Assembly: GCA_963782545.1 (NCBI GenBank)
Contig: CAWAKD010000001.1
Location: forward strand, 8,118-72,117
Direction of reading: 5' to 3'
Source: an uncultured delta proteobacterium
GTDB taxonomy: Bacteria; Myxococcota_A; Polyangia; Fen-1088
DNA length: 64,000 bases
This document shows, one piece after another, positions 1-64,000 of the stretch. Position 1 is the stretch's first letter. Each line of letters opens with the position of its first letter. The position numbers and the translations under genes are program-made. The notes under the pieces were generated by a model, which ran no database searches, had not been told where the DNA came from, and was given only the letters and a program-made list of their open reading frames with translations.

Positions 1-2
1 TG

Positions 3-581
3 GGGCTTGTGGGTGCGCTGCTCATCGCCAGCGGCAACAGCGCCCTCATGATTTGGGGGTTCTTCCTGGCCCACGTGCAATCCATCCTCGGCGGGTGCCA
101 CGACGAATTGGCGCGCGTGCGCTTCAAGCAGAGCGCGATCGGCGAGTTGCTCGACACCGTGGTCGACGACGGCCTCGACATTGTCATCTTCGCGGCGCTT
201 GGCTTCGGCTTCTATCGCGCCACGGGTTCGAACCTCCTTCTCTCGGCCGGGCTCATTGCCAGCCTCATGCACATCGTCTACGACTTCGTCGCCCTGACCG
301 AGATCCGCCGGCAAGGCGAGGGCGGCGAGATCGTCAAAGTGCGCTGGTGGCTCGCGGGCCGTGTCAACGTGAAGACGCGTTTGAGCCACAATCAAGCCCA
401 TCCCCTGATGGTTCTCTACGCCATGGGACGGCGGGACTTCTTCGTGTTGGCGTTCCTGGTCTACGCGCTGGTTGGGCTCGGCAAGCTGGCGCTGATCCAC
501 GCCCTGCTCATCGCCGGCTCGCTCTTCGCGGTCGCGACGGCGCAGGTCATCTGGCGCCTGCGCGGCAGCCCCGAAACCTAG
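3..581 (+). CDS. CDP-alcohol phosphatidyltransferase-family membrane protein, C-terminal part (5' end outside window)
   Basis: Frame stays open back to the window edge. ELARVRFKQSAIGELLDTVVDD fits the AR-x8-G-x3-D-x3-D signature and is followed by several hydrophobic helices. High GC3. Confidence 0.6.
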   Translation, partial: GLVGALLIASGNSALMIWGFFLAHVQSILGGCHDELARVRFKQSAIGELLDTVVDDGLDIVIFAALGFGFYRATGSNLLLSAGLIASLMHIVYDFVALTEIRRQGEGGEIVKVRWWLAGRVNVKTRLSHNQAHPLMVLYAMGRRDFFVLAFLVYALVGLGKLALIHALLIAGSLFAVATAQVIWRLRGSPET

Positions 582-985
582 CCCTTTCGCCTTGGGGCCT
601 TGGAAAGAGGCCGGATGTCGTTGCTCGTCGCGGCGGTGGCGTTGCCAAACTGACGGGGAACCACCTGCGAGGCGTGCCACGGTTTCGGAGCAACTCCGCA
701 ACTCCGCGAGATCACGTCACTGAATCCGCGATTCGCCTCGGCATGAATCATGAAGGAGACAGAACGAGAAAGGAGATGCCGGATCCCACGCCCCCGCGAA
801 CCCACAACCCAAAGGAGGTACCGCCCTCGTAGTAAGATGCCTCCGTGGCGGCCCCGGGGTCTTCCGTCAAGACCCATCGATTGGGGCCGCCTCCCTTTGC
901 AACACCCTGTGCCCTGGAGCAAGTACGCAATTTGACAGGGACTGCTTGGGGCAAGGACACTTCCAGACGATTGTGGAGGCACATC

Positions 986-2048
986 ATGAAGTCTTTCATG
1001 GCATTGATGTTGGGCTTTACCGGCCTCGGCTTTGGATGCGGAGGGACGCATACCTCCCCGGCCCTGGATGGAAGCGCCGGGGGCACGGCCGGTGGCGCTG
1101 GCGGTGGTCAGGGTGGCACGGCGGGGTCATCCGTCACGGCGGCCGGTGGAACCGCGGGTTCCACGGCGATTGGCGCCTTGCCCGAGGGCAACACCGGGAT
1201 TGCGGCCAAGTATCCGGGCGACGTGGGCATCGCGGGCGATTCGGAGGTCATCTTCGCCGACGACTTCGAGAGCTACGCCAAGGCGGCGGACATCGGCAAG
1301 CGCTGGGACAACATGTACCAGAATCAGTACGTGGCCATCACGACCACGGCGGCCGACGTGTACGCCGGCAGGCAGGCGCTCGAGTTCACCCTGCCGCAGG
1401 AAACGGCCGAGCTTTCCGATGCGACCGAGAAGATCGTAAGCCCGGAGCTCGACGTCTTGTTCTTGCGCTACTACTCGAAGTTCCAGCCGCCCTACGATGT
1501 CGTCGGCTCTAGCCACAATGGATTCGAGCATCTCGGCCCACTACGAAGTTGGTTTTCAGTCCACCCCCGGCGTTCCGGCGGACGGGACCAACAAGTTCCT
1601 GGCCAATCTGGAGAACTGGCGCGGCGACACCAGCACCGCTTCGCCCGGCGACCTCAACATCTACATCTACCATCCGCTCCAGCGCAGCCAATGGGGCGAT
1701 CACTTCTTCCCCACAGGCCTGGTCATGCCCAACACCAGCATTCCTTTCGACTTCGGCCCCGACTTCGTCAGTAGACCGGACATTATCCCCGAGCTCGACC
1801 GCTGGTACGGCTACGAGCTGATGGTCAAGGCGAACACCCCAGGCCAGAGCGACGGCCGCATCGCCGCATGGGTCGACGGCAAGCTGACCATGGACTTCCC
1901 CAACCTGCGCCTGCGCGACGTGGCCAGCCTGACCATCGACCGCTTCGCCCTCTGCTTCCACATCGGCTCGAACCCGAACGGCGAGTCCAAGAAGTGGTAC
2001 GACAACGTGGTCGCCGCTACGTCGTACATCGGGCCGATGGTGAAGTGA
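986..2048 (+). pseudogene. Secreted protein (lipoprotein-type signal) with a polysaccharide-lyase-like / concanavalin-type jelly-roll domain; frame broken near 1523
   Basis: ATG 986 gives the signal MKSFMALMLGFTGLGFGCGG plus a Gly-rich linker. ORF 845..1774 reads ...YDVVGSSHNG and then degenerates. ORF 1497..2048 in the next frame continues SSISAHYEVGFQ...AAWVDGKLTMDFPNLRLRD...KKWYDNVVAATSYIGP. Removing one T of the TT at 1523-1524 joins them. The family call is by pattern only. Confidence 0.55.
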
Positions 2049-2079
2049 TATCTCCGAGGCTTTGCGCATTCCGGATAGA

Positions 2080-2508
2080 ATGGCGACGCCATCCATGAGA
2101 CAGTTCTTGGCTACCATCGAAGTCGGCACCCGGCGAGAGCGCGAGCTGGTGGACATTACGGAGCGGGTGCGCGAGGAAGTCCGCCGTTCGGCGATCCGCA
2201 ACGGCACCTGCGCCCTGTATGCGCAAGGGGCCACGGCAGCGCTGATGATTCAAGAGAACGACGATCCGAACATCACCCTCGACGTGCTCGATTGCCTGGA
2301 CAGCATCGCCCCGCCGGGTCGGTGGCGCCACGATCGCGTGGACGACAACGGCTCCGCACACATTCAAGCCGGCATCGTCGGCCCCAGCGAGGTCATCCCA
2401 ATCCGCGACGGCAACCTCGCCCTTTCGACCTGGCAGAACATCTTCCTGTGCGACTTCGACGGCCCGCGAACCCGCCGAACGGTACTGCTGACCATTCAGG
2501 GAGAGTAG
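2080..2508 (+). CDS. YjbQ/UPF0047-family protein (secondary thiamine-phosphate synthase-like)
   Basis: Full-length family pattern: ...IEVGTRRERELVDITERV...GTCALYAQGATAALMIQENDDPNI..D....RHD....DNGSAHIQAGIVGPSEVIPIRDGNLALSTWQNIFLCDFDGPR.R. ATG at 2080 is preferred over TTG at 2062. Confidence 0.8.
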   Translation: MATPSMRQFLATIEVGTRRERELVDITERVREEVRRSAIRNGTCALYAQGATAALMIQENDDPNITLDVLDCLDSIAPPGRWRHDRVDDNGSAHIQAGIVGPSEVIPIRDGNLALSTWQNIFLCDFDGPRTRRTVLLTIQGE

Positions 2509-2519
2509 GAGCGCCAAGC

Positions 2520-3521
2520 TCAGCCTCGCCGGGACGGGCGGAATCCTCCGAACACGAGCAGAAACAGGCACGTGACGACCGTAGTGGCCGAAGCTGCTTC
2601 CCTGGAACTCCCAATCCGGCAGCCACAGCCGCGGTTGCACGCGCCCGTCAAGTCGATGGTGGACGGGGCCGAACGGTTGCCGGCCAGGTCGATGGCCACG
2701 ACCTGGTATGTGCCGGGCGTGCCGACGAAGCGATTCAGGCCGATGCCGGGATCTTGATAGTCGGTGCTGCCACAATAGAACACGCCGGTTGACAAATTGC
2801 CGACCTGCATCGGAATGACGACACCGTTGCTAGTGGATAGCTCATAGTAGCCGACTGCGGTGTCATCCGAAGCGGGTTCCCATTCCAGCGTGATGCGGAA
2901 GCCATCATAGTCAAAGCAGCAACCGCCGCCGCTGCAGGCCTCCGGAACCCTGGCGGAGGTGACTCGTCCCGGCGGACTGGGCAGGGTTAGGTCGGACCCC
3001 TGGCCGGTCGTGAAACTCGCGATGATCGCAGATTCCATGGTGGCGACATCGGTGCCAGCCCCTCCGTCAAGCGTATCGCTTTCGGGAGCGCCAGAATCCT
3101 CGCCGACACCGGCATCCGGACTTGGCGCGCAGGGTGGGTAGGATGCGGTGTCGTAGCGGACGACACACGGCAATCGCGCGTAGTCGGAAAGGATCAGGTA
3201 TTGAGTGTTCGGCGCGAGTGGGATCGTGGGGGTGAGCACGAAGTGGTGGGGAAGCCACTCCACGACTTGAGCCGCGACTGGGTCGCCGCCGCTGGTTCGC
3301 AGCGTGGGATGATCCATAGGCGACATCGCCGCTACATTGGCTCCGTACGCGATGTGCACCTGGACGTTGGTCGGAACGCCGGTGGCACCATCGGACGGGG
3401 CAACAGCCCGTTCGTAGACCAGCCACTGGGCGGGCGGAGAGCAAGCGTGCACGCGCGCGGGCGCCTGCGCCGCCGCGACCACGCAAATCACGACAAGGCC
3501 GTGACCTAGCTCACGCCGCAT
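2520..3521 (-). CDS. Secreted Ig-like/hypothetical protein with MYXO-CTERM-type C-terminal sorting tail
   Basis: Start at MRRELGHGLVVICVVAAAQAPARVHA (signal peptide). The C-terminus ...GACNRGCGCRIGSS...TTVVTCLFLLVFGGFRPSRRG is a GCGC motif, a hydrophobic helix and a basic tail. Confidence 0.6.
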   Translation of the reverse strand: MRRELGHGLVVICVVAAAQAPARVHACSPPAQWLVYERAVAPSDGATGVPTNVQVHIAYGANVAAMSPMDHPTLRTSGGDPVAAQVVEWLPHHFVLTPTIPLAPNTQYLILSDYARLPCVVRYDTASYPPCAPSPDAGVGEDSGAPESDTLDGGAGTDVATMESAIIASFTTGQGSDLTLPSPPGRVTSARVPEACSGGGCCFDYDGFRITLEWEPASDDTAVGYYELSTSNGVVIPMQVGNLSTGVFYCGSTDYQDPGIGLNRFVGTPGTYQVVAIDLAGNRSAPSTIDLTGACNRGCGCRIGSSREAASATTVVTCLFLLVFGGFRPSRRG

Positions 3522-3781
3522 TTTCCAGCCCACCTGGATGGAAAGTATCTCGCTTGAATGGCCAGGAGTAAACCGCCATCCTAGGCAGTCCCTACGTTCC
3601 CGGACCAACCAGCGGTCCTGCTGCGGTCCGTGCTCGTTGACACCGGCGATGGCTTCCGCTCAATATCCGACCATGGCTTCGTCGCCCACGCCCGAGACTT
3701 CACCAGGGACCGCCCAAGGCTCCCAACCTCAAGTCGCGAGCTCGCCGGCAGAGGCGACGCTGCCCCCGGCGCAACCCTCCG

Positions 3782-4339
3782 ATGAACGCCAGGTGCGGAG
3801 ATTCCGACGGGCTCCCGCCCTGCAGGGCGACCTACGAATTCAACGTGCTCTGCTACACCCTGCTCAGCCTGTTCATCATTTGCTTTGGCGTCTGGGTGAT
3901 CTTCGCGTGGACGGACTACGGCAAGCGCTATGCGCCCCTTGCCGACGGCTGGTACGCCGGGGGCACGCGGTCCATCGAGATCACCCTGGTTCGCGAAGAC
4001 CGGCAGAACCTGGACTGTGCCTCGGACGTCGTGATCGAAGGCCTGCATTGCGCCTACCGGGCCGACCTGCAGCCCTTCGAGCCCGGCGGCACCGAGGAGT
4101 CGGTGCGACTCCGTCCCTACAGCACCGTGGACCAGGTCACCTTCCTTGGCGCGGGGCTCTGGATATCACCTGGCCTGGCTGGTCCGCTACCGAGGGAGCG
4201 CTTCACCGTGACCTGCAACTATCACATGCTCAGCACGCTCAAGTCGGTGACCATGCGCTGGGCGGCCGGAGGTGCGTTCACGCCGGGCAAGTCCGCCGTG
4301 CCCGTGGGGGTGCTCTCAGGATGCGTGATTCCGCAATGA
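3782..4339 (+). CDS. Hypothetical membrane-anchored protein, translationally coupled to the downstream mannosyltransferase
   Basis: Strong GC3 bias. One TM helix (VLCYTLLSLFIICFGVWVIFAW). Its stop TGA 4337-4339 overlaps ATG 4336 of the next gene (ATGA). Confidence 0.6.
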   Translation: MNARCGDSDGLPPCRATYEFNVLCYTLLSLFIICFGVWVIFAWTDYGKRYAPLADGWYAGGTRSIEITLVREDRQNLDCASDVVIEGLHCAYRADLQPFEPGGTEESVRLRPYSTVDQVTFLGAGLWISPGLAGPLPRERFTVTCNYHMLSTLKSVTMRWAAGGAFTPGKSAVPVGVLSGCVIPQ

Positions 4340-5658
4340 CTCCAGCGACGATGATTGGCGGCGTGCTACAGACCTTTCGCGCCGCCTGGCAGGACGCCGT
4401 GGACGATTGGCAGACCTTGGGGCGCCCCCAGCGTGCCACCACGTTGCTGCTTGTCTTCCTGATCGTGGGCGGCACGATCCTGCGCATCCAGGGGATCGGC
4501 TTTCCGCCGCGCAACACCTTCGACGAGCAGTTCTACGGGCCCACCGCGCATCACTTCTTGCTCGGCATTCCCGACATGCACGATTTCCATCCCCCGCTGG
4601 GCAAGCTGCTTGGCAGCATCGGACTTCTCCTATTCGGCTACAACTCGGTGGGCTGGCGGTTCATGTATCTGTGTTTTGGCCTGCAGACCATGGTCATCGC
4701 CTTCTGGCTGGCGCGCGAGATCTTTGCCAGTCGGCGGGCGGGTTGGATGGCGGCGGCCTTCGTCGCCGCCGATGGGTTCTTCATTGCCTATTCGCGTACC
4801 GCGCTGATCGATGGAATGCTCACCTGCTTTGTCTTGTGGAGCGTCTTGGCGGCGGTCACTGCACGCACCTGGCGAGGGGTGGCCGTTGCCGCGATCTTCG
4901 TTGGCGCCGCCACGTCCATCAAATGGAGTGGCGCACAGACCCTCGCACCGGCCATTCTGGCCGTGCTGCTGCTTCGCCGCGTGCCCTGGCAAACAATCTT
5001 TCTGTTCGTGCTGTCACCCATTGCGCATTTCTTGATCTGGATGGCGGGGCTGCGTGTGATGGGGCATGCCAACGATCCAGCAAGCTTGTGGAAGGTCATT
5101 GTCACGGCCTTCACCAGCCTGAACGCCACCGGACGGTATGACAATCCCTTGGCGTCGGCTTGGTACTCCTGGCCGGTGCTCTATCATCCCATCGTGGTCA
5201 AGCTGTCATCGTACGGAACCACCAGTCGCTATGCTTCCAGCGCCGGCAATCCGGTATTCTGGTTTCCCGCAAGTTTGCTTGCGGTGGGACTTCCCGTGAC
5301 CCGCGGTCTCGCGTTCTTCCGGTTGCGCTGGAGGCGCTATTGGTCGTCGTTCTTCGACGCCTCGTTCACCAACGCGATCCTGGTGCTTGCTGCGGGTTGG
5401 GTGGCGCTGTCCATGCTATTCGTCGTCTCGATGGGCAAGCACTCCTTCTTCTACCACTACCAACCGTCCTACGGCTTCGCCATCGTCCTTCTTGCCGGCT
5501 TCACGGCCAAGCTGGAACGCCACTGGCCTCGCGCGGTGCTGGTGTTCGTCATCCTGGCCGCGCTGATGGCTATCTACTTCGCCCCGGTGTGGGGTGAATT
5601 CCCGCTGACACTGCAAGAAGCCAACCGCCGTCTGATCTTTTTGCCCTGGCGACCCTGA
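4336..5658 (+). CDS. Dolichyl/polyprenyl-phosphate-mannose protein mannosyltransferase (PMT/GT39, GT-C fold)
   Basis: TFDEQFYGPTAHHFLLG...FHPPLGKLLGSIGLLLFG...GWRF......AFVAADGFFIAYSRTALIDGML is the PMT N-terminal pattern. About 10 TM helices. The part of ORF 3538..5658 upstream of 4336 is not coding in this frame. Confidence 0.8.
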   Translation: MTPATMIGGVLQTFRAAWQDAVDDWQTLGRPQRATTLLLVFLIVGGTILRIQGIGFPPRNTFDEQFYGPTAHHFLLGIPDMHDFHPPLGKLLGSIGLLLFGYNSVGWRFMYLCFGLQTMVIAFWLAREIFASRRAGWMAAAFVAADGFFIAYSRTALIDGMLTCFVLWSVLAAVTARTWRGVAVAAIFVGAATSIKWSGAQTLAPAILAVLLLRRVPWQTIFLFVLSPIAHFLIWMAGLRVMGHANDPASLWKVIVTAFTSLNATGRYDNPLASAWYSWPVLYHPIVVKLSSYGTTSRYASSAGNPVFWFPASLLAVGLPVTRGLAFFRLRWRRYWSSFFDASFTNAILVLAAGWVALSMLFVVSMGKHSFFYHYQPSYGFAIVLLAGFTAKLERHWPRAVLVFVILAALMAIYFAPVWGEFPLTLQEANRRLIFLPWRP

Positions 5659-5673
5659 CCAAGGCTTGTGCCC

Positions 5674-7707
5674 CTACGGCACCACCATCAGCGGCACCGT
5701 GCCTCTGACGGACCTTGCGTTGCCGCGGACGTCGCCGTTGAGGATGGTCACCGGCACGGGCGGCACGAGCTCGAAGCGGTAGCCCTTGTTGTCGGTGGCG
5801 AGATCTACTTGCTGACCATTGTATTCCAGGTGCCGCACGTAATCCTCGGGCACGAGGCCTTGGCGAATGTTCGCCCGGTGCCGAACCAGGAAGCCGGCCA
5901 GGCGCAAGGCCAGGTGGTTGTGCAGCCGATGGCAGCCGCTACTCTCGCCGCGTTTGACCGATCGGTAGGCGGGGGTGCCGTGGGTCCGAATACGGTGGTC
6001 CACGAGCTGTGGTTCGCCGTGCTCGTCGCGCCCCTCGATCTGCAAGTGTGTGATCGCCACCAGCCCGTAGGCCGCGCGGTAGCCCGGGCCGATGACCTCG
6101 GTCTTCGGCGCCCAGCCGTCGCCCCGCTTGACCAGCAGCCTGCGGGTGGGCAGGCCCGACGACGGGTGCCAGGTCGGGGTGGCGAGAATCTCGGGCCACA
6201 GGGCCTCGCCCGTGACGGACTCCTTGTACTTGAGCGCCATGGTGCCGTCGGATCGCTCGATCGTCTTCCAGCCGCCGATGGTGGTTGGCCAGCGGCACAG
6301 CGCCACCTCGCGTTCGCCCACGCGCGCGTACAACGTGAGGGTCGGGCGATCGCTGACCGGAGGATGCCACTTCTTCTTTCCGTCCTTGTCGAGGGCCGGC
6401 CGCTTGAGGACCACCTCGCCGCGATTGATCTCCGCCCGTAGATCCATCTTGGGGCTGTGGTAGGCGGGGAGTGGCGGCAGGCGAATCGCGACCGCCGCGG
6501 GCAAGGGAGCTGGAGGCGGAAACGCGGCCCTCTTGCGCGCGGGCCGTCGCGAGGAAGGCGGCGGTGTCGGGGGAACCACCAGCGTGCTCGCCAGCACGGC
6601 TTCGGGTGACGTCCAACCCAGCGCCCGACTGGCAGCCTGGGTGGCGGCGGCGATCAGATCCGGCGCCCGAGTGACCTTGGCCGCGGTGGCTGTTTCCACG
6701 GGCAGGGGCCGGAACTCGGCGCTGTCCAGCACGCGCCCCTGCACCTCGCCGATAACACCCAGGGCCGAGCCGTCCTCGATCAGCCCGGTCGCGTCGACAA
6801 CCCGCTCGCGAAGCGCGCGCAGCAGCGCCCGGAAGTCGTGCTCGCGGCTATCGGCCAAAAGAGCGGTGCGGGTCTCGAGATCGATGCGGCCGTTGTCCGC
6901 GATCATGAGCATCCGCTGGTAAATTTGCAGGCCCGCGACCGTCCGGGGATCCATGCGCGCGCGCTTCGCCCCGCGCAGCAGCAGGCCCTCGCAGCGCAGG
7001 TGCGCCTGCATCGCGATCACCGCCCGCTGGGCCGCGGGGCTCAAGGGCTTCCTCGGCGGCGCTTCCGGTGCGAGCGCGAGCGTCGGATCGGCCGGTGCGC
7101 CGTCTTCCGGGGTGCTCGAGGACTTTTCCGGCTCTTCCGGCACGATCACGCTCCTCGGCGACATGCGTTCCAGCGCCTTGTCCGCCACCTTGTCGTGGCA
7201 AGCGTGGCGCTTGCTAGCCGCCAGCCGCCGGCGCAGCAGGTTCAGGCTGGGGAACACCCCGAAGGCTTCGAAGTAACGGTCTTCGCGGGCGCGCGCGAAG
7301 GTGCTTCCCCGGGGCAGCCGCCCGTTGGCCAGGGCGATCAGATCGGGCCGCAGCGGCTGCGGTTTCCGAGGCTCCTCCGAGAAGATGTACGGCAGCCAGT
7401 CGTCCGAAAGATCGATCACGGTCAGCCCGTCCCGGCGCGCCTTCTCGGGTGTCGTCTGGCCCACGAAGCGCCCTCCCTCGACCACCATGAGCCCGCCGTT
7501 GGCCGGGGCCACCTGGGCCGCTGGCGCTGCTTTGGCCGCCGGTGCCGGCTGCGCCGCGCGCCCGCTGCCGGCCCAAAGACCGGCGAGCGCCAGGACTGTC
7601 GATAGGGAGGCTCCCCAAGCGACCAGGTCCGCCCTCGGGGCGCGGCCTTTGCGGGAACGTCGTTGAAGCGAATTCCCGGCCGGGCTCCGTGGGTACCTCT
7701 CCAGCAC
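5674..7707 (-). CDS. L,D-transpeptidase (YcbB/LdtD-like, YkuD catalytic domain)
   Basis: C-terminal IRTHGTPAYRSVKRGESSGCHRLHN matches the H-G-T...S-x-G-C-x-R catalytic motif, with a long N-terminal scaffold. Start is uncertain: GTG 7707 precedes a signal-like ...LVAWGASLSTVLALAGLWAGSG. The ORF is open to 7977. Confidence 0.7.
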   Translation of the reverse strand: MLERYPRSPAGNSLQRRSRKGRAPRADLVAWGASLSTVLALAGLWAGSGRAAQPAPAAKAAPAAQVAPANGGLMVVEGGRFVGQTTPEKARRDGLTVIDLSDDWLPYIFSEEPRKPQPLRPDLIALANGRLPRGSTFARAREDRYFEAFGVFPSLNLLRRRLAASKRHACHDKVADKALERMSPRSVIVPEEPEKSSSTPEDGAPADPTLALAPEAPPRKPLSPAAQRAVIAMQAHLRCEGLLLRGAKRARMDPRTVAGLQIYQRMLMIADNGRIDLETRTALLADSREHDFRALLRALRERVVDATGLIEDGSALGVIGEVQGRVLDSAEFRPLPVETATAAKVTRAPDLIAAATQAASRALGWTSPEAVLASTLVVPPTPPPSSRRPARKRAAFPPPAPLPAAVAIRLPPLPAYHSPKMDLRAEINRGEVVLKRPALDKDGKKKWHPPVSDRPTLTLYARVGEREVALCRWPTTIGGWKTIERSDGTMALKYKESVTGEALWPEILATPTWHPSSGLPTRRLLVKRGDGWAPKTEVIGPGYRAAYGLVAITHLQIEGRDEHGEPQLVDHRIRTHGTPAYRSVKRGESSGCHRLHNHLALRLAGFLVRHRANIRQGLVPEDYVRHLEYNGQQVDLATDNKGYRFELVPPVPVTILNGDVRGNARSVRGTVPLMVVP

Positions 7708-8018
7708 GAGCAAGAGCGTAGAAGCTCGACCCGAGCGATTCAAGCGCGAGTTTTCGAAACGCGGCTCGGATGCTCGGCCTCGGGGTCTCGGCGTGCTTCT
7801 GCTCAAGCGCGCGTCCAGCGATCCCAAGGACAAGCTGCGGCTGCCGGTCCTGGAGGCCGTGTTGCAGCGTCGAGATCCCTTCTTCCGGCGAGTCCTGACC
7901 AACCGCCGACGCACCCGGGAAGGCCGGATGCATCGTCGTCCGGCGGGCCATCTGCTTCGCCACTCCAGGCGAAGCACTTGGTCTCTTCCTTCAGCAACGT
8001 CGAAGACAGGTTATGGGG

Positions 8019-8903
8019 TCAGCAAGACGTTCCGCCGGTGGGACAGCAGAACATCGTGATCCCTTCCGCCGCCGTGCCTGAGACGGAGCAGAAGCCGGCA
8101 GTGCCTGGGTCAGCGCCCGGCACGCATTCCGTCGTCAGCGGCCCAGTGCCACAGGTATGCGAGACACAGACCGGATCCTTGGGGTAGGTTGCCAGGCAGA
8201 TTTGGCCAGCAGGGCAGGTAACCTGCGCCCCGTTCACGGCCCTGCAGGTGAAGGTCGTGCACGCCCCGGTGGTCACCTGCCAGCTCGTGCCTGAACAACT
8301 CGCTACCGTGCGTCCGCCGGCCGCACAGTCCTCGTAGGCGCACCAGGCGGGCTGGTTGCAGACGGCGCCATTCACCGGTGCCGCTTCCGGACAGCTGCTT
8401 CCGCTGGAGCCACCCGAGCCGATGGTTCCGCCACTGCCGCCGGCAACCCCACCGGTCATGCTGACGCCGCCTGTGCCGCCAATCGATGCGTCTTTGCCCC
8501 CGCCAGTGCCACCGAGACCGGCATCGTGGTTTCCGCCGGTTGCGGTTTCGGGGGCTCCGCCATCGCTGATGCCGCCTCCGCCGCCCGAACCGAGCCCACC
8601 TGTCCCATTGCCTCCGGTCGGGGTTCCGCCCGCGCCGGCTGCGGCGATTCCGCCGGAGCCAGTCGATGCATCGATGCCTCCTCTGGCGTCCGCCCCGCCC
8701 GTACCAATTCCGCCCGTGCCCGAAACGCCGCCACCGGAGCCCCCCACCCCACCCGATCCCGAAATGGCCATGTCCGAAGCTGTTGCATCGCCAGGTGCAG
8801 CGTCGATCGTCGCGCCTTTGCCCCCGGAGTTACCGCACCCGTCAGTCGCAAGCAGGGCGCAACTACTCACTATCGTCAATGCCAGTGCCTTCAATCTACT
8901 CAT
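8019..8903 (-). CDS. Lipoprotein with Gly-rich linker and Cys-rich C-terminal domain
   Basis: MSRLKALALTIVSSCALLATDGCG signal, about 170 aa of (G/S/T/A)-rich low complexity, then a 14-Cys domain (...CPEAAPVNGAVCNQPAWCAYEDC...FCCPTGGTSC). Confidence 0.6.
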   Translation of the reverse strand: MSRLKALALTIVSSCALLATDGCGNSGGKGATIDAAPGDATASDMAISGSGGVGGSGGGVSGTGGIGTGGADARGGIDASTGSGGIAAAGAGGTPTGGNGTGGLGSGGGGGISDGGAPETATGGNHDAGLGGTGGGKDASIGGTGGVSMTGGVAGGSGGTIGSGGSSGSSCPEAAPVNGAVCNQPAWCAYEDCAAGGRTVASCSGTSWQVTTGACTTFTCRAVNGAQVTCPAGQICLATYPKDPVCVSHTCGTGPLTTECVPGADPGTAGFCSVSGTAAEGITMFCCPTGGTSC

Positions 8904-9011
8904 GTGCAACACGCTAATCTCTGCGTTGGGACCGATCCACCAAGAGCATGCCAATGCCGTGCGAACGATCACAGTCACTGTGAGAGCAACCCCGTCCCGG
9001 CAGGACCGAAA

Positions 9012-10790
9012 CTACCGCACATACGCCGGGCCCTGGCCGTTGCGCAGCAGATTGCCCCGGCCGGTCGGCCAGGGCAGGCATTGCGTGCCCGAACCCGGCA
9101 CAGTGTAGACGTCGATGCCGTGATCGAAGGTCAGAAGCACGATCTCCAGGTTGCCGTCGCCGTCGAGATCGGCCACCGAGGGTGCTGCCGGCACGCCGAT
9201 GCCGTTGCCGCCACCGTCGCCCTGGTTGTCGAGCGTGATGTCGTAGAGCTCTTGCCCGGTATTGTCGAGCACCACCAGGCGGCCTCCGTTCTTCTGTAGC
9301 GAGTAGGTGCCGAACACGATCTCGGGCACACCGTCCCGATTGAGATCGACGACCACCGGCTCGGAGGCAAAGGTCTTGGGGGCGCCCTTGGCGAAGTCGT
9401 AGCGCCAGAGCAGCTGCGCGTCCGGACCGAACGCGTAGACGGCGCCGTCATTGATGGTCGCGACGATCTCGGGACGGCTGTCCCCCAGGATGTTCGCGAT
9501 GGCGGGCGCGGGCACGCCATCGGGCGGATACCAGTCGCCCGAGGCACGCACCGCCGGCTGCGACGACATGGGCAGGGTCTCCCAGCCCGGCATCCGCATC
9601 GCGCTGCGCGAGCCGTCGCCGTAGGCGCCCTGCAAGACCATGAAGGCGTAGCCTTGGGTCACGTAGGGATAGCCCATCTCGGCGTTGGGAATGCCGATGA
9701 CCTCGTTTTCGCCGTCGCCGTCGATGTCGGCCACCGAGGGCGGCGAGGCCGTCCATTGCAGCCACATCGTCTTCTTGATGTCGGGCCAGTCGCCGGTGTG
9801 CAGGTGGTAGTGGTTGTCCTCGACCACCGGATCGACCCAGCGGATGAACTGGCCCCAGTCGAGCGGATTGCCGAGGTACTCCTGCGCGCGGTTGGTGAAA
9901 TACGACGAGGCCAGGATCGAGGTGCCGTCGGGCTTGAACGCGTTGATCTGGTGATTGTCGTAGGTGACGATGATCTCTTGCTGGGCATCGTCGTCGATGT
10001 TGCCGATGCCGACGTTGAGCCCGTAGCAACCGTAGCCGGTCTGGCCAGGCCCGTTGGTGTCCGTGTCGCCCCCCACCCCGGCGCGCGTGTTGTAGCGCGG
10101 CCAGGCTGGCCAGCTGGTGTTCGCCGGCTGGTAGAGCTGCCCGTTCGGCGAGAACACGAAGACCTGCGAACCGGTGTCTGAGGTGTTGGTGGTCGTCACC
10201 ACGACCTCGATCTTGCCGTCGCCGTCGAGATCCGCCGCCGCCATGCCGCGGCCCTCGGGCGACTCCCCGCCGCTGGTCGTCGAGGCCGGCCAGCCCGGCT
10301 TGATGGCCAGGGCGCCGTTCCTCCACTCGTAGGCGGCGACCGTGCCGCCGCCGCCAGCCGTGACGATGTCCATCACGCCGTCGCCGTCCAAATCGGCGAC
10401 CACCGCCGGCGCGTAGATGCGGTCCTGGGTGTACGCGCCCTCCTTGATGGTCGACAGCAGGTTGCCCGAGCTGTCGAACACGAACAGGCTGTAGAAGGGC
10501 GCGACGATCTCCTTCTTGCCGTCGCCGTCGAGATCCACCAGCCCCGGCGACGAGAACCAGCCGGTCTCGGCCCACGACTTGTCGCCCGTCATCGTGCGCA
10601 CGTACACCGGGCGGGCGACGGGCGCGCTGCCGCCTTCCGAAATACAGACCGGGGTCGGCGCCACGCTGCCATCGGGGTAGACGATGTCGGGCCCCGGTTC
10701 CGAGCCCGCCGACTTGGACGAGCAGGCGCCAACCATGGCCGAGAGCGAAAACGCCCCCAGAAGCGTGACCTTCACGGTGTTGGTCATCAT
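9012..10790 (-). CDS. FG-GAP/VCBS-repeat (integrin-alpha-like beta-propeller) lipoprotein
   Basis: Signal with lipobox ...SAMVGAC. Repeated calcium-loop motifs: DLDGDGKKEIV, DLDGDGVMDIV, DLDGDGKIEVV, DIDGDGENEVI, DLNRDGVPEIV, DLDGDGNLEIV. Confidence 0.8.
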   Translation of the reverse strand: MMTNTVKVTLLGAFSLSAMVGACSSKSAGSEPGPDIVYPDGSVAPTPVCISEGGSAPVARPVYVRTMTGDKSWAETGWFSSPGLVDLDGDGKKEIVAPFYSLFVFDSSGNLLSTIKEGAYTQDRIYAPAVVADLDGDGVMDIVTAGGGGTVAAYEWRNGALAIKPGWPASTTSGGESPEGRGMAAADLDGDGKIEVVVTTTNTSDTGSQVFVFSPNGQLYQPANTSWPAWPRYNTRAGVGGDTDTNGPGQTGYGCYGLNVGIGNIDDDAQQEIIVTYDNHQINAFKPDGTSILASSYFTNRAQEYLGNPLDWGQFIRWVDPVVEDNHYHLHTGDWPDIKKTMWLQWTASPPSVADIDGDGENEVIGIPNAEMGYPYVTQGYAFMVLQGAYGDGSRSAMRMPGWETLPMSSQPAVRASGDWYPPDGVPAPAIANILGDSRPEIVATINDGAVYAFGPDAQLLWRYDFAKGAPKTFASEPVVVDLNRDGVPEIVFGTYSLQKNGGRLVVLDNTGQELYDITLDNQGDGGGNGIGVPAAPSVADLDGDGNLEIVLLTFDHGIDVYTVPGSGTQCLPWPTGRGNLLRNGQGPAYVR

Positions 10791-11024
10791 GCCCTCCCTT
10801 GGCCCGCGCGGCGCGGGGTTCTGCGATCGTACACCCTCCGCTGGCGATGGGTCTAACGCTAGGTCTGCGCCGCGTCGGCGCTGCTTGCGGCATGGGACTA
10901 TCCCCTCTATCTCCGGGGCCGCGCGAAGTGAGCGGAAATTTGGCCAAGACGGGGCAATGTGTGACGGTGGCGTAGCAGTCTCGGCGCGGTGTTCGGGACA
11001 TACTGGTCAGGAAAGGAAGCAGGC

Positions 11025-12314
11025 ATGGCAGTCAATACGAAGAAGGTTCTCAGCGTCATCTTGGGCGGCGGCGCGGGCACCCGATTGTTTCCGCTCACCA
11101 AAGATCGGGCCAAGCCCGCGGTGCCGCTGGCCGGCAAGTACCGCCTGGTCGACATCCCCATTTCCAACTGTATCAACTCCGACCTCCGCAACATCTACGT
11201 GCTCACGCAGTTCCAGTCCGCCTCCATGCACCGGCACATCTCGGGGTCCTACAAATTCGATCCATTCACGGGCGGCTTCGTCGAGATTCTGGCGGCGCAA
11301 CAGACCTATTCCGATGCCTCGTGGTGGCAGGGCACGGCGGACGCGGTTCGCAAGAATATGATGCACTTCCTGACCCACGACCCGGAGTACTTCCTGATCC
11401 TCAGCGGCGACCAGCTGTACCGCATGGACTTCCGCGACATCCTGCAACAGCACCGGGACACCGGCGCCGAGATCACCATCGCCACCATCCCGGTCATCCG
11501 GCGCGACGTCAGCTCTCTCGGTATCATGCAAATGGACGTGAATCGCCGAATCCATCGCTTCGTCGAGAAGCCCAAGGAGGAGGCGCTGATGGACACTCTG
11601 CGTTTGCCGCGTGACTGGTATGGGCAGCTGGGCCTCGTCAGCGACGACGATCTATTCCTTGCCTCCATGGGCATCTACGTTTTCAACCGCGATGTGCTCT
11701 TGCAGGTGCTGGACAACGACCAACCGGATTTCGGCAAGAACATCATTCCTAGCGCCATCGCCTCGCGGTCCGTATTCTCGTACGTGTTCCAGGGCTATTG
11801 GGAGGACATCGGAACCATTCGCGCTTTCTTCGAGGCCCACCTGGACCTGGCCGCCGAACAACCTCGCTTCAGCTTCTTCGACATGTCGGCGCCCATCTTC
11901 ACCCGCCCGCGCTGGTTGCCCGGCTCGAAGATCAACGGCGGCACCCTGGACCACGCCATGTTGTGCGACGGTTGCATCGTCAACGGCGCGCACATCGAAA
12001 ATTCCGTGATCGGTATTCGCAGCATCATCGGCATCGGCGCCAAGATCGCACGCACCGTGATCATGGGGTGCGACTACTACGAGTCGATGGAATCCATCCA
12101 ATCCCACGAAGCGCAGGGCCTGCCTCGCATAGGCATCGGCAAGAACGCGCGCATCGAAAATGCCATCATCGACAAGAACGCTCGCATCGGCGACGAGGTC
12201 GTGATTTCGCCCGCAGGCAAGGCCACAAATGTGGATCACCCGCTGTACTACATCCGCGACGGCATCGTGGTCATTCCCAAGAACGCCACCATCCCGTCCG
12301 GAACCGTCATCTAG
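11025..12314 (+). CDS. glgC: Glucose-1-phosphate adenylyltransferase
   Basis: MAVNTKKVLSVILGGGAGTRLFPLTKDRAKPAVPLAGKYRLVDIPISNCINS... is the canonical GlgC N-terminus, and the left-handed beta-helix C-terminus is full length. A GGAAAGGAAG purine tract precedes ATG 11025. Confidence 0.95.
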   Translation: MAVNTKKVLSVILGGGAGTRLFPLTKDRAKPAVPLAGKYRLVDIPISNCINSDLRNIYVLTQFQSASMHRHISGSYKFDPFTGGFVEILAAQQTYSDASWWQGTADAVRKNMMHFLTHDPEYFLILSGDQLYRMDFRDILQQHRDTGAEITIATIPVIRRDVSSLGIMQMDVNRRIHRFVEKPKEEALMDTLRLPRDWYGQLGLVSDDDLFLASMGIYVFNRDVLLQVLDNDQPDFGKNIIPSAIASRSVFSYVFQGYWEDIGTIRAFFEAHLDLAAEQPRFSFFDMSAPIFTRPRWLPGSKINGGTLDHAMLCDGCIVNGAHIENSVIGIRSIIGIGAKIARTVIMGCDYYESMESIQSHEAQGLPRIGIGKNARIENAIIDKNARIGDEVVISPAGKATNVDHPLYYIRDGIVVIPKNATIPSGTVI

Positions 12315-12356
12315 CAGACCTGGAACGTCCCACCCAATACTAGCTTGAGGCCATTC
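12188..12356. repeat. Direct repeat copy A (169 bp): glgC 3' end plus downstream 42 bp; partner at 17539-17707
   Basis: Gap-free alignment to 17539-17707 at a constant offset of 5351 nt. I count 9 mismatches: 12192, 12209, 12215, 12240, 12260, 12296, 12322, 12340, 12341. Confidence 0.9.
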
Positions 12357-12423
12357 TGGTGGATGCGGGCGCTGGCGCGACTTTCCTCATGTCGCTGGCG
12401 TTACCGCCTTTCGGAAACGCTGC

Positions 12424-13942
12424 ATGTCCAAAGATCCTGACAAGAAGACTGAATCCGTCTCCAACGAAGAGCAGCTGCGAAAGCGCCTCAAGACGCTTTC
12501 GCGGCAAAGAACCTGGATGTTCGTCGGCGGCCTGCTCGCCGCGGCTTCGAGCGCAGGTCGCTTCATGGGATGGGTGTCTCCCGATTGGCATGTTCTGCCG
12601 AATTGGTTCGGGCTGATGGCAGCGGTGCTCGGCATTGTGGGAGCCCTGTACCTATCGCCCAAAATCGAGGAGTTGATACGCCAGCTTCCGCCACCCGCCG
12701 TTGTGGGGCGCGCCGCCGAGCGGCGGCGCGGGCCCTCCGACGCTCGCTTCGGCCGGCTCCGCGCCAGGGCCCGCAGGCTGCTGCCGACCTGGCGGGCCCG
12801 CATTCTTGCCGGGGCCCTGCTGGTCGGCGTTACCCTCGCCGTTTACCTCGCTGTGTCGTCACACTTGATCTTCCAGAGCCGTCTCACCACGTGCGAGGAT
12901 CGGTACAGGGAAAAGGGAACGCGGCTCTCGCCCGCCGCGCACAATCGATGCGCCCACGAGGTGGCAAAGCTCTGGTCGATGCCAGAATACTGCGACGCCT
13001 TCCAGTCCACAAAGAGCGGCGCCACGCGCGCAGATTTGCGAGCCCGCTGCCGGAGCGACGTGGCCGAGCAACTGGGCAACCTGGAGCTCTGCAAGAAGAG
13101 TGGCGATGCGTCTGAGACCGAGCGTTGCCTCCGCACGCTCGCCCTGCGGGCCGAGGATGCATCGCTTTGTGCACGGATCCCGGACGAAGAGAGCGCCGAG
13201 CTGTGTTTGGCCGAGCTCGCCGTCGGGGCGATGCGGAGCGACCTGTGTCTGCGGGTCGAAGACGAGAGCAGGCGAGGTCGTTGCATCAAGGAGATCGTCG
13301 GAAACGGGGGCGACCTAGCCCAGTGTGCGTCCATACGTGAGCCGCAGGAGCGCGATGCGTGCTATCTCGGCGCCGGCGCGGCCAATCCTGGCGCATGCCG
13401 GAAGATCTCCCCGGACCGGCGCGCGGAGTGTCTCAAACGGTATCCCGTGGCGCTCGACGACCTCGACGCCGCATGCGAGGGGCAGGCCCAGTGTCTCGCT
13501 GCGCTCGGCAGCGCCACCGCGAGTACTGCGCCGTGTGAGCTCATCTCGGATGCCGAGGCCTCGCTCCGGGTGCAGTGCTTCGAGGCGGCATTCGAGCTAC
13601 GCCCGTGGACCCGGGACTCCGAGTGTGCACGACTACGCCTGCCAAAGCTTCGCGACGACTGCTTCTCCGGCCTGGGACGCCAGGTCGGGCACGCGGGAGC
13701 ATGTCTTCGAGGTGCTCGACCCGGTGATGCGCAAGGAGTGCGTGCGCGCCGCCGGAAAGAGCGACGCCAGCCGCTGCCTGGCCCTCGGCGACGCGGCGGA
13801 CGCGACCAGCTGTGTCTCGGAGTCGGATCTGGCGAAAACGATCGACCCCAGCGTTTGCAGGCTTCTGCCAAAGCCCAGGCGGAAGGCATGCGCGCAACAG
13901 GTGGCCAGCAACCTCGAGGAGGAGGTGGGCAATGCCCGCTGA
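12424..13942 (+). pseudogene. Membrane-anchored Cys-repeat protein (unnamed repeat family); frame broken near 13700
   Basis: Three TM helices followed by many C-x(9-13)-C units. ORF 12424..13980 loses the repeat pattern after ...GRQVGHAGAC. ORF 13325..13942 in the next frame restores it (FEVLDPVMRKECVRAAGKSDASRCLALGD...). This may be a sequencing indel. Confidence 0.5.
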
Positions 13943-14975
13943 TGCCGGGAAGCGGAGGGGCCACCGCGGCCCCTCCTTGACGATCGCCCTCGTGGTCATG
14001 GCCACCGCGTGCTCGGGCAGGATGTCCCGCAAGGAGGCGCTCGGTCTGTTCTTCGAATGCAAGGCGGCCGGCGAGTCGCGGCGGGGCGAGTGTTTTGTGA
14101 GGCGAGGTAGCGTGGCTGCTTGCCGGCGCGCCGCGACCGTCATGTCGAGCCCCGAGTGTTTCAGTGCGGTTGCGGCGGAGGAGAAGAAGGCGGAGATCTG
14201 TGCCGAGATTGCGAGCTTCCAGGATCGGGTCGATTGCGTGAAGGGCGTTGCGGAGAAGTCGGCGGATGCGACGGTTTGCGCTCACATCGAAGCGCCCCGG
14301 TACCGAGACGAATGCGTGGACATGGTCGCCGGGCAACGGGCCACGGACGTATCGGTTTGCGACCTCATCGGGAATGCCTTCCGTCGGGACACCTGTCGCG
14401 AGAAGCACAACGACTACTTCCGCGGCGCGGCCTGTCCTCACATCGAGGACACCAACCGGCGGGACGCCTGCTACCTTGCCGTGGTCAAATCCTACAAGGG
14501 CTCGGTCGACCTATGCGACAAGATCGTCGGGCGTAAGGCAGAATGCCTGCTGGACTTTGCGCTGGAACACCCCGAGGTGTGCGAGCGGCTTGGCTCTGGT
14601 CCAGGCTCGATTCCCAGGGCCGTCTGCTACGAGGCCGCGTTTGGCGTTTCATCGGGTCGCACGTCGTGTGCCGGCATCGCGGAGCGGGCGCAAATCCTGG
14701 AATGTGAGGCACGGCTTGCCGTTCGAGCGAACGACAGCGCGACCTGCACCGCCATGCTGACCAGCGACGATGCGGACGACTGTTGGAATGCAATCGCCCG
14801 CGCAGACGGTGCTGCCTGCCTCAAGATCCGGCAGCCTGATTTCCAGCGCCAGTGCTTGCGAAGATACTGGAGCCAGGCGCACGACGCGCGAATCTGCTCG
14901 TCCCTGGCGCCGGCCTCGCTGGCAAAGGCCTGTACCATGCACTTTCGTCGCAAGGCCGGCAGACCGGGGCGGTAG
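13932..14975 (+). CDS. Secreted Cys-repeat protein, paralog of 12424..13942
   Basis: GGAGGTGGGCA precedes ATG 13932, and the gene overlaps the upstream stop by 11 nt. Signal ...SLTIALVVMATACSG. It has the same repeat unit (..RDECVDMV.., ..RDTCREKH.., ..RDACYLAV.., ..QRQCLRRY..). Confidence 0.6.
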   Translation: MPADAGKRRGHRGPSLTIALVVMATACSGRMSRKEALGLFFECKAAGESRRGECFVRRGSVAACRRAATVMSSPECFSAVAAEEKKAEICAEIASFQDRVDCVKGVAEKSADATVCAHIEAPRYRDECVDMVAGQRATDVSVCDLIGNAFRRDTCREKHNDYFRGAACPHIEDTNRRDACYLAVVKSYKGSVDLCDKIVGRKAECLLDFALEHPEVCERLGSGPGSIPRAVCYEAAFGVSSGRTSCAGIAERAQILECEARLAVRANDSATCTAMLTSDDADDCWNAIARADGAACLKIRQPDFQRQCLRRYWSQAHDARICSSLAPASLAKACTMHFRRKAGRPGR

Positions 14976-15108
14976 GTGGCCGTCTCGTCGGATTGTCTCC
15001 AATGAGATCACCCAGTCGTCGTCCAAGCAGCACGCCAGAAGGCCAAGTCGTCCATCCTACTTGCCTGCTTGAGGGCGATCTTATAGCTTGGCAGGTGGCA
15101 GGGGATGT

Positions 15109-15615
15109 ATGCCTAGGAAACCGTCGATCAACGGGATGGTTCTCGTGCTCGCGTTTGTGGCCAGCGCGTGCGGGCCGGGCGGCAACAACTGTACGTGCGG
15201 CGTGCCGGACGGGAGCACGGGCGGAGGTGTCGACTTCGCGGGATCGTATGCCGGTGTGCTTAGGCAATCGGATGAGTCATGCCAATATATGTTGGGGTCT
15301 CTCGGGTACGACTCCAACGCCGTGATGACGTTGAGCATGCCGAACTCGACGGAAGTCGATATCGTCAGCATTACCTGGTGTCCCGTTCACGGCTCGCCCT
15401 CGTACAACAAGGTCAATATTCAACCGGTCGTCTGCCCGACGATCACGGACGCAAGCGGTACGAGCGTCATCGAGTTTACGGGGGGAGATCTGACCTTGGA
15501 CGATGCCACGACGCTGCAGGTTCATCTTTATAGGAAGGCGCAATACTATCCGGTGGCCGGGACGCCCCTAACTGATTGCACGTCCGGCCTTTCCGGAACC
15601 CTCAAGAAACAGTGA
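15109..15615 (+). CDS. Hypothetical lipoprotein
   Basis: MPRKPSINGMVLVLAFVASACGPGG signal with Cys. High GC3. No recognisable family. Confidence 0.55.
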   Translation: MPRKPSINGMVLVLAFVASACGPGGNNCTCGVPDGSTGGGVDFAGSYAGVLRQSDESCQYMLGSLGYDSNAVMTLSMPNSTEVDIVSITWCPVHGSPSYNKVNIQPVVCPTITDASGTSVIEFTGGDLTLDDATTLQVHLYRKAQYYPVAGTPLTDCTSGLSGTLKKQ

Positions 15616-15795
15616 GCCGCGCGATTCGTGGCCATAGGCTCCACAAGCGCCACTTTTCCTTCATCGAATCGCATCCACGACATGTCCGATGTCAGAGCCG
15701 TCGTGTACTCCTTGCCACTCAGAAAAGCCATGGCGGCGTTGATCTGCAAAGGCGACGTGGACGCTGTGTTGACGCCACCAGGAGGTATCGCCTGA

Positions 15796-16203
15796 ATGAG
15801 AGTCCTGATTGCAGCGCTCCTGGCTGTTTTGGTGTGGCCCGCGTTGGCAATCGCCTGTCGATGTAATGAGCCTACGATGAGCCAGGCCTACGCGCGTGCC
15901 GATGCGGTGGCCATGGTTAGCATTGAGGCGATTTCGCAGCTACCAGGCGATATCACTTGCGCAAAGGGCGTGGTGACCCAATCGTGGAAGTCTACTCTGC
16001 CAGAGTCGCTTACCATCTTCACCGGCGAGGATTGCAGCTATAGGCTCAACAAGGGCGGCACCTACTTGCTGTACCTCAAGCGCAACAAAGATGGGGAGTT
16101 TGGAACCTACCGATGCCGGGGCAACAAGAGCGAAGCGGAGTCCGCGGCGCCAGTTCGATGGCTCAATCGCCATGGGAAGCGTACGAACCACCGAACGAAG
16201 TAG
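15796..16203 (+). CDS. Small secreted protein with TIMP/NTR-like features (mature N-terminus C-x-C)
   Basis: AGGAGG lies 8 nt upstream of ATG. Signal MRVLIAALLAVLVWPALAIA is followed directly by CRCNEPTMSQAYARADAVAMVSIEAI, and later by ...EDCSYRLNKGGTYLLYLKRNKDGEFGTYRCRG. The gene call is solid; the TIMP-like assignment is by pattern only. Confidence 0.6.
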   Translation: MRVLIAALLAVLVWPALAIACRCNEPTMSQAYARADAVAMVSIEAISQLPGDITCAKGVVTQSWKSTLPESLTIFTGEDCSYRLNKGGTYLLYLKRNKDGEFGTYRCRGNKSEAESAAPVRWLNRHGKRTNHRTK

Positions 16204-16540
16204 GTTGGAAATCAGGCTCTCGCCGCTTGCGGGCGAGCGGGGCCGCGCGCGGCAATGGCCATGGCGTCTTGCTTTTCTGGATCCTTCGCCAGACCGACGA
16301 CGGCGTCCGACAGGCCCTCGGCGCAGGCCGCGGCTTGGTGGCGCGCTGCTGTCCTCACCCGGACACCGAAGGCGACGCCGAAGGCAATATGCCTTACACA
16401 CACGTTCCACCCCAATTGCCCCTGCCGGTTTCCCGTGGTCTGGTGAACGAACCGTCCATTCACGACAGCCAACCCGCCCGCCAGACCCGCCTCGGCAGCA
16501 TGCGTGACGGCTCAAATCGATTACGGACGGCCGAAGGTCG

Positions 16541-16960
16541 CTAGCCGGTCTCGCCAATCCGCTGGCGGATGGCCGCCACGAATGCCTCGAAATCTGGAAG
16601 GTGGTGGTCGAGCACGTCGAGCACGACGCTGACATCGACTTCGGCGTAGCCGTGGACGAGCACGTTTCGGAAGCCGCCCATGTCGCGCAGAACACCTACC
16701 AGGGGAGGCGCAAGCCATCCGTGCCGGCCCAGCAAGTCGAACAGCTCACGATTCGTGCGAGGCTCGCCCAGCCGGTTGTCCGACACGATGTGGGAAGCGA
16801 CGTCCAGCGCTGCCTGGATGGCGATCTGCAGGGTGTGCTCCACGAAGCGGAGCTCGCGCACGTCCGCGGACAGACGATCGGGCCGTGCCTGCTGCCGCAG
16901 GTCGCGCAGGCAGGTTTCGATGAATGCCACCTTCTTGGCGATGAGGTCCTGATCCGTCAC
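16541..16960 (-). CDS. hepT: HepT (DUF86) toxin of a type VII toxin-antitoxin pair
   Basis: R-x4-H-x-Y motif in GGFRNVLVHGYAEVD. GTG 16960 overlaps the stop of the upstream mntA by 4 nt (GTGA). Confidence 0.85.
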   Translation of the reverse strand: MTDQDLIAKKVAFIETCLRDLRQQARPDRLSADVRELRFVEHTLQIAIQAALDVASHIVSDNRLGEPRTNRELFDLLGRHGWLAPPLVGVLRDMGGFRNVLVHGYAEVDVSVVLDVLDHHLPDFEAFVAAIRQRIGETG

Positions 16961-17394
16961 GCGGCACGCTCCCCTGGTGGTCTTCGATAGCGCCGCAGCA
17001 TCGGCAGGACGTCGAAGTACTCGTTGCGCGCCTTCACCTCGAAGCGGATGCGCGCGGACCGATTGTTCTCGATGACCAGCAAGCCATCGCGCAGAACGCG
17101 ATGGACCAGATCCGGCGGCTGATGGTCGAGCACCACCAGATCGACCCGACGGCCGAGGCGTTCTTCGAGGTCGCCGGCCAGGGCGAGCTTGAGCCCTGCC
17201 AGACCTGGGTCCACCGGCTTGCCACAAAGGACCGCCACATCCACATCGCTGTCCGCACTGGCTTCGCCGCGCGCCATACTGCCGAACAGGTAGACGGCGG
17301 CTGCGTCCTCGTTCCTCGCCGCGAACACGTGCGCGATTTCCCCTGCTAGTCGGTCTCGATCCACGCAGATAGTGTACCCCACATCGTCCGTCAC
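16957..17394 (-). CDS. mntA: MntA-type nucleotidyltransferase antitoxin
   Basis: YLFGSMARGEASADSDVDVAVL matches G-S-x9-11-D-x-D of minimal nucleotidyltransferases. It lies immediately upstream of and overlaps hepT. Confidence 0.85.
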   Translation of the reverse strand: MTDDVGYTICVDRDRLAGEIAHVFAARNEDAAAVYLFGSMARGEASADSDVDVAVLCGKPVDPGLAGLKLALAGDLEERLGRRVDLVVLDHQPPDLVHRVLRDGLLVIENNRSARIRFEVKARNEYFDVLPMLRRYRRPPGERAA

Positions 17395-17441
17395 GGTTGT
17401 GTTTGCCGATCCCCGACCGGTAGATCAGTGTGAGCCGCAAT

Positions 17442-17456
17442 GTCCGGAATCCGGAC
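17442..17456. promoter_or_regulatory. Perfect 7-1-7 palindrome GTCCGGA-A-TCCGGAC upstream of mntA-hepT (candidate operator)
   Basis: Read directly from the sequence, 48-62 nt upstream of the mntA start codon. Toxin-antitoxin operons are commonly autoregulated through palindromes. Function is not demonstrated. Confidence 0.3.
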
Positions 17457-17475
17457 GCGGCTCCTTCTGCCTACC

Positions 17476-17508
17476 AACTCCAGGCGTACCCAAACTCCAG
17501 GCGTACCC
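17476..17508. repeat. Tandem 17-bp direct repeat (AACTCCAGGCGTACCC x2)
   Basis: AACTCCAGGCGTACCCA followed by AACTCCAGGCGTACCC, read directly. It sits 30 nt inside the right junction of the 12188-17707 segment. Confidence 0.6.
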
Positions 17509-17538
17509 GAGGCAGAGCCGACTGAACACGAATGATAG

Positions 17539-17707
17539 AGGCAACGAGGTCGTGATTTCTCCCGCTGGCAAGGCCACAAATGTGGATCACGCGCTGTACT
17601 ACATCCGCGATGGCATCGTGGTCATTCCCAAGAACGCCACCATCCCTTCCGGAACCGTCATCTAGCAGACCTAGAACGTCCCACCCAATAACAGCTTGAG
17701 GCCATTC
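17539..17707. repeat. Direct repeat copy B (169 bp); partner at 12188-12356
   Basis: See copy A. It contains an orphan glgC tail and the stop codon of the convergent gene 17671..18360. Confidence 0.9.
17543..17665 (+). pseudogene. Orphan 3' fragment of glgC (last ~40 codons)
   Basis: Translates to NEVVISPAGKATNVDHALYYIRDGIVVIPKNATIPSGTVI*, against glgC DEVVISPAGKATNVDHPLYYIRDGIVVIPKNATIPSGTVI*. No upstream glgC body is present. Confidence 0.85.
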
Positions 17708-18360
17708 GAAGTCGGCGCGAGACCTGCCGCGGTGAGGGCGAGTCCGGAAGGTCTGTCCGATCCCGGCTGAGGACCGTCTTGGGTTTGGTTTTGGGCTCTC
17801 ACAGACGGCGGCGCGGAGGTTCTTCCCCAGGCGATGCTCCAGTCCACCAGCGCCGCCGTGAACGCACCGATGCTTCCGCCCACGATTGCGCCCCCGATTT
17901 CACATTCATCGCCGTGTGCATTGCAGCTCCTGAACTGGCTTCCGATCGCCATGCCCATGAGCGGCAGGAACAGGCGCATGATGGGACTCAAGGCTACCAG
18001 GGTGCCCCGGCGATGCACCGCATGGACAATGATGGGCCCCGCAAAGTAGCCGGCTATCGCCACCTCCGGGCGATCGAACGCGAACCCCAGAGCAATGGAG
18101 GTCGCGTCCGCCAGCATGACCTGGTAGCCGTACCATTTCCTCGCCGGCGCCGTAGATGCTACGGGTTGGCGGTCTAGTAAGCTTGAGGGCGGTGCGACGG
18201 GAGCTCCCGCCATGCGCGGCGGTGCAGCCTGACCGGGAACGAGGGCGACGCCGCCCGACACCGCGCTGGCATCCGCGTGTGCCTTGCTTCCGCCAACCCA
18301 AGACAGCGCCAAGGCGAAAGAAACAATCAGGCCGTACCTGAGGGTGGGCTTGGACACCAT
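17671..18360 (-). CDS. Hypothetical secreted/membrane protein
   Basis: ATG 18360 gives the MVSKPTLRYGLIVSFALALSWVGGSKAHA signal, and hydrophobic segments follow. High GC3. Its last 12 codons lie in repeat copy B. Confidence 0.5.
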   Translation of the reverse strand: MVSKPTLRYGLIVSFALALSWVGGSKAHADASAVSGGVALVPGQAAPPRMAGAPVAPPSSLLDRQPVASTAPARKWYGYQVMLADATSIALGFAFDRPEVAIAGYFAGPIIVHAVHRRGTLVALSPIMRLFLPLMGMAIGSQFRSCNAHGDECEIGGAIVGGSIGAFTAALVDWSIAWGRTSAPPSVRAQNQTQDGPQPGSDRPSGLALTAAGLAPTSNGLKLLLGGTF

Positions 18361-18532
18361 GAAGTCGTCTCGCGCAAACACCATGCCCCCCTCAATGCAA
18401 GGTACGATCCAATGAAATTGGGGCAGTTTCAAGGCGGGTTTGCGTGGCGGCCGAACGGACTGGTGAGAACCCCACACTTGGCCGTCAAGAAGCGCCCACC
18501 AAGCCGCCTCCGGCGCGCCCGATGGGCCTCGC

Positions 18533-19264
18533 TCAGCTGCGCCTGCGACCGCCGAAGATGCGCAGGAGCATGAGGAACAGGTTGATGAAGTCGAGGTAGA
18601 GGATGAGCGCCCCTTGCAGGGCCATCTTGGTGTACGCCTCACCCTCCCCGGCTTGCGCGCCCAGCGCCTTGAGTCTGGCGGTGTCGTAGGCCGTCAGCCC
18701 CGTGAAGACGAGGACCCCGGCGAAGGTCGTGAGCCAGTAGAGCATCGGGCTGCCAAGGAAGAAGTTCACAATGGACGCGAGGATGATGCCCCACAGGCCC
18801 ATCATACAGAAACTTCCGAGACTGGACAGGTCGCGTTTGGTGGTCGCGCCGTAGACCGAGAGTCCGGCGAACATTCCGCCGGTGACGAGGAACGTGCTTC
18901 CGATCGAGCCCGCGGTGTAGCGCAGGAAAATGACCGAGAAGGTCACCCCGCTCAGAGCCGCATAGCCGAAGAACATCGCGGCCGCGGTGCTGGCGCTGAC
19001 CCGCGCGGCGACCGGCACGAAGGCGATGACCAGGAGAAGCTCGGCGATGAGCAGCGCGGGAAAGACCAGGTGATTGCCGAAAATGAAGCCCATGGCGCCT
19101 GGGCTCGCCACCACCGCGAGCGCGACCAGTCCCGTTGTCGCGAGCCCGAGGCTCATGAAGAAGTGAACCCTCTGCAGGAAGGCTCGTGCCGCATCGGCGC
19201 TCAGGCTGCCGAAGCCGGCTCGGACAGTGCCCACTCTGGCTTGATTGGTTCCTACCCATGCCAT
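18533..19264 (-). CDS. Bax-inhibitor-1/YccA-family membrane protein
   Basis: Seven TM helices and family pattern ...FLQRVHFFMSLGLATTG...YGATTKRDLSSLGSF..M.LWG...ASIVN.F........L..FAGVLVFTGLTAYDT..LK.... Confidence 0.85.
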   Translation of the reverse strand: MAWVGTNQARVGTVRAGFGSLSADAARAFLQRVHFFMSLGLATTGLVALAVVASPGAMGFIFGNHLVFPALLIAELLLVIAFVPVAARVSASTAAAMFFGYAALSGVTFSVIFLRYTAGSIGSTFLVTGGMFAGLSVYGATTKRDLSSLGSFCMMGLWGIILASIVNFFLGSPMLYWLTTFAGVLVFTGLTAYDTARLKALGAQAGEGEAYTKMALQGALILYLDFINLFLMLLRIFGGRRRS

Positions 19265-19340
19265 GATGTCTTCTTACCACCAGTTTCGTTCGCGTCCACT
19301 CGCTGGCGGCTCGGCGACGGGGACGAAGTCTCGATCCACC

Positions 19341-20648
19341 TTACGAGCGCACGAAGGCGTCGTAGATGGCGTGCAGGCCCTTGCCGAGATCGGCGGCGTC
19401 CACGCCGACGATGATGGAGAGCTCGGAGGCGCCCTGGTCGATGATGCGCACGTTGACGCCCGCGTTGGCCAGCGCGGTGAATAGGCGCGACGAGACCCCC
19501 ACCCTGCGCGACATGCCGTGGCCCACGGTGGCGATGAGCGCGAGGTTGCGCTCGATCTCGATGGAATCCGGCTCGCACGCGTTGCGGATCTCCTGCAGCA
19601 CCACGTCCTCGACCGGCTCGAAGTTCTTCTGGTCGATGACCACGCACATCGAGTCGATGCCGGAGGGCGACAGCTCGTAGCTGATGCCCTTGGTCTCCAG
19701 GATGCCGAGCACGCGGCGGCCGAAGCCACGCTCTTTGTTCATCAGCGTCTTTTCGATCTGGAGCAGACAGAATCCGTTGCGCCCCGCGATCCCGGCGATG
19801 GGCCGATCGGCGGCCTGATTCTCGGGGACGATCAAGGTGCCCGGGGCCGAAGGATCGTTGGTGTTGGCGATGCGGATGGGGATGCCGACCTGCTTGCACG
19901 GCAGGATGGCCTCCTCGTGAAAGACGTTGGCGCCCGAATAGGCGAGCTCGCGCAGCTCGCGGTAGGTCACGCGCTCCATGGGCGCGGCGTCGGGCACGAT
20001 GCGTGGGTCGGTCATGAGCAGGCCCGAGACGTCGGTCCAATTCTCGTAGAGGCTGGCCGACGCCGCGCGGGCCAGGATGGCGCCCGAGATGTCGGATCCG
20101 CCGCGCGAGAAGGTCTTGACCTTGCCCTGCGGCCCGGTGCCGTAGAAGCCGGGCAGAACGCAGGACCCTTGCGCCGGCAGTCGCGCCGGCAGCTCCTTCC
20201 AGGTCCGCTCGTCGACCAGGCCATTCGAGGTCAAGAACACCGCGCCCTCGGCCTCGACGAAAGTGGCCCCCAGAAACGCCGCCATGATGCGCGCCGAAAA
20301 ATGTTCCCCGCGCGAGGCGATCCAGTCCCGGTCCGCGCCCGCGCGCACGGCCTTTTCGAAGCCGTCGAGCAGACCGGACATGCCCGCATTCACCGCCAGC
20401 GCAGCCTCGATCTCCAGGAACCGCCCGCGCAAGAGCGCCAGCGAAGGCCCGGGATCCATGTCGCGCGCGACCATCTCATGGATGGACAAGAGGATATCGG
20501 TGACCTTGGGATCCTGCTTGTGCCGCTTGCCCGGCGCCGACACCACCACCGCGCGCCGGTTGGCGTCGGCCTTGATGATGGACGCCACCTTGCGGAACTG
20601 GGGCGCATCGGCAAGCGAGCTCCCCCCGAATTTGCAGGCGATGGTCAT
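19341..20648 (-). CDS. Aspartate kinase
   Basis: N-terminal CKFGGSSLAD...VVVSAPG and C-terminal ACT-domain pattern (...IATVGHGMSRRVGVSSRLFTALANAGVNVRIIDQGASELSIIVGV). GAGGAG precedes ATG 20648. Confidence 0.9.
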   Translation of the reverse strand: MTIACKFGGSSLADAPQFRKVASIIKADANRRAVVVSAPGKRHKQDPKVTDILLSIHEMVARDMDPGPSLALLRGRFLEIEAALAVNAGMSGLLDGFEKAVRAGADRDWIASRGEHFSARIMAAFLGATFVEAEGAVFLTSNGLVDERTWKELPARLPAQGSCVLPGFYGTGPQGKVKTFSRGGSDISGAILARAASASLYENWTDVSGLLMTDPRIVPDAAPMERVTYRELRELAYSGANVFHEEAILPCKQVGIPIRIANTNDPSAPGTLIVPENQAADRPIAGIAGRNGFCLLQIEKTLMNKERGFGRRVLGILETKGISYELSPSGIDSMCVVIDQKNFEPVEDVVLQEIRNACEPDSIEIERNLALIATVGHGMSRRVGVSSRLFTALANAGVNVRIIDQGASELSIIVGVDAADLGKGLHAIYDAFVRS

Positions 20649-20900
20649 GGTTCTCCTCGATTCGTATTCAGGTTGAAACCACTACTTCCCCGATTTGGGG
20701 GACCAGATCAAGTCCTTAACCTGTACGGAGCGATCCCGCGTCGGTCGATGGACGTTCCCGGCTCAGCGATGCCGGCGCAAGCCCGCTGAACTCGAGTCTT
20801 CGCTGCACTGGAGCTTCTTCTTGCAATGTCCGAGCGGTGCGCGAATCTCTTCGGATTGCCCCATGACCAAACGCCACGGCGAAGATCCCTGCCCGTAGTC

Positions 20901-21551
20901 ATGTCGAATCCGCAGGCGTGCAAATTGTGCCTTGCTTCGGTTTGCGTTCCGGCAGGACGGAACAAGCACAGGGAATTCGTGCATTGCCCGCGCTGTGGGC
21001 TGGTGTTCGTGCCCGGCGAATTCTGGCTTGGCGAGGATGCGGAGCGGGCGCGCTACGCCCATCACGACAACTCTCCCACGAATGAAGGTTATGTGAGGTT
21101 CCTCGGGCAGGTCGCGGATGTGGTGGCGGAGCTCGGGTCGAGCCACGCGCGCGTCCTCGATTTCGGTAGCGGCGAGAACGCCGTGCTCGCGGACATCCTG
21201 CGCCAGCGCGGATTCGACTGTCTGGCCTACGACCCGCTCTACGGCAAGGGACTGGCAGCCTTGCGCGACCGCTACGACGTCGTGGTTCTGTGCGAGGTCA
21301 TCGAGCACCTGCGCGACCTGCGCGACGAGATCCTCTCGCTCGAGAAGGTCCTCGCTCCCGGTGGGAGCGTCGTCGTGCGCACGCAATGCTACCCGTCGGT
21401 CGCCGGCGTGACGTCGTGGTGGTACGCGCGCGATGCGACCCATCTCAACTTCTTGTCCGAGCGAACCCTCGAAGTCGCGGCCGGGCTGTGCGGTCTGCGC
21501 TGCCTTGCCACCCGCCAGCCCGACATCTTCGTCTGGGCCAACGCGAGCTAG
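20901..21551 (+). CDS. Class I SAM-dependent methyltransferase with N-terminal Cys4 zinc-ribbon
   Basis: CKLC...CPRCG ribbon, motif I VLDFGSGENA, and ...DVVVLCEVIEHL... The ATG 20901 versus 20826 start is uncertain. Confidence 0.7.
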   Translation: MSNPQACKLCLASVCVPAGRNKHREFVHCPRCGLVFVPGEFWLGEDAERARYAHHDNSPTNEGYVRFLGQVADVVAELGSSHARVLDFGSGENAVLADILRQRGFDCLAYDPLYGKGLAALRDRYDVVVLCEVIEHLRDLRDEILSLEKVLAPGGSVVVRTQCYPSVAGVTSWWYARDATHLNFLSERTLEVAAGLCGLRCLATRQPDIFVWANAS

Positions 21552-21985
21552 TCGCGTGGGGAGCCAACGCGGGGACCCGCTGGCTACGGCGTGGCGGGTC
21601 CTGTCAGCTCGGGACCCCTCCCCGTCATGCGCGTAGGTCGATTCCCTTCGAAAACTGCACAAAGCGACGATTTGGGCGTGCGCGTGCAGCACACGCGGCA
21701 CGCGACCTTCGCGCACGACGGGTCCCCTCCCTCACTGCCACCCGCCACGCCTTCGCCAGCTAGACATTAGCGGCATGCTGCTGGATGCGATCTTTGAAGC
21801 GTTCGTGGCTGGTACTCCGACTACGGGCACGGACGGATGCCGGACGCCGGCCGGGAAACGGACGGTGGCCGTTCGGCGGCCGGACGGCTTTCGGCCGGCG
21901 GGGTAAGCCCGCCGTGTAAATCCACGAAAAGACGCGGTCAACTTCGCGGGTGAGCCTTGGCACCGTTCTCGCTTTGCTCCGCCAC

Positions 21986-23492
21986 GTGCTCACGCGTGTC
22001 CTTTCCGCAACTGTCATCGGCATCGAGGCCGCGCCCATCCATGTCGAGGTGGACGTGGCCAACGGATTGCCCGGTTGCCACATCGTGGGTCTACCCGATG
22101 TCGGGGTGAAGGAAGGGCGCGTTCGCATTCGCGGCGCGATCGAAAACAGCGGCTTCAAGTACCCGCTTCGCCGCATCACCGTGAACCTCGCGCCGGCCGA
22201 CCTCCGCAAGGACGGGGCCGCCTTCGACGTTCCCATCGCCATCGGCATCCTGACGGCGGCGGGCGCCCTTCCCGCCGAAGTGAACGAGACTTCCCTCTTC
22301 GTGGGCGAGCTGGCCCTCGACGGCCGCGTGCGCCCCGTGCGCGGGGTGCTGCCCATGGCCGCCTACGCCCGGGCTCGCGCCATTCCACGCCTGTTCGTGC
22401 CCAGGGAAAACGCGCCCGAGGCCGCCGTGGTGAGCGGTGGCAGCACGGTCATCCCGATCGGACATCTCGGCGAATTGGTCGAGGCGCTGCAAGGAGAAGC
22501 GGCAGCATGCGAGCCGGCGACGCCGCCCGTGTTCATGCCCAAGGCGGGCGCGGACATGGCCGACGTCCGCGGCCAGGAGGTCGCGCGCCGGGCGCTCGAA
22601 GATCGCGGCGGCGGGCGGTCACAACATCCTTTTCGTCGGGCCTCCCGGTTCGGGCAAGACCATGCTGGCGCGCAGGCTGCCGGGCATTCTGCCCGCGCTC
22701 TGCTTCGACGAATCGCTGGAGACCACCATGGTGTATTCCGTGGCCGGATTGCTGGCCGGGCGATCGCTGGTCACCGAGCGGCCCTTTCGCGCGCCTCACC
22801 ACACGGTCAGCGTGGCGGGCCTGGCCGGCGGTGGTCCCACGGTGCGTCCGGGCGAGATCTCACTCGCCCACAACGGCGTGCTCTTTCTCGACGAGCTGCT
22901 CGAATTCTCCCGCCCGGCCCTGGAGGCGCTTCGCCAACCCCTCGAAGAACGCGAGATCGCGGTCGTGCGCGCTCGCCGCACGGTGATCTTTCCCGCCGAC
23001 TTCATGTTGGTGGCCGCGCTCAATCCCTGTCCCTGCGGCCATCTCGGCAATCGCCTACGCACCTGCACCTGCTCGCAATTCGCCATCAACGCCTACCGTG
23101 CCAAGCTGTCGGGGCCGCTGCTCGACCGCATCGACATGCACGTCGAGGTTCCTGCCCTCACCTACCGCGAACTGGCGGCCAAGGAGAGTGGCGAACGAAC
23201 CGCGACGGTGCGCGCGCGGGTGGAGAGGACGCGCCAGCGACAGCAAAAACGCGGCCCGCGCGAAAATGCCCGGCTGTCCACGCCCGACCTGTCCCGGGTC
23301 GCCGCCCTCGACGGCGATGGACATCGCTTGCTCGAACGCGCGGTGGAGCGTCTGGCGCTGTCGGCGCGAGCCATCGAGCGCGTGCGCAGGCTGGCCCGCA
23401 CCATCGCCGACATGGAGGACAGCGAGAACGTGCGCGGTCCCCACGTGGCCGAGGCGTTGCAGTACCGGTTCTTGGATAGGGAGGCTAGCTAG
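21986..23492 (+). pseudogene. comM: ComM/YifB Mg-chelatase-like AAA+ protein; frame broken at ~22600
   Basis: N-terminal Lon-like part is in ORF 21950..23479 (...DMADVRGQEVARRALE). The Walker A part and the rest are in ORF 22437..23492 (IAAAGGHNILFVGPPGSGKTMLARRL...RAPHHTVS...). One extra base in CTCGAAGATCGCG (22596-22608) separates them. Confidence 0.85.
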
Positions 23493-23530
23493 ATGTTAAC
23501 CGCAGACACCAACCCAAAAGGAGATAACCC

Positions 23531-24577
<1,047 letters not shown>

Positions 24578-24888
24578 CCTGCGCGGGATGGCCTTCGGGA
24601 CGCGCGGTCGCCGGATCCGGCGAGGCACACCTCCTCGGACTGGTTGCATTACGCAAAGCGGAAGGCGCGCGAAGCGGCGGCGCCAACCCTGTCGCCACCG
24701 GGGAAAGCACCGCGGCATAGGCGGGCTGCCCGCTCCCGCGAGATTGGGTTACAGGGGCGGGCCCACCGACCGCGTGCTTTTTTGTCACCCCGATGAACCA
24801 ACCGGCATCTCAAGGGTGACTACGATTGCGAACCTTTTCCCGGACCAAATGGGACTCCACCGGTCTCGTTCAAAGATGAAAGGGCGGA

Positions 24889-25875
24889 ATGGCCGATCTT
24901 CGCACCAGCTACATGGGTATCGCGCTCAAGAACCCGATCATCGTTGGCTCATCTCCGCTATCGACCCGCGTGGGAACCGTTCAGGCCATGGAAGCGTCCG
25001 GGGCCGCGGCGGTGGTTCTCAAGTCGCTCTTCGAGGAACAGGTTCGCATCGATGCGGCGGCATTCGAACGTGACCTGGCCGAACACGACGAGACTTCGGC
25101 CGAAGCGATCTCCATGTTTCCGCACCTCGAGCACGCCGGTACGAGGACGCACGTCTACTGGGTTTCGGAGGCGCGCAAGGCGGTGAAGATTCCGCTCATC
25201 GCCAGCATCAACTGTGTGACCAAGGTCGAGTGGGCCGAATATGCCAAGGCCCTTGAGGGCGCCGGGGTCGATGGTATCGAGCTCAACCTCTATTCGGCCG
25301 TCAACGACCTCGGCGTGACCGCGGCCGATATCGAAAACCGGGAACTCGAGATCCTCAACGAGGTTCGCAACGCGGTTCGCATCCCGATCGGAATCAAGCT
25401 GCATCCTTTCTACACCAACCTGCTCAACGTGGTGTCCAGGTTCGAGGAGGCGGGCGCCGATGGCTTCGTGATGTTCAACCGTCTGTTTCAGCCCGACATC
25501 GATGTGGATGCCGAGGTCAAGAAGGCGCGCTACCTGGAAACCGATTCGCGGGATTCGCTGCTGCCCATGCGCTGGATCGCCCTGCTGACGAACCGGTTGC
25601 GCGCGGGTATCGCCGCCAGCACGGGCATCAGCAGCGGCCGCGACATGGCCAAGATGATCCTCGCTGGCGCGCGTGCCACGCAGGTGGTCGGGGCGATTAT
25701 TCGCGAGAAGCCGGCTCACATCGGCAAGATGCTGGACGAGCTTCGCGCGTGGATGGACAGCCATGGCTACGCGAACATCGAAGATTTCCGCGGCAAACTT
25801 GCACGACTCAATCCGAATGACACGTGGGGGTTTACAACCAGTCAATATGTCGAAGGTCTACTCGGTCTGGGCTGA
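24889..25875 (+). CDS. Dihydroorotate dehydrogenase-like TIM-barrel flavoprotein
   Basis: YMGIALKNPIIVGSSPLS...VVLKSLFEEQ...IPLIASIN......GVDGIELNLY......IPIGIKL.P... is the pattern of DHOD-like (PyrD family 1-like) proteins. The exact substrate is unknown. Confidence 0.7.
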   Translation: MADLRTSYMGIALKNPIIVGSSPLSTRVGTVQAMEASGAAAVVLKSLFEEQVRIDAAAFERDLAEHDETSAEAISMFPHLEHAGTRTHVYWVSEARKAVKIPLIASINCVTKVEWAEYAKALEGAGVDGIELNLYSAVNDLGVTAADIENRELEILNEVRNAVRIPIGIKLHPFYTNLLNVVSRFEEAGADGFVMFNRLFQPDIDVDAEVKKARYLETDSRDSLLPMRWIALLTNRLRAGIAASTGISSGRDMAKMILAGARATQVVGAIIREKPAHIGKMLDELRAWMDSHGYANIEDFRGKLARLNPNDTWGFTTSQYVEGLLGLG

Positions 25876-25878
25876 AAC

Positions 25879-25897
25879 GGTCCGCCTCGCGCGGACC
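25879..25897 (+). terminator. Stem-loop right after the DHOD-like gene (GGTCCGC-CTCGC-GCGGACC)
   Basis: 7-bp perfect GC-rich stem starting 4 nt after the stop codon. There is no T-tract, so intrinsic-terminator function is only suggested. Confidence 0.35.
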
Positions 25898-25943
25898 GCG
25901 ACAGTCAGAAAGGAGCTACTCCTGTAGCTAGGTGGAAGTGGGG

Positions 25944-26004
25944 GGCCCTCCGTACTCGGCGTCCGTTTGGTCCACGGAAGAGAGCCTGCTGAGTACGGAG
26001 GGCC
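25944..26004. repeat. 14-bp perfect inverted repeat with structured 33-nt loop between convergent genes
   Basis: GGCCCTCCGTACTC (25944-25957) pairs with GAGTACGGAGGGCC (25991-26004). The loop holds a nested TCCGT/ACGGA stem, and AATTTATTTT follows. Confidence 0.6.
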
Positions 26005-26044
26005 AATTTATTTTCCCCACTCGCGGTCGATTCGAGGGCCGAGA

Positions 26045-27100
26045 TCAGCTCCAGCGGAAGTAGCGCAGGCCGAGCACGAAGGCGGGAACGCCCCACAGCG
26101 CCAGGATCGCCAGCGACGGCAGCACGCCGACCAAGCCGGCGCCGTCGATCATCACCGCGCGCATGCCATCGCACATGGCGGTGAGCGGAAGGATGCGGAT
26201 GGCCGGCTGCAGGGCCTCGGGGAAATTGCTGGAGGCGAAGAACACGCCCGAGGTGATGAACATGGGCAGCATGATCAGGTTCATCAAGCCGCTGATGGTT
26301 TCGGTGTTCTGGGCTCGACTCGCGACGGCGATGGCGATAGCCGCGAAGCACGCGCTGCCGGCGAAAGCCACGACCACCAGGGCAAGATACGATCCCGTCA
26401 CCTGCACGGAAAAGAAGATGCGCGAGAAGGCGAGGATCACGATCAGCTCCAGGGGAATCACCACCAGGCGCGCCAGCCCGAGCGCATACATCAGATGGCG
26501 TCGCTGCATGGGCGCGGCCAGCAGACGCTTGAGCAGCTTGCGCACGCGCATGTGCACGATCACCCAGGCCACGCCCCACATCGACCCCGACATGAGGTTC
26601 ATGGCGATGAGCCCGGGAATCAGGAAATCGATGTAGCGCGAACCGGGCTCGCGTACCTCATCGTCGCGCACCAGACGTGGCTCGGTCTGCCCGGCCGCGC
26701 GCTGAAGGATCCGGTTGACGGTCGCGCGCGCACTGCGGGCTTCGGCGCGCGTCGGATCGAAGCGGAAGGTGAGCGGCTGCCCCGGACCGCGCGGCGGGAC
26801 CAGCAGCAGGTTCACGCGTCCGGCGCGCAGCTCGGCCGCGGCCGCCGCGCGGTCGAGATTCTCGACCCGAACCTTGGCGTCCGTGAGCGCCCGCTCCAGC
26901 TCGGCCGAGATCCCGGGCAGGGCGCCCACGGCGACCGGCTCGGGACCACGCGCGCGAAAGGCGATGCCGAGCGCCAGGGACAGCAACACGGGAAAGCCGA
27001 AGGCCCAGAACAGGACCCCCGGCTCGCGTCCGATCTCGCGCAGCCGCATCAGGGTGAGCTGGACGATGGGATTCGGGCGCCTGTCCGGTGCATCAACCAT
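26045..27100 (-). CDS. ABC-2-type transporter permease
   Basis: ATG 27100 (MVDAPDRRPNPIVQLTLMRLREIGREPGVLFWAFGFPVLLSL...). Six TM helices plus a large first loop. Overlaps the upstream ATPase stop by 8 nt. Confidence 0.8.
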   Translation of the reverse strand: MVDAPDRRPNPIVQLTLMRLREIGREPGVLFWAFGFPVLLSLALGIAFRARGPEPVAVGALPGISAELERALTDAKVRVENLDRAAAAAELRAGRVNLLLVPPRGPGQPLTFRFDPTRAEARSARATVNRILQRAAGQTEPRLVRDDEVREPGSRYIDFLIPGLIAMNLMSGSMWGVAWVIVHMRVRKLLKRLLAAPMQRRHLMYALGLARLVVIPLELIVILAFSRIFFSVQVTGSYLALVVVAFAGSACFAAIAIAVASRAQNTETISGLMNLIMLPMFITSGVFFASSNFPEALQPAIRILPLTAMCDGMRAVMIDGAGLVGVLPSLAILALWGVPAFVLGLRYFRWS

Positions 27101-28077
27101 CGCGCAGGTGCCTTCCCGTGAGCGCCACGAAGACATCCTCGAGCGATGCCTTGCGCGTGCCGAGCCGTGCCAGCGCGCAGCCCTTGCTTTCGACCAGGGC
27201 CAGGACCGCGGCCACCGCTCGCTCGGGTTCGCGCACCGCAAGCGACCACGCGCCCTCGGCCGAAAGATGCGCCTCCGAGATCTGAAGGCAGGCCGCGCAG
27301 ATCGTCGGCACAAAGTCCCGCGCTGCCGCCATTCTCGATCTCGAGCTCGATCACGTGGTCGCCCGAGAGCGCCGCAATCAGCTCGGCGGGCGTGCCCAGC
27401 CGTACCAGCTTGCCGTGGTCTACGATGGCCACGCGATCGCAGAGCCGTTCGGCCTCTTCCATGTAATGTGTGGTCAGCACGACGGTCCCGCCGCGCGCCC
27501 GGTAGCCGGCGACGAGCCCCCACACCTGGCGCCGGGATTGTGGATCGAGCCCCGTGGTCGGCTCGTCGAGGAAGAGCACCTCGGGCTCGCCCACCATGGC
27601 GCAGGCGATGGCCAGGCGCTGGCGCTGTCCTCCCGACAACTTACCCACCCATGCGCGCCGTTTTTCCTCCAGTTCGACGTCGGCCAGGAGGTGATCGAGA
27701 GGCCTCGGCCTGCGATAGAAGCTGCGAAAGAGCGTGAGCAGTTCCTCGACCATCAGCTTGTCGGGCAGATTGGTTTCTTGCAGGGCCACGCCCACGCGCT
27801 GGCGCAAGTTGTCCTCGTCGCTCGACCAGCGGAGCCCGAGCAGCTCGACCTGGCCGGCACTGGGCGGAAGCAGGCCTTCCAGCATTTCAACCGTGGTGGT
27901 CTTGCCCGAACCGTTCGGTCCGAGCAGCCCGAAACACTCCCCGCGCTGGATGGCAAGATCGAGACCGTCGACGGCAACCACGTCCGGAGACTTCTTGCGA
28001 AAGACACCGTGCTTGCCGTCGTAGACCTTGCGCAGCCCGCGGCACAAGACGGCCGGCGTGTCACCCTGTTGGTTCAC
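27093..28077 (-). pseudogene. ABC transporter ATP-binding protein; frame broken between ~27280 and ~27340
   Basis: Walker A GPNGSGKTT, signature LSGGQRQR and Walker B VLFLDEPTTGLD are in ORF 27049..28077. The expected C-terminus ...ISEAHLSAEGAWSLAV...ASLEDVFVALTG is in ORF 27093..27332. Removing one base of the AA at 27285-27286 gives ...DDLRGLPQISEAHL... Confidence 0.8.
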
Positions 28078-28287
28078 TGCGCCTGTCTATAACGTGTCAA
28101 GATGGCGCGTGCCAGCCGTGAATCTGCGAAAAGACGCGCCCGATTTCGCGACAGAAGGTCGAATTGTTTCCTGCATGTATCTGAAGAAATAACTCGCGGT
28201 TACTTCTAGATATCATCTGGGAAAATTCTACACATCTATTGAAACGCAGACTTTTCTGGGCTTTTCCCTGGATGCAACCTGCTCGAC

Positions 28288-29592
28288 ATGATCAATACCG
28301 GCGACACCGCGTGGATGCTGATTTCGACCGCACTCGTGCTGCTCATGGTCCCCGGCCTGGCGCTCTTCTACGGGGGCTTGGTCCGCACCAAGAATGTCCT
28401 CTCCACCTTCATGCACAGTTTCGTGGTGCTGGGTCTGGTGACCTTGCAGTGGACGATCTTCGGGTATTCGCTCGCCTACGGGCCCGATCACGGCGGTCTC
28501 ATCGGTGGCCTGTCCTACGCCTTCATGCACGGCGTGACCTTGGCGCCCCGCCAGGGCGACACCATCCCGCACATGCTGTTCTTCGCCTACCAGATGATGT
28601 TCGCCATCATCACGCCGGCGCTCATCTCGGGCGCCTACGCCGAGCGCTTCAAGTTCTCCGCCTACGCCCTGTTCACGCTGCTGTGGGCGACCCTGGTCTA
28701 CGATCCCCTCGCCCACTGGGTCTGGGGCAGCGGCGGCTGGATGGCCAAGATGGGGGTGCTCGACTTCGCCGGCGGCATCGTGGTCCACATCAGCTCGGGC
28801 GTGTCGGCGCTGGTCGTCGCTCTCGTGGTGGGCAAACGCCTCGGCTACCCGCGCGAGCGTAGCCTGCCGCACAACCTCACCATGGTCCTGCTCGGCGCCG
28901 GCCTGCTGTGGTTCGGCTGGTTCGGCTTCAACGGCGGCAGCGCGCTATCCGCCTCGGGGATCGCCACCCTGGCGTTGGTCAACTCACAGCTCGCGGCGGC
29001 GGCGGGCGGGCTGGCCTGGCTCATCATCGATGTGATCCGTTACGGCAAGGCTTCCGCGCTCGGCTTCGCCTCCGGCCTGGTCGCCGGCCTCGCCACGGTC
29101 ACGCCGGCCTCGGGCTTCGTCGGGCCCATGGGCGCCATCGCCATCGGCACCGCCGCCGGGCTCGCCTGCTACGGTGCCGTCATGCTCAAGGGCAGGCTCA
29201 ATTACGACGACACCCTGGACGCGTTCGGCGTGCACGGTGTGGGCGGAGCGGTCGGCACCATCCTGCTCGGCGTGTTCGCGGCCAAGGCCTGGAACGCCAA
29301 TGGCGCCGATGGACTCCTCGCCGGCGACTCCGCGCTTCTCGGCAAGCAGGTGCTCGCCGTCGCGGTCACCATCGCGTTCTCGGTGGCCGGCACACTGGTC
29401 AGCTTGAAGATCGTGGATATGGCCGTCGGACTGCGCGTGACCGCCGACGTGGAACGCGAGGGTCTCGACATCAACCTGCACGGCGAGGAGGCCTATTCCG
29501 TCGGCAGCTCGAACTTCGGACATGCCGACATGGCAGTCGCGCCTGCGGCCGCCCAGCCCGCGAGCAAGAGCAGCCCGGTCGCCGTGTCGTAG
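28288..29592 (+). CDS. amt: Ammonium transporter (Amt family)
   Basis: INTGDTAWMLISTALVLLMVPGLALFYGGLVR...DFAGGIVVHISSGVSALV...FGVHGVGGAVGTILLGVFA are canonical Amt motifs. Confidence 0.95.
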   Translation: MINTGDTAWMLISTALVLLMVPGLALFYGGLVRTKNVLSTFMHSFVVLGLVTLQWTIFGYSLAYGPDHGGLIGGLSYAFMHGVTLAPRQGDTIPHMLFFAYQMMFAIITPALISGAYAERFKFSAYALFTLLWATLVYDPLAHWVWGSGGWMAKMGVLDFAGGIVVHISSGVSALVVALVVGKRLGYPRERSLPHNLTMVLLGAGLLWFGWFGFNGGSALSASGIATLALVNSQLAAAAGGLAWLIIDVIRYGKASALGFASGLVAGLATVTPASGFVGPMGAIAIGTAAGLACYGAVMLKGRLNYDDTLDAFGVHGVGGAVGTILLGVFAAKAWNANGADGLLAGDSALLGKQVLAVAVTIAFSVAGTLVSLKIVDMAVGLRVTADVEREGLDINLHGEEAYSVGSSNFGHADMAVAPAAAQPASKSSPVAVS

Positions 29593-29644
29593 CGGCTACG
29601 TCAGAGTCGTAGCAGCCACGTCAGATTGGTGTAGTCTTGGCCCC

Positions 29645-30169
29645 ATGCGGCTGCCCATCCCCCTCATGCGCCGGCCACTGGACATCGGGCTTCTGGGCTT
29701 CTTCATCTTCAATTTGCTGTTCGTCAGCTATGTGATCAGCCTCGAACAGATCGTCATCGCCAACCCGGCGTCCTACGTTCGTCCCATCTGGCCACCACGC
29801 GGCGCCCTCGCGCTGGTGCACTGGTGGGAAAAGACCTACGATCCTTTGCTGTGGGCGCGCCCCGCCTGGTATCGCGCGACCATCTGGCTCGACGTCCTGC
29901 TCTTCGGCCCGTTCTACGCCGCAGCCACCTACGCCTACGCCCGCGGACGCGAATGGATTCGCATCCCTTGCGTTCTGTGGGCCGGGATGATGCTCGCCAA
30001 CGTAACCATCATCCTGTTCGAGGAATTCGTGGGCCCGCACGCTTCGCCGCGTCCCTTGGTCGTCCTGGCCGCGAACGCCGGCTGGCTTGTCTTCCCCGTT
30101 CTGGTGCTCTTGCGGGTGGCGGGCAAGGAACATCCCTTCACCGAAGAATTGGTGATACCGACGGAATGA
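29645..30169 (+). CDS. TMEM97/sigma-2-receptor-like EXPERA-domain membrane protein
   Basis: LVHWWEKTYDPLLWARPAWYRATIWLDVLLFGPFYAAATYAYARGREWIRIPCVLWAGMMLANVTIILFEEF. As I recall it, this parallels the TMEM97 core (..W(Y)..(E)(F)KDPLL...PAWFK....E..FQ.PFF..ATYAF.KG..WIR.P...) almost residue for residue. Confidence 0.8.
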   Translation: MRLPIPLMRRPLDIGLLGFFIFNLLFVSYVISLEQIVIANPASYVRPIWPPRGALALVHWWEKTYDPLLWARPAWYRATIWLDVLLFGPFYAAATYAYARGREWIRIPCVLWAGMMLANVTIILFEEFVGPHASPRPLVVLAANAGWLVFPVLVLLRVAGKEHPFTEELVIPTE

Positions 30170-30954
30170 TCTCGTTCGGGCAGCGCTTCGGTCCTTGGGC
30201 CGCGATTGCCGGCGCGTCGGCTGGTCTCGGCGAAGCCTTCGCGCGCCAGCTCGCGGGGCGCGGGCTCAACCTCCTGCTCATCGCGCGCAGGCAGTCGGCC
30301 CTGGACCGCCTAGCCGCCGAGCTCGCGGCCGCCCACGGCATCGAGGTGCGCACCCTGGCCACGGATCTCGCCCGGCCGGATCTCGCGGCTGCCGTCCGGG
30401 ACTTCGCCGCCGGTCTCGAGGTCGGCCTGCTGGTCTACAACGCCGCCTTCTCTACCATCGGCCCCTTTCTGGAATTTCCCGTCGAAGACCACCTGCGCGT
30501 GATCGACGTCAACTGCCGTGGGCCGCTCGTGCTCGCGCACCTCTTCGGCCGTGCTATGGCCGAGCGCAAGCGCGGCGGCATCGTGCTGATGACCTCCACG
30601 GCCGGATCGCAGGGCGGGCCTTGGATCGCTTCCTATACCGCTTCCAAGGCCTTCAACCTGATCCTGGCCGAGGCCCTGTGGGACGAGCTGGCCGAAAGCG
30701 GGGTCCATGTGATCGCCTGTCGCGCCGGGGCCACGCGCACGCCCGGATACGAGGCCTCGAAGCCACGCCCGAGCCGGATCCCCTTGCTGGATCCGAACTA
30801 CGTTGCCGAAAGGACCCTCGCGTCCCTCGGCCGCGGTCCCAGCGTGGTGCCCGGAGCGTTCTACAGCATTTCGGCCTTCGTCATGGGCCGGCTTCTGCCG
30901 CGCCGGATGTCAATTCGGATCATGGGCCGCGCCACCCGCAAGCTGTACGGCTAG
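30166..30954 (+). CDS. Short-chain dehydrogenase/reductase (SDR)
   Basis: GASAGLGEAFARQLAGRG (TGxxxGxG-type), NAA, and S...YTASK catalytic motif. ATG 30166 overlaps the upstream stop (ATGA). Confidence 0.85.
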   Translation: MISFGQRFGPWAAIAGASAGLGEAFARQLAGRGLNLLLIARRQSALDRLAAELAAAHGIEVRTLATDLARPDLAAAVRDFAAGLEVGLLVYNAAFSTIGPFLEFPVEDHLRVIDVNCRGPLVLAHLFGRAMAERKRGGIVLMTSTAGSQGGPWIASYTASKAFNLILAEALWDELAESGVHVIACRAGATRTPGYEASKPRPSRIPLLDPNYVAERTLASLGRGPSVVPGAFYSISAFVMGRLLPRRMSIRIMGRATRKLYG

Positions 30955-30958
30955 ACGC

Positions 30959-31828
30959 ATGCGTGCCCTGAAGTCAAAGCGCGCAGGGCTGGTGTTCGTG
31001 GCGGCGGCCTACGCCACGGCGCTGTTCGCGGCCCTTGCCGTCGGCCACGCGCTTTCCGGCATCCATCCCATCTGGGTTGCGGCCCTGGGCGACATTGCCG
31101 CCACCCTGGTCGTGTTCGCCTTCAGCGCCGCGCTCGACAACTCCAGCGTCTACGATCCTTACTGGAGCGTGGCGCCCTTGCCGATTGCCGTCTATTGGGC
31201 GGCTATCCCGCTGGCAAGCGATTTCGGCCCGCGCCAGCTCCTGGTTCTCGCGTTGCTGGTCATCTGGGCCGCGCGTCTCACCGCCAACTGGGCTGTGCGC
31301 TGGCGCGGCCCCGCCGACGAAGATTTCCGCTACGTCGAAATCCGCGCCAAGACCGGCAAGGGCTACTGGCCCGCGAGCCTGATATCCATCCACATCCTGC
31401 CGACGGCCTGGGTCTTCTTGGGCCTTTTGCCCATCTTCCCCGCCCTGGTTCGGCCAGGTTTCTCCATCGTCGACGTCGCCGCCGCGCTGGTCGCCGGCTC
31501 GGCCATCGCCATCGAAACCCTCGCCGACCTGCAACTGCGCCGCTACCTTCGCTCGCCCCACGACCAAGGCGGCATCCTCGCTTCGGGTCTGTGGTCGCGC
31601 TGCCGGCATCCCAACTACCTGGGGGAGATCCTCTTCTGGTGGAGCCTGTTTCTGTTCGGCATGGCCGCCAACCCCGGCTGGATCTGGTCGATCGTCGGAC
31701 CGATCTCCATCACCTTGCTGTTCGTGTTCGTCAGCGTGCCCTGGATGGACCGCCGCATGATCTCCCGCCACCCGGCCTGGGTCGCGCACGCGAAGAAAAC
31801 CCCGGCGCTCTTGCCTTGGCCGCGCTGA
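30959..31828 (+). CDS. DUF1295 / steroid 5-alpha-reductase-like polytopic membrane protein
   Basis: ...LWSRCRHPNYLGEILFWWSLFLF... C-terminal signature shared by steroid-reductase/ICMT-like enzymes. Multiple TM helices. Starts 5 nt after the SDR stop. Confidence 0.8.
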   Translation: MRALKSKRAGLVFVAAAYATALFAALAVGHALSGIHPIWVAALGDIAATLVVFAFSAALDNSSVYDPYWSVAPLPIAVYWAAIPLASDFGPRQLLVLALLVIWAARLTANWAVRWRGPADEDFRYVEIRAKTGKGYWPASLISIHILPTAWVFLGLLPIFPALVRPGFSIVDVAAALVAGSAIAIETLADLQLRRYLRSPHDQGGILASGLWSRCRHPNYLGEILFWWSLFLFGMAANPGWIWSIVGPISITLLFVFVSVPWMDRRMISRHPAWVAHAKKTPALLPWPR

Positions 31829-31833
31829 ATTAC
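31803..31833. repeat. Direct repeat copy A (26 bp perfect, 31 bp with 1 mismatch); partner at 36105-36135
   Basis: CGGCGCTCTTGCCTTGGCCGCGCTGA(A/T)TTAC occurs at both sites. Here it encodes the last codons (..ALLPWPR*) of the DUF1295 gene. Confidence 0.8.
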
Positions 31834-32197
31834 AGGCGTCGAGGCCCGGCACTTGGTCGCCTTGGATGGTGTCTTCATCGCTGCTGCCGCCGACGTCGTC
31901 GAGGACGACGGTGAGAGGCAAACCCGCTTCCTCGCCGACGACCTCGCCGAGCCGGAGCCGGCCTTAGGTGGCTGGTGTCGCTCCTTCTACGGCCCCCCGT
32001 GTCCCTCCATCAACATCTGGTCCGGCGTCGCTTCTTCGCCGGGAGGGGCGGCGGTTTCGGTGGGGGCGGTGCCGTCGAGCAAGACCTCGTCGAGGCCTTC
32101 GCTGGCGAGGCGCTGCCGATGCGGTTCTGGAAAACGTAGGACTTGGCGTGTTCAGCATCCCGTTTCGCATCGACCAGGCCACGCCTTCGCTGCGCGC

Positions 32198-32522
32198 ACT
32201 GATGAAGAAGTATGCCCAGGTTCCCATGGATCTACCCGACGCGGGCGCGTGTGAAGAACGTCCCAGCCTCCCCTGCTCGTTCGACGGAAGCCCGGAACTT
32301 CCCTTGCTGGGCCTTCTCGGTGGCTGTCCCGGGCCGGGAACAGAATTCACCATGGCGGTCACCTTTTCCCAAGGCTGCGCCACCCATCTCTACGCGAACG
32401 GAGTGCCCGATTACGCCACCTCTTGCTACGTACCGATCCTCGAGTCCTCGCGGTTCGAGTGCATCGGCCAGAGCCCATGCTTGGGAATGAGCGCTTCCAC
32501 GCTCGCACAAATGGCGCCATAA
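32198..32522 (+). CDS. Possible small Cys-rich hypothetical protein
   Basis: Only the 3' part of ORF 31968..32522 has coding-like GC3 (MKKYAQVPMDLPDAGACEE...CYVPILESSRFECIGQSPC...). No family recognised. It could be a gene remnant. Confidence 0.3.
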
Positions 32523-32553
32523 GGCTCGTTGCGCCCGCGTCTGTTAGCATCCC

Positions 32554-32739
32554 TTGCGCAGGAAGAGCAACCGCCTCGAAGCCTTCAGCGATGGCGTGCT
32601 GGCCATCATCATCATCATCACCATCACGGTGCTCGAGCCGAAGGTGCCGCGTGGCGCGGGCCTGGCGACCACGAGCGGCTTGAGCCGGCAGGACAAGCTC
32701 TTGCGTGAAACGATGTCCTCGCTATCATGGCCAGCGTGA
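32554..32739 (+). pseudogene. N-terminal fragment of a TMEM175/DUF1211-family channel gene
   Basis: RLEAFSDGVLAIIIIITITVLEPKVP carries the R-x3-F-S-D TM1 signature. Similarity stops after about 35 codons, and the remaining TM helices are absent. Confidence 0.55.
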
Positions 32740-33020
32740 ATTGCGGCGCCCTCATCTTCACCGGCCATGCATTCGCCCGAATGTTTGCCAGGGCCGTAAC
32801 ACCGGCCGAAGTGCGGGCGGTCATCGACCACGGCGAAACGATAGCGGAATACCCGGACGACAAGCCGTATCCCAGTGCCCTTCTGCTGGGGATCGTCGAC
32901 GGGCGGGTTCTGCATGTTGTGGTCGGCCATGACGCCGGGACCGAACAGTGCTACGTAATAACGGTGTACGAGCCCAACTCGGAAAAGTGGGACCGTGCCT
33001 TCAGAAGGAGGAAGACTTGA
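32727..33020 (+). CDS. DUF4258-domain protein (putative toxin)
   Basis: IFTGHAFARMFARAVTPAEVRAVIDHGETIAEYPDDKPYPSALLLG..DGRVLHVVVGHD....CYVITVYEP is the typical DUF4258 layout. Confidence 0.75.
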   Translation: MASVNCGALIFTGHAFARMFARAVTPAEVRAVIDHGETIAEYPDDKPYPSALLLGIVDGRVLHVVVGHDAGTEQCYVITVYEPNSEKWDRAFRRRKT

Positions 33021-33244
33021 TGACTTGCCCAATTTGCAAGCACGGTGAAATCGCGCCTGGGCACACCACGATCGCGATCCAACGCGGAGAATCCACGATT
33101 ATCCTCAAGGGTGTCCCAGCCGGCATCTGCGACAACTGCGAGGAGTATCATCTTTCCGAAGAGGTCGCGCTGAAGGTCTACGCCGTGGCTGACTTGGCCG
33201 TGCGCTCCGGCGCCGAAGTCGAGATCCTGCGCTTCGCCGCGTAG
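33020..33244 (+). CDS. YgiT-type zinc-finger protein (MqsA-N-terminal-like, putative antitoxin)
   Basis: CPICKHGE...VPAGICDNCEEYHLSEEV (CxxC...CxxC). AGGAGGAAG lies upstream, and ATG 33020 overlaps the upstream TGA by 1 nt (TGATG). Confidence 0.8.
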   Translation: MTCPICKHGEIAPGHTTIAIQRGESTIILKGVPAGICDNCEEYHLSEEVALKVYAVADLAVRSGAEVEILRFAA

Positions 33245-33474
33245 CCGGTACGGAAGACCCGACCCAGGCTTCGCGCCTGGCATGGTCTCTGGATGGCTCG
33301 GCGAAGACTGCGCGACTTGAACGCACTCGGAGCTTGGCCTTGGGTACCTCCCACGCTCGAAGCCACCGTGCCAACTCAGAATTCGTGACCCGCAGGGCGT
33401 GTGCATAATGTCATTCGGTGAAGGGAAAATGGCTCTTGTTCCGACTAGGCTCCAGACTTGACTCATGAAGAGAC

Positions 33475-33903
33475 TTGCCCTGCTTTGCCTGTTTGGACGT
33501 AGACATCACGGTCCTGCTCGGGACGATTCCAGCAGGGAGGCTGGTGACCGCGCTCCGCCGCCACGGTTTGTTGCCGACCATCGAGGACGAGACTTTCGTC
33601 GCAACCACCCGAGTCATCCCGGTGGCCCACCGGCCGACCGGACTGCTGGTCGATATTGTTCTGGGCGGACCCGGAATCGAAGAGCGGTTCGCCGCAAACG
33701 CCGAGATGGTGAGGGTGGGTCGGGTCGCCGTGCCGGTTGCGACTGCCAGTCATCTCGTGGTGATGAAGGTGTTGGCCGGCCGCCCCAAGGATCTCGAGGA
33801 TGCCGCTCTGCTGCTGGCGAGGCGGGGAGGGAAGATCAGCACTGGAGAAATCAACCGTCTCGCGGAGTCCTGTCTCGGGCGCTCGCCGACGACGGGATCC
33901 TGA
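33475..33903 (+). pseudogene. 5'-truncated nucleotidyltransferase-fold gene fragment
   Basis: ...CLDVDITVLLG...IPVATASHLVVMKVLAGRPKDLEDAALLL resembles small nucleotidyltransferase-fold proteins. An in-frame stop lies 3 codons upstream of the first codon, so the usual N-terminal segment is missing. Confidence 0.4.
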
Positions 33904-34314
33904 ACAACCTGCGCGAGGGCCGTCGGCGCGCGGCGCGACTGCGTCGAGGGTAGAGCCCGACGCTGCCACCACAAAGGCCCATCGTCAGGCGCCCTGCCGC
34001 GTGGGCACCTTGATCTCCAGCGGTCGACCTGCCGGCGCAACTGGCGGAGGCTCGGAGCAAGGCGCAGGCGGATCGTCTCGCAGCGAACCGGGCTATGACT
34101 TGTGACCAGTGCAACGCTCAGCAAGCCAGCCCTCCCGCATCGCCAGTTCCGCCATGATTCTAGCACTGTCGCTGTTGCGTACAGTCTTCTACGGAATGTC
34201 CGCGCACACAGCTCGGAAATCCAAGCGATTGAGGCGCCTCGGGGCCGTGCTTCACTCGATTGTCGCGCCGCCGTTTGAGGCCATCGTCTCCACCCATGAT
34301 CTTGGAGGCGACAT

Positions 34315-34946
34315 CTATGGCCGGTGGAGAACCAGGATCGGGTGATCGAGCGTCCCAGAGCCCGCTACGGGTATCGGAGCGCGTTTTCGAGAAGCCCGGC
34401 ACGCGTTGCCCACGACAGTCCCCCAACGTCTGGTGTGGGCTTCTATCCGACCCTGCGGGAGCCGGAGAGCCGCGTCGACGATCTCGCAAGCGTCGTTGGC
34501 CAAGAATTCGACGTAGTGAAATTTGGCGAGGGTCCCCGACAAGGTGAGCTCGGCCGGACCGGCGTTCTCGGCTCCCCATTGATCCTTGCAGTCCACGGCC
34601 AGAAGCAGGTCGCGCCCGCCGCCTTGGATAGCCAATACTCACGCCGGTCGCAGCGATCTTCATCGGCCGCAGCATCCGGAGGTGCAAGCAGCCGAACGAC
34701 TACGACATAGCCAGCCTCAGGACCGCCCGCAGGAAGTCGCTCCATAACGGAACAACGGGGACGACTGTGACAAAGAGGATCCGCGGGCGCTCCCACCAAC
34801 TCACGCTTGGGCGCTGCTTCTACCGCGCCCAGGCGTGGTGATGTGGATGTCGGCGACACGTCGTGGGCGGGCGCAGAAGGTTTTCTGCAGGCAGGCAACG
34901 CCACCAGGAAGGCAAGTGTGATCACGCCAATCGCACGAAGATGCAC
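34315..34946 (-). pseudogene. Frame-broken lipoprotein gene
   Basis: MHLRAIGVITLAFLVALPAC signal in ORF 34443..34946. Coding-like sequence continues in ORF 34315..34635 (...IQGGGRDLLLAVDCKDQWGAENAGPAELTLSGTLAKFHYVEF...). The switch is near 34630. Confidence 0.45.
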
Positions 34947-34965
34947 TCTGCCACCTTGGTGTTAT

Positions 34966-35214
34966 TCAGAACGTAGACTCCCTCGCGGCGATTCTCGAAG
35001 GAAGCGGATTCTTGACGCCCACGCGCAGTGCAGCCTGCACGAAACACCAGAACACGAACTTCGCACACCAGGCCTGTCCAAGTTTGCTGTTAGCCAGCCT
35101 CTGGTATTCGTCGATCCTGGGCCCACGATTGTTGTTGGCGGTTTCAAAAACGCCCCGCTTCGCCTCGGCCAAGGCGATTTCGACAGCGACCTCCGCAACA
35201 CTCCTGCCAGTCAT
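34966..35214 (-). pseudogene. Truncated CHAP/TIGR02594-like cell-wall hydrolase fragment
   Basis: AEAKRGVFETANNNRGPRIDEYQRLANSKLGQAWCAKFVFWCF carries the catalytic-Cys context (WCA.FV). The ORF ends after 82 aa, before the His/Asp half. Confidence 0.45.
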
Positions 35215-35269
35215 ATCGTTCTCCTAGCTTGAAGCGAATCTCTTGTGGGTGGAGGGAAAAGTCAACCGT

Positions 35270-35359
35270 GCTGGCCGCCCGCCGCTTGCACAGGACCGCC
35301 TCGCCGTCCTGCCTGACCACCGCGTCAGGCTGACCCTGAAGCGTCCCTGGTCAGAGGGC
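35270..35359 (+). mobile_element. Relic of an IS91-family (Y2) transposase C-terminal region
   Basis: AGRPPLAQDRLAVLPDHRVRLTLKRPWSEG resembles the conserved ...RPP.A..RL.....GRV...LKRPW.DGT... block of IS91-family transposases. Only about 30 codons remain. Confidence 0.45.
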
Positions 35360-35530
35360 GAGGTTGGCACCCGACCGACACGGCTTAAAGCGCGGCGGCG
35401 AGCAGCAGCAGGATGGAGATCTCGTGAACCAGCGACGCCACGTCCGCGCCCGACAGCAGGGTGGGAGTGGCTCCTAGCCCTGAAGCGGGCTAACGTTGCT
35501 AGTCCACCCCATCGGCCATACTCCTAGGTC

Positions 35531-36091
<561 letters not shown>

Positions 36092-36104
36092 CCTTTCATG
36101 GTTG

Positions 36105-36135
36105 CGGCGCTCTTGCCTTGGCCGCGCTGATTTAC
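36105..36135. repeat. Direct repeat copy B; partner at 31803-31833
   Basis: Same 26/31-bp sequence. Here it is non-coding on the plus strand and overlaps the stop codon (36132-36134) of the convergent PP2C gene. Confidence 0.8.
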
Positions 36136-36890
36136 CGCCGTACCCCGGGGGTTTCGCCGATCACGCGCACGACGCCGGCGCTCACGTTGTCGATGGTGCC
36201 GATGGCGTTGGCCTCGTCGATGAGCTTGCGGCAGGCGGTTGCGGCGTCGAGGCCCTTGACCAGCTCCGCGATTTCATGATCCTCGAAGACGCGATGGAGG
36301 CCATCCGTAGATAAGATGACCACGTCATCTTGCACGAGGTCGAGCTCGAACAGATCGATGGAGACCAGCAATTCCCGACCCAAGCTGCGGGTGAGCACGT
36401 CGCTGCCCTTGAGCAGGTAGTGGCCTTCTTCCGCGGCGGCCTCGGCGGCCACGGTGTGGTCCTTGCTCAGCTGATTGATGTAGCCGTCGCGAAGCAAGTA
36501 TACCCGGCTGTTGCCCACGTGCGCGGCGGCCATCTCTCCTTCGTGGATCGCCACCGCCGTCAGGGTCGTGCTCATGCCGCGCAACTGCGGCACCACCAGG
36601 GCCATGTCGTAGACCTCGTAGCTGGCGTTGCGCGCGGCCCGCACCAGGCGTTGCATCTGGGTGATTCCCGGCGCCAGCTCACGGAACGAACGCATGAGCG
36701 CGAGGATGGCGCGCTGACTGGCGAGCTCGCCCCCTTCGAGGGTGGACATGCCGTCCGCGACCGCGACCAGACCACTGGTCTTGCCATGAATGTACTTGCC
36801 GGCATTATCTTCGTTGTGGCCACGCTCGGTACCGGCATCGCTCAACACCGCCATCTCGATCTCGAAGGGCTCTGGGTTCAGGTTGCTCAT
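36132..36890 (-). CDS. PP2C-family Ser/Thr protein phosphatase
   Basis: SDAGTERGHNEDN, VADGMS, TTLTA..I......AHVGNSRVYLLRDG...QLSKDHT, and LSTDGL...IDNVS are PP2C motifs. ATG 36890 is preferred over TTG 36902. Confidence 0.85.
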   Translation of the reverse strand: MSNLNPEPFEIEMAVLSDAGTERGHNEDNAGKYIHGKTSGLVAVADGMSTLEGGELASQRAILALMRSFRELAPGITQMQRLVRAARNASYEVYDMALVVPQLRGMSTTLTAVAIHEGEMAAAHVGNSRVYLLRDGYINQLSKDHTVAAEAAAEEGHYLLKGSDVLTRSLGRELLVSIDLFELDLVQDDVVILSTDGLHRVFEDHEIAELVKGLDAATACRKLIDEANAIGTIDNVSAGVVRVIGETPGVRR

Positions 36891-36987
36891 CGCTCTCTTC
36901 AAGTCTGCTTGCGCTTCCTCGGGCCATCAACGTCGAGAGTGCCCGCAAGACGTCGGCACGGCCACATTTAGCCTCGCCTTCTTGCTG

Positions 36988-37009
36988 GGGATACCTGCGG
37001 GATACTTGC
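36988..37009. promoter_or_regulatory. Tandem 11-bp direct repeat GGGATAC(C/T)TGC x2 in the divergent PP2C / poly-Pro gene intergenic region
   Basis: Read directly. The repeats are adjacent, one helical turn apart, about 80 nt upstream of ATG 37087 and about 100 nt upstream of ATG 36890. This spacing is typical of response-regulator sites, but function is untested. Confidence 0.25.
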
Positions 37010-37086
37010 CGCTAACGCGAGGGTTTCATCCCGCTCCACGAGGCGGTCCCTGCGTGCTTGGGGTACTATGCGCGAAGGACTACACC

Positions 37087-37467
37087 ATGCAATCTCTCGG
37101 CATCATGCTCGTCGTGATAGGCGCTTTGGGTCTGACCATCGCCACCATCGCCAAGCTGCTCATGCAATGGCCAGCAGCGGGCAAGGCAGGTGGACTCTCG
37201 CTGGGCCTCCTCGTCGTCGGAATCATCCTGTGGGTCGCATCCCCGCAGGTGAAGGACGTACCGAAGGCCGATGAACCTATCCCTTCGCTACCTTCAACCA
37301 GGCAGCCACCACGACTCAACCAGCCCGCCCCCAGGGCCACCATTCAGGCGCCACCACCCCGTTTGCCACCACCGCCACCACCTCCCCCACCTCCCCCACC
37401 GCCCCCGCCGCCCCCGCCACCGCCCCCGCCTCCACCGCCGCCACCTCCGCCGCCACCGGCCCGTTGA
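37087..37467 (+). CDS. Small two-TM membrane protein with C-terminal run of 31 prolines
   Basis: MQSLGIMLVVIGALGLTIATIAKLL...GLSLGLLVVGIILWVASP, a Pro-rich linker, then 31 consecutive Pro codons followed by A-R-stop. Confidence 0.6.
   Translation: MQSLGIMLVVIGALGLTIATIAKLLMQWPAAGKAGGLSLGLLVVGIILWVASPQVKDVPKADEPIPSLPSTRQPPRLNQPAPRATIQAPPPRLPPPPPPPPPPPPPPPPPPPPPPPPPPPPPPPAR
37366..37458. repeat. 93-bp CCN triplet low-complexity tract (poly-Pro coding)
   Basis: 31 consecutive CCA/CCG/CCT/CCC codons counted in frame. Mixed codon use, so it is not a pure microsatellite. Confidence 0.95.
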
Positions 37468-37576
37468 CGTTCGAGGTCGAGTCGAGCATGGCCGTCGTGG
37501 AAAAGATGAAACCTCGTCAGCGCTTGGACAATCCAAAGCTACCACGGCTTCACCTCGAGGACAGACTCACCAGGCC

Positions 37577-38248
37577 ATGCGCACATCCTCTCTTTCCGAA
37601 CCCCGCAGCCGCGAACGCCTGGAGAGCATCCGACGTTTGGGATCGTCGACGTTCAACTATTGGTTCGGTTACGTCGCGAACGTCAGCCTGGTCATCTGGC
37701 TTGTCAGCCACGCCTGGCACGATGGTCGGCTCTCCCTGGGGCGTGGAGAGCTCGTCCTGCTTGCCTTGGGCGGTCTTCTGTCGTGGACCCTGAGCGAATA
37801 CTTCTTGCACCGCTACGTGTATCACGCGTGGTCTTCTTTCCTCAGCGTCGGACACGCCTTTCATCACAAGAACCCGAGCGCGCTCATTGGCGTGCCCTGG
37901 TACCTGACGACGGTCATTCTGCTCGCCTTGTTCGCCTTGCTGTCCGTCTTCTTCCGCACGTCGATTCTCGGCGTGGTCATGGGGTTCAACTGGTTGGGCT
38001 ACATCTTCTATTGCATGTGCCACCACGGCAGTCACCACTGGAATACCGGGCTCGGGTGGCTGGAGAAGATGAAGCGCCATCACCTGGCCCATCACGGCCA
38101 CCCTGAGTTCAATTGGGGTTTCACCACGACTTTCTGGGATCTGGTCTTCCGTACCCACTACGATCGCGACATCAACCTCGCTCGCGGGAAGCGCGGGAAG
38201 CGCGCGAACATCGACGGGCCGGGCAATTCCCGAGACGCGACGGCATGA
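37577..38248 (+). CDS. Fatty-acid hydroxylase / sterol desaturase superfamily membrane di-iron enzyme
   Basis: His boxes HRYVYH, HAFHHK, HHGSHH and HHLAHH, with 3-4 TM helices. Confidence 0.8.
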   Translation: MRTSSLSEPRSRERLESIRRLGSSTFNYWFGYVANVSLVIWLVSHAWHDGRLSLGRGELVLLALGGLLSWTLSEYFLHRYVYHAWSSFLSVGHAFHHKNPSALIGVPWYLTTVILLALFALLSVFFRTSILGVVMGFNWLGYIFYCMCHHGSHHWNTGLGWLEKMKRHHLAHHGHPEFNWGFTTTFWDLVFRTHYDRDINLARGKRGKRANIDGPGNSRDATA

Positions 38249-38760
38249 AGACGGAGATCCCAAGTCCGGCGCACGCGGCCTGTGTGCCCGGGACAGGGCG
38301 CGTAGAGGCCTATGTCGACGAGGAAGGCCCGGGTGACGGCCAACACCACGTCGCCTCGTCGTGGTTCGCGAAAATCGGAGAGTGGATTCGCCACCATACG
38401 GGCTCGCTAGTCGCAACCAGCGTCGACTTCGTTGTCATGGTCGCGTCCGTCGAGATTCTTGGTCTCGGCCCGGTGGTCGGTACGGCGGCCGGGGCCCTGT
38501 GCGGCGCGCTTACCAGCTTCCTCTTGGGGAGAAACTGGGTCTTCCATCGCGCGGACTCACGCGCGGCGGGACAGGTGTTCCGTTACGCCATGGTGGCGGG
38601 AGCCAGCCTGGCCCTCAACGCCCTAGGGGAATATCTCCTGGTTCGAGCGGGCTTGGGCTACGTACGGGCGCGCGTCATCGTCGCGGTGGTGGTGAGCAAT
38701 CTGTGGAATTACCCCATGCACAAGTACTTCGTATTCGGAACAGCATCGCGGGCCAAGTAG
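38245..38760 (+). CDS. GtrA-family membrane protein
   Basis: ...TSVDFVVMVASVE...LLGRNWVFH...RYAMVAGASLALNALGEYLLV...VVVSNLWNYPMHKYFVF is the GtrA pattern. ATG 38245 overlaps the upstream stop (ATGA). Confidence 0.8.
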   Translation: MKTEIPSPAHAACVPGTGRVEAYVDEEGPGDGQHHVASSWFAKIGEWIRHHTGSLVATSVDFVVMVASVEILGLGPVVGTAAGALCGALTSFLLGRNWVFHRADSRAAGQVFRYAMVAGASLALNALGEYLLVRAGLGYVRARVIVAVVVSNLWNYPMHKYFVFGTASRAK

Positions 38761-38812
38761 GCGGGTGCGCCGATCTCTCGTTGCGGCGAGAGTGTCTCGA
38801 TCGCGGGCGGGT

Positions 38813-40717
38813 TCAATTGACGACGGTCGCCCATCCCTGGGCGGGCATGCTGAACTGCACCTTTTGGCCGCCGATGGAGACGACGTAGGCGGTGTTGGCG
38901 GAACCGCTGTTGTACATGATCGCGACGATGTGGCCGTCCGGGTTCTTGAACGCCACGGCGTCGCCGCCACTGGTCGCGACCCGCTTGGCTCCCACGGCGA
39001 CGAACTGGGAGAAATGGCGGAAGACGCAATAGGCGGGTGTGACGGTCACCGCCTTCGACGATGTGTTCACCGCCAAGAGCGCGTCCTGGTTCCAAGCGCG
39101 GTGTGTATCGATGCCGTTGCCCGCCGTGTCCAGTACCATGTTCCAGGCGTTGTAGGCCGTCACCTGGCCCTTGGTGATCGCGTCTCGGATGTAGCCCCAG
39201 CTCTCCACGCCGTAGGCCTGGTCGTTGGGGGCCTTCGTGCTGTTGTACGCAGGATAGCCGGATGGGTTCCACGGGTAGTTGCCGCACTTATGCTCCGTCG
39301 CCCAGATGGGAAGACTGCCGAACTTCGTACCACTGTTCACCTTGTCGAGCACATTCCACTGCACGCCGGCGACAGTAAAGAAGCCCTTTGCGGTGCCATC
39401 GGCCAGCGCCGCGTTGCCAAGGTCCACGTCCTTGCCGCTGTCGGAATTGGACAGCGTGCCGAGCATGACGCCGACCCCAGTGCCATTGAGCGCCGGACCC
39501 AGGTACTGGCCGACGAACTTCGTGTAAAGCGCCGACGTCCAGATGCAGGACGGGTAGTGGAGGGCGTAGTTGGGCTCGTTCTGGGGAGCGACCACGGAGA
39601 TGTTGATGCCCGCAGCCTTATACGCATTGATGAACTTGACGAAGTATTGAGCATACGCCGTCAGATTCGCAGCGGTGTCCGCCATGTTTCCACTGTCGAA
39701 GTTCGACGAGGTCGTGGCACTGTCGTCGGTGATCGCCGTGAATGGTCCGGTCTTCATCCAGGTTGGAGGCGTCCAGGGGCTGGCCCAGAACTTCATGTCC
39801 GACTTTACCTTCAGCGCAGCCTGGATATAGGGGATGATATTTTTGCCATCCTCGGTCGTGTTGAAATTGGCCATCGAGGTGTCTGCACCGCCCTCGTCGT
39901 CCGTGTACCGGGCGATGGCGTAGTCGCTGGCTCCCATCGGAATGCGTCCAATGTTGAAATTGGCGCCATCCGTCCCGAATAGAAGCTGCATCACCCTATC
40001 CTGGTCGCTCTGGCCGAGCGTCTGGATGTACTTCCACCCGAGCTCGTTGAAACATCCACCAAAACCTTCCCAGGTCTGCGATGTGGAGCTGTCGTTGACG
40101 GTCACGGTTGCGTTCGCGGTCGACGTGCTGATGGTCCCGGGCGTCCAGGTCGTACCGCTTCCTGACACGCAGCTACCATTGGTCGAAGTATACACGGCGG
40201 GCCCAGCCGTGGTGGCCCCACCCGCCGACGAGGTCCCGCCCCCGCCCTGCGTCCCACCTGCCGCGGTGCCGCCAGCGCCCGTCGTCGTCCCGCCGGCAGC
40301 CGAGCCCCCTGCCCCGGTCGTGGTCGTGCCGCCAGTTGCGTTGCCGCCTGAGCCGCCGCCGCCGGAGCCGGTCGAGCCGCCCCTCGCGGGCGCGCCGCCG
40401 GCCGCGTTGCCGCCCGAGCCACCGTTCTGGCTGCCGCCCGCACCACCGTTCTGGTTGCCGCCCGACCCGCCGCTCTGGTTGCCGCCCGACCCACCGCTCT
40501 GGTTGCCACCCGCGCCACCGCTCTGGTTACCGCCCGACCCGCCGCTCTGGTTGCCGCCCGACCCGCCGGTCTCGTTGCCGCCCGACCCACCCGTGCTGGG
40601 AGTAGTATCGCCACCAGACCCCCCTTGCGGCGGCGTGCCGGTGCCTTGCCCCGAGCTGCAAGCCGCAAAGAGAACCGTGAGTCCAAGGCTGGTGATCGAT
40701 ATCCGTGCTCTGTTCAT
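38813..40717 (-). CDS. Glycoside hydrolase family 30 lipoprotein (beta-1,6-glucanase/glucosylceramidase-like)
   Basis: Signal ...LGLTVLFAAC and a Gly-rich repeat linker, followed by QTWEGFGGCFNELGW, VVAPQNEPNY (acid/base) and PIWATEHKCG (nucleophile context). Confidence 0.85.
   Translation of the reverse strand: MNRARISITSLGLTVLFAACSSGQGTGTPPQGGSGGDTTPSTGGSGGNETGGSGGNQSGGSGGNQSGGAGGNQSGGSGGNQSGGSGGNQNGGAGGSQNGGSGGNAAGGAPARGGSTGSGGGGSGGNATGGTTTTGAGGSAAGGTTTGAGGTAAGGTQGGGGTSSAGGATTAGPAVYTSTNGSCVSGSGTTWTPGTISTSTANATVTVNDSSTSQTWEGFGGCFNELGWKYIQTLGQSDQDRVMQLLFGTDGANFNIGRIPMGASDYAIARYTDDEGGADTSMANFNTTEDGKNIIPYIQAALKVKSDMKFWASPWTPPTWMKTGPFTAITDDSATTSSNFDSGNMADTAANLTAYAQYFVKFINAYKAAGINISVVAPQNEPNYALHYPSCIWTSALYTKFVGQYLGPALNGTGVGVMLGTLSNSDSGKDVDLGNAALADGTAKGFFTVAGVQWNVLDKVNSGTKFGSLPIWATEHKCGNYPWNPSGYPAYNSTKAPNDQAYGVESWGYIRDAITKGQVTAYNAWNMVLDTAGNGIDTHRAWNQDALLAVNTSSKAVTVTPAYCVFRHFSQFVAVGAKRVATSGGDAVAFKNPDGHIVAIMYNSGSANTAYVVSIGGQKVQFSMPAQGWATVVN
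40407..40598. repeat. Eight tandem 24-bp units encoding (GGSGGNQS)n in the GH30 linker
   Basis: TTGCCGCCCGA(C/G)CC(G/A)CCG(C/T)TCTGG-type units read consecutively on the plus strand. The protein reads GGSGGNETGGSGGNQSGGSGGNQSGGAGGNQSGGSGGNQSGGSGGNQNGGAGGSQNGG. Confidence 0.9.
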
Positions 40718-40946
40718 TTCGCTAACCTCGTTTGAGTCGGCCGCACGCGTGAATGTGCGACATGTGGCATATTCGTAGTCTACTAGTTTGGGCACGCTCC
40801 GAGGTGAATTTTGCATGGTAGTTTTGTGTCCTCGGGGGTGCACTATGTGCGGCACTTTTCCCCCCACTTGGCGAAAGCAAAGACGACCCGGGAAGCGAAA
40901 CGTGCCAGGAGAGCGTGAAGAGCCAGCAGAACCGTCGCGGCCGCAC

Positions 40947-42569
40947 ATGCGGACCTTCAAGGCGTTGGTGCTTGCCACCTTCGCCTTGGGGGTTCTACTG
41001 CGCGTACCGACCTTTTGCCGGCCGCTCTTGTCCGACGACGAGGCCATCTACGCCACCACCGCCGACGCACTGGGGCGTGGCGAACTTTTGTATCGCGATG
41101 TCGTCGATCACAAACCGCCGCTCATCTACCACGTCTACCAGGCCGGCTTCGCGGCGCTTGGGCGCTACAACACCCATGGAGCCCACGCCTTGGTCATCCT
41201 GTCGGTGCTGCTCACGGCAGGGTTTCTCTTCGCGGTCAGGTCGCGCGACGGGGCCTCGAGTGGCGGGGGCGAAAGCCTGGCCGCGGCTGGGCTATTCCTG
41301 GTTTTCTCGACGACTTGGCACGACTACGACGCCCTTTCGGCGAACTGCGAGCTGTTCTTGCTGGCGCCACAGACGGTCGCCGCTTGGCTGCTCGTGCGGG
41401 AGCTTGGCGAGTCGCCACGTGGAGCTCTGGGGTGGGTGACCCATCTGGCCGTGGGCGCTCTGATTGGGACGTCTGCCTTGTTCAAATATCAGGGTCTCAC
41501 CTTCCTAGGTGTCTCGATTGGCATGGTCGTCTGGTGGGTGGTTCTCGGACGAGCTTCCCGGTCGCGGGCCGCGGCAATGGCCCTGTGTCATGTGGCCGGA
41601 GCCCTGGTGCCGCCCGGGCTCTATCTATTATGGTGCGCGGCCGCCGGCAACGCCGCCGACGCGGTCTACTGGTTCAAGTTCAACTTCTCGTACGTCGACG
41701 CCGGCTTGACGGGACTTCTGGCAATTGCTCGGGGATTGCGCCGAACCGCGCTCATCGGTGGGGTCGCGGTCGTGCCCTATGCCCTGGGCGTCTCCGCCGC
41801 GCTGGCCGCGGCGGCGGGTATGGCTCGCGTGGTACGCCAGCGGCTACGCGGCGCACAGTCCTTCGCGCTGGACCGAGCCAGGCAGGGCCGCACCGATGTG
41901 CCGCTGCCCTCGGCGGTCCTGGGCCTGCTTTGGCTTGCAACCTCCGCCTTTGCCGTGGCAGCCGGAGGGCGCTTTTTCGGACACTACTTCCACCTGATTC
42001 TGGCGCCACTTTGCCTGCTGGCCGCGCCCGCCTTCTGCCGATTGTGGAGCAAGGGCCGGTCCTATCGGGTATCGCTGGCGGCACTGTGCGCATTGCCGGC
42101 TCTCTTCTTCTGCGCGCTCGCTACCGTTGCCAGGCCGCTCGCCGCTGCTCTGGACGAGCGCGAGCCGCCCTACCACGAGGTCGCCGCTCGCATCGACGCC
42201 ATCACCGGCCCGAACGATCGCATTTTCGTCTGGGGAAACTCCCCGCAGCTCTACGTTCTGGCGCGCCGACCGATGGGTGCGCGGTTTTCCTTCTGCAACT
42301 ACATGACCGGAGAAAGCCCCGGCACGCCCACCGAGACCGGACAGTGGGACGCCGACGCCAACCAACTGCCCGCGGCCTGGGACATGCTGTTCGCCGACTT
42401 GGAGCGACGCCGGCCCGTCTTGTTCGTCGACGCCGCCGCCGCCGGCTGGGACGGCTACGACAAGTATCCGCTCGCGCGCTACCCACGGCTGCGGGCGTAC
42501 GTCGACCACAACTACCGGCAGGTGGAGGCACGCGCCGGCGTCGTCTTGTATCGGCGGCTGAAGAACTGA
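40947..42569 (+). CDS. GT-C-fold glycosyltransferase (ArnT/PMT-like, GT39/GT83-type)
   Basis: MRTFKALVLATFALGVLLRVP....PLLSDDEAIYATTADALGRGELLYRDVVDHKPPLIYHVY... has the N-terminal Asp-containing loop typical of ArnT/PMT enzymes. About 11 TM helices and a soluble C-terminal domain. Confidence 0.75.
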   Translation: MRTFKALVLATFALGVLLRVPTFCRPLLSDDEAIYATTADALGRGELLYRDVVDHKPPLIYHVYQAGFAALGRYNTHGAHALVILSVLLTAGFLFAVRSRDGASSGGGESLAAAGLFLVFSTTWHDYDALSANCELFLLAPQTVAAWLLVRELGESPRGALGWVTHLAVGALIGTSALFKYQGLTFLGVSIGMVVWWVVLGRASRSRAAAMALCHVAGALVPPGLYLLWCAAAGNAADAVYWFKFNFSYVDAGLTGLLAIARGLRRTALIGGVAVVPYALGVSAALAAAAGMARVVRQRLRGAQSFALDRARQGRTDVPLPSAVLGLLWLATSAFAVAAGGRFFGHYFHLILAPLCLLAAPAFCRLWSKGRSYRVSLAALCALPALFFCALATVARPLAAALDEREPPYHEVAARIDAITGPNDRIFVWGNSPQLYVLARRPMGARFSFCNYMTGESPGTPTETGQWDADANQLPAAWDMLFADLERRRPVLFVDAAAAGWDGYDKYPLARYPRLRAYVDHNYRQVEARAGVVLYRRLKN

Positions 42570-42570
42570 A

Positions 42571-44022
42571 TCAGAAGTAGAACGAGAACCGGAGCCGGAG
42601 GCTGTACATCTCGTCGTCGTAGGAGAGCGGGACGTCCGTGTCCCAATGGCCGCGCGCATAGCCGGCCACCAGCTTGATGTAGAGCTGCTGGAGCGCCACG
42701 TACTGGATGGCCACGAAGTTCTGGACCTGCCAAAAGTCGTCCACTTGGGGGTCGTGGAGGTTGTTCTGGTCCACGTTGTGGGTGTAGACCGAGCCCACGC
42801 CGAAGATGACAGGGTGCTTGGGGCTCCCGTTCGAGACGTTGGCGAATCCGCCGAAGCTGGTCCGTGTGAGACTGCCGGTGAGGTCTAGCTCATTGTCGCT
42901 CTTGATGCTCCAAACGGTCCCTTGGGCGACATTGAGCCCGAACTCGATGTGAGGCAGGAAGACGAACTGGATGCTGCCGCCGATGCCCTTGCTGGTCTTG
43001 TTTGTCTTGTCGAGAGCAGGGTTCTGCGAGTCCAGGTACTGATATTCTGCGGCGGCCTTGAGCTTGAGCCAGCCCAGGTCGAAGATGGCCACCGGACGTG
43101 TGGCGAGCACACGGTAGCCGCCGGTCTGGCTGCCCGCCGAGCCCAAAAGCTCGAAGCGCAGATAGCGGAGAGGATAGTAGTGGAAAGCCGCGTTGCCGAT
43201 AGCGCCTTGCGGGCGGTACTGGTTGTCGGTGACGCCGTAGAACTGGGGGTTGTAGTTGTCACCCGGGCCGAAGGCACCGCCGCGCTCGAAGGTGTTGAGG
43301 TCGAGCCCCATGCCGAGGTGAAAAACCTCCCAGCCTTCGTAGCGGCCGATCATGAAATCCCACTTGTTCCACTGGCCGATGCGCAGCCATAGATCGTCCG
43401 TGTCCGCGCCGCCAGTCGACTGCCGCTGGATGGTCTGATCCTCGGTTCCGACGAGCTCGGCCTGTCCCTGAACGAACCAGTCACCGCCCAGAGAATAGGT
43501 GGGTGTGACACGCAATAGGAGACGCGCCTGTTGTATCCAGTAGGCGATTTGGTCGGTGCTCAGCTTGGGGTTGGCCCCCCATGGGGAGAACTTTTCGTAA
43601 GAGGTATCTACCCACCCCCAGCCCGACAGCCCGACCACGAAGCGCGAGGCGTTCTTGGCCGCCGGCATGTAGGGCCATTGCAGGCCGTGGAACGTCAGCC
43701 ACAGCGACCCGTAGGGTAGACCTCGGGTCACCGGCTCGGGATAGGTCGACTGCGGCAAGCGCTGAACGCCGACCTCGGTGATGGAGGCCGGGTCCGGCGC
43801 CGTTTCTTCCGACGAGACTGGTGCGGGCTGGGCAGCAGGTGCGGCAGCCTCGGCTTGCGCCACCGCTTGGCTCTTCGTGGGCCCGGTCTTGTTTTCGTCG
43901 GCTGACGTCGCGGTCGATTCGTCCTTGGCTTCTGCTGCGAGAACCGACGTGGACAGTCCAAGAAGGAGCGAGGCCGCCAATACGGCAGACGAGGACTTGG
44001 CGAATGAAGATCGTGTTCTCAT
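42571..44022 (-). CDS. Outer-membrane beta-barrel porin-like protein
   Basis: Signal MRTRSSFAKSSSAVLAASLLLGLSTSVLA, alternating amphipathic strands, aromatic girdle, and a C-terminal ...YSLRLRFSFYF (terminal Phe). Confidence 0.65.
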   Translation of the reverse strand: MRTRSSFAKSSSAVLAASLLLGLSTSVLAAEAKDESTATSADENKTGPTKSQAVAQAEAAAPAAQPAPVSSEETAPDPASITEVGVQRLPQSTYPEPVTRGLPYGSLWLTFHGLQWPYMPAAKNASRFVVGLSGWGWVDTSYEKFSPWGANPKLSTDQIAYWIQQARLLLRVTPTYSLGGDWFVQGQAELVGTEDQTIQRQSTGGADTDDLWLRIGQWNKWDFMIGRYEGWEVFHLGMGLDLNTFERGGAFGPGDNYNPQFYGVTDNQYRPQGAIGNAAFHYYPLRYLRFELLGSAGSQTGGYRVLATRPVAIFDLGWLKLKAAAEYQYLDSQNPALDKTNKTSKGIGGSIQFVFLPHIEFGLNVAQGTVWSIKSDNELDLTGSLTRTSFGGFANVSNGSPKHPVIFGVGSVYTHNVDQNNLHDPQVDDFWQVQNFVAIQYVALQQLYIKLVAGYARGHWDTDVPLSYDDEMYSLRLRFSFYF

Positions 44023-44056
44023 GAGATTGATCCGATAGACGTTCATGTCGAGCCAC

Positions 44057-46585
44057 CTAGTAGTTGCTGGAGGCCTTCTGGTACCCGTGGACGGTGACGG
44101 TGCCCGTCAGGGGGAGATTGGTGGAGCTGCCACCAACCATGATGGTGATGTCACCGTCTTCCACGACCCATGCCTGCTGGTCCTGGTCGTAGTAGTCGAG
44201 GTCTTTCAGGCGGACGGGAATCGAGACCTGCTTGGTCTCGCCGGGCGCCAGGCTCACCCGGGCGAAGCCCTTGAGCTCCTTGATGGTGGTCCGCCGGGAG
44301 GCCTTGCTGTTCGGGAAGGAGACGAAAAGCATGACGACTTCATCTCCGGGAACGTCGCCGTTGTTGGTGACGTCGGCATAGACCGGCACGACAGCGCCCT
44401 CGCTCATGTCCGTGCAGCCGATTTGCAGGTTGCTATACGTGAAGGTCGTGTAGCTCAGGCCATAGCCGAACGGGAAGACCGGCGTCTTGTTGTTCACGTC
44501 GAAGTAGCGATAGCCGAGCCAGTAGTCGGCGCTCGTGACGCCGCTCGCGCCTTTGAATGCCGGAAAGTCGTTGAGCTGCCCCCAGGTGAAGGGCAACTTG
44601 CCACCGAAGTTATACTGGGTCCCCTGGTACTCGCCCCACAGCAGCATCCCCATGGCCTCGCCGCCGACCATGCCCGGATACCAGGCCATGACAACCGCCG
44701 GAACCTGATTCAGCCAGGGCAGGTCGATGATGCTGCCGCCTTCCAGCACGACCACCATCGGTTTCCCAAGGCCGGCCACCGTGGTGATAAGGGTGTTCTG
44801 AATGTTCTGGTATCTGGGATCCTGCTGCTTGGCATCCAGGGCAAAGCTCGATCGATCGCTGGCCAGGGTGTAGTCCTCGCCCTCGTCCTCGGCGGTAAGG
44901 CCGGCGACGACGACGACGAAATCGGCGGAGCTGACGGCGTCATCGCTTCCGATGCCCTGGGCAGCGGTAACGCTGTCGATCGCGGCGGTGCTGGTCACCA
45001 CAGTGACATTGTCCGGCGCCGTCTTCTTGATGCCGTCGAAGGGGCCGATCACCAGGGACGGATCGGCGAAGGCGCGACTCGATCCCATGTCCCCGGTGCG
45101 AATCTCCTGGGCGAAGTTGACGAGGGTGCTCGAGATATTGCCGTTGTTCTTGCTCTTGTACGGCACGGTGACGCCCAAGACCGCCACCTTGCCGAAGGAG
45201 TGGCTGATGGGTAGCGTCTCGTTGTCGTTCTTGAGCAGAACCATGCTCTCCACGGCAGCTTTCCTGGCCAAGTCGACGTGGCCGTCGCAGCCGCTGTAGA
45301 CGATTCTGCTCTTGGCGTAGCTCGTCTTCGGTACGCCGAGCCCGTAAGTTCCCTTGCTGAGATCCCAGGAATCGAAACGAAACTTCTGCATCAGGACGCG
45401 CGTGGCGGCGGTGTCGATGTCATCCTGCTTCAAGCCGCCATTGGTCTGGACGATGCTCTCGAGATAGAGGTAGTTGAGCGACCAGGGCAGCTCGACGTCC
45501 AACCCGGCCGCGACACCCTTGATCGCGTTGGCCTCGTAGTAGGTCGGAGTCCGGTCGGTATACGTTTGCGGATCCATGGCCCACCAATCACTCAGCACGA
45601 AGCCCTGGAAACCGAAGTCGGTGCGCAGAACATCCGTGAGCGTGTTGTGATTCACGGTGGATTTCTGGCCGTTGACCTGGTTGTAGGAAGCCATGACCGA
45701 CGCCACGCCGCCGTCCTGGACCACCATGCGGAAATGACGGCCGTAGGTCTCCCTCATGGTTTGTTGGTCGAGAATCATGTTGTTGAAGTCGCGGTTGGCC
45801 TCGATGTCGTAGGCCAGGAAGTGCTTGGCGTCGGCGGCGATGTGCTGCTGCACGCCCTCGGTCATGGCCGAGGCCAGACGGCCGATCTGAAACGCGTCCT
45901 CGCCATAGGTCTCTTGGGCGCGGCCCCAGAGCGGGTGGCGAAGGATGTTCATGCACGGGGCGAGGAGGAGCGTCTCGTTGGCAGCCATCATCTCGTCGCC
46001 GATGGCCTCGCCGATGGCGTACTCGAAATCGAGGTCGAAGGCCGCGCCGCGGGACATGCTGACCGGGAACACCGTCGAGTATCCGACCGGATTGGTGCTT
46101 CCCGGCTGGACCCCGGCGTTCGGTCGGATGCCGTTCATGTCTTCGGCCAGGTTCATCCCGCGCGAAGCATCGCGGTAGTGGAATCCACGAATCCTCGCCG
46201 TATCGTAGCTGCGCTGGGTATCGCCCATCTGGGTCACACCGGGCCCGCCGAAGTTGGTCCCACGCATCTGCTGGGCCTTGTCGTAGAGGCTCATCGTTGC
46301 AATCAGGTTGTGCACGGCCGCCTCATCGTCCGAATTGGGCTTGTAACCGTCCGTGTACGGCAGACGGATCGTGGCATTCTGGGCAGTGCAGCTGACGGGG
46401 GTCACGACGACATACTCCGCGCCGCCCGGGCCCCCATCCATGCCGCCGGTCCCGCCCGAGCCTGTGCAGGTACCTACGGCGCCACTGGCACCGCCACCGG
46501 TGTACACCGGAGGTGAGAGGGAGCAGCCTGATGCGGCCAAGAAACCGACGGCCAACAGGGGGAGCAGCTTAGTCGAATTCGGCAT
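44057..46585 (-). CDS. Glycoside hydrolase family 3 beta-glucosidase lipoprotein
   Basis: Signal ...LAVGFLAASGC. GH3 blocks ...LLAPCMNILRHPLWGRAQETYGED..., GFQGFVLSDWWA (nucleophile Asp context) and a C-terminal Fn3-like domain. Confidence 0.9.
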   Translation of the reverse strand: MPNSTKLLPLLAVGFLAASGCSLSPPVYTGGGASGAVGTCTGSGGTGGMDGGPGGAEYVVVTPVSCTAQNATIRLPYTDGYKPNSDDEAAVHNLIATMSLYDKAQQMRGTNFGGPGVTQMGDTQRSYDTARIRGFHYRDASRGMNLAEDMNGIRPNAGVQPGSTNPVGYSTVFPVSMSRGAAFDLDFEYAIGEAIGDEMMAANETLLLAPCMNILRHPLWGRAQETYGEDAFQIGRLASAMTEGVQQHIAADAKHFLAYDIEANRDFNNMILDQQTMRETYGRHFRMVVQDGGVASVMASYNQVNGQKSTVNHNTLTDVLRTDFGFQGFVLSDWWAMDPQTYTDRTPTYYEANAIKGVAAGLDVELPWSLNYLYLESIVQTNGGLKQDDIDTAATRVLMQKFRFDSWDLSKGTYGLGVPKTSYAKSRIVYSGCDGHVDLARKAAVESMVLLKNDNETLPISHSFGKVAVLGVTVPYKSKNNGNISSTLVNFAQEIRTGDMGSSRAFADPSLVIGPFDGIKKTAPDNVTVVTSTAAIDSVTAAQGIGSDDAVSSADFVVVVAGLTAEDEGEDYTLASDRSSFALDAKQQDPRYQNIQNTLITTVAGLGKPMVVVLEGGSIIDLPWLNQVPAVVMAWYPGMVGGEAMGMLLWGEYQGTQYNFGGKLPFTWGQLNDFPAFKGASGVTSADYWLGYRYFDVNNKTPVFPFGYGLSYTTFTYSNLQIGCTDMSEGAVVPVYADVTNNGDVPGDEVVMLFVSFPNSKASRRTTIKELKGFARVSLAPGETKQVSIPVRLKDLDYYDQDQQAWVVEDGDITIMVGGSSTNLPLTGTVTVHGYQKASSNY

Positions 46586-46730
46586 GGGGACTCCTCTATC
46601 GGGGCAGCAGCGTTTTCTCAAGAACGCCGTTCGCAAGGCAAAGGGTGACAAGGTTGAAAGATCCTCGAATCAATGGCGATACGCAGATTGCACGAATGAA
46701 GAAGGCAGCGGCGTTGACTCTTCGATCAGG

Positions 46731-47501
46731 CTAGAGTCTCACACCAGCGCCCAATGCGACGCGGAGGTACTTGGTGCTCGTCGTGAGAGTATTGGCCCCC
46801 GACGCCCACTTCTGGAAACCGATCTGATAGCCACCGCCCACGTTGACGAAGATCCGGTCCGTCATCTGCATGGTGGCGCCGACACCAAACGCAACGACAA
46901 ACCCTTTGGGAGAGGAATTGGTGGTGATGAGTGAGTACCCCGGAAGCAGTTCGGCGTAAAGCTTCGTGCCCTCCACGATCTGGATCTCGCCCGCCACCCG
47001 CGCCATGAGGTCGTATTCCCTGACAGCATCGACGGGCACGGTGGGCGCCTTTTCCTTTACGTTGAAGATCGCCTGCGGTGCCAAGCCGGCGACCAGATAA
47101 GGCAGGACCTGGTAGCCAACCGACAGACCAAGGCCATACGCAAAGGCGGCGTCCGTGGTGACGGTCGTGATCGGGTTGGGCGAATTGGTCCACCTACCGA
47201 GGCCCATCGGCAAGAACGCCAAACCCACCTGGAACTTGCGCTGCGACGCTGCAGGCTCGGACACCAGAACGGCGGCCACGTGGTCAGCGGGCTGAACGGT
47301 GGTCGGAGCCGGGGCCGGTACCGACGCTGAGGGTAGCGTCGCAACTTTGCCGGCAGCAGCCGGAGCCGCGGCGGTAGCCGCGTCGCCCGCAACCACAGCG
47401 GTGGCAGCTGCTTGAGTGGTTTCTTGAGCGGCTTCTTGAGCGTAGGCCATGTCAGCCAGCGCGAACAGGGCCAGACCAACTAGGGTGCTTGCTTTGCGCA
47501 T
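46731..47501 (-). CDS. Small outer-membrane beta-barrel protein
   Basis: Signal MRKASTLVGLALFALADMAYA and an Ala/Pro-rich linker. Then about 8 amphipathic strands (...FQVGLAFLPMGLG..., ...YGLGLSVGYQV..., ...FGVGATMQM..., ...YLRVALGAGVRL). Confidence 0.6.
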   Translation of the reverse strand: MRKASTLVGLALFALADMAYAQEAAQETTQAAATAVVAGDAATAAAPAAAGKVATLPSASVPAPAPTTVQPADHVAAVLVSEPAASQRKFQVGLAFLPMGLGRWTNSPNPITTVTTDAAFAYGLGLSVGYQVLPYLVAGLAPQAIFNVKEKAPTVPVDAVREYDLMARVAGEIQIVEGTKLYAELLPGYSLITTNSSPKGFVVAFGVGATMQMTDRIFVNVGGGYQIGFQKWASGANTLTTSTKYLRVALGAGVRL

Positions 47502-48058
47502 GCCTCTTCTTTCGTCCGTTTGGGTGGTTCCGTCAAGGGCGAACTTTGTATCCGAAGAATTCAGGTGCAGGGGCAGAAAACCGATGGTGTTGGTGGCTGT
47601 CTTGTGCTCTCTGTCCGTCGAGTCCGTCCCCTCGATGGGCAAGAACAGCAAGCACAAATGACCAGCGCCCAAGGCACGAAAATGCAGGCGGCGCTCACGT
47701 AGTTACCATCGACGAACCTCAAGAGCGGGACGCGCGGACCGGTTTCAATCAGTCCAAGGAGCTGCTCATGTGCAATGAGCTTCCACTCGGACGAGCCAAG
47801 GCCATTTCAACTGCCTTCTGCGCTCGGTGCGAGCAGTCCGCTGCGATGGCCCCGACATACCCACCTCTTCTATCCCATCCGCCTTCGCGGCCAAGCCCGG
47901 GTGACGCGGACCACACGCCTCCCCCCAAAAAGTCACTGCGCGCCAAATTGCCTCTTGCCTTTCTTAGGGGATGGTGCAGCATCGCGCGAATGACCTAACG
48001 TGTCACCGGCGTGGAACCCTTTCCCAATAGCAGTGTGCGAACTCGTGGAGGTGTGTCG

Positions 48059-51000
48059 ATGAAGAAATCCAACTTTCGGCTCGTTGCTCTCGGTGTCCTT
48101 GTCCTGGCTTCTTGTAACAACACAAGCCCTGCGCCCGTCGAGTCGTCGACGGAAAACCTGACGGCAAGCAAGGCCGGCGGCAAGGACAAGATCACGGCAT
48201 GGGTGTTGATGAAGGATCAAGCCAACCTGGCGCAGGCCCGCGGCATCAAGGACTGGAAGGCGCGAGGCAAGGCGGTCCACGAGGGTCTCCAGAACCATGC
48301 CAACGTCCATCAGGCCAGCCTGCGGGCCTGGCTCAAGCAGAAGGGGATCGAGCACAAGCCGTTCTGGATCGTGAACACCATCAGGGTGACGACGAATCAG
48401 GCCACCCTGGACGAGATCGCCAAGCGGCCAGACGTGGCCCGAATTGTCGAAGACAAGACCTTCCCAGTGCCGCCGCTATTGCCGGCGGCGGACATCGTTC
48501 CCGTCGAGGGCACGGAATGGGGCCTGAATAGCATCAGGGCGCCGGATGCCTGGCAAAGCTTTGGGGCGTTCGGGGACGGCATCGTCGTCGCCAGCGTCGA
48601 CACCGGGGTGCAGTACGATCACCCGGCCCTGGTGAATCAATACCGCGGCCGACAAGCCGACGGGTCCTTCAACCACAACTACAACTGGTACGATCCGTCC
48701 AACTCTTGCGGCAGCCCATCGCTCGTTCCTTGCGACAACAACAACCACGGCACCCACACCATGGGCACCATGGTGGGCGACGATGGCTCTCCAGGCGCCA
48801 ACCGCATCGGCGTCGCGCCGCACGCCAAATGGATCGCGGCCAAAGGCTGCGAACAGAGTACCTGCAGCACCTCTTCGCTGCTTGCGGCTGGGCAGTGGAT
48901 CCTGGCGCCTACCGACCTCAACGGCCAGAATCCACGTTCCGACCTGCGCCCGAACATCGTCAACAACTCGTGGGGCGGCGGCGGCGGGGACGTCTGGTAC
49001 CAGCAGATCGTGCAGAATTGGGTGGCGGCCGGGATCTTCCCCGCGTTCTCCAACGGCAACTCGGGCTCGGGCTGCAGCACGTCGGGTACGCCAGGCGACT
49101 ATCCGGAGAGCTTCTCGGCCGGCGCCTACGATATCAACAACGTGATTGCCAGCTTCTCCAGTCGTGGCCCGTCGGCGTTTGCCGGAATCATCAAGCCGAA
49201 CATCGCAGCACCCGGCGTGAGCGTTCGCAGCAGCATCCCGGGCAACAGCTATGCCAGCTACAGTGGCACGTCGATGGCGTCGCCCCACGTTGCGGGCTCC
49301 GTCGCCCTGCTCTGGTCCTCCGCGCCGTCGCTGATTGGCGACATCGCCGCCACCGAGGCACTGCTGTCGCTGACCGCCGTGGACACCGCCGATACCAGCT
49401 GCGGCGGCACCGCAGCCAACAACAACGTTTGGGGCGAGGGAAGGCTGGACATCTACGCGGCCATCGATCAGGCCCCGCGCGGTCCTACCGGCACGCTCCA
49501 AGGCACGGTCACGACGGCGTCGGGAGGCGCGCCGCTGGCCGGTGCCACCATCACGGTTGCGGGCAGCAGCCGGACCGCCACCACCGACTCGACCGGCGCC
49601 TATCAGATGACGTTGCCGGTGGGCTCCTACACGGTGACCGCCAGCCTGTACGCCTACCAAAGCTCCTCGGCTGACCAAGTCGCCATCACCGAAGGGGCGA
49701 CAACAGTCCAGAACCTCGTCATGGTCGCGGTCCCATCGCACTCTCTCTCGGGTCAGGTGAGAGATGACCAGGGCGCGGCGGTGGCCAATGTCAAGGTCAC
49801 CATCCTTGGTACGCCGCTTGCGCCTGCCACCACTGGTGCTGATGGTAGCTACAGCTTCTCAGCCGTGCCTGATGGGGAATACGACGTCAAGGTGGACACC
49901 ACCGGCTGCCTCGCCGGCCTGACCTCGCACGTGACGATCGACGCCAACACGACCATCGACTTCGCGGTCGTGGCCCGCCGAGACACCTTCGGCTACTCGT
50001 GCCGAGCCGGAGCCTATGCGTATATTGCCGCCAACACCGTGCTCTCGCTGACGGGTGACGATTCTGCGGTGGCGGTGGCGCTGCCGTTCCCCTTCACGTT
50101 CTATGGTCAGCCCTACAGCACCGCCTACGTTTCCACCAATGGGATCGTGAACTTTCTCACCCCGGACTCGACGTATAGCAACACTAGCATCCCATCCGCC
50201 TCGACCCCCAACGCGGCCATCTATGCGATGTGGGACGACCTCTATGCTGACAGCGGGGTCGGCAGCATTCGTACCGAGCTGGTGGGCACTGCGCCGAACC
50301 GCAGCTTCGTCATCGAATGGCGTTCCGTGCACTTCTATGGCGTCGCGACGCCGCTCATCGGATTCGAAATGGTGCTCTCCGAGAACGGCCAGGTGGCCCT
50401 TCAGTACGCTACCGTGGGCAGCGACGGACGGGCGCAGGGCAACTCGGCGACCATCGGCATCGAGAACAGCTCGGGAACCGTGGCCTTGCAGTACTCGTAC
50501 AACCAAGCCGTGCTCAGCGACGGGCAGGCGATTGTTTTCGTGTCGCCGCCCGTGAACACCGCGCCCGTGGTCAACGCGGGAGCGGATCAGACCATCACCT
50601 TGCCCGCCACGGCGAGCTTGTCCGGGACCGCCACCGACGACGGGCTGCCCAATCCGCCCGCGACCGTGACCACCGCCTGGTCCGTGGTGTCGGGGACGGG
50701 TACGGTGACCTTCGCCAATCCCGCGGCGCTTGCCACCACGGCGAGCTTCTCGGCTTGGGGAACGTATACCCTGCGGCTGACCGCGAGCGACGGTTATCTG
50801 TCCGCGAGTGACGACCTCGTCGTCACCGTGAACCCGGCAGGCCCATCGCACTCTCTCTTGGGTCATGTGATAGACGACCAGGGCGCAGCGGTGGCCAATG
50901 TCAAGGTCACCATCGTCAATACGCCGCTTGCGCCTGCCACCACCGGCGCCGACGGTAGCTACAGCTTCGCGGCGGTGCCTGAGGGGGAATATGACGTCAA

Positions 51001-53416
51001 GGTGGACAGCGATGGTTGCCTTGCCGGCCAGACCTTGCACGTGGTCGTCAGCGCCGACACGACCCTCGACTTCGCGGTCGTGGCCCGCCAAGACGGCTTC
51101 GGCTACTCGTGCCGAGCCGGGGCCTACGCGTTTATTGACGCCAACACCGTGCTCTCGCTGACGGGGGACGACACCGCAGTGGCCGTGACGCTGCCGTTCC
51201 CCTTCACTTTCTACGGTCAGGCCTACAGCACGGCCTATGTTTCCACCAACGGGTTCGTGAACTTCCTCGCCCTGGACTCGTCGCTCTCCAACACCAGCCT
51301 TCCATCCACGTCGACCCCCAACGCGGCTATCTATGTGCTGTGGGATGACCTGTATGTCGATAGCGGTGTCGGCAGCGTTCGCACCGAGTTGGTCGGTACC
51401 GCGCCGAACCGCAGCTTCGTCATCGAATGGCGCACCGTGCGCTTCTATGGAAGCTCGACACCGCTGATTCGGTTCGAGATGGTCCTCTCCGAGAGCGGCC
51501 AGGTAACCCTTCAGTACGCTACCGTGGGCAGCGACGGCCGGGCGCAGGGCAACTCGGCAACCATCGGCATCGAGAACAGCTCGGGAACCGTTGCGCTGCA
51601 GTACTCGTACAACCAAGCCGTGCTCAGCGACGGGCAGGCGATTGTCTTCCTGCCACCGAACACCCCGCCACCCGTGAACACCCCACCGGTCGTCAACGCC
51701 GGCAATGACCAGACCATCACCTTGCCGGCCATCGCCAGCCTGACGGGCACGGCGACGGACGACGGTTTGCCCAACCCGCCCGCGACCGTGACCACCACGT
51801 GGTCCGTGGTGAGCGGGACGGGCACGGTGACCTTCGCCAATCCGGCGCTTCCGGTCACCACCGCGACCTTCTCGGCGGCGGGGATCTACACGCTACGGCT
51901 GACGGCGAGCGACAGTGTCTTGTCCGCCAGCGACGATGTCGTCGTCACGGTGAGCTCGAGTCCGCCGGTCAATCAGCCGCCGGTGGTCAACGCGGGATCC
52001 GATCAAGCGATCACCTTGCCGGCGCAGGCCAGCCTGACCGGCATGGCGAGTGACGACGGGTTGCCGAACCCACCCGCGACCGTGACCACCACGTGGTCCG
52101 TGGTGAGCGGAACGGGCACGGTGACCTTCGCCAATCCGGCGCTTCTGGCCACCACCGCGACCTTCTCGACCGCGGGGATCTACACGCTACGGCTGACGGC
52201 GAGCGACAGCGCCTTGTCGACCAGCGACGACATCGTCATCACGGTGAGCCCAGCTCCTCCGGTCAACCAGCCGCCCGTGGTGAATGCGGGCCAGGATCAG
52301 ACGATCACCTTGCCAGCCACGGCGAGCCTGTCGGGAACCGTGACCGACGACGGCCTGCCGAGCCCGCCCGCGACCGTGACCACGACCTGGTCGACGGTGA
52401 GTGGACCCGGAACCGTGACCTTCGGCGACGCAAGTCTGCGGGCCACGACGGCGACGTTCTCGGCGGCAGGAAGCTATACCCTGCGCCTGACCGCGAGCGA
52501 CAGTGCATTGTCCGCCAGCGACGACATTGTCGTGAACGTCAACGCGCCCGCGAACCAGGCGCCCGTGGCGAATGCCGGTGCGGATCAGGCGATCACCTTG
52601 CCCGCCACGGCCAGCCTGTCGGGAACCGTGACCGATGACGGGCTGCCGAGCCCGCCCGCAACGGTAACCACCACCTGGTCGAAAGTGAGCGGTCCAGGGA
52701 CCGTGACTTTTGGCAACGCGAGTGCGCGCGCAACCACCGCGACCTTCTCGACGTCAGGAAGCTACACCCTTCGCCTGACCGCGAACGACAGCGCCCTGTC
52801 CGCCAGCGACGACATTGTCGTGACGGTCAACGCCGCGCCGGTAAATCACGCGCCGGTGCCGAACGCGGGTGCGGACCAAACGATCACCTTGCCCGCCACG
52901 GCCAGCCTGTCGGGAACCGTGACCGACGACGGCCTGCCCAATCCACCCGCGACCGTGACCACGACCTGGTCCAAGGTGAGCGGACCAGGAACCGTGACCT
53001 TCGGCAATGCGAGCGCACGCGCAACCACGGCGACGTTCTCGACGTCCGGAAGCTACACACTTCGCCTGACTGCGAACGACAGCGCCCTTTCAGGAACCGA
53101 CGATATCGTCATCACCGTCAATGCCTCCGGAAGCACTCCTTGCTCCGGACTGTGCACCAACCCCATCGTATTCACCGTCAATGGAAGCTATTCGTCCGGT
53201 AACTTGGGAACCGGTGCAGTCTGCTACCAGACGACTTCCACCGTGCATGGCGGCAATTGCGGCAACTTCGTCAGCCCGCGGACGTTGAAGGTCAACGGCA
53301 CGACGGAGCCTTGTACTGGCGGCAACTGGTCGTCGATACCTGCCACGCGCAACGGCGGCTACTGCATCCAGACCACGACCGGCAATCAGCCGTGGGCCTA
53401 CTTCACCACGTGGTAG
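48059..53416 (+). CDS. Giant secreted subtilisin-like serine protease (S8) with I9 propeptide, CarboxypepD_reg-like, NIDO-like and PKD-like modules
   Basis: GGAGG lies 7 nt upstream of the ATG. Lipoprotein-type signal ...LGVLVLASC. Catalytic triad contexts VVASVDTGV / NNHGTHTMG / [12 protein letters not shown]. Repeat architecture is described under the repeat features. Confidence 0.9.
49733..51961. repeat. Tandem duplication of a ~1.11-kb coding module (2 copies) inside the S8 gene
   Basis: CCATCGCACTCTCTC at 49733 and 50843, and TTCGGCTACTCGTGCCGAGCC at 49988 and 51098, give an exact 1110-nt period. Each copy is a CarboxypepD_reg-like beta-sandwich, a NIDO-like domain and one PKD-like domain. 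Copy 2 is 12 nt longer. Confidence 0.9.
51962..53123. repeat. Four tandem ~291-294-bp units encoding PKD/Ig-like domains
   Basis: Unit starts at about 51962, 52256, 52547 and 52835. Each encodes ..P(V)VNAG.DQ.ITLPA.ASL.G...[23 protein letters not shown]......TTATFS..G.YTLRLTA.DS.LS..DD.V.TV. Confidence 0.9.
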
Positions 53417-53553
53417 TCGGGTAGCGAGCCGGTCTGTTTCGCCGGCCGCAACCCATGCAACTGACGAACTGATTTTTGCGGCTGCAGGCGCTGTCTTGGA
53501 GGCGTCTGCAGCCCCGCGACACATCCGACAGGTCGGTCCTCATCGAGGCGTCG

Positions 53554-55269
53554 ATGATGCCCCATCTGGGCGACGAGCCGGGGTACACTGCCGCCGTGAT
53601 CGAGCCTGGACCCAGCGAATCTTCTCGGCCGAGCCCCCGGGAGACGCGTTCCGCACCTCTCGAGTTGGCAACCCACCGTCTGGTGCAAGGGCTTGCGGGT
53701 CTTTCGGACGCACGCCTGGCCTTGCTCGTGGCCCTGGCTCTGTTCGCTCTGGCCGCGTGGCCGCTCTTGCTCGTGGATCTGCCGCCTTTCCAGGACCTGC
53801 CCAATCACGTGGCCACGGCGCACATCATCGCGCATCCCGACCTCTATCCCGAGTACGTCTTCAACGGCTTTCTCAAATCGAATTCCCTGCTCACGCTCTG
53901 GCTCTACGTCGTAGGCCGCCATGGCCTGTTCGGGGCCGCGCGAGCCTTCACCACCATCGTCCTGGCAGCAAACGCGCTCGCACTCCCGCTGTTCGTGCTT
54001 CACTTCGCCGGGCGGCGCTCCATGCTGGTCGCGACGCTTTTCTTCTGGCCTCTGGTACACGGCTTCTTCGTCTCGATGGGAATGCTCAACTTCGAGCTCG
54101 CATTTCCACTCTCGCTGTTCCTGCTGACCGTGATCGATCGGCAACGGGAGCGCCCCACCTTGCCACGTGGCCTTGGCATCGCCGCCGTCTCGCTCGTGCT
54201 CTGGTACGCGCACCCGTTTCCACTCGCCGTCGCGATCGGACTCGTCGCCCTGCACGCCGTAAGCCGCGCCACCTGGCGGGCCCGCCTCGAGGCCACCCGC
54301 GCGCTTTTGTCGCCGCTTGCGCCGGCCGGAATCCTGTTCCTGGTGGCCGCGTATCGGCACCTGGTCAAGAGCGATGGCGCCTCGACCTCGACCGCCACAA
54401 CGTTTTCCTACCTCAATCCATGGGAGATCGTCGGTCACTTCTGGCTCGATGTTTCCGGCGCGCTCACGCGGTGGGGAACCATGACCATCGTCCCCGCCCT
54501 GCTGTTGCCGTATTTTGCTTGGAAGCATCGATCCGCGCGCCCCTTCTTCTCGATGCCGGCAATGGCGGTTCTCGCCGGCGCCTATGTCGCCCTGCCCGTG
54601 ATGCTGAGCAATTGGTGGTACCTCAACTGCCGGCTGGTTCCCTTCTTGTGGGCAGGGCTTGCACTGCGACTTCCAAGCAAACTGCCTCGGCCGGTCGTGG
54701 TCGTGCTCGTGGCCTGCGGCCTGTCCTTCTCGGCCGTGATGGGTGTCGACTATGTAAGGTTGGACCGCGACAGAGCTGAATTCACGGCTGGGATGGACGC
54801 CGTACCAGAGCGAGCCACGTTGCTCCCGTTAATGTTCAAGCACCGCAAGACCAGCGACTTCACGGCAAGCCTGACCCACGCGTGGGGTTACTACACGGTG
54901 GCGAAGAGCACGTCTGCGCCGCTGGCCTTCGCGGTGGAACGCTCGTATCCCATCACGTACCGGGAGTTCCCACCCCCGGCGCTGATTCCGCCCGCCCTCG
55001 ACCGATTCGCCGAGCGATACGGTACCGCAGCGCGGATGTGCAGGGTCCTCCGTGTGCTTCCGGTCGAGACGGCCTGCACGGCGCCCTGGCGCGAACTATG
55101 GAACGCCTTCTGGCGGCAGGCAGAGCCCCGTTTTACTCACTTGCTTACCTGGGCCATTCCCCCCGAAGCGCGGCCCATGATACCCAAGCGCTACCACCGC
55201 ATCTTCGCGGCAGGAGATCTCAAGATCTACGCCCGAGAGACTCCGACAACCGACTCTTCCGCGCCATGA
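53554..55269 (+). CDS. Polytopic membrane protein (about 12 TM) with soluble C-terminal domain; GT-C-like topology, family unknown
   Basis: High GC3 and long hydrophobic helices throughout 53700-54750. ATG 53554 is the first ATG after the upstream gene. The functional call is topology-based only. Confidence 0.55.
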   Translation: MMPHLGDEPGYTAAVIEPGPSESSRPSPRETRSAPLELATHRLVQGLAGLSDARLALLVALALFALAAWPLLLVDLPPFQDLPNHVATAHIIAHPDLYPEYVFNGFLKSNSLLTLWLYVVGRHGLFGAARAFTTIVLAANALALPLFVLHFAGRRSMLVATLFFWPLVHGFFVSMGMLNFELAFPLSLFLLTVIDRQRERPTLPRGLGIAAVSLVLWYAHPFPLAVAIGLVALHAVSRATWRARLEATRALLSPLAPAGILFLVAAYRHLVKSDGASTSTATTFSYLNPWEIVGHFWLDVSGALTRWGTMTIVPALLLPYFAWKHRSARPFFSMPAMAVLAGAYVALPVMLSNWWYLNCRLVPFLWAGLALRLPSKLPRPVVVVLVACGLSFSAVMGVDYVRLDRDRAEFTAGMDAVPERATLLPLMFKHRKTSDFTASLTHAWGYYTVAKSTSAPLAFAVERSYPITYREFPPPALIPPALDRFAERYGTAARMCRVLRVLPVETACTAPWRELWNAFWRQAEPRFTHLLTWAIPPEARPMIPKRYHRIFAAGDLKIYARETPTTDSSAP

Positions 55270-55397
55270 ATCGGGACCGGCCACGCGATCTCGATTGCGA
55301 CCGAGGAGCAGCCGTGGCGCGGATTGACCGGGTTTCACGCATTCCGGGGCTTGACTGGCTTGCGGCGCTAATAAGATAATGATCTCTTTAAGGCATT

Positions 55398-56558
55398 ATG
55401 CGTCCTCTCCGCGTCGGTATCGTAGCCGAGAGCTACTTCCCCAATCTTGGAGGCATTCAGGAGCACGTACGCCATCTGCGTAACCTCCTCGAACGTCAAG
55501 GCGTGGAAGTGACGATTTTGACCGGACGGCCAACCCCATCGGCCGCGCCTGGGCCCGAGGACGCCGAGCGAGGCGTCATTCGCGTCGGGCGGGCGCACAG
55601 CATACGGACCGGGGGAACCTTCACCCAAGCCACGATCGGCCCACTTAGCGCCTACAACTTCTATCGCACCCTCCGCAAGGGGCAGTTCGATTTACTCAAC
55701 ATTCACGGGCCCTGCGACTTTGGCTTGGCTTTCTTGGGACTGTCGATGTTTCGCGGGCCCAAGGTGTTGACGCTGCACAACGCTAGCTTTCCCGATGCGC
55801 GTTGGCGACACCGAGTGGCGCCGTACTACCGATGGGTTTTTAGGCGAGCCGCCGCGGTCATTGCGGTCTCCGAGGCGTCGGCACAATCGATGGGTCGCTA
55901 TGCCGATTTCCAATCGACCATCATTCCGAACGGTATCGACGTGGCGTACTGGCGCGCGGGCCCGAACCCCCAATATTTTCGACCCGGGATGCGGAGCCTC
56001 GTCTATCTCGGCCGGCTTGAACAACGCAACGGGCCCGATGTGGCGATCGAGGCCTTCTGTAAAGTCGCGTCCTTGTTGCCAGACGTGCGGCTGCTCATGG
56101 CGGGCGATGGCCCCATGCGCTCTGACCTCCAAGCGCAAGTCCCCTCGCACCTGCGAGAACGGGTCGAATTCCTCGGTGCAGTCTACGACCAACGTCCGGA
56201 ACTGCTCGCGTCGTCCTCGGTGTTCCTGCTGCCGGCTCGGGCGGTGGGATTCTCCATCATGGTGCTCGAGGCGTTTGCCGCGGGCTTGCCCGTGGTGGCG
56301 CTGCCTGCCCTCGGAACCGATCGGGCGGGCGACCATTGGTCGAATGTGATCAAGGCCAGGGACAACAGCGCCGCGGCATTTGCCGACGCTGTGATCGACA
56401 CGCTCCAGAGGGACCAAGGCGATCGCATCGCGCGCGGACGAGCCATTGCCGAAGCCTTCGACTGGGGGAGGATCGTGAGCAGGATTCTCGACGTCTTCCA
56501 GCGCGTGGCTGGGTCGCCCGCCCAGTCGTCGGGCTGCCGCCCTCAGGCCGCAGCGTAA
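55398..56558 (+). CDS. GT4-family glycosyltransferase (PimA-like)
   Basis: MRPLRVGIVAESYFPNLGGIQEHVRHL... N-terminus and C-terminal ...VFLLPAR.VGFSIMVLEAFAAGLPVVA (E-x7-E region). Confidence 0.85.
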   Translation: MRPLRVGIVAESYFPNLGGIQEHVRHLRNLLERQGVEVTILTGRPTPSAAPGPEDAERGVIRVGRAHSIRTGGTFTQATIGPLSAYNFYRTLRKGQFDLLNIHGPCDFGLAFLGLSMFRGPKVLTLHNASFPDARWRHRVAPYYRWVFRRAAAVIAVSEASAQSMGRYADFQSTIIPNGIDVAYWRAGPNPQYFRPGMRSLVYLGRLEQRNGPDVAIEAFCKVASLLPDVRLLMAGDGPMRSDLQAQVPSHLRERVEFLGAVYDQRPELLASSSVFLLPARAVGFSIMVLEAFAAGLPVVALPALGTDRAGDHWSNVIKARDNSAAAFADAVIDTLQRDQGDRIARGRAIAEAFDWGRIVSRILDVFQRVAGSPAQSSGCRPQAAA

Positions 56559-56622
56559 CGATGGCGGCCGAGGCCTGGGCGTGGAGCCGCGGCATGCTGA
56601 CCTTTGCAACGCGGGATCGCGT

Positions 56623-57543
56623 GTGACTCACCGACGCTGGAAGATCGTCCTGCGTTGTCTACCGCTCTGCCTGTTGGCGGTGGTCATGTGGCGAGAGAAG
56701 CCCTGGATGGTCCGATTCTCGCCGAGCGCCCCCTGGGCGGTGACGGCGACGATTCTGCTCAACTTCGCCGTGTACCTACCGCTGAAGGCTTTGCGCTGGC
56801 GCGTGGCCTTGACCCTACCGCCGCCATTCCGCCAAGTGCTGGCCGCAACCCTCGAGGGCCTTTTGGCCAATGCCGCGATCGGGTTCGGCAGCGGGGACTT
56901 GGTTCGCTCGGCGCGCCTGCGACGGCAGCGCCATCTGGAGGACGGACAACTCGCCGTCGACTATGCTTGCAGCTGGGCGGAGCGCGGCGCCGAGGTGTTG
57001 GCGCTGGCCATCCTGATCTTCGCCGCCGCGCTCATGACGAAGCTCGGGGCGTGGGCCTTGGGTCTCTCGGGCTTGGCCGTGGCAGCCTATGTCGCTTTGC
57101 TCGGCACGGGTCGTTTCCTCGTACCGCGACTTTGCCGATGGCCGCGCCTGCAGCGCGCGCTGTCGTCGGGATTGCGGGCATCCACGCCTCGCCGGGTGGC
57201 GGCCATGGTCGGGTTGTCCCTGCTCGGGTGGGGAAGCGAGCTCGTGATGCTGGTGCTGTTCCAGGGAGCCTTCCATCTTGGACCCAGCTTTCGCATGGCT
57301 CTGCTCACTCTGGTGGGCATCAACACCGCCATCGTCATTCCGACCTTGCCCGGCAATTTTGGAACCTTCGAAGCCGGTGCCACGATGGCCTTGGTCATTT
57401 GCGGCGCGCCACGCGACGTCGCCATCCTCTATGCTTTGACCTATCACCTGACCCACGTGATCCCGGTTGCCATCGTGGCCACCATGATCTACCTCGTCCG
57501 CTCCCACGGCCGCGCCACTGCCAAGTGGGGAAACTCGCCATGA
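56623..57543 (+). CDS. Lysylphosphatidylglycerol-synthase-TM-region / UPF0104 flippase-like membrane protein
   Basis: Eight TM helices. ...LKALRWRVAL... and ...IPTLPGNFGTFEAGATMAL... blocks are typical of this family. The GTG 56623 start is uncertain (ORF open from 56581). Confidence 0.65.
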   Translation: MTHRRWKIVLRCLPLCLLAVVMWREKPWMVRFSPSAPWAVTATILLNFAVYLPLKALRWRVALTLPPPFRQVLAATLEGLLANAAIGFGSGDLVRSARLRRQRHLEDGQLAVDYACSWAERGAEVLALAILIFAAALMTKLGAWALGLSGLAVAAYVALLGTGRFLVPRLCRWPRLQRALSSGLRASTPRRVAAMVGLSLLGWGSELVMLVLFQGAFHLGPSFRMALLTLVGINTAIVIPTLPGNFGTFEAGATMALVICGAPRDVAILYALTYHLTHVIPVAIVATMIYLVRSHGRATAKWGNSP

Positions 57544-57553
57544 AAGGACTACA

Positions 57554-59500
57554 ATGAGCAAGCAGTCGCATCTTCTGGTTCTCACGCTCGCGCTGGCCGG
57601 TCTGGCCTGTTCGGGGGCCAGCGAAGGTGGCCCTGGCGGCTCGGGTGGCGTGGGCGACATGGGCGGCGGTTGTTCCGTGGGCAGCGGCGGCGCCGCGGTC
57701 GATGGTGGCGAAATCACGGAAGCCGGTTGGGATGAGGTGGACGGCGGGACGGGCGTAGACGGCTCGACTGCCAGCGCCCCCTACCCGTCCCAGGGATGCA
57801 TCGACCGCGCAAACGCCCTGCTGTGCCAAATGACCGCCGACGAGAAGTACGCACAGATGTTGCAAATGGAGCGGGCGGCGCTCAGCACCCAGCTCGTTAC
57901 CCAGGACGGCGTCGGCTCGGGCTTCAGCCAGGGCGGCTCGGCTCCCTCGACCAACTCGCCCGCGGGATGGGCGGACATGACCGACGGCTACCGACAGGCC
58001 GCGCTGGCGAGCCGACTCAAGATCCCCTTCCTGTACGGCGCCGACGAGGTACACGGGATCGGCACGGTGAAGGGCGCCGTGGTGTTCCCGCACAACATCG
58101 GCCTCGGCGCCACGCGCGACACGGCGTTGCTCGGGGAGATCGCAACCATCACGGCCAGGGAGAGCCTCGGCTGCGGCGTGGACTTCGACTTCTCGCCGGT
58201 GGTGGCGGTCGCGCTCGACGAGCGCTGGGGACGCACCTACGAGTCCTTTGGCGAGACGCCCGACCTGCCCTCGACCATGGGCGCAACCATGGTCAATGGG
58301 CTGCAGTTCACGCCGACGGGGGCGCCCACCGGCATCCTCGCCTGCGCCAAGCACTACCTCGGCGACGGCGGCACGGCGGGCGGCGTGAATGCCGGCGACG
58401 TCGCGGGCGACGAGACCACCCTGCGCGCCATCCACCTTACCCCCTATCGCGCCGCGGTCGCGGCCCGGGTCGGTTCGATCATGGCGTCTTACAGCACCTG
58501 GCAGGGAACCAAGATGCACGTCAACAAGACCATGCTCACCGACGTGCTCAAGGGCGAGCTCGGTTTCGGGGGGTTCGTCATCTCCGACTTCAACGCCTGC
58601 TTCCAGCTCGGGCTGTCGAATCAGGCTGGCCTGGGCCAGTGCCTCAACGCGGGCGTGGACATGTTCATGACCTACAACCAGACCATCCCGACCATGCTGG
58701 GCTACTTCGAGAACCTGATGAAGGCCGGGACGATCACGCAAGGGCGCCTCGACGATGCCGTCCGGCGCATCCTGGCCGTGAAGTGCGAGCTGGGGCTTTT
58801 CGAGTCGAGTGGCCTGGTCGATCGCACGCTCACCGCCGAGGTCGGCTCCGCGACGCACCGGCAGGTGGCGCGACAGGCGGTGCAGGAATCCCTGGTGCTC
58901 CTCAAGAACGATGGCGCCGTGCTGCCGCTGGCGAAGACCGCCACGGTGGCGCTCGGTGGCAAGAGCGCGGACAACACCGGCAATCAGTGCGGCGGATGGA
59001 CCATCACCTGGCAGGGCGCGTCCGGCAACAACGTGCCGGGGGCGACCAGCGTGCGCCAGGCCTTCGAGGCCGTGCTGGGCGCGACCCAGGTGAAGTACTC
59101 CCTCGATGGATCGAGCACGTCGGGCGCCACCGTCGGCGTCGCCGTGATCGGCGAGACCCCCTATGCCGAAGGCAAGGGAGACAGCACCGATCTCACGGTA
59201 TCCGCCGCCGACGTGAACGTGGTCAAGGCCATGAAGCAGGCGGGGCTGCCCACGGTGGTCGTGCTGATCGCCGGGCGCCCGATGATTCTCGATCCGCTGA
59301 TGAGCTACGCGGACGCCATCGTGGTGGCGTGGCTACCGGGCAGCGAGGGGGCCGGCATCACGGACGTCCTGTTCGGGGATGTCAAGCCGTCGGGCAAGCT
59401 GCCGCAAACCTGGCCGCGCTCGATGGCGCAGATCCCCATCAACGTCGGCGACGCCACCTACGATCCGCTCTATCCCTACGGATACGGCTTGAGCTACTGA
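57554..59500 (+). CDS. Glycoside hydrolase family 3 (exo-beta-glucanase/ExoI-like) lipoprotein
   Basis: Signal ...LTLALAGLAC. ...MTADEKYAQMLQ..., FPHNIGLGATRD, WGRTYESFGE, GFGGFVISDF and GETPYAEGKGD are GH3 blocks. Confidence 0.9.
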   Translation: MSKQSHLLVLTLALAGLACSGASEGGPGGSGGVGDMGGGCSVGSGGAAVDGGEITEAGWDEVDGGTGVDGSTASAPYPSQGCIDRANALLCQMTADEKYAQMLQMERAALSTQLVTQDGVGSGFSQGGSAPSTNSPAGWADMTDGYRQAALASRLKIPFLYGADEVHGIGTVKGAVVFPHNIGLGATRDTALLGEIATITARESLGCGVDFDFSPVVAVALDERWGRTYESFGETPDLPSTMGATMVNGLQFTPTGAPTGILACAKHYLGDGGTAGGVNAGDVAGDETTLRAIHLTPYRAAVAARVGSIMASYSTWQGTKMHVNKTMLTDVLKGELGFGGFVISDFNACFQLGLSNQAGLGQCLNAGVDMFMTYNQTIPTMLGYFENLMKAGTITQGRLDDAVRRILAVKCELGLFESSGLVDRTLTAEVGSATHRQVARQAVQESLVLLKNDGAVLPLAKTATVALGGKSADNTGNQCGGWTITWQGASGNNVPGATSVRQAFEAVLGATQVKYSLDGSSTSGATVGVAVIGETPYAEGKGDSTDLTVSAADVNVVKAMKQAGLPTVVVLIAGRPMILDPLMSYADAIVVAWLPGSEGAGITDVLFGDVKPSGKLPQTWPRSMAQIPINVGDATYDPLYPYGYGLSY

Positions 59501-59572
59501 CGCCCGTCGAGATATCGAGCACCGCGGTCGGGGACCTGACCGTGACGCAAACCGAGTGGCCTGATATGGCGA

Positions 59573-61171
59573 CTATTCGCTTCCCCCTGGTTCCGGAATC
59601 TTGAGGAAGAGCGCGTGCCGTGGGTTGGACAGGGCCAGGCGAAAGCCGAAACTGGCCGGTTCGTGCTCGAAACGAGCAAATTCGGGATCGCGGCGAACGC
59701 CAGAGTACTTGCGGAAGTTGTCGCTGACCAGAATGGCATTCGCATTCACCTCGCGGAGGTATTCGGCGAATGGCGTGGTCGCGGGTTTCTTCAGCAGCCA
59801 CAACGCCCTGCACCTTTCCAGGTCCACGTAGGTGCACCAGCCGCCATCCGCTTCGAGCATCCGCCATTGCGGATTCGGTCCCTGCCGCGACCAGATCGAG
59901 CGCAGGCCTGCTACGGTGGCGGCATTGGGTAGGGCCGACGAGCGGGTCGCTGGCACGACCCAAAGTGCAAGCGTCACGGCTGCACACACGCCTACGCCCA
60001 TGCGCTCACCGACCGCCGCGCCACCGAGTGAACGCGCAACGCGGGCCATGCCCATGAGGATCAACAACAGGATCGGCAAGGCATAGACCGCTTTCGGTTT
60101 TGCCAATAAGCTGGGCAGCGCAGACGCACACGCCACAAGCAGCAGCGTTGGAACGCGCCAGGCGACAGGCTGCGGCCATCTCCGGCGCATGCCGACGGCA
60201 AGTAGCAGACCGGAAAGAATCGCGGGCCCGACCACCCGACCGGGCAGGGCGGGGGATGCCACGAGCGTGACAAGCAGACTCGGATACCCGAGAAGGTTGC
60301 CAGCCACGTGATGCAAGACCTCGCGGGGGTTGGTCAACAGGGCGTCGCCTAGGGAATGGGCGCCGGGAAAACTGACAGCCATCGCTTGCCCCCAGTCTGC
60401 CCAAGGTTCAGGGAGCAGCGCGGGGTGTTCGGCTGCCCAGCGCAAAGCATAGTGCTGGCCAAAAGCGACCCAGATACGTTCGCCTCCCAACCCCGGAATG
60501 GCTCCGGTCAAGGCCAGCAAGGCAACGACGGGCACGCCTCCCACCACCACAATCCGTGCACGGCGTCCGAGCCTGGACCAGCCTCGGATCAACAACCAGA
60601 GTAGCGCAGCCAACAGGTATTCGGGGCGAGAGAGTGCCGCGGCTACGATCAGCAGGAGAGCCCAGGTGCGTCGGCCGCGGTATTCGGCCAGCACCGCCAG
60701 CAAGACGAATAGGAGCGCGAAGAAGCCGACCCTCGGTGGATCCGACGCACAGACAAGGGCGCTCCAGTACGCGGCCACGAGGTAAGAAAATAGTCCACTG
60801 GCCCCCCCAGCGCGCACCACGCAATAGACCGAGACCGCAAGCAGAAGGTCGATCAGCAACCACTGACCGTAGAGAACGATGATCGGATCGTGCACGACGA
60901 GATGCCACAGGGCGTACCAGATGACATAGAGGAAACTGCCAGGCAGCACGGTGTGGATATCGCCGTGGTGGAGCAGGCGCCAGCCCGAAGCCAAATACTC
61001 GGTCTCGTCCCACAGCGGTATGTCAGTGCGGTCGAGGAAACCTCGACGAAGCGCAAGCCATGAAGCTGCCAAACATAGGATCGGTGCCACGGCTGGCCAT
61101 GACGCACGCCGAAGTCGCTGCGCCAAAGACAGCGATGGTGAGCCTTCGGCGCGCGGAATTTCGCTGCTCAT
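59573..61171 (-). CDS. Polytopic membrane protein (GT-C-like topology), family unknown
   Basis: About 12 hydrophobic helices, an N-terminal ...DIPLWDETEYLASGWRLL... loop and a soluble C-terminal ~110 aa. High GC3. Confidence 0.55.
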   Translation of the reverse strand: MSSEIPRAEGSPSLSLAQRLRRASWPAVAPILCLAASWLALRRGFLDRTDIPLWDETEYLASGWRLLHHGDIHTVLPGSFLYVIWYALWHLVVHDPIIVLYGQWLLIDLLLAVSVYCVVRAGGASGLFSYLVAAYWSALVCASDPPRVGFFALLFVLLAVLAEYRGRRTWALLLIVAAALSRPEYLLAALLWLLIRGWSRLGRRARIVVVGGVPVVALLALTGAIPGLGGERIWVAFGQHYALRWAAEHPALLPEPWADWGQAMAVSFPGAHSLGDALLTNPREVLHHVAGNLLGYPSLLVTLVASPALPGRVVGPAILSGLLLAVGMRRRWPQPVAWRVPTLLLVACASALPSLLAKPKAVYALPILLLILMGMARVARSLGGAAVGERMGVGVCAAVTLALWVVPATRSSALPNAATVAGLRSIWSRQGPNPQWRMLEADGGWCTYVDLERCRALWLLKKPATTPFAEYLREVNANAILVSDNFRKYSGVRRDPEFARFEHEPASFGFRLALSNPRHALFLKIPEPGGSE

Positions 61172-61315
61172 TCGCGGGTTACCTGGACAAGCACATCGCG
61201 GACTCGATCATTCGATGTGTATCGTCGCCCGGAATCCCGGTCACGTCCACACGGCAATGCTGGAAGTGCGGGAATTTGCCAGGGGCACCTCGGCTGGTCA
61301 TAGTGGTTCCCAGGC

Positions 61316-61567
61316 ATGGCCGTTTGGTTCGTCTACGTCGTGCGCTGTCGCGACGGCACCTTGTACACGGGAATCAGCCGTGACGTGGATGCCCGCGTGG
61401 CCAAGCACAACCAGGGCAAGGGTGCCCGCTACACGCGTGGGCGTGGGCCGGTCGCCCTCTTGCACAGCGAGCGCAAGTCGAGCCACGCGGCGGCCCTGCG
61501 CCGGGAGGCCGCCATCAAGGCATTGCCACGCGCCCGGAAACTTGCGCTGGCCGGAGGTCCCCTGTGA
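61316..61567 (+). CDS. GIY-YIG nuclease-family protein (YhbQ/UPF0213-like)
   Basis: WFVYVVRCRDGTLYTGISRDVDARVAKHNQGKGARYTRGRGP is the GIY-YIG core. Confidence 0.8.
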   Translation: MAVWFVYVVRCRDGTLYTGISRDVDARVAKHNQGKGARYTRGRGPVALLHSERKSSHAAALRREAAIKALPRARKLALAGGPL

Positions 61568-62286
61568 TACGGGTTCTGCTGGTCGCGGTCGTCCTGTCGC
61601 CGGCAGCCGCACGCCCCGATGGCCGGCTGGCCCGGGCCGCGGCCAAGCAGAGCGACCGCGTGCTGGTTCCGGCCGGTCCCTTCGTGCGCGGTTCCACGCG
61701 CGGCGCCGACGACGAGCGGCCAGTGAGAGTGAAGACCCTGCCGGCCTTTCGCATCGACCGCACCGAGGTCACGCGCGCCATGTACGGGCGTTGCGTGGCC
61801 GCGCGCCGATGCAAACCCCTGCCCATCGATCTGGCCTCGGAGCCGGACCTGCCCGTCACCAACGTCAACTGGCGCGAAGCGCGGGCCTTCTGTGCCTTCG
61901 CCGGCGGGCGTTTGCCCACGGAAGACCAATGGGAGAAGGCGGCGCGCGGCAGCGACGGTCGAGAATACCCCTGGGGGGGAGACCTCGATTGCACCCATGC
62001 CAACTGGGGTGATTTCGAAAATGAAGGCCCGTGCGCGGGAAAGAACCCCGGCAGGCCGGTGGCCGTGGGCAGCTATCCCCAAGGCGCCAGCCCGTTCGGC
62101 GTCCTCGATATGGCCGGCAATGTCTGGGAATGGGTGGCGGACAGATATGATCGGGACCCCTCGCGCCGGGTTGTGCGCGGCGGCTCTTGCTGTAGCTACT
62201 TCGTAAAGCCGCGGGCCGCCAATCGCAATGCCTGGGATCCCAGCCATCGCGACGGCGACCTGGGCTTTCGCTGTGTGAGCCGATGA
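61564..62286 (+). CDS. Formylglycine-generating-enzyme (SUMF1/FGE-sulfatase) family protein
   Basis: ...FRIDRTEVT...Y..C......LPVTNVNWREARAFCAFAGGRLPTEDQWEKAARG.DGREYPWG......GASPFGVLDMAGNVWEWVADRY......RGGS. GTG 61564 overlaps the upstream stop (GTGA). Confidence 0.85.
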   Translation: MIRVLLVAVVLSPAAARPDGRLARAAAKQSDRVLVPAGPFVRGSTRGADDERPVRVKTLPAFRIDRTEVTRAMYGRCVAARRCKPLPIDLASEPDLPVTNVNWREARAFCAFAGGRLPTEDQWEKAARGSDGREYPWGGDLDCTHANWGDFENEGPCAGKNPGRPVAVGSYPQGASPFGVLDMAGNVWEWVADRYDRDPSRRVVRGGSCCSYFVKPRAANRNAWDPSHRDGDLGFRCVSR

Positions 62287-64000
62287 AACGATCGTGGCTC
62301 ATTCTTTCCCTGCTTATCGCCGCGTCGGCGTGGGGCGGATCGGCCAGGGCGCGAAAGAGCGCGGCAAAAGTTCCGGCAAAGTCGCTGGCCAAGAACGGGA
62401 CCAAGGGGCACGCCAAGGTCCAGACCAAGTCCCCCGCAAAGATCGAGGCGCCCGCACGCAAGGCCCGCAAGGACTCCAGGAAGCCCACCTGCAAGACCTC
62501 GATCAAGACCAAGAAGACAACGCCCGCCGCGCCGCCTGCCAACGAGGTGGCCAAGCCATCGGAGAGCGACCCCGACCGCGAGCGCATCGTCCGCTTGCAG
62601 GAAGCGCTGGACGGCATCGTCCACGGCAAAGTGCTCGGCCGGGTGCGGGTCGGCATGAGGGTTGAAGATCTTTCGAGCGGGCGCGTTCTCTACGGGTGGC
62701 GGAGCGGCGTCCTCATGGATCCCGCGTCCAATCAGAAGATCCTGGGCACCTCCACCGCGCTTCTGCGCCTGGGCGACACCTATCGCTACCGCACCGAAGT
62801 GACCGGGCCTGGGCCCGATGTCGAAGGGAATATCGCGGGCGATATCGTGATTCGCGGCAGCGGCGATCCTTCCCTGCGGCTTCGCCACATCAATGCCATG
62901 GCCGAATCGCTGGCCGCGCAGGGAGTGACTCGCGTGTCCGGCGACGTCTTGGGCGATCCCCGGCGCATCGGCTCGGACGAGTTCGGACAAGTCGGTCGCC
63001 CACCCCTGCGCGTGGGTTCGAGCTCGATCGAGGTGCACGTGCGTCCTGGGGCCAAGTCGGGAAGTCGCCCTTCCATTTCGATCCGTCCGGCCTCGGATGC
63101 CTTCGCGATCGTCAACCACGCCGAAACACGCTCGAGGGGGCGAAGCCGCGTAAAGGTAGAGGTGGAGCGGACCGGGCACCGCTACCAGGTCGTGGTCAGC
63201 GGAAAGGTAACCATCGCCAGGGGCGAGGTCGTCATGCGCAAGGCTCCAGCGAACGCCCCCTTCTTCGCCGCCTTCCTCCTGCGCCATGCACTCATCCAAG
63301 CCGGCATCGACGTTGCTGGCGGAGCGGGGCTCTACACCGGCGAGACCCCCGATCGCGTCTCGATCTCGCCTGTGCTCGACGGAACCATGGTTGCGCTCGC
63401 GCCCCAGAGCAGCGACAGTCCGCCGCCTCTCGACCAGCGCCTCGTGAAAAGGTCGGCCGAGCTCCTGGCCGTGCACGAATCCGAGCCGCTTGCGATTCTC
63501 TTGCGTAGGGTCAACAAGCACTCGGACAACGAATGGGCGGAGCGCGTGCTCGAAACCGTTGGCGCCGAGGTCCTCGGTGGAGCGCCGACGACCGCGAAAG
63601 GCGTGCGCGTCTTGCGCGAGTCGCTGGAGGAGATGGGGCTTCCGACGGACGCATTCTTGCCCGCCAACGGATCGGGCCTCGGCCACCACAACCGGGTGAC
63701 TGCCGCGGGCATGGCGGCTCTCTTGCGGCACATCTACTTCAATCCGCGCATCGGTCCCGAGATGATGCAGTCGCTTTCGGTCGGTGGCGTGGACGGTACC
63801 ACCAGGAATCGCTTTCGCGGTACCGCCGAGGCGCATCGCGTGCGAGCCAAGACCGGCACGCTTACCGGGGTTTCCTGCCTGTCCGGGTACGTCGGCGATG
63901 GTGCGGATGTCCTGGTGTTTTCGATCCTGGTCGAGGGACAGAGGAAGCGCGCGCTGCCCTCCGTGCGAGCGGCTCAGGTGAGCGCGGTTGGCGCCATGAT
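62283..64000 (+). CDS. dacB: D-alanyl-D-alanine carboxypeptidase/endopeptidase (PBP4, peptidase S13), 3' end outside window
   Basis: Not in the supplied ORF track because there is no stop before the window end. My translation from ATG 62283 reads MKRSWLILSLLIAASAWGGSARA..., with SxxK (DPASNQK), SxN (KHSDNEWAE) and KTG (RAKTGTLTG). The ATG overlaps the upstream stop (ATGA). Confidence 0.85.
   Translation, partial: MKRSWLILSLLIAASAWGGSARARKSAAKVPAKSLAKNGTKGHAKVQTKSPAKIEAPARKARKDSRKPTCKTSIKTKKTTPAAPPANEVAKPSESDPDRERIVRLQEALDGIVHGKVLGRVRVGMRVEDLSSGRVLYGWRSGVLMDPASNQKILGTSTALLRLGDTYRYRTEVTGPGPDVEGNIAGDIVIRGSGDPSLRLRHINAMAESLAAQGVTRVSGDVLGDPRRIGSDEFGQVGRPPLRVGSSSIEVHVRPGAKSGSRPSISIRPASDAFAIVNHAETRSRGRSRVKVEVERTGHRYQVVVSGKVTIARGEVVMRKAPANAPFFAAFLLRHALIQAGIDVAGGAGLYTGETPDRVSISPVLDGTMVALAPQSSDSPPPLDQRLVKRSAELLAVHESEPLAILLRRVNKHSDNEWAERVLETVGAEVLGGAPTTAKGVRVLRESLEEMGLPTDAFLPANGSGLGHHNRVTAAGMAALLRHIYFNPRIGPEMMQSLSVGGVDGTTRNRFRGTAEAHRVRAKTGTLTGVSCLSGYVGDGADVLVFSILVEGQRKRALPSVRAAQVSAVGAM

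Follow-up and report, generated by a model that had tools for sequence, protein, structure and literature searches.

The joined 3' ends of glgC and its convergent neighbour are present twice at this locus, as a genuine 168-bp direct duplication that brackets 5.2 kb of accessory DNA. The explanation we favour, to which we attach somewhat less than even confidence, is that the locus is an old and decayed scar left by Campbell-type integration of a site-specific element, and that it is now immobile.

Pairwise alignment of positions 12189–12356 (copy A) with 17540–17707 (copy B) is gap-free at a constant offset of 5351 nt, and the copies differ at nine positions (12192, 12209, 12215, 12240, 12260, 12296, 12322, 12340 and 12341), corresponding to 94.6% identity over 168 nt. 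The first-pass annotation had described a repeat of 169 nt (12188–12356 and 17539–17707) with the same offset, no gaps, nine mismatches and ~95% identity; all of this stands except the length, which is 168 nt because position 12188 is already mismatched between the copies. A mismatch at 12192 lies very near the left edge, and the true homology may start at 12193. Each copy comprises the last 41 codons of glgC with the TAG stop (12189–12314 in copy A) and the terminal 37 nt of the convergent gene, with a spacer of 5 nt between them, and the alignment thereby bears out the earlier account of what the repeat spans. Tandem protein-coding repeats aside, no other dispersed repeat reaches 40 nt in the 64-kb stretch of DNA that we analyzed (the window), and in 1.49 Mb of comparison loci just seven others had a length of 80 nt or more with 88% identity or better. 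The source appears to be a metagenomic contig, and the nearest relatives all come from metagenome-assembled genomes (MAGs) or metagenome contigs, which would be compatible with an assembly artefact in which co-existing strains had been joined into a chimera at one repeat copy or at a cargo/flank boundary. We consider this very improbable: the copies carry nine differences, their longest shared exact run (35 nt) is too short for repeat-driven misjoins at usual k-mer sizes, the outer boundaries of the cargo have no sequence in common from which a chimera could have been seeded, and neither flanking gene is truncated or out of frame.

The left-hand flanking gene, glgC (11025–12314, plus strand), is intact and encodes a glucose-1-phosphate adenylyltransferase of 429 aa with Pfam NTP_transferase and LbH_GLGC domains, its last 126 nt being supplied by copy A. 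Its best relatives are glgC genes of Polyangia and of organisms labelled 'delta proteobacterium' (91% identity). On the right, the convergent gene (17671–18384, minus strand) encodes a membrane or secreted protein of 237 aa and was the original right-hand neighbour of glgC; it has no family match in Pfam or NCBIfam, and its homologues, which are 38–54% identical, end in ...LVLGGTF. Of the two glgC tails, the functional one with its stop is in copy A and the orphan, still in frame (17540–17665), is in copy B; for the convergent gene the roles are reversed, copy B supplying the functional 3' end and copy A an orphan tail. The spacer is present in both. The ancestral arrangement must have been glgC followed, after 5 nt, by the convergent gene on the opposite strand, and 5,183 nt now separates two copies of that junction. 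An intact recA gene is located 6 kb from the locus.

The cargo carries six genes. The first, cys1 (12424–13942, plus strand), specifies a membrane-anchored Cys-repeat protein and contains a +1 frameshift at ~13704–13706; tblastn with homologues from comparison loci L093, L095 and L098 places the switch of frame at 13706–13722, and DNA alignment reveals one extra T relative to L093. The gene is either a pseudogene or the product of a sequencing error, and a consensus error of this kind would also be in keeping with an assembly artefact. Next to it, and overlapping its end by 11 nt as in relatives, is cys2 (13932–14975, plus strand), which encodes a Cys-repeat lipoprotein without a match in Pfam, NCBIfam or PADLOC. 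The two had been called paralogs, and a BLASTP E value of 1e-9 between them confirms this. Homologues of cys2 (45–73% identity) are invariably preceded by a cys1-like gene, and the contexts of these pairs are unrelated; the nearest relatives of cys1-cys2 belong to the same clade as our locus. A predicted lipoprotein gene follows (15088–15615, plus strand), recognized in the sequence by a signal peptide with a ...VASAC lipobox and lacking family matches. The fourth gene (15796–16203, plus strand) encodes a small secreted protein with the mature N-terminus CRCNEP and has a single weak, partial relative in metagenomes. The label 'TIMP-like' given to it at first could not be upheld: there was no Pfam TIMP match even at E ≤ 10 and no sequence match in the PDB, a single-sequence AlphaFold2 model was unusable (pLDDT 40), and the sole resemblance to a TIMP or NTR domain is the N-terminal C-x-C after the signal peptide. 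The last two genes, on the minus strand, encode a HepT ribonuclease toxin (16541–16960; Pfam HepT-like, 1e-27; NCBIfam HepT_toxin equivalog, 120.5 bits against a cut-off of 60) and a MntA nucleotidyltransferase antitoxin (16957–17394; Pfam Polbeta and NTP_transf_2; NCBIfam MntA_antitoxin equivalog, 90.9 bits against a cut-off of 60). Both scores exceed the curated cut-offs and substantiate the identities first proposed for the pair, whose genes overlap by 4 nt (16957–16960) and constitute a type VII toxin-antitoxin system. Between MntA and the right junction (17395–17539) lie a 7+7 palindrome, GTCCGGA-A-TCCGGAC (17442–17456), and a tandem 17-mer (17476–17508) that had been noted before and proves to be unique in the window; most simply, these would form the predicted promoter/operator of the toxin-antitoxin pair.

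As the first-pass annotation had reported, the cargo is devoid of mobility genes. Searches with Pfam, NCBIfam and PADLOC detected no tyrosine, serine or DDE recombinase domain in the cargo genes or in alternative-frame open reading frames (ORFs), and no integrase, excisionase, transposase, relaxase or remnant of one was detected in these or in ~40 other ORFs of the window. The largest non-coding gap in the cargo, 337 nt at 16204–16540, where the plus- and minus-strand arms converge, is the only plausible deletion scar, and ORFs overlapping it had no Pfam match at E ≤ 0.1. A mobilising function of an unrecognised kind within the cargo, entertained earlier, is unlikely because the genes are all of secreted/lipoprotein or toxin-antitoxin type and no larger gap exists. 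There are no tRNA genes in the 64-kb window, no arm-type motifs common to the two inner ends of the cargo (nothing related to the motifs at 17395–17539 occurs at the left end), no terminal inverted repeats, no plasmid backbone or replication gene in the insert, and no matches of the cargo to plasmid or phage databases. A comparison of tetranucleotide usage between cargo and flanks, which the first-pass annotation had proposed as a check, revealed no anomaly in the cargo (distance 12.9, within the window range of 8.5–18.8). The absence of a recombinase, of arm-type motifs and inverted repeats and of plasmid or phage matches, together with the unremarkable tetranucleotide usage, counts against an integration scar. 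In its favour are the accessory nature of the cargo, the toxin-antitoxin pair near one end, the occurrence of cys1-cys2 in unrelated contexts elsewhere, and a GC3 of 0.70–0.85, somewhat lower than the 0.84–0.91 of housekeeping neighbours. Transposons and insertion sequences also leave inserted DNA flanked by a direct target duplication, but we rejected them as the source, there being no transposase, no terminal inverted repeats and a duplication of 168 nt, roughly ten times the length of the longest transposase-made duplication known to us.

The differences between the copies bear upon their origin and age. Codon alignment of the glgC tails verified the split given at first, four synonymous and two non-synonymous changes (D to N and P to A). 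Judged against four outgroup lineages, five of the six are derived in orphan copy B, and at all four synonymous differences it is copy B that has acquired a rare T-ending codon (P ~1e-4 under glgC codon usage). The orphan tail has decayed in one direction, by ~4–5%. The orphan tail of the convergent gene in copy A, read on the minus strand, is NGLKLVLGGTF-QVC*; its stop has been lost, to CAG, and the ancestral V of the homologues is kept. From the one-sided decay and the rare T-ending codons we infer that the copies were probably near-identical at their origin and that the event is old, and the pattern is more suggestive of erosion following the event than of attP and attB having differed from the start. 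The decayed glgC tail, the lost stop and the frameshift in cys1 are all signs of age, and the age would be sufficient for the loss of genes from an integrated element. Moreover, both copies share the derived states KATN, IVV, NAT and the TAG stop, which occur neither in any of the 120 closest glgC proteins nor, at the DNA level, in seven loci drawn from four related lineages. Copy B therefore derives from this lineage's own glgC.

Under the Campbell-type explanation, a circular DNA would have borne the cargo together with one copy of the junction (R, ~168 bp of glgC and convergent-gene ends), and a single reciprocal crossover within R would have joined it to the chromosomal junction. One such crossover would place 5.2 kb between genes 5 nt apart; both genes would keep a full 3' end, and an orphan tail would be left on either side of the insert. 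This is exactly what is seen: the edges of the repeat are the ends of the cargo, and R reproduces the two gene ends and the spacer between them as one unbroken stretch. The most likely catalyst would be a site-specific recombinase encoded by an e14/phage-21-type integrative element that had acquired the host gene end through aberrant excision in the same lineage; the recombinase and the remainder of the element would have been deleted afterwards, leaving an immobile islet resembling a CIME and stabilised by the HepT/MntA pair. The geometry is also that of suicide plasmids, which integrate as non-replicating circles by a single Campbell crossover through homologous recombination and so duplicate the homologous segment as direct repeats around the insert, although these are a laboratory paradigm and the insert here has no plasmid backbone or replication gene and no match in the plasmid database. 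Identical geometry would result if RecA had integrated a circle of R and cargo by homologous recombination over the 168 bp, with no dedicated recombinase in this genome and with the circle excised, for example, from an R-cargo-R arrangement in a conspecific strain and taken up by transformation or conjugation. Homologous recombination requires an R that is of the same lineage and near-identical at origin, as appears to have been the case, and the nearby recA and the missing integrase are compatible with it. We nonetheless judge RecA-mediated integration unlikely, since 168 bp is short for efficient RecA recombination and the question of how the first R-cargo-R arrangement arose is passed on to another strain. 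Had the circle come instead from illegitimate excision of an insertion that lacked the duplication, both orphan tails would lie on one side of the cargo, which is not observed.

The closest parallel to the proposed integration scar in architecture and dimensions is the e14 element of Escherichia coli K-12, which, like phage 21, is integrated at the 3' end of icd and has the icdC pseudogene at its far end (PMC13626634). In both cases the 3' end of a metabolic gene is duplicated, one copy completing the gene and the other remaining at the distal end of the insert as an orphan tail that is still in frame, and the icd/icdC repeat, as we measured it, is similar in size and identity (~166 nt and ~92%) to the repeat described here. 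The two differ in that e14 is 15.2 kb long and carries intE, xisE and phage genes, whereas our insert is 5.2 kb long without a recombinase. Homology in e14 ends at the icd stop codon but here continues 42 nt beyond the stop, into a second, convergent gene, and the icd/icdC differences are bidirectional and mostly synonymous, as between two functional alleles, in contrast to the one-sided decay of the orphan tail. Flanking repeats that include the 3' end of a target gene, one hallmark of integrative elements, are thus present, and an element-encoded recombinase, another, is not. Repeats of CIMEs are tens of bp long, as opposed to 168 bp here. CIMEs are a recognised class of elements that keep attL and attR and have lost the genes for integration (PMC5704250). 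The islet resembles them in retaining both att-like repeats, which are candidate att sites only, and in having no integration or transfer genes. CIMEs, however, share att sites with a cognate ICE or IME that can mobilise them in cis or in trans, and they frequently sit in tandem with it; the window, 100 loci and a metagenome scan yielded neither a cognate element nor a third repeat copy. As a variant, the islet may still move with the help of an unlinked recombinase for which the glgC tail is the recognition site.

Near-identical, lineage-specific copies suit an element-free duplication in situ at least as well as they suit an integration scar. One possible event of this type, nearly as likely in our estimation as the Campbell-type scar and about equally well fitted to the data bearing on an att footprint, is a duplicative insertion without any recombinase: a staggered double-strand break across the convergent junction, or two nicks there ~168 nt apart, would be filled in, and a linear fragment from the same genome or a conspecific would be captured by end-joining or template-switch repair, yielding a 168-bp target duplication in one step. 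Because the genes are 5 nt apart, only events that duplicate both gene ends would survive. The lack of a recombinase in the cargo and the window ORFs tested, the lineage-specific states in both copies, the one-sided decay and T-ending codons indicating copies that were probably identical at origin, the native-like composition of the cargo, and the same-clade provenance of the nearest cys1-cys2 relatives all agree with this proposal, as does the sequence GGC at the right junction, which may be a 3-nt microhomology. Such repeats are also rare, with none in the Polyangia comparison loci, as a one-off accident predicts. Weighing against it, no available source locus shows that the cargo was copied and no sequence feature specifically marks end-joining; we also know of hardly any documented bacterial case in which break repair made a target duplication longer than 100 bp. 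Moreover, identical copies are likewise permitted by an e14-type model, provided that R was picked up by the element in this same lineage.

Comparison with relatives did not yield a second example. None of 90 glgC loci, ~10 of them from the same clade, has a second glgC tail within 10 kb, and neither an empty site, a second occupied site nor an orphan glgC tail was detected in these loci or in the metagenome scan, where the glgC tail peptide had no matches. No empty site was found because the neighbours of glgC differ in every relative (the closest glgC is 91% identical, the convergent gene at most 54%). Across these 90 loci and the metagenome scan the 3' end of glgC does not recur as a target, a further point against an integration scar. 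The first-pass annotation had read the locus as an attL/attR footprint: its architecture, the intact genes and the missing recombinase hold up, but integration of a mobile element is not demonstrated, given the failure to find an empty site, the native-like composition, the lack of arm motifs, the lineage-specific copies and the one-sided decay.

What is new here is the lineage-specific origin of both copies, the one-sided decay of an orphan tail with rare T-ending codons, and the parallel with e14. A long duplication of gene ends without an integrase is not by itself proof of an att-based mobile element, and the direction of mismatches together with the codon pattern can date such an event and separate later decay from attP/attB divergence. 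Should the locus be a decayed e14-type scar, it would be a further, unsurprising example of insertion at a gene end that spares the gene and then erodes to a few cargo genes, useful for annotating a sparsely sequenced Polyangia-like lineage. Should it instead have arisen independently of a recombinase, it would represent the wedging of accessory genes by repair between convergent genes 5 nt apart, a way of adding genes between essential or near-overlapping ones of which bacteria offer hardly any documented cases and whose scars would provide a searchable signature.

Comparison of the segments flanking the 5,183-nt cargo by MAFFT, by a repeat finder and base by base gave the same result: a 168-nt sequence (R) occurs twice in direct orientation, as copy A at 12189-12356 and copy B at 17540-17707, and the copies align without gaps, every position being offset by 5351 nt. 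The two copies are 94.6% identical, the longest identical run between them is 35 nt, and their homology breaks off sharply at both edges. The pairwise alignment thus confirms the duplication of the glgC tail and of the end of its convergent neighbor described in the first-pass annotation, except that the repeat starts one nucleotide later than had been reported. R contains the last 41 codons of glgC together with the TAG stop; after a spacer of 5 nt come the terminal 37 nt of the gene on the opposite strand. Copy A supplies the 3' end of glgC (11025-12314, + strand) and carries an orphan tail of the convergent gene in which the stop has become CAG. Copy B supplies the 3' end of the convergent gene (17671-18384, - strand, 237 aa) and carries an orphan, still in-frame glgC tail with four synonymous and two non-synonymous changes relative to copy A, exactly as first counted. 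Tandem repeats within protein-coding genes aside, no other dispersed repeat in the 64-kb window reaches 40 nt, and when 1.49 Mb of comparison loci were compared with themselves by BLAST, just seven further repeats of similar size emerged, none of them in same-clade loci. That R arose as an assembly artefact is very improbable: nine positions distinguish the copies, no uninterrupted identical stretch exceeds 35 nt, and the outer cargo boundaries have no sequence in common that could have seeded a misjoin.

Repeats of other kinds also occur in these data. At 48011-53416 of the window, a 294-nt unit occurs six times within a 1,801-aa ORF, which also has a 300-nt pair, and seven 24-nt tandem units encoding a Gly/Asn/Ser-rich linker lie at 40371-40610 in the region of a GH30 glycosidase gene. 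In the comparison locus L003, from a Verrucomicrobia MAG, an 8.9-kb segment lies between the copies of a 115-nt direct repeat (2534-2648 and 11431-11545, 93% identical) and has its end 144 nt downstream of the local glgC, and a second pair is found at 6049-6200 and 20652-20804 (153 nt, 90%); these pairs may be dispersed intergenic repeats.

We searched for the glgC locus in 185,579 species genomes (GTDB, one genome per species) and in a collection of 5.8 billion proteins. The closest match in each was 91% identical at the amino acid level; that in the species genomes belongs to locus L001, whose likeness to the window starts ~100 nt upstream of glgC and ends exactly at the glgC stop codon. Three protein clusters with 89-90% identity to the window's GlgC (P0012, P0013 and P0014) each have a different downstream gene; homologs of the convergent gene reach at most 54% identity, and none adjoins glgC. 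In JGI metagenomes, a degenerate DNA-level scan for the exact peptide at the GlgC C-terminus gave no match, and exact-protein look-ups found no entry for the window's own GlgC or convergent-gene protein. No empty site came out of these searches. A second glgC tail was present in none of 90 glgC loci; within the diversity sampled, the 3' end of glgC is therefore not a site of repeated integration, and we rejected that possibility. With regard to the wider surroundings of glgC, the relatives with 89-91% identical GlgC (L001, 9894-11290; L083, L086 and L089) have only glgC and ~100 nt upstream in common with the window (10918-12314), all neighbors being different, and L089 alone has glgC in a glycogen operon, where it follows the genes for a GH57 branching enzyme and for glycogen synthase. 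Beyond this clade the nearest GlgC relatives are from Verrucomicrobiota (~71%), and the GC content of glgC is 0.60 versus ~0.67 in its flanks. The overall picture suggests that glgC itself was relocated or transferred within the group.

The differences between the copies of R bear on its source and age. Both copies share K-A-T-N, I-V-V and N-A-T, and both have TAG as the stop codon in place of the TGA of relatives; these states are absent from the 120 closest GlgC proteins and from the DNA of seven loci representing four relative lineages. Since the shared states are unique to this lineage, copy B derives from the lineage's own glgC and not from a distant donor. When the six glgC-tail differences were polarized against four outgroup lineages, five proved to be derived in the orphan copy B and one was ambiguous. 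All four synonymous differences replace a common codon with a rare T-ending one (TCT, GCT, GAT, CCT); T occupies 9.8% of glgC third positions, giving a joint probability of ~1e-4 if codons were drawn from glgC usage. At the codon level this reads not as a further functional allele but as relaxed, AT-biased decay. As for the tail of the convergent gene, the orphan copy A is without a stop yet retains the ancestral V of ...LVLGGTF, and the functional copy B has a conservative V-to-L change. On the simplest reading, the copies would have been nearly identical at formation and have undergone ~4-5% neutral change since, which would make the event old on a within-species scale and, set against the 13% nucleotide divergence of glgC from the nearest sequenced relative, much younger than that split.

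The cargo consists of two arms convergent on each other, and its largest non-coding stretch is 337 nt. Downstream of glgC and in the same direction are cys1 (12424-13942), encoding a membrane-anchored Cys-repeat protein, cys2 (13932-14975), encoding a Cys-repeat lipoprotein, a further lipoprotein gene (15088-15615) and a gene for a small secreted protein (15796-16203). The other arm follows the convergent gene and has its direction; it comprises the genes for MntA (17394-16957) and HepT (16960-16541). Both HepT and MntA exceed Pfam thresholds and NCBIfam equivalog cut-offs, so their original label holds, and together they make up a genuine type VII toxin-antitoxin module; MntA had no match among viral contigs. 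The products of cys1 and cys2, initially picked out as paralogs, are indeed paralogous (E = 1e-9). The two genes form a conserved module that retains its 11-nt overlap in relatives (L093, L094-L097 and L098-L100) and has no family in Pfam, NCBIfam or PADLOC. In those relatives the pair is without flanking repeats and adjoins unrelated genes, encoding an RHS toxin, an RCC1-repeat protein or a DEAD helicase; this is one of the grounds on which we discarded the idea that the cargo exists elsewhere as a unit. A one-base insertion in the window's cys1 at ~13705 (13690-13720; GCATGTCTTC versus GCATG-CCTC in the L093 homolog) changes the frame of the last ~80 codons and, because the site lies outside any long homopolymer, may be genuine pseudogenization rather than a sequencing error. 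The small secreted protein, with a mature N-terminus of C-R-C-N-E-P, has almost no detectable relatives apart from one weak partial match in JGI metagenomes; its earlier description as TIMP-like could not be substantiated, the single-sequence structure model reaching a pLDDT of only 40.

Neither the tetranucleotides nor the GC3 of the cargo, judged within the window, gave a compositional sign of foreign origin. Its tetranucleotide distance is 12.9, with 5-kb tiles of the window spanning 8.5-18.8, and its GC3 of 0.70-0.85, against 0.84-0.91 in housekeeping neighbors, resembles that of other accessory genes such as the convergent gene (0.73). Searches of 72,556 plasmids and of 50,697 phage records with the cargo DNA were both negative. 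Integrase, excisionase, transposase and relaxase domains were found in no cargo gene and in none of ten alternative-frame cargo ORFs, which upholds the first-pass annotation's claim that no integrase, transposase or relaxase lies inside. Nor did ~30 further window ORFs contain recombinase or relaxase domains, and with both sets of ORFs devoid of recombinase matches we rejected a hidden recombinase. Neighbors across the window include aspartokinase, ComM and RecA, and there are no tRNA genes in it. At the cargo ends we found no terminal inverted repeats, and no motif of at least 8 nt is common to the two inner ends. The tandem 17-mer previously reported near the right junction is present at 17476-17508 and occurs once in the window; together with a perfect 7+7 palindrome (GTCCGGA-A-TCCGGAC, 17442-17456) it falls within the 145-nt region upstream of MntA, 48-114 nt before the MntA start. 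These two elements are likely the promoter and autoregulatory operator of the HepT/MntA operon. Given the missing inverted repeats and common motif, and a 17-mer that is single and in the MntA promoter region, att-like arm sites at the cargo ends were rejected.

As read from the sequence, the arrangement can only have come from a state in which glgC and the convergent gene were neighbors separated by 5 nt, and a single event must have both duplicated R and brought in the cargo. A two-step route, in which a 168-bp tandem duplication preceded the insertion, was set aside as unlikely: the insertion must strike the exact junction between copies, and the sequence 3' of 12356 shows no restart of R. 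A circle formed by illegitimate excision from a duplication-free insertion was also rejected, as both orphan tails would then be on the same side of the cargo. Two kinds of explanation are left, a Campbell-type crossover and a duplicative insertion made in one step by break repair. In the latter, which we rate somewhat below the recombinase-catalyzed crossover described below, staggered nicks ~168 nt apart would be filled in and a linear fragment captured. Such an insertion requires no recombinase and would account for lineage-specific copies identical at origin, for native-like cargo and for the coverage of both gene ends by R, because only such repair events leave both genes intact; against it, repair-generated target duplications of this length are, to our knowledge, hardly documented in bacteria.

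In size and layout R resembles the repeat associated with e14, a cryptic prophage of E. coli K-12 integrated in the 3' end of icd, which leaves icdC (PMC13626634). We measured this repeat directly in MG1655, where ~166 nt at the 3' end of icd recur in the icdC pseudogene with ~92% identity and the element encodes intE and xisE; unlike the icd repeat, R runs 42 nt beyond the glgC stop. By analogy, the locus would behave as an e14-type insertion at a gene 3' end or be what is left of one. On this e14/phage-21 model, a circle bearing R and the cargo would cross over, Campbell-type, with the chromosomal R under catalysis by a site-specific recombinase. Aberrant excision would have captured the host gene end, the extra 42 nt perhaps marking its arbitrary end-point, and loss of the recombinase would leave an islet like a cis-mobilizable element (CIME; PMC5704250). 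We favor this recombinase-catalyzed crossover tentatively. Were RecA to catalyze the crossover of the same circle, the geometry would be equivalent; that version merely shifts the origin of the first R-cargo-R arrangement to another strain, and we consider it improbable. Recombinase-free duplicative insertion at the convergent junction, or mobilization in trans by an unlinked recombinase, is possible but less likely than not.

The structure is real, and it bears no sign of current mobility or of a new mechanism. The locus is not a transposon. The recombinase expected of an integrative element is absent from it, and no cognate element turned up in the window, in 100 loci or in the metagenome scan. 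It is an islet without a recombinase, with copies of a duplicated gene end on both sides, and as such belongs to a class already known.

What the first reader, a model, noticed from the sequence alone, without database searches (positions are those of the whole stretch)
15796..16203. Bacterial TIMP/NTR-like protein: signal peptide cleaved to expose an N-terminal Cys-x-Cys
The predicted signal ends ALAIA and the mature protein starts CRCNEPTMSQAYARADAVAMVSIEAI. From memory, vertebrate TIMP N-domains start C-x-C-x-P-x-H-P-Q-x-A-F-C-x-x-D-x-V-I-R-A, where the free N-terminal Cys chelates the catalytic zinc of metzincins. The later segment IFTGEDCSYRLNKGGTYLLYLKRNKDGEFGTYRCRG parallels the TIMP block ..(V)C(G)Y........E(F/Y)LI(A)G....DG.L.I..C.F. 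The Cys count (1, 3, ~35, ~60, ~87 of the mature chain) is compatible with C1-C60 and C3-C87 type disulfides. A secreted metalloprotease inhibitor carried on a mobile-looking segment of a predatory-type bacterium would be unusual.
Basis: partly seen in the sequence, partly recalled or inferred. Interest (0 to 1): 0.6.

Follow-up and report, generated by a model that had tools for sequence, protein, structure and literature searches.

The report
Orphan bacterial TIMP-like protease inhibitor
A soil myxobacterium carries, on a small inserted DNA island, an exported protein with the fold and exposed Cys-x-Cys tip of animal TIMP protease inhibitors; in related bacteria the same gene sits directly behind a tiny zinc protease that it is predicted to plug, so this lone copy is probably a stand-alone antidote.

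Summary
ORF 15796-16203 (+) encodes 135 aa. It has a Sec signal ending A-I-A and a mature chain starting Cys-Arg-Cys.

It belongs to an unnamed bacterial family of about 390 clusters. Four Cys are invariant, and an A-x-A|C-R-C junction is almost universal.

Pfam's TIMP model does not hit this protein. The family profile's best solved relatives are TIMP-1, -2 and -3, aligned from Cys1. The AlphaFold model (pLDDT 93.7) superposes on N-TIMP-1 and N-TIMP-3 at Z 13.4, with residue 21 on TIMP residue 1.

The new point is context. In seven independent related loci the gene lies directly downstream of a 160-aa HExxH protein with no signal peptide. That protein has a zincin fold, closest to M35 aspzincins. 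A cognate pair from a relative is predicted to bind (ipSAE 0.92, best control 0.20). The Cys-Arg-Cys tip sits on the HExxH site.

The window and its genome lack this peptidase. The window copy is therefore an orphan inhibitor on a 5.35-kb integrase-less island. It is most likely kept as protection, or else is a relic.

This scan has flagged bacterial TIMP-like proteins before on other DNA. It had not seen this peptidase partner.

Nothing here is biochemically tested.

The parts
15780..15785 (+). AGGAGG ribosome-binding site, 10 nt upstream of the ATG
   Evidence: Read directly from the sequence.
15796..15855 (+). Sec-type signal peptide, residues 1-20, ending A-I-A
   Evidence: It has a basic n-region and a hydrophobic core. 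In 135 relatives, -3 is A or V in 119 and -1 is A or G in 128, and only 3 have a lipobox. Cleavage is inferred, not measured.
15856..15864 (+). Codons for Cys21-Arg22-Cys23, the predicted mature N-terminus (Cys1-Arg2-Cys3)
   Evidence: Both Cys are invariant and Arg is present in 122 of 135 members. Residue 21 superposes on TIMP Cys1. In a relative's cognate pair the equivalent residues contact the HExxH site.
15856..16200 (+). Mature TIMP/NTR-fold domain, residues 21-135. The stop codon is at 16201-16203.
   Evidence: AlphaFold2 gives pLDDT 93.7. Foldseek and VIA-align both place it with N-TIMP and NTR domains.
15958..15960 (+). Cys55 codon (TGC), a non-conserved extra cysteine
   Evidence: Relatives have Arg here. 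The paralogous fragment on contig C7 has CGC.
16033..16035 (+). Cys80 codon, the predicted disulfide partner of Cys21
   Evidence: It is invariant. It aligns with Cys68 of N-TIMP-3.
16114..16116 (+). Cys107 codon, the predicted disulfide partner of Cys23
   Evidence: It is invariant. It aligns with Cys95 of N-TIMP-3.
12189..17707 (.). 5.35-kb inserted segment that carries the gene. It is bounded by 168-nt direct repeats (12189-12356 and 17540-17707) that duplicate the 3' end of glgC.
   Evidence: The repeats are 95% identical. G+C is 0.57-0.60 at 15000-16200, against 0.65-0.70 in much of the flanking sequence. No integrase was found among the ORFs scanned.
16541..17394 (-). MNT-type nucleotidyltransferase plus HepT toxin-antitoxin pair at the right end of the segment. 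This is context, not part of the inhibitor.
   Evidence: Pfam Polbeta/NTP_transf_2 and HepT-like hits.

Best explanation
The gene encodes an exported single-domain protein of about 115 residues with the N-TIMP (NTR, OB-type) fold.

Signal peptidase I is inferred to cut after A-I-A and free Cys1-Arg2-Cys3. Two disulfides, Cys1-Cys60 and Cys3-Cys87 in mature numbering, are inferred to tie this tip to the barrel, as in TIMPs.

The family's job is to bind and block a cognate 160-aa zincin metallopeptidase. That peptidase carries HExxH plus a downstream Glu and is closest in fold to M35 aspzincins. In relatives it is encoded immediately upstream. This step is inferred from gene linkage and a predicted complex.

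The tip is inserted into the active-site cleft in the TIMP manner. Residue 2 (Arg or Lys) points towards the S1' side.

The peptidase has no signal peptide and the inhibitor is exported. The pair therefore has the layout of a one-step-secreted or injected peptidase with a periplasmic protector. Known examples of this layout are alkaline protease with AprI, and type VI effector-immunity pairs.

In this window the peptidase gene is missing. The gene is an orphan inhibitor brought in on a small island. It is most likely retained as protection against the peptidase made by neighbouring bacteria.
For: Fold and register:
- pLDDT is 93.7.
- Every Foldseek match at E <= 0.02 is a TIMP, NTR, NtA or C345C domain.
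- Z is 13.4 with residue 21 on TIMP residue 1.
- The profile-to-PDB alignment matches all four invariant Cys to TIMP disulfide Cys.

Exposed Cys1:
- The A-x-A|C-R-C junction is conserved in 135 members.

Linkage:
- The HExxH gene lies directly upstream, with a 4-nt overlap or gaps of about 13 to 35 nt where gene ends could be set, in L004 (the same contig as L030), L016, L017, L018, L026 and L027.
- Four more close homologues share contig lengths with partner proteins.
- Among 61 relatives the partner occurs in exactly the three genomes that have a strong CRC-type hit besides the window's own genome. The two genes are adjacent each time.

Partner is a zincin:
- H115 and E116 are invariant. H119 and E132 are near-invariant.
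- pLDDT is 90.3.
- The top VIA-align rows are zincin-fold HExxH proteins, almost all metallopeptidases. AsaP1 scores Z 8.9, deuterolysin 8.2 and GfMEP 7.6.

Predicted complex of the cognate L016 pair:
- ipSAE is 0.92, 0.91 and 0.92 in three runs. The best control scores 0.20.
- This mark was reached by 58 of 80 solved complexes and 2 of 110 mismatched pairs.
- The runs share at least 98% of contacts, and the partner's pLDDT is at least 95.
- The interface is inhibitor residues 47-50 (C1-R2-C3-I4), 99-106 and 126-133 against peptidase residues 83-91, H115, E116, H119 and A131-E132.
- Seven of the 15 most conserved positions on each side lie in that interface.

Orphan retention:
- L003 also keeps the inhibitor without the peptidase, at the same nuoI-nuoJ site where L004 has both.
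- Purifying selection is shown by 10 synonymous against 2 non-synonymous differences to the fragment copy.
Against: - No biochemical data exist for any member.
- The window's own genome has no partner gene (completeness 90%). The complex was modelled on a relative's pair that is only about 37% identical to the window protein.
- TIMP-protease complexes are solved, so the binding mode could be partly recalled by the model (caveat stated).
- Mean conservation of interface residues is not significantly above that of the rest of each protein.
- Tandem two- and three-domain relatives have internal C-x-C starts with no free alpha-amino group. A free N-terminal Cys is therefore not needed by every member.
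- One divergent partner homologue (G740) is followed by an unrelated exported protein.
- How the signal-less peptidase leaves the cell is unknown. Type VI genes are present in all carriers, but also in 32 of 61 relatives, so this does not discriminate.
- The extra Cys55 could disturb disulfide formation in this copy.
Confidence: 0.6

Rival explanations
1. It is a broad inhibitor of secreted metalloproteases of the cell itself or of its prey and competitors (MMP, thermolysin or serralysin types). It would not be dedicated to the mini-zincin.
For: The fold and the exposed Cys1 are those of TIMPs, which inhibit many metzincins. The gene stands alone here, with no cognate peptidase in the genome. 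Myxobacteria secrete many proteases (my own knowledge).
Against: Close relatives are tightly linked to one particular zincin family. Residue 2 is Arg in 122 of 135 members, against Thr or Ser in TIMPs, which suggests a different S1' pocket (TIMP residues from my own knowledge). No conserved MMP-like neighbour was seen in any locus.
Confidence: 0.15
2. It is a relic: cargo on a decaying, integrase-less island with no present function. It would have been left behind after loss of the peptidase gene.
For: A second copy in the genome is already truncated and carries a 97-nt deletion. Cys55 is a derived change at a conserved Arg. None of the 12 same-genus genomes searched has a strong hit.
Against: The frame is intact, with a good ribosome-binding site and every family-invariant residue. 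Differences to the fragment copy are 10 synonymous against 2 non-synonymous. Orphan retention recurs in L003.
Confidence: 0.15
3. It is a non-inhibitory NTR-type binding module. It would bind a ligand, a cell-envelope component or a metal through its Cys-rich tip, as many eukaryotic NTR domains do without inhibiting proteases.
For: NTR domains of PCOLCE, agrin NtA and complement score nearly as well as TIMPs. Multi-domain relatives have internal C-x-C starts.
Against: The precisely conserved signal-peptidase junction that leaves Cys as residue 1 is a TIMP hallmark, not a general NTR one. The gene is linked to an HExxH gene and the predicted interface centres on the HExxH site. The four invariant Cys align with disulfide-bonded Cys, not free thiols.
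Confidence: 0.1

Closest known systems
Animal TIMPs, N-terminal inhibitory domain (TIMP-1 to -4; Pfam PF00965; MEROPS I35 from my own knowledge)
   Same: Same fold over the whole mature domain: Z 13.4, rmsd about 2.1 A over 108 residues. A signal peptide is cut to leave Cys1-x-Cys3. The Cys1 and Cys3 disulfide partners fall at equivalent positions. The predicted docking puts the tip and the loop before the second Cys pair on a zinc site.
   Different: Sequence identity is only 15-18%, and there is no PF00965 hit for this protein. The Cys13-type third disulfide and the C-terminal domain are absent. Residue 2 is Arg, not Thr or Ser. The host is bacterial. The likely target is an M35-like mini-zincin rather than a metzincin.
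NTR modules (PCOLCE1, netrins, complement C345C, agrin NtA; PF01759, PF03146)
   Same: Same superfold: PCOLCE1 NTR gives Foldseek E 6e-5 and Z 12.0, and NtA gives Z 11.
   Different: Those modules are internal domains of large eukaryotic proteins and mostly do not inhibit proteases. Here the domain is free-standing and its Cys1 is at the mature N-terminus.
Listeria monocytogenes Mtz-Tim pair (PMC8235301)
   Same: A bacterial metalloprotease gene is followed by a gene for a TIMP-like exported protein, on mobile (phage-derived) DNA.
   Different: Tim is a lipoprotein with an LTAC lipobox. It is cleaved by its metzincin about 50 residues in, and it acts on the cell wall. Mtz is a secreted metzincin. 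Here the inhibitor has an SPase I site that exposes Cys1, and the peptidase is a signal-less 160-aa zincin from another family.
Serralysin inhibitors AprI, Inh and SmaPI (MEROPS I38, from my own knowledge; mentioned in PMC8235301)
   Same: Same logic. The peptidase lacks a Sec signal, the periplasmic inhibitor is encoded beside it, and the inhibitor's N-terminal segment enters the active site.
   Different: The fold is unrelated (an eight-stranded barrel, no Cys-x-Cys). The peptidase is a large RTX metzincin exported by a linked type I system. No transporter is linked here.
Periplasm-acting type VI or Rhs effector-immunity pairs. This includes the scan's earlier Rhs-HExxH toxin with a TIMP-family immunity candidate (e1-4303819, unchecked).
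   Same: The gene order is effector then exported immunity, tightly coupled. Distribution is patchy and mobile. Orphan and duplicated immunity genes occur (L003, L027, L029, this window). One pair lies beside an Rhs gene.
   Different: No link to type VI genes or to a delivery domain was found. The peptidase is free-standing. Toxicity is untested.
M35 aspzincins (AsaP1, deuterolysin, GfMEP) and minigluzincins (selecase, abylysin), for the partner protein only
   Same: These are the best structural matches: Z 8.9, 8.2 and 7.6, with Foldseek top hits. Both have HExxH with an acidic third ligand about 10-13 residues later. M35 enzymes prefer Lys at P1' (my own knowledge), which fits Arg or Lys at inhibitor residue 2.
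   Different: There is no significant sequence match to any Pfam family. The candidate third ligand is Glu rather than Asp in a GTxDxxYG motif. There is no propeptide and no signal peptide.

Membership tests
TIMP (Pfam PF00965 / MEROPS I35) | Match to the PF00965 profile above its gathering score | tested here: not met
   No PF00965 hit at E <= 10 for the window protein. Of 135 relatives, 33 hit weakly, best E 1.4e-4.
TIMP (Pfam PF00965 / MEROPS I35) | N-TIMP OB-type barrel with flanking helices over the whole domain | tested here: met
   Z is 13.4 and rmsd 2.1-2.2 A over 107-108 residues to N-TIMP-1 and N-TIMP-3. Foldseek probability is 1.00 with TM up to 0.72. This is a predicted model, not a solved structure.
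TIMP (Pfam PF00965 / MEROPS I35) | Signal peptide cleaved so that Cys is residue 1 of the mature chain, followed by x-Cys | tested here: met
   The A-x-A|C-R-C junction is present: -3 is A or V in 119 of 135, -1 is A or G in 128 of 135, and Cys1 and Cys3 are in all 135. This is a sequence rule only. No SignalP run or N-terminal sequencing was done.
TIMP (Pfam PF00965 / MEROPS I35) | Cys1-Cys70-type and Cys3-Cys99-type disulfides | tested here: met
   The four invariant Cys align with Cys1, Cys3, Cys68 and Cys95 of N-TIMP-3. The bonds themselves were not measured.
TIMP (Pfam PF00965 / MEROPS I35) | Third N-domain disulfide (Cys13-Cys124 type) and a C-terminal domain | tested here: not met
   There is no Cys at the position aligned with TIMP Cys13. 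The protein ends after the N-domain.
TIMP (Pfam PF00965 / MEROPS I35) | 1:1 inhibition of a zinc endopeptidase, with the Cys1 amino and carbonyl groups on the catalytic zinc | not testable with these tools
   The only evidence is a predicted complex of a relative's cognate pair, with the tip on H115, E116 and H119.
NTR module (PF01759) | Profile match and NTR fold | tested here: inconclusive
   The fold matches PCOLCE1 NTR at Z 12.0. The profile matches only 1 of 135 relatives, at E 0.017.
Bacterial lipoprotein | Lipobox [LVI][ASTVI][GAS]C before the Cys | tested here: not met
   Only 3 of 135 members fit. Position -2 is usually L, F or W and -3 is usually A. The window protein has A-I-A-C.
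Effector-immunity pair acting in the periplasm (type VI-like logic) | A signal-less enzyme gene directly followed by a gene for an exported small protein, with patchy mobile distribution and orphan or duplicated immunity genes | tested here: met
   Searches show this for relatives. In the window only the exported half is present.
Effector-immunity pair acting in the periplasm (type VI-like logic) | Genetic or physical link to a secretion apparatus or delivery domain, and toxicity of the enzyme | tested here: inconclusive
   TssC and Hcp are present in all 5 carrier genomes, but TssC is also in 32 of 61 relatives. No adjacent apparatus genes were seen. Toxicity was not tested.
M35 aspzincin (partner protein only) | HExxH plus the GTxDxxYG Asp ligand, and a Pfam M35 match | tested here: not met
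   There is no Pfam match. The motif is HExxHxxGAxG...AE, with Glu132 in place of the Asp. The fold is similar at Z 8.9.

The most novel reading that the evidence does not exclude
The Cys-Arg-Cys TIMP-like proteins and the 160-aa zincins form a new, widespread class of bacterial antagonism module. A small M35-like peptidase would be delivered into rival cells' periplasm, and a TIMP-mechanism immunity protein would neutralise it. The TIMP mode of zinc-site blockade would then be a bacterial invention that predates, and possibly seeded, the animal TIMP/NTR superfamily. This window would hold an orphan immunity gene acquired for defence.
Probability: 0.25. Interest if true: 0.85.

Novelty: new variant of a known kind. 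Interest (0 to 1): 0.62.

Why it matters
The papers found in the held library treat TIMPs as an animal family (PMC4860685, PMC10755359, as read). The only bacterial TIMP-like protein found there, Listeria Tim, is a cleaved lipoprotein with a different logic (PMC8235301).

The family described here keeps the defining TIMP features: the fold, the exposed Cys1-x-Cys3 tip and the two tip disulfides. It also comes with a defined, very small cognate zinc peptidase.

The pair totals about 275 residues, both proteins are predicted with high confidence, and all the assays needed are standard. That makes it a directly testable minimal model of TIMP-type inhibition.

It also provides a handle on the origin of the NTR superfamily. 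And it offers a candidate new peptidase-inhibitor (or effector-immunity) module for soil bacteria.

For this window specifically, the result explains one cargo gene of a small island as an orphan protective gene.

Tried and rejected
**Family and profile searches**
- Direct Pfam and NCBIfam scans of the window protein gave only sub-threshold noise: DUF6488 at E 0.036, ApcE and HemD.
- The ESM Atlas returned only unnamed bacterial clusters. One cluster has PF00965 on 19% of its members.
- The search for related loci with the wide alignment failed for lack of a conserved word. With the narrow alignment it gave only 2 genome loci and 5 metagenome loci.

A full neighbourhood census of the roughly 390 clusters could not be made.

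**Searches for the partner peptidase**
- A search for the partner family in 401 genomes sampled across the phylum found nothing. Few candidates per genome were scored, so this shows only rarity.
- In 301 genomes of the class of G453 it was found in two.
- tblastn of both proteins against 72,556 plasmids found no match.
- Searches of the window's own genome for Aspzincin_M35 and eCIS_core found nothing. The controls did not ring either, so this is uninformative.

**Secretion route**
- Type VI co-occurrence is not discriminating. TssC is in 32 of 61 relatives.

**Expression and regulation**
- No RNA holder was listed among the sequencing runs. Only four soil DNA runs from one study hold part of the stretch.
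- The sigma-70 promoter scan found none. Myxobacterial promoters may not fit that consensus.

**Readings rejected**
- The lipoprotein reading was rejected on lipobox statistics.
- The long minus-strand ORF 15940-16695 that overlaps the gene was rejected as a high-G+C artefact. The plus-strand frame has homologues and a synonymous-biased substitution pattern.

**Test that did not reach significance**
- Interface residues are not more conserved on average than the rest of each protein: p = 0.15 for the peptidase and p = 0.36 for the inhibitor.
Full report
**1. The observation**

AGGAGG lies at 15780-15785, 10 nt before the ATG.

The first 20 residues form a typical Sec signal: a basic start, a hydrophobic core, and the end ...P-A-L-A-I-A. 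Residue 21 onward is C-R-C-N-E-P-T. The cysteines are residues 21, 23, 55, 80 and 107, which are mature positions 1, 3, 35, 60 and 87.

The local G+C is 0.57-0.58, against 0.65-0.70 in much of the flanking sequence.

**2. It is a real, conserved gene family**

A word-seeded search found 12 homologues at 44-62% identity. All are unnamed and none has a Pfam domain. An exhaustive HMMER scan of 1.84 billion representatives found 387 clusters at E <= 1e-3 and 132 at E <= 1e-10.

In 135 single-domain members, C21, C23, C80 and C107 are invariant. A20, R22, Y32, A35, W64, K65, T104, G109 and L123 are near-invariant. Cys55 is not conserved: relatives have Arg there.

The junction before the first Cys follows the signal peptidase I rule throughout:

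| Position | Residue | Members (of 135) |
|---|---|---|
| -3 | A or V | 119 |
| -2 | L, F or W | 66 (the three commonest residues) |
| -1 | A or G | 128 |
| +1 | Cys | 135 |
| +2 | Arg | 122 |
| +3 | Cys | 135 |
| lipobox fit | | 3 |

So the family is selected to expose Cys-Arg-Cys as its mature N-terminus. The lipoprotein reading is rejected. I had no SignalP, so the site is an inference from this rule.

**3. Is it TIMP/NTR-like?**

The Pfam TIMP model does not hit the window protein at E <= 10. Among the 135 relatives, 33 hit PF00965 weakly (best E 1.4e-4). Another 39 hit PF25518 NRG2_N, and one each hit NTR and agrin NtA.

A profile of the family searched against all PDB sequences puts TIMP-1, N-TIMP-3, TIMP-2 and the PCOLCE NTR domain at the top. 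The E-values are marginal (0.06-0.5). Every alignment starts at the family's first Cys and at TIMP residue 1. The N-TIMP-3 alignment runs to residue 95 and matches C80 to Cys68 and C107 to Cys95.

The AlphaFold2 model built on the 135-sequence alignment has mean pLDDT 93.7 and pTM 0.83. Foldseek against the PDB gives 19 hits at E <= 1e-3. All are TIMPs or the PCOLCE1 NTR domain. Below them come agrin NtA, meteorin NTR and complement C345C, and no unrelated fold appears before E 0.02.

VIA-align gives Z 13.4 and rmsd 2.1-2.2 A over 107-108 residues to N-TIMP-1 (3ma2_C) and N-TIMP-3 (3cki_B). The model range 21-129 falls on chain range 1-118.

The fold, the register of Cys1 and the positions of the two tip disulfides are therefore those of the N-TIMP domain. 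The third TIMP disulfide and the C-terminal domain are absent.

**4. Surroundings in the window**

The gene lies in a 5.35-kb segment bounded by 168-nt direct repeats (12189-12356 and 17540-17707, 95% identical). The repeats duplicate the 3' end of glgC.

The other cargo is:
- two Cys-repeat ORFs,
- a 175-aa ORF (15088-15615) of unknown family directly upstream of the gene,
- an MNT/HepT toxin-antitoxin pair.

No integrase was seen. The 175-aa upstream neighbour has no counterpart next to TIMP-like genes elsewhere.

The genome's contig C7 holds a degraded second copy. It is 5'-truncated and carries a 97-nt internal deletion. It differs from the window gene at 12 of 163 aligned bases, 10 of them synonymous. 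That ratio argues for past purifying selection. It also shows that Cys55 (TGC against CGC) is a derived change.

Distribution is patchy. None of 12 same-genus genomes has a strong hit. Three other genera of the same family do. One relative's contig is labelled Polyangia bacterium, so the host is a myxobacterium of that class.

**5. The conserved partner**

An all-against-all comparison of ORFs around relatives showed one conserved neighbour. It is a protein of about 160 aa encoded directly upstream on the same strand. The spacing is a 4-nt overlap in L017, 13 nt in L004, and at most about 35 nt in L016 depending on the start codon chosen. It is present in L004 (the same contig as L030), L016, L017, L018, L026 and L027.

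L027 and L029 carry two tandem TIMP-like genes. In L003 the inhibitor stands alone between nuoI and nuoJ, at the site where L004 has both genes.

In the fixed sample of 61 relatives, the partner occurs strongly in G019, G020 and G029 only. These are exactly the three genomes, besides the window's own, with a strong Cys-Arg-Cys-type hit. The genes are adjacent each time.

The window's own genome has no partner at E <= 1 (completeness 90%).

The partner family has at least 109 clusters. All are annotated as hypothetical and none has a Pfam domain. They come from Polyangia, Burkholderiales, Bryobacteraceae and Planctomycetes. Its features are:
- no signal peptide;
- a conserved start, M-P-x-I-N-T-P-x-S-G-H;
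- invariant H115 and E116;
- near-invariant H119, E132, C52 and C138, in a motif H-E-x-x-H-V-x-G-A-x-G...A-E.

Its model (pLDDT 90.3) matches only zinc peptidases weakly by Foldseek: GfMEP, selecase, AsaP1 and abylysin. In the Foldseek-independent search the 50 rows listed are zincin-fold HExxH proteins, almost all of them metallopeptidases. They are led by the M35 aspzincins AsaP1 (Z 8.9), deuterolysin (8.2) and GfMEP (7.6).

I read it as a minimal zincin metallopeptidase with Glu132 as the likely third ligand. This is inference.

**6. Predicted complex**

I modelled the cognate L016 pair: peptidase residues 1-150, inhibitor residues 47-158 (the mature chain), and zinc.

| Run | ipSAE |
|---|---|
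| Complex, run 1 | 0.92 |
| Complex, run 2 | 0.91 |
| Complex, run 3 | 0.92 |
| Control 1 | 0.00 |
| Control 2 | 0.01 |
| Control 3 | 0.20 |

This mark was reached by 58 of 80 solved complexes and 2 of 110 mismatched pairs. The runs share at least 98% of their contacts. The partner's pLDDT is at least 95.

The interface on the inhibitor side is residues 47-50 (Cys1, Arg2, Cys3, Ile4), 99-106 (the loop ending in the Cys1 partner) and 126-133 (around the Cys3 partner). On the peptidase side it is the edge strand 83-91 plus H115, E116, H119 and A131-E132. Arg2 touches Y87, A88, A89, T112, H115 and E116.

This is the TIMP wedge geometry. M35 enzymes cleave before Lys (my own knowledge), which fits a conserved Arg or Lys at inhibitor residue 2.

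Three caveats apply:
- The model supports binding but does not show it.
- TIMP-protease complexes are solved, so the mode may be partly remembered.
- The pair is a relative's, not the window's.

Seven of the 15 most conserved positions on each side lie in the interface. Mean conservation of the interface is not significantly raised.

**7. How it most likely works**

Shown:
- an exported TIMP-fold protein with a conserved Cys-Arg-Cys junction;
- tight linkage to a zincin gene in relatives;
- absence of that gene from this assembly.

Inferred:
- cleavage at Ala20|Cys21;
- two disulfides;
- blockade of the zincin's active site by the N-terminal tip.

The peptidase has no export signal while the inhibitor is exported. 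This is the layout of a peptidase that bypasses the periplasm, or is injected into other cells, paired with a periplasmic protector. Known examples are alkaline protease with AprI and type VI effector-immunity pairs.

Several observations fit an antagonism module:
- orphan inhibitor copies (the window, L003);
- duplicated inhibitor copies (L027, L029);
- scattered insertion sites, including between nuoI and nuoJ and beside an Rhs toxin gene in L016;
- a divergent partner in G740 followed by an unrelated exported protein.

The delivery route is unknown. Type VI genes are in all five carrier genomes, but TssC is also in 32 of 61 relatives.

**8. Comparison with what is known, and novelty**

The papers I found treat TIMPs as an animal family. 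The one bacterial TIMP-like protein in the held library is Listeria Tim, a lipoprotein cleaved by its metzincin.

This scan has flagged bacterial TIMP-like proteins on other DNA several times. One of those notes is an Rhs HExxH toxin with a TIMP-family immunity candidate. Those notes are unchecked by me. The partner family described here was not in the scan's index.

I file the protein as a structural and probably evolutionary relative of the TIMP/NTR superfamily that works like a TIMP. I do not file it as a member of PF00965, whose profile test it fails.

I rate it a new variant of a known kind. For this window the gene itself is an orphan copy.

Noticed in passing
window 12189-12356 and 17540-17707: 168-nt direct repeats (95% identical) duplicate the 3' end of glgC and bracket a 5.35-kb low-G+C segment. 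The segment has no integrase.
   Followed up: partly
L025 about 8005-8213 (own genome, contig C7, minus strand): A degraded second copy of the TIMP-like gene. It is 5'-truncated before residue 38 and has a 97-nt internal deletion. It is 92.6% identical, with 10 synonymous and 2 non-synonymous differences, and has Arg where the window has Cys55.
   Followed up: yes
L003 3218-4865; L004 4948-7058; L027 1628-4217: In three betaproteobacterial contigs the module is inserted inside the complex I operon, between nuoI and nuoJ. The module is the peptidase plus one or two inhibitors, or the inhibitor alone. It is presumably co-transcribed with the nuo genes.
   Followed up: partly
proteins P0029, P0033, P0034, P0042, P0079, P0124, P0143, P0146: Relatives with two or three tandem TIMP-like domains. 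The later domains start with an internal C-G-C, C-A-C or C-P-C. The first domain often has a single Cys. A free N-terminal Cys is therefore not universal.
   Followed up: no
L019 8014-8664; L020 7661-8803; L021 7839-8642; L022 7973-8581; L024 355-957: A more distant TIMP-like group in the same class. These proteins start C-S-C after the signal. They carry a Pro-rich linker and a C-terminal Gly-Cys, hydrophobic and Arg-rich tail that looks like a MYXO-CTERM sorting signal. No HExxH partner is adjacent.
   Followed up: no
L037 5742-6810 (genome G740): A divergent homologue of the mini-zincin is followed, with overlap, by an unrelated exported protein of about 150 aa instead of a TIMP-like one.
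   Followed up: partly
L016 8668-13550 (minus strand): A 1456-aa Rhs-repeat protein and a small downstream ORF lie convergent to the peptidase-inhibitor pair in a Polyangia relative. This suggests a toxin-immunity neighbourhood.
   Followed up: no
window 12424-14975: Two overlapping ORFs (518 and 387 aa) are built of Cys-spaced repeats with no Pfam family. The overlap suggests a frame break, as earlier notes of this scan also say.
   Followed up: no
window 16541-17394 (minus strand): An MNT-type nucleotidyltransferase and a HepT-like RNase form a toxin-antitoxin pair at the right edge of the island.
   Followed up: partly
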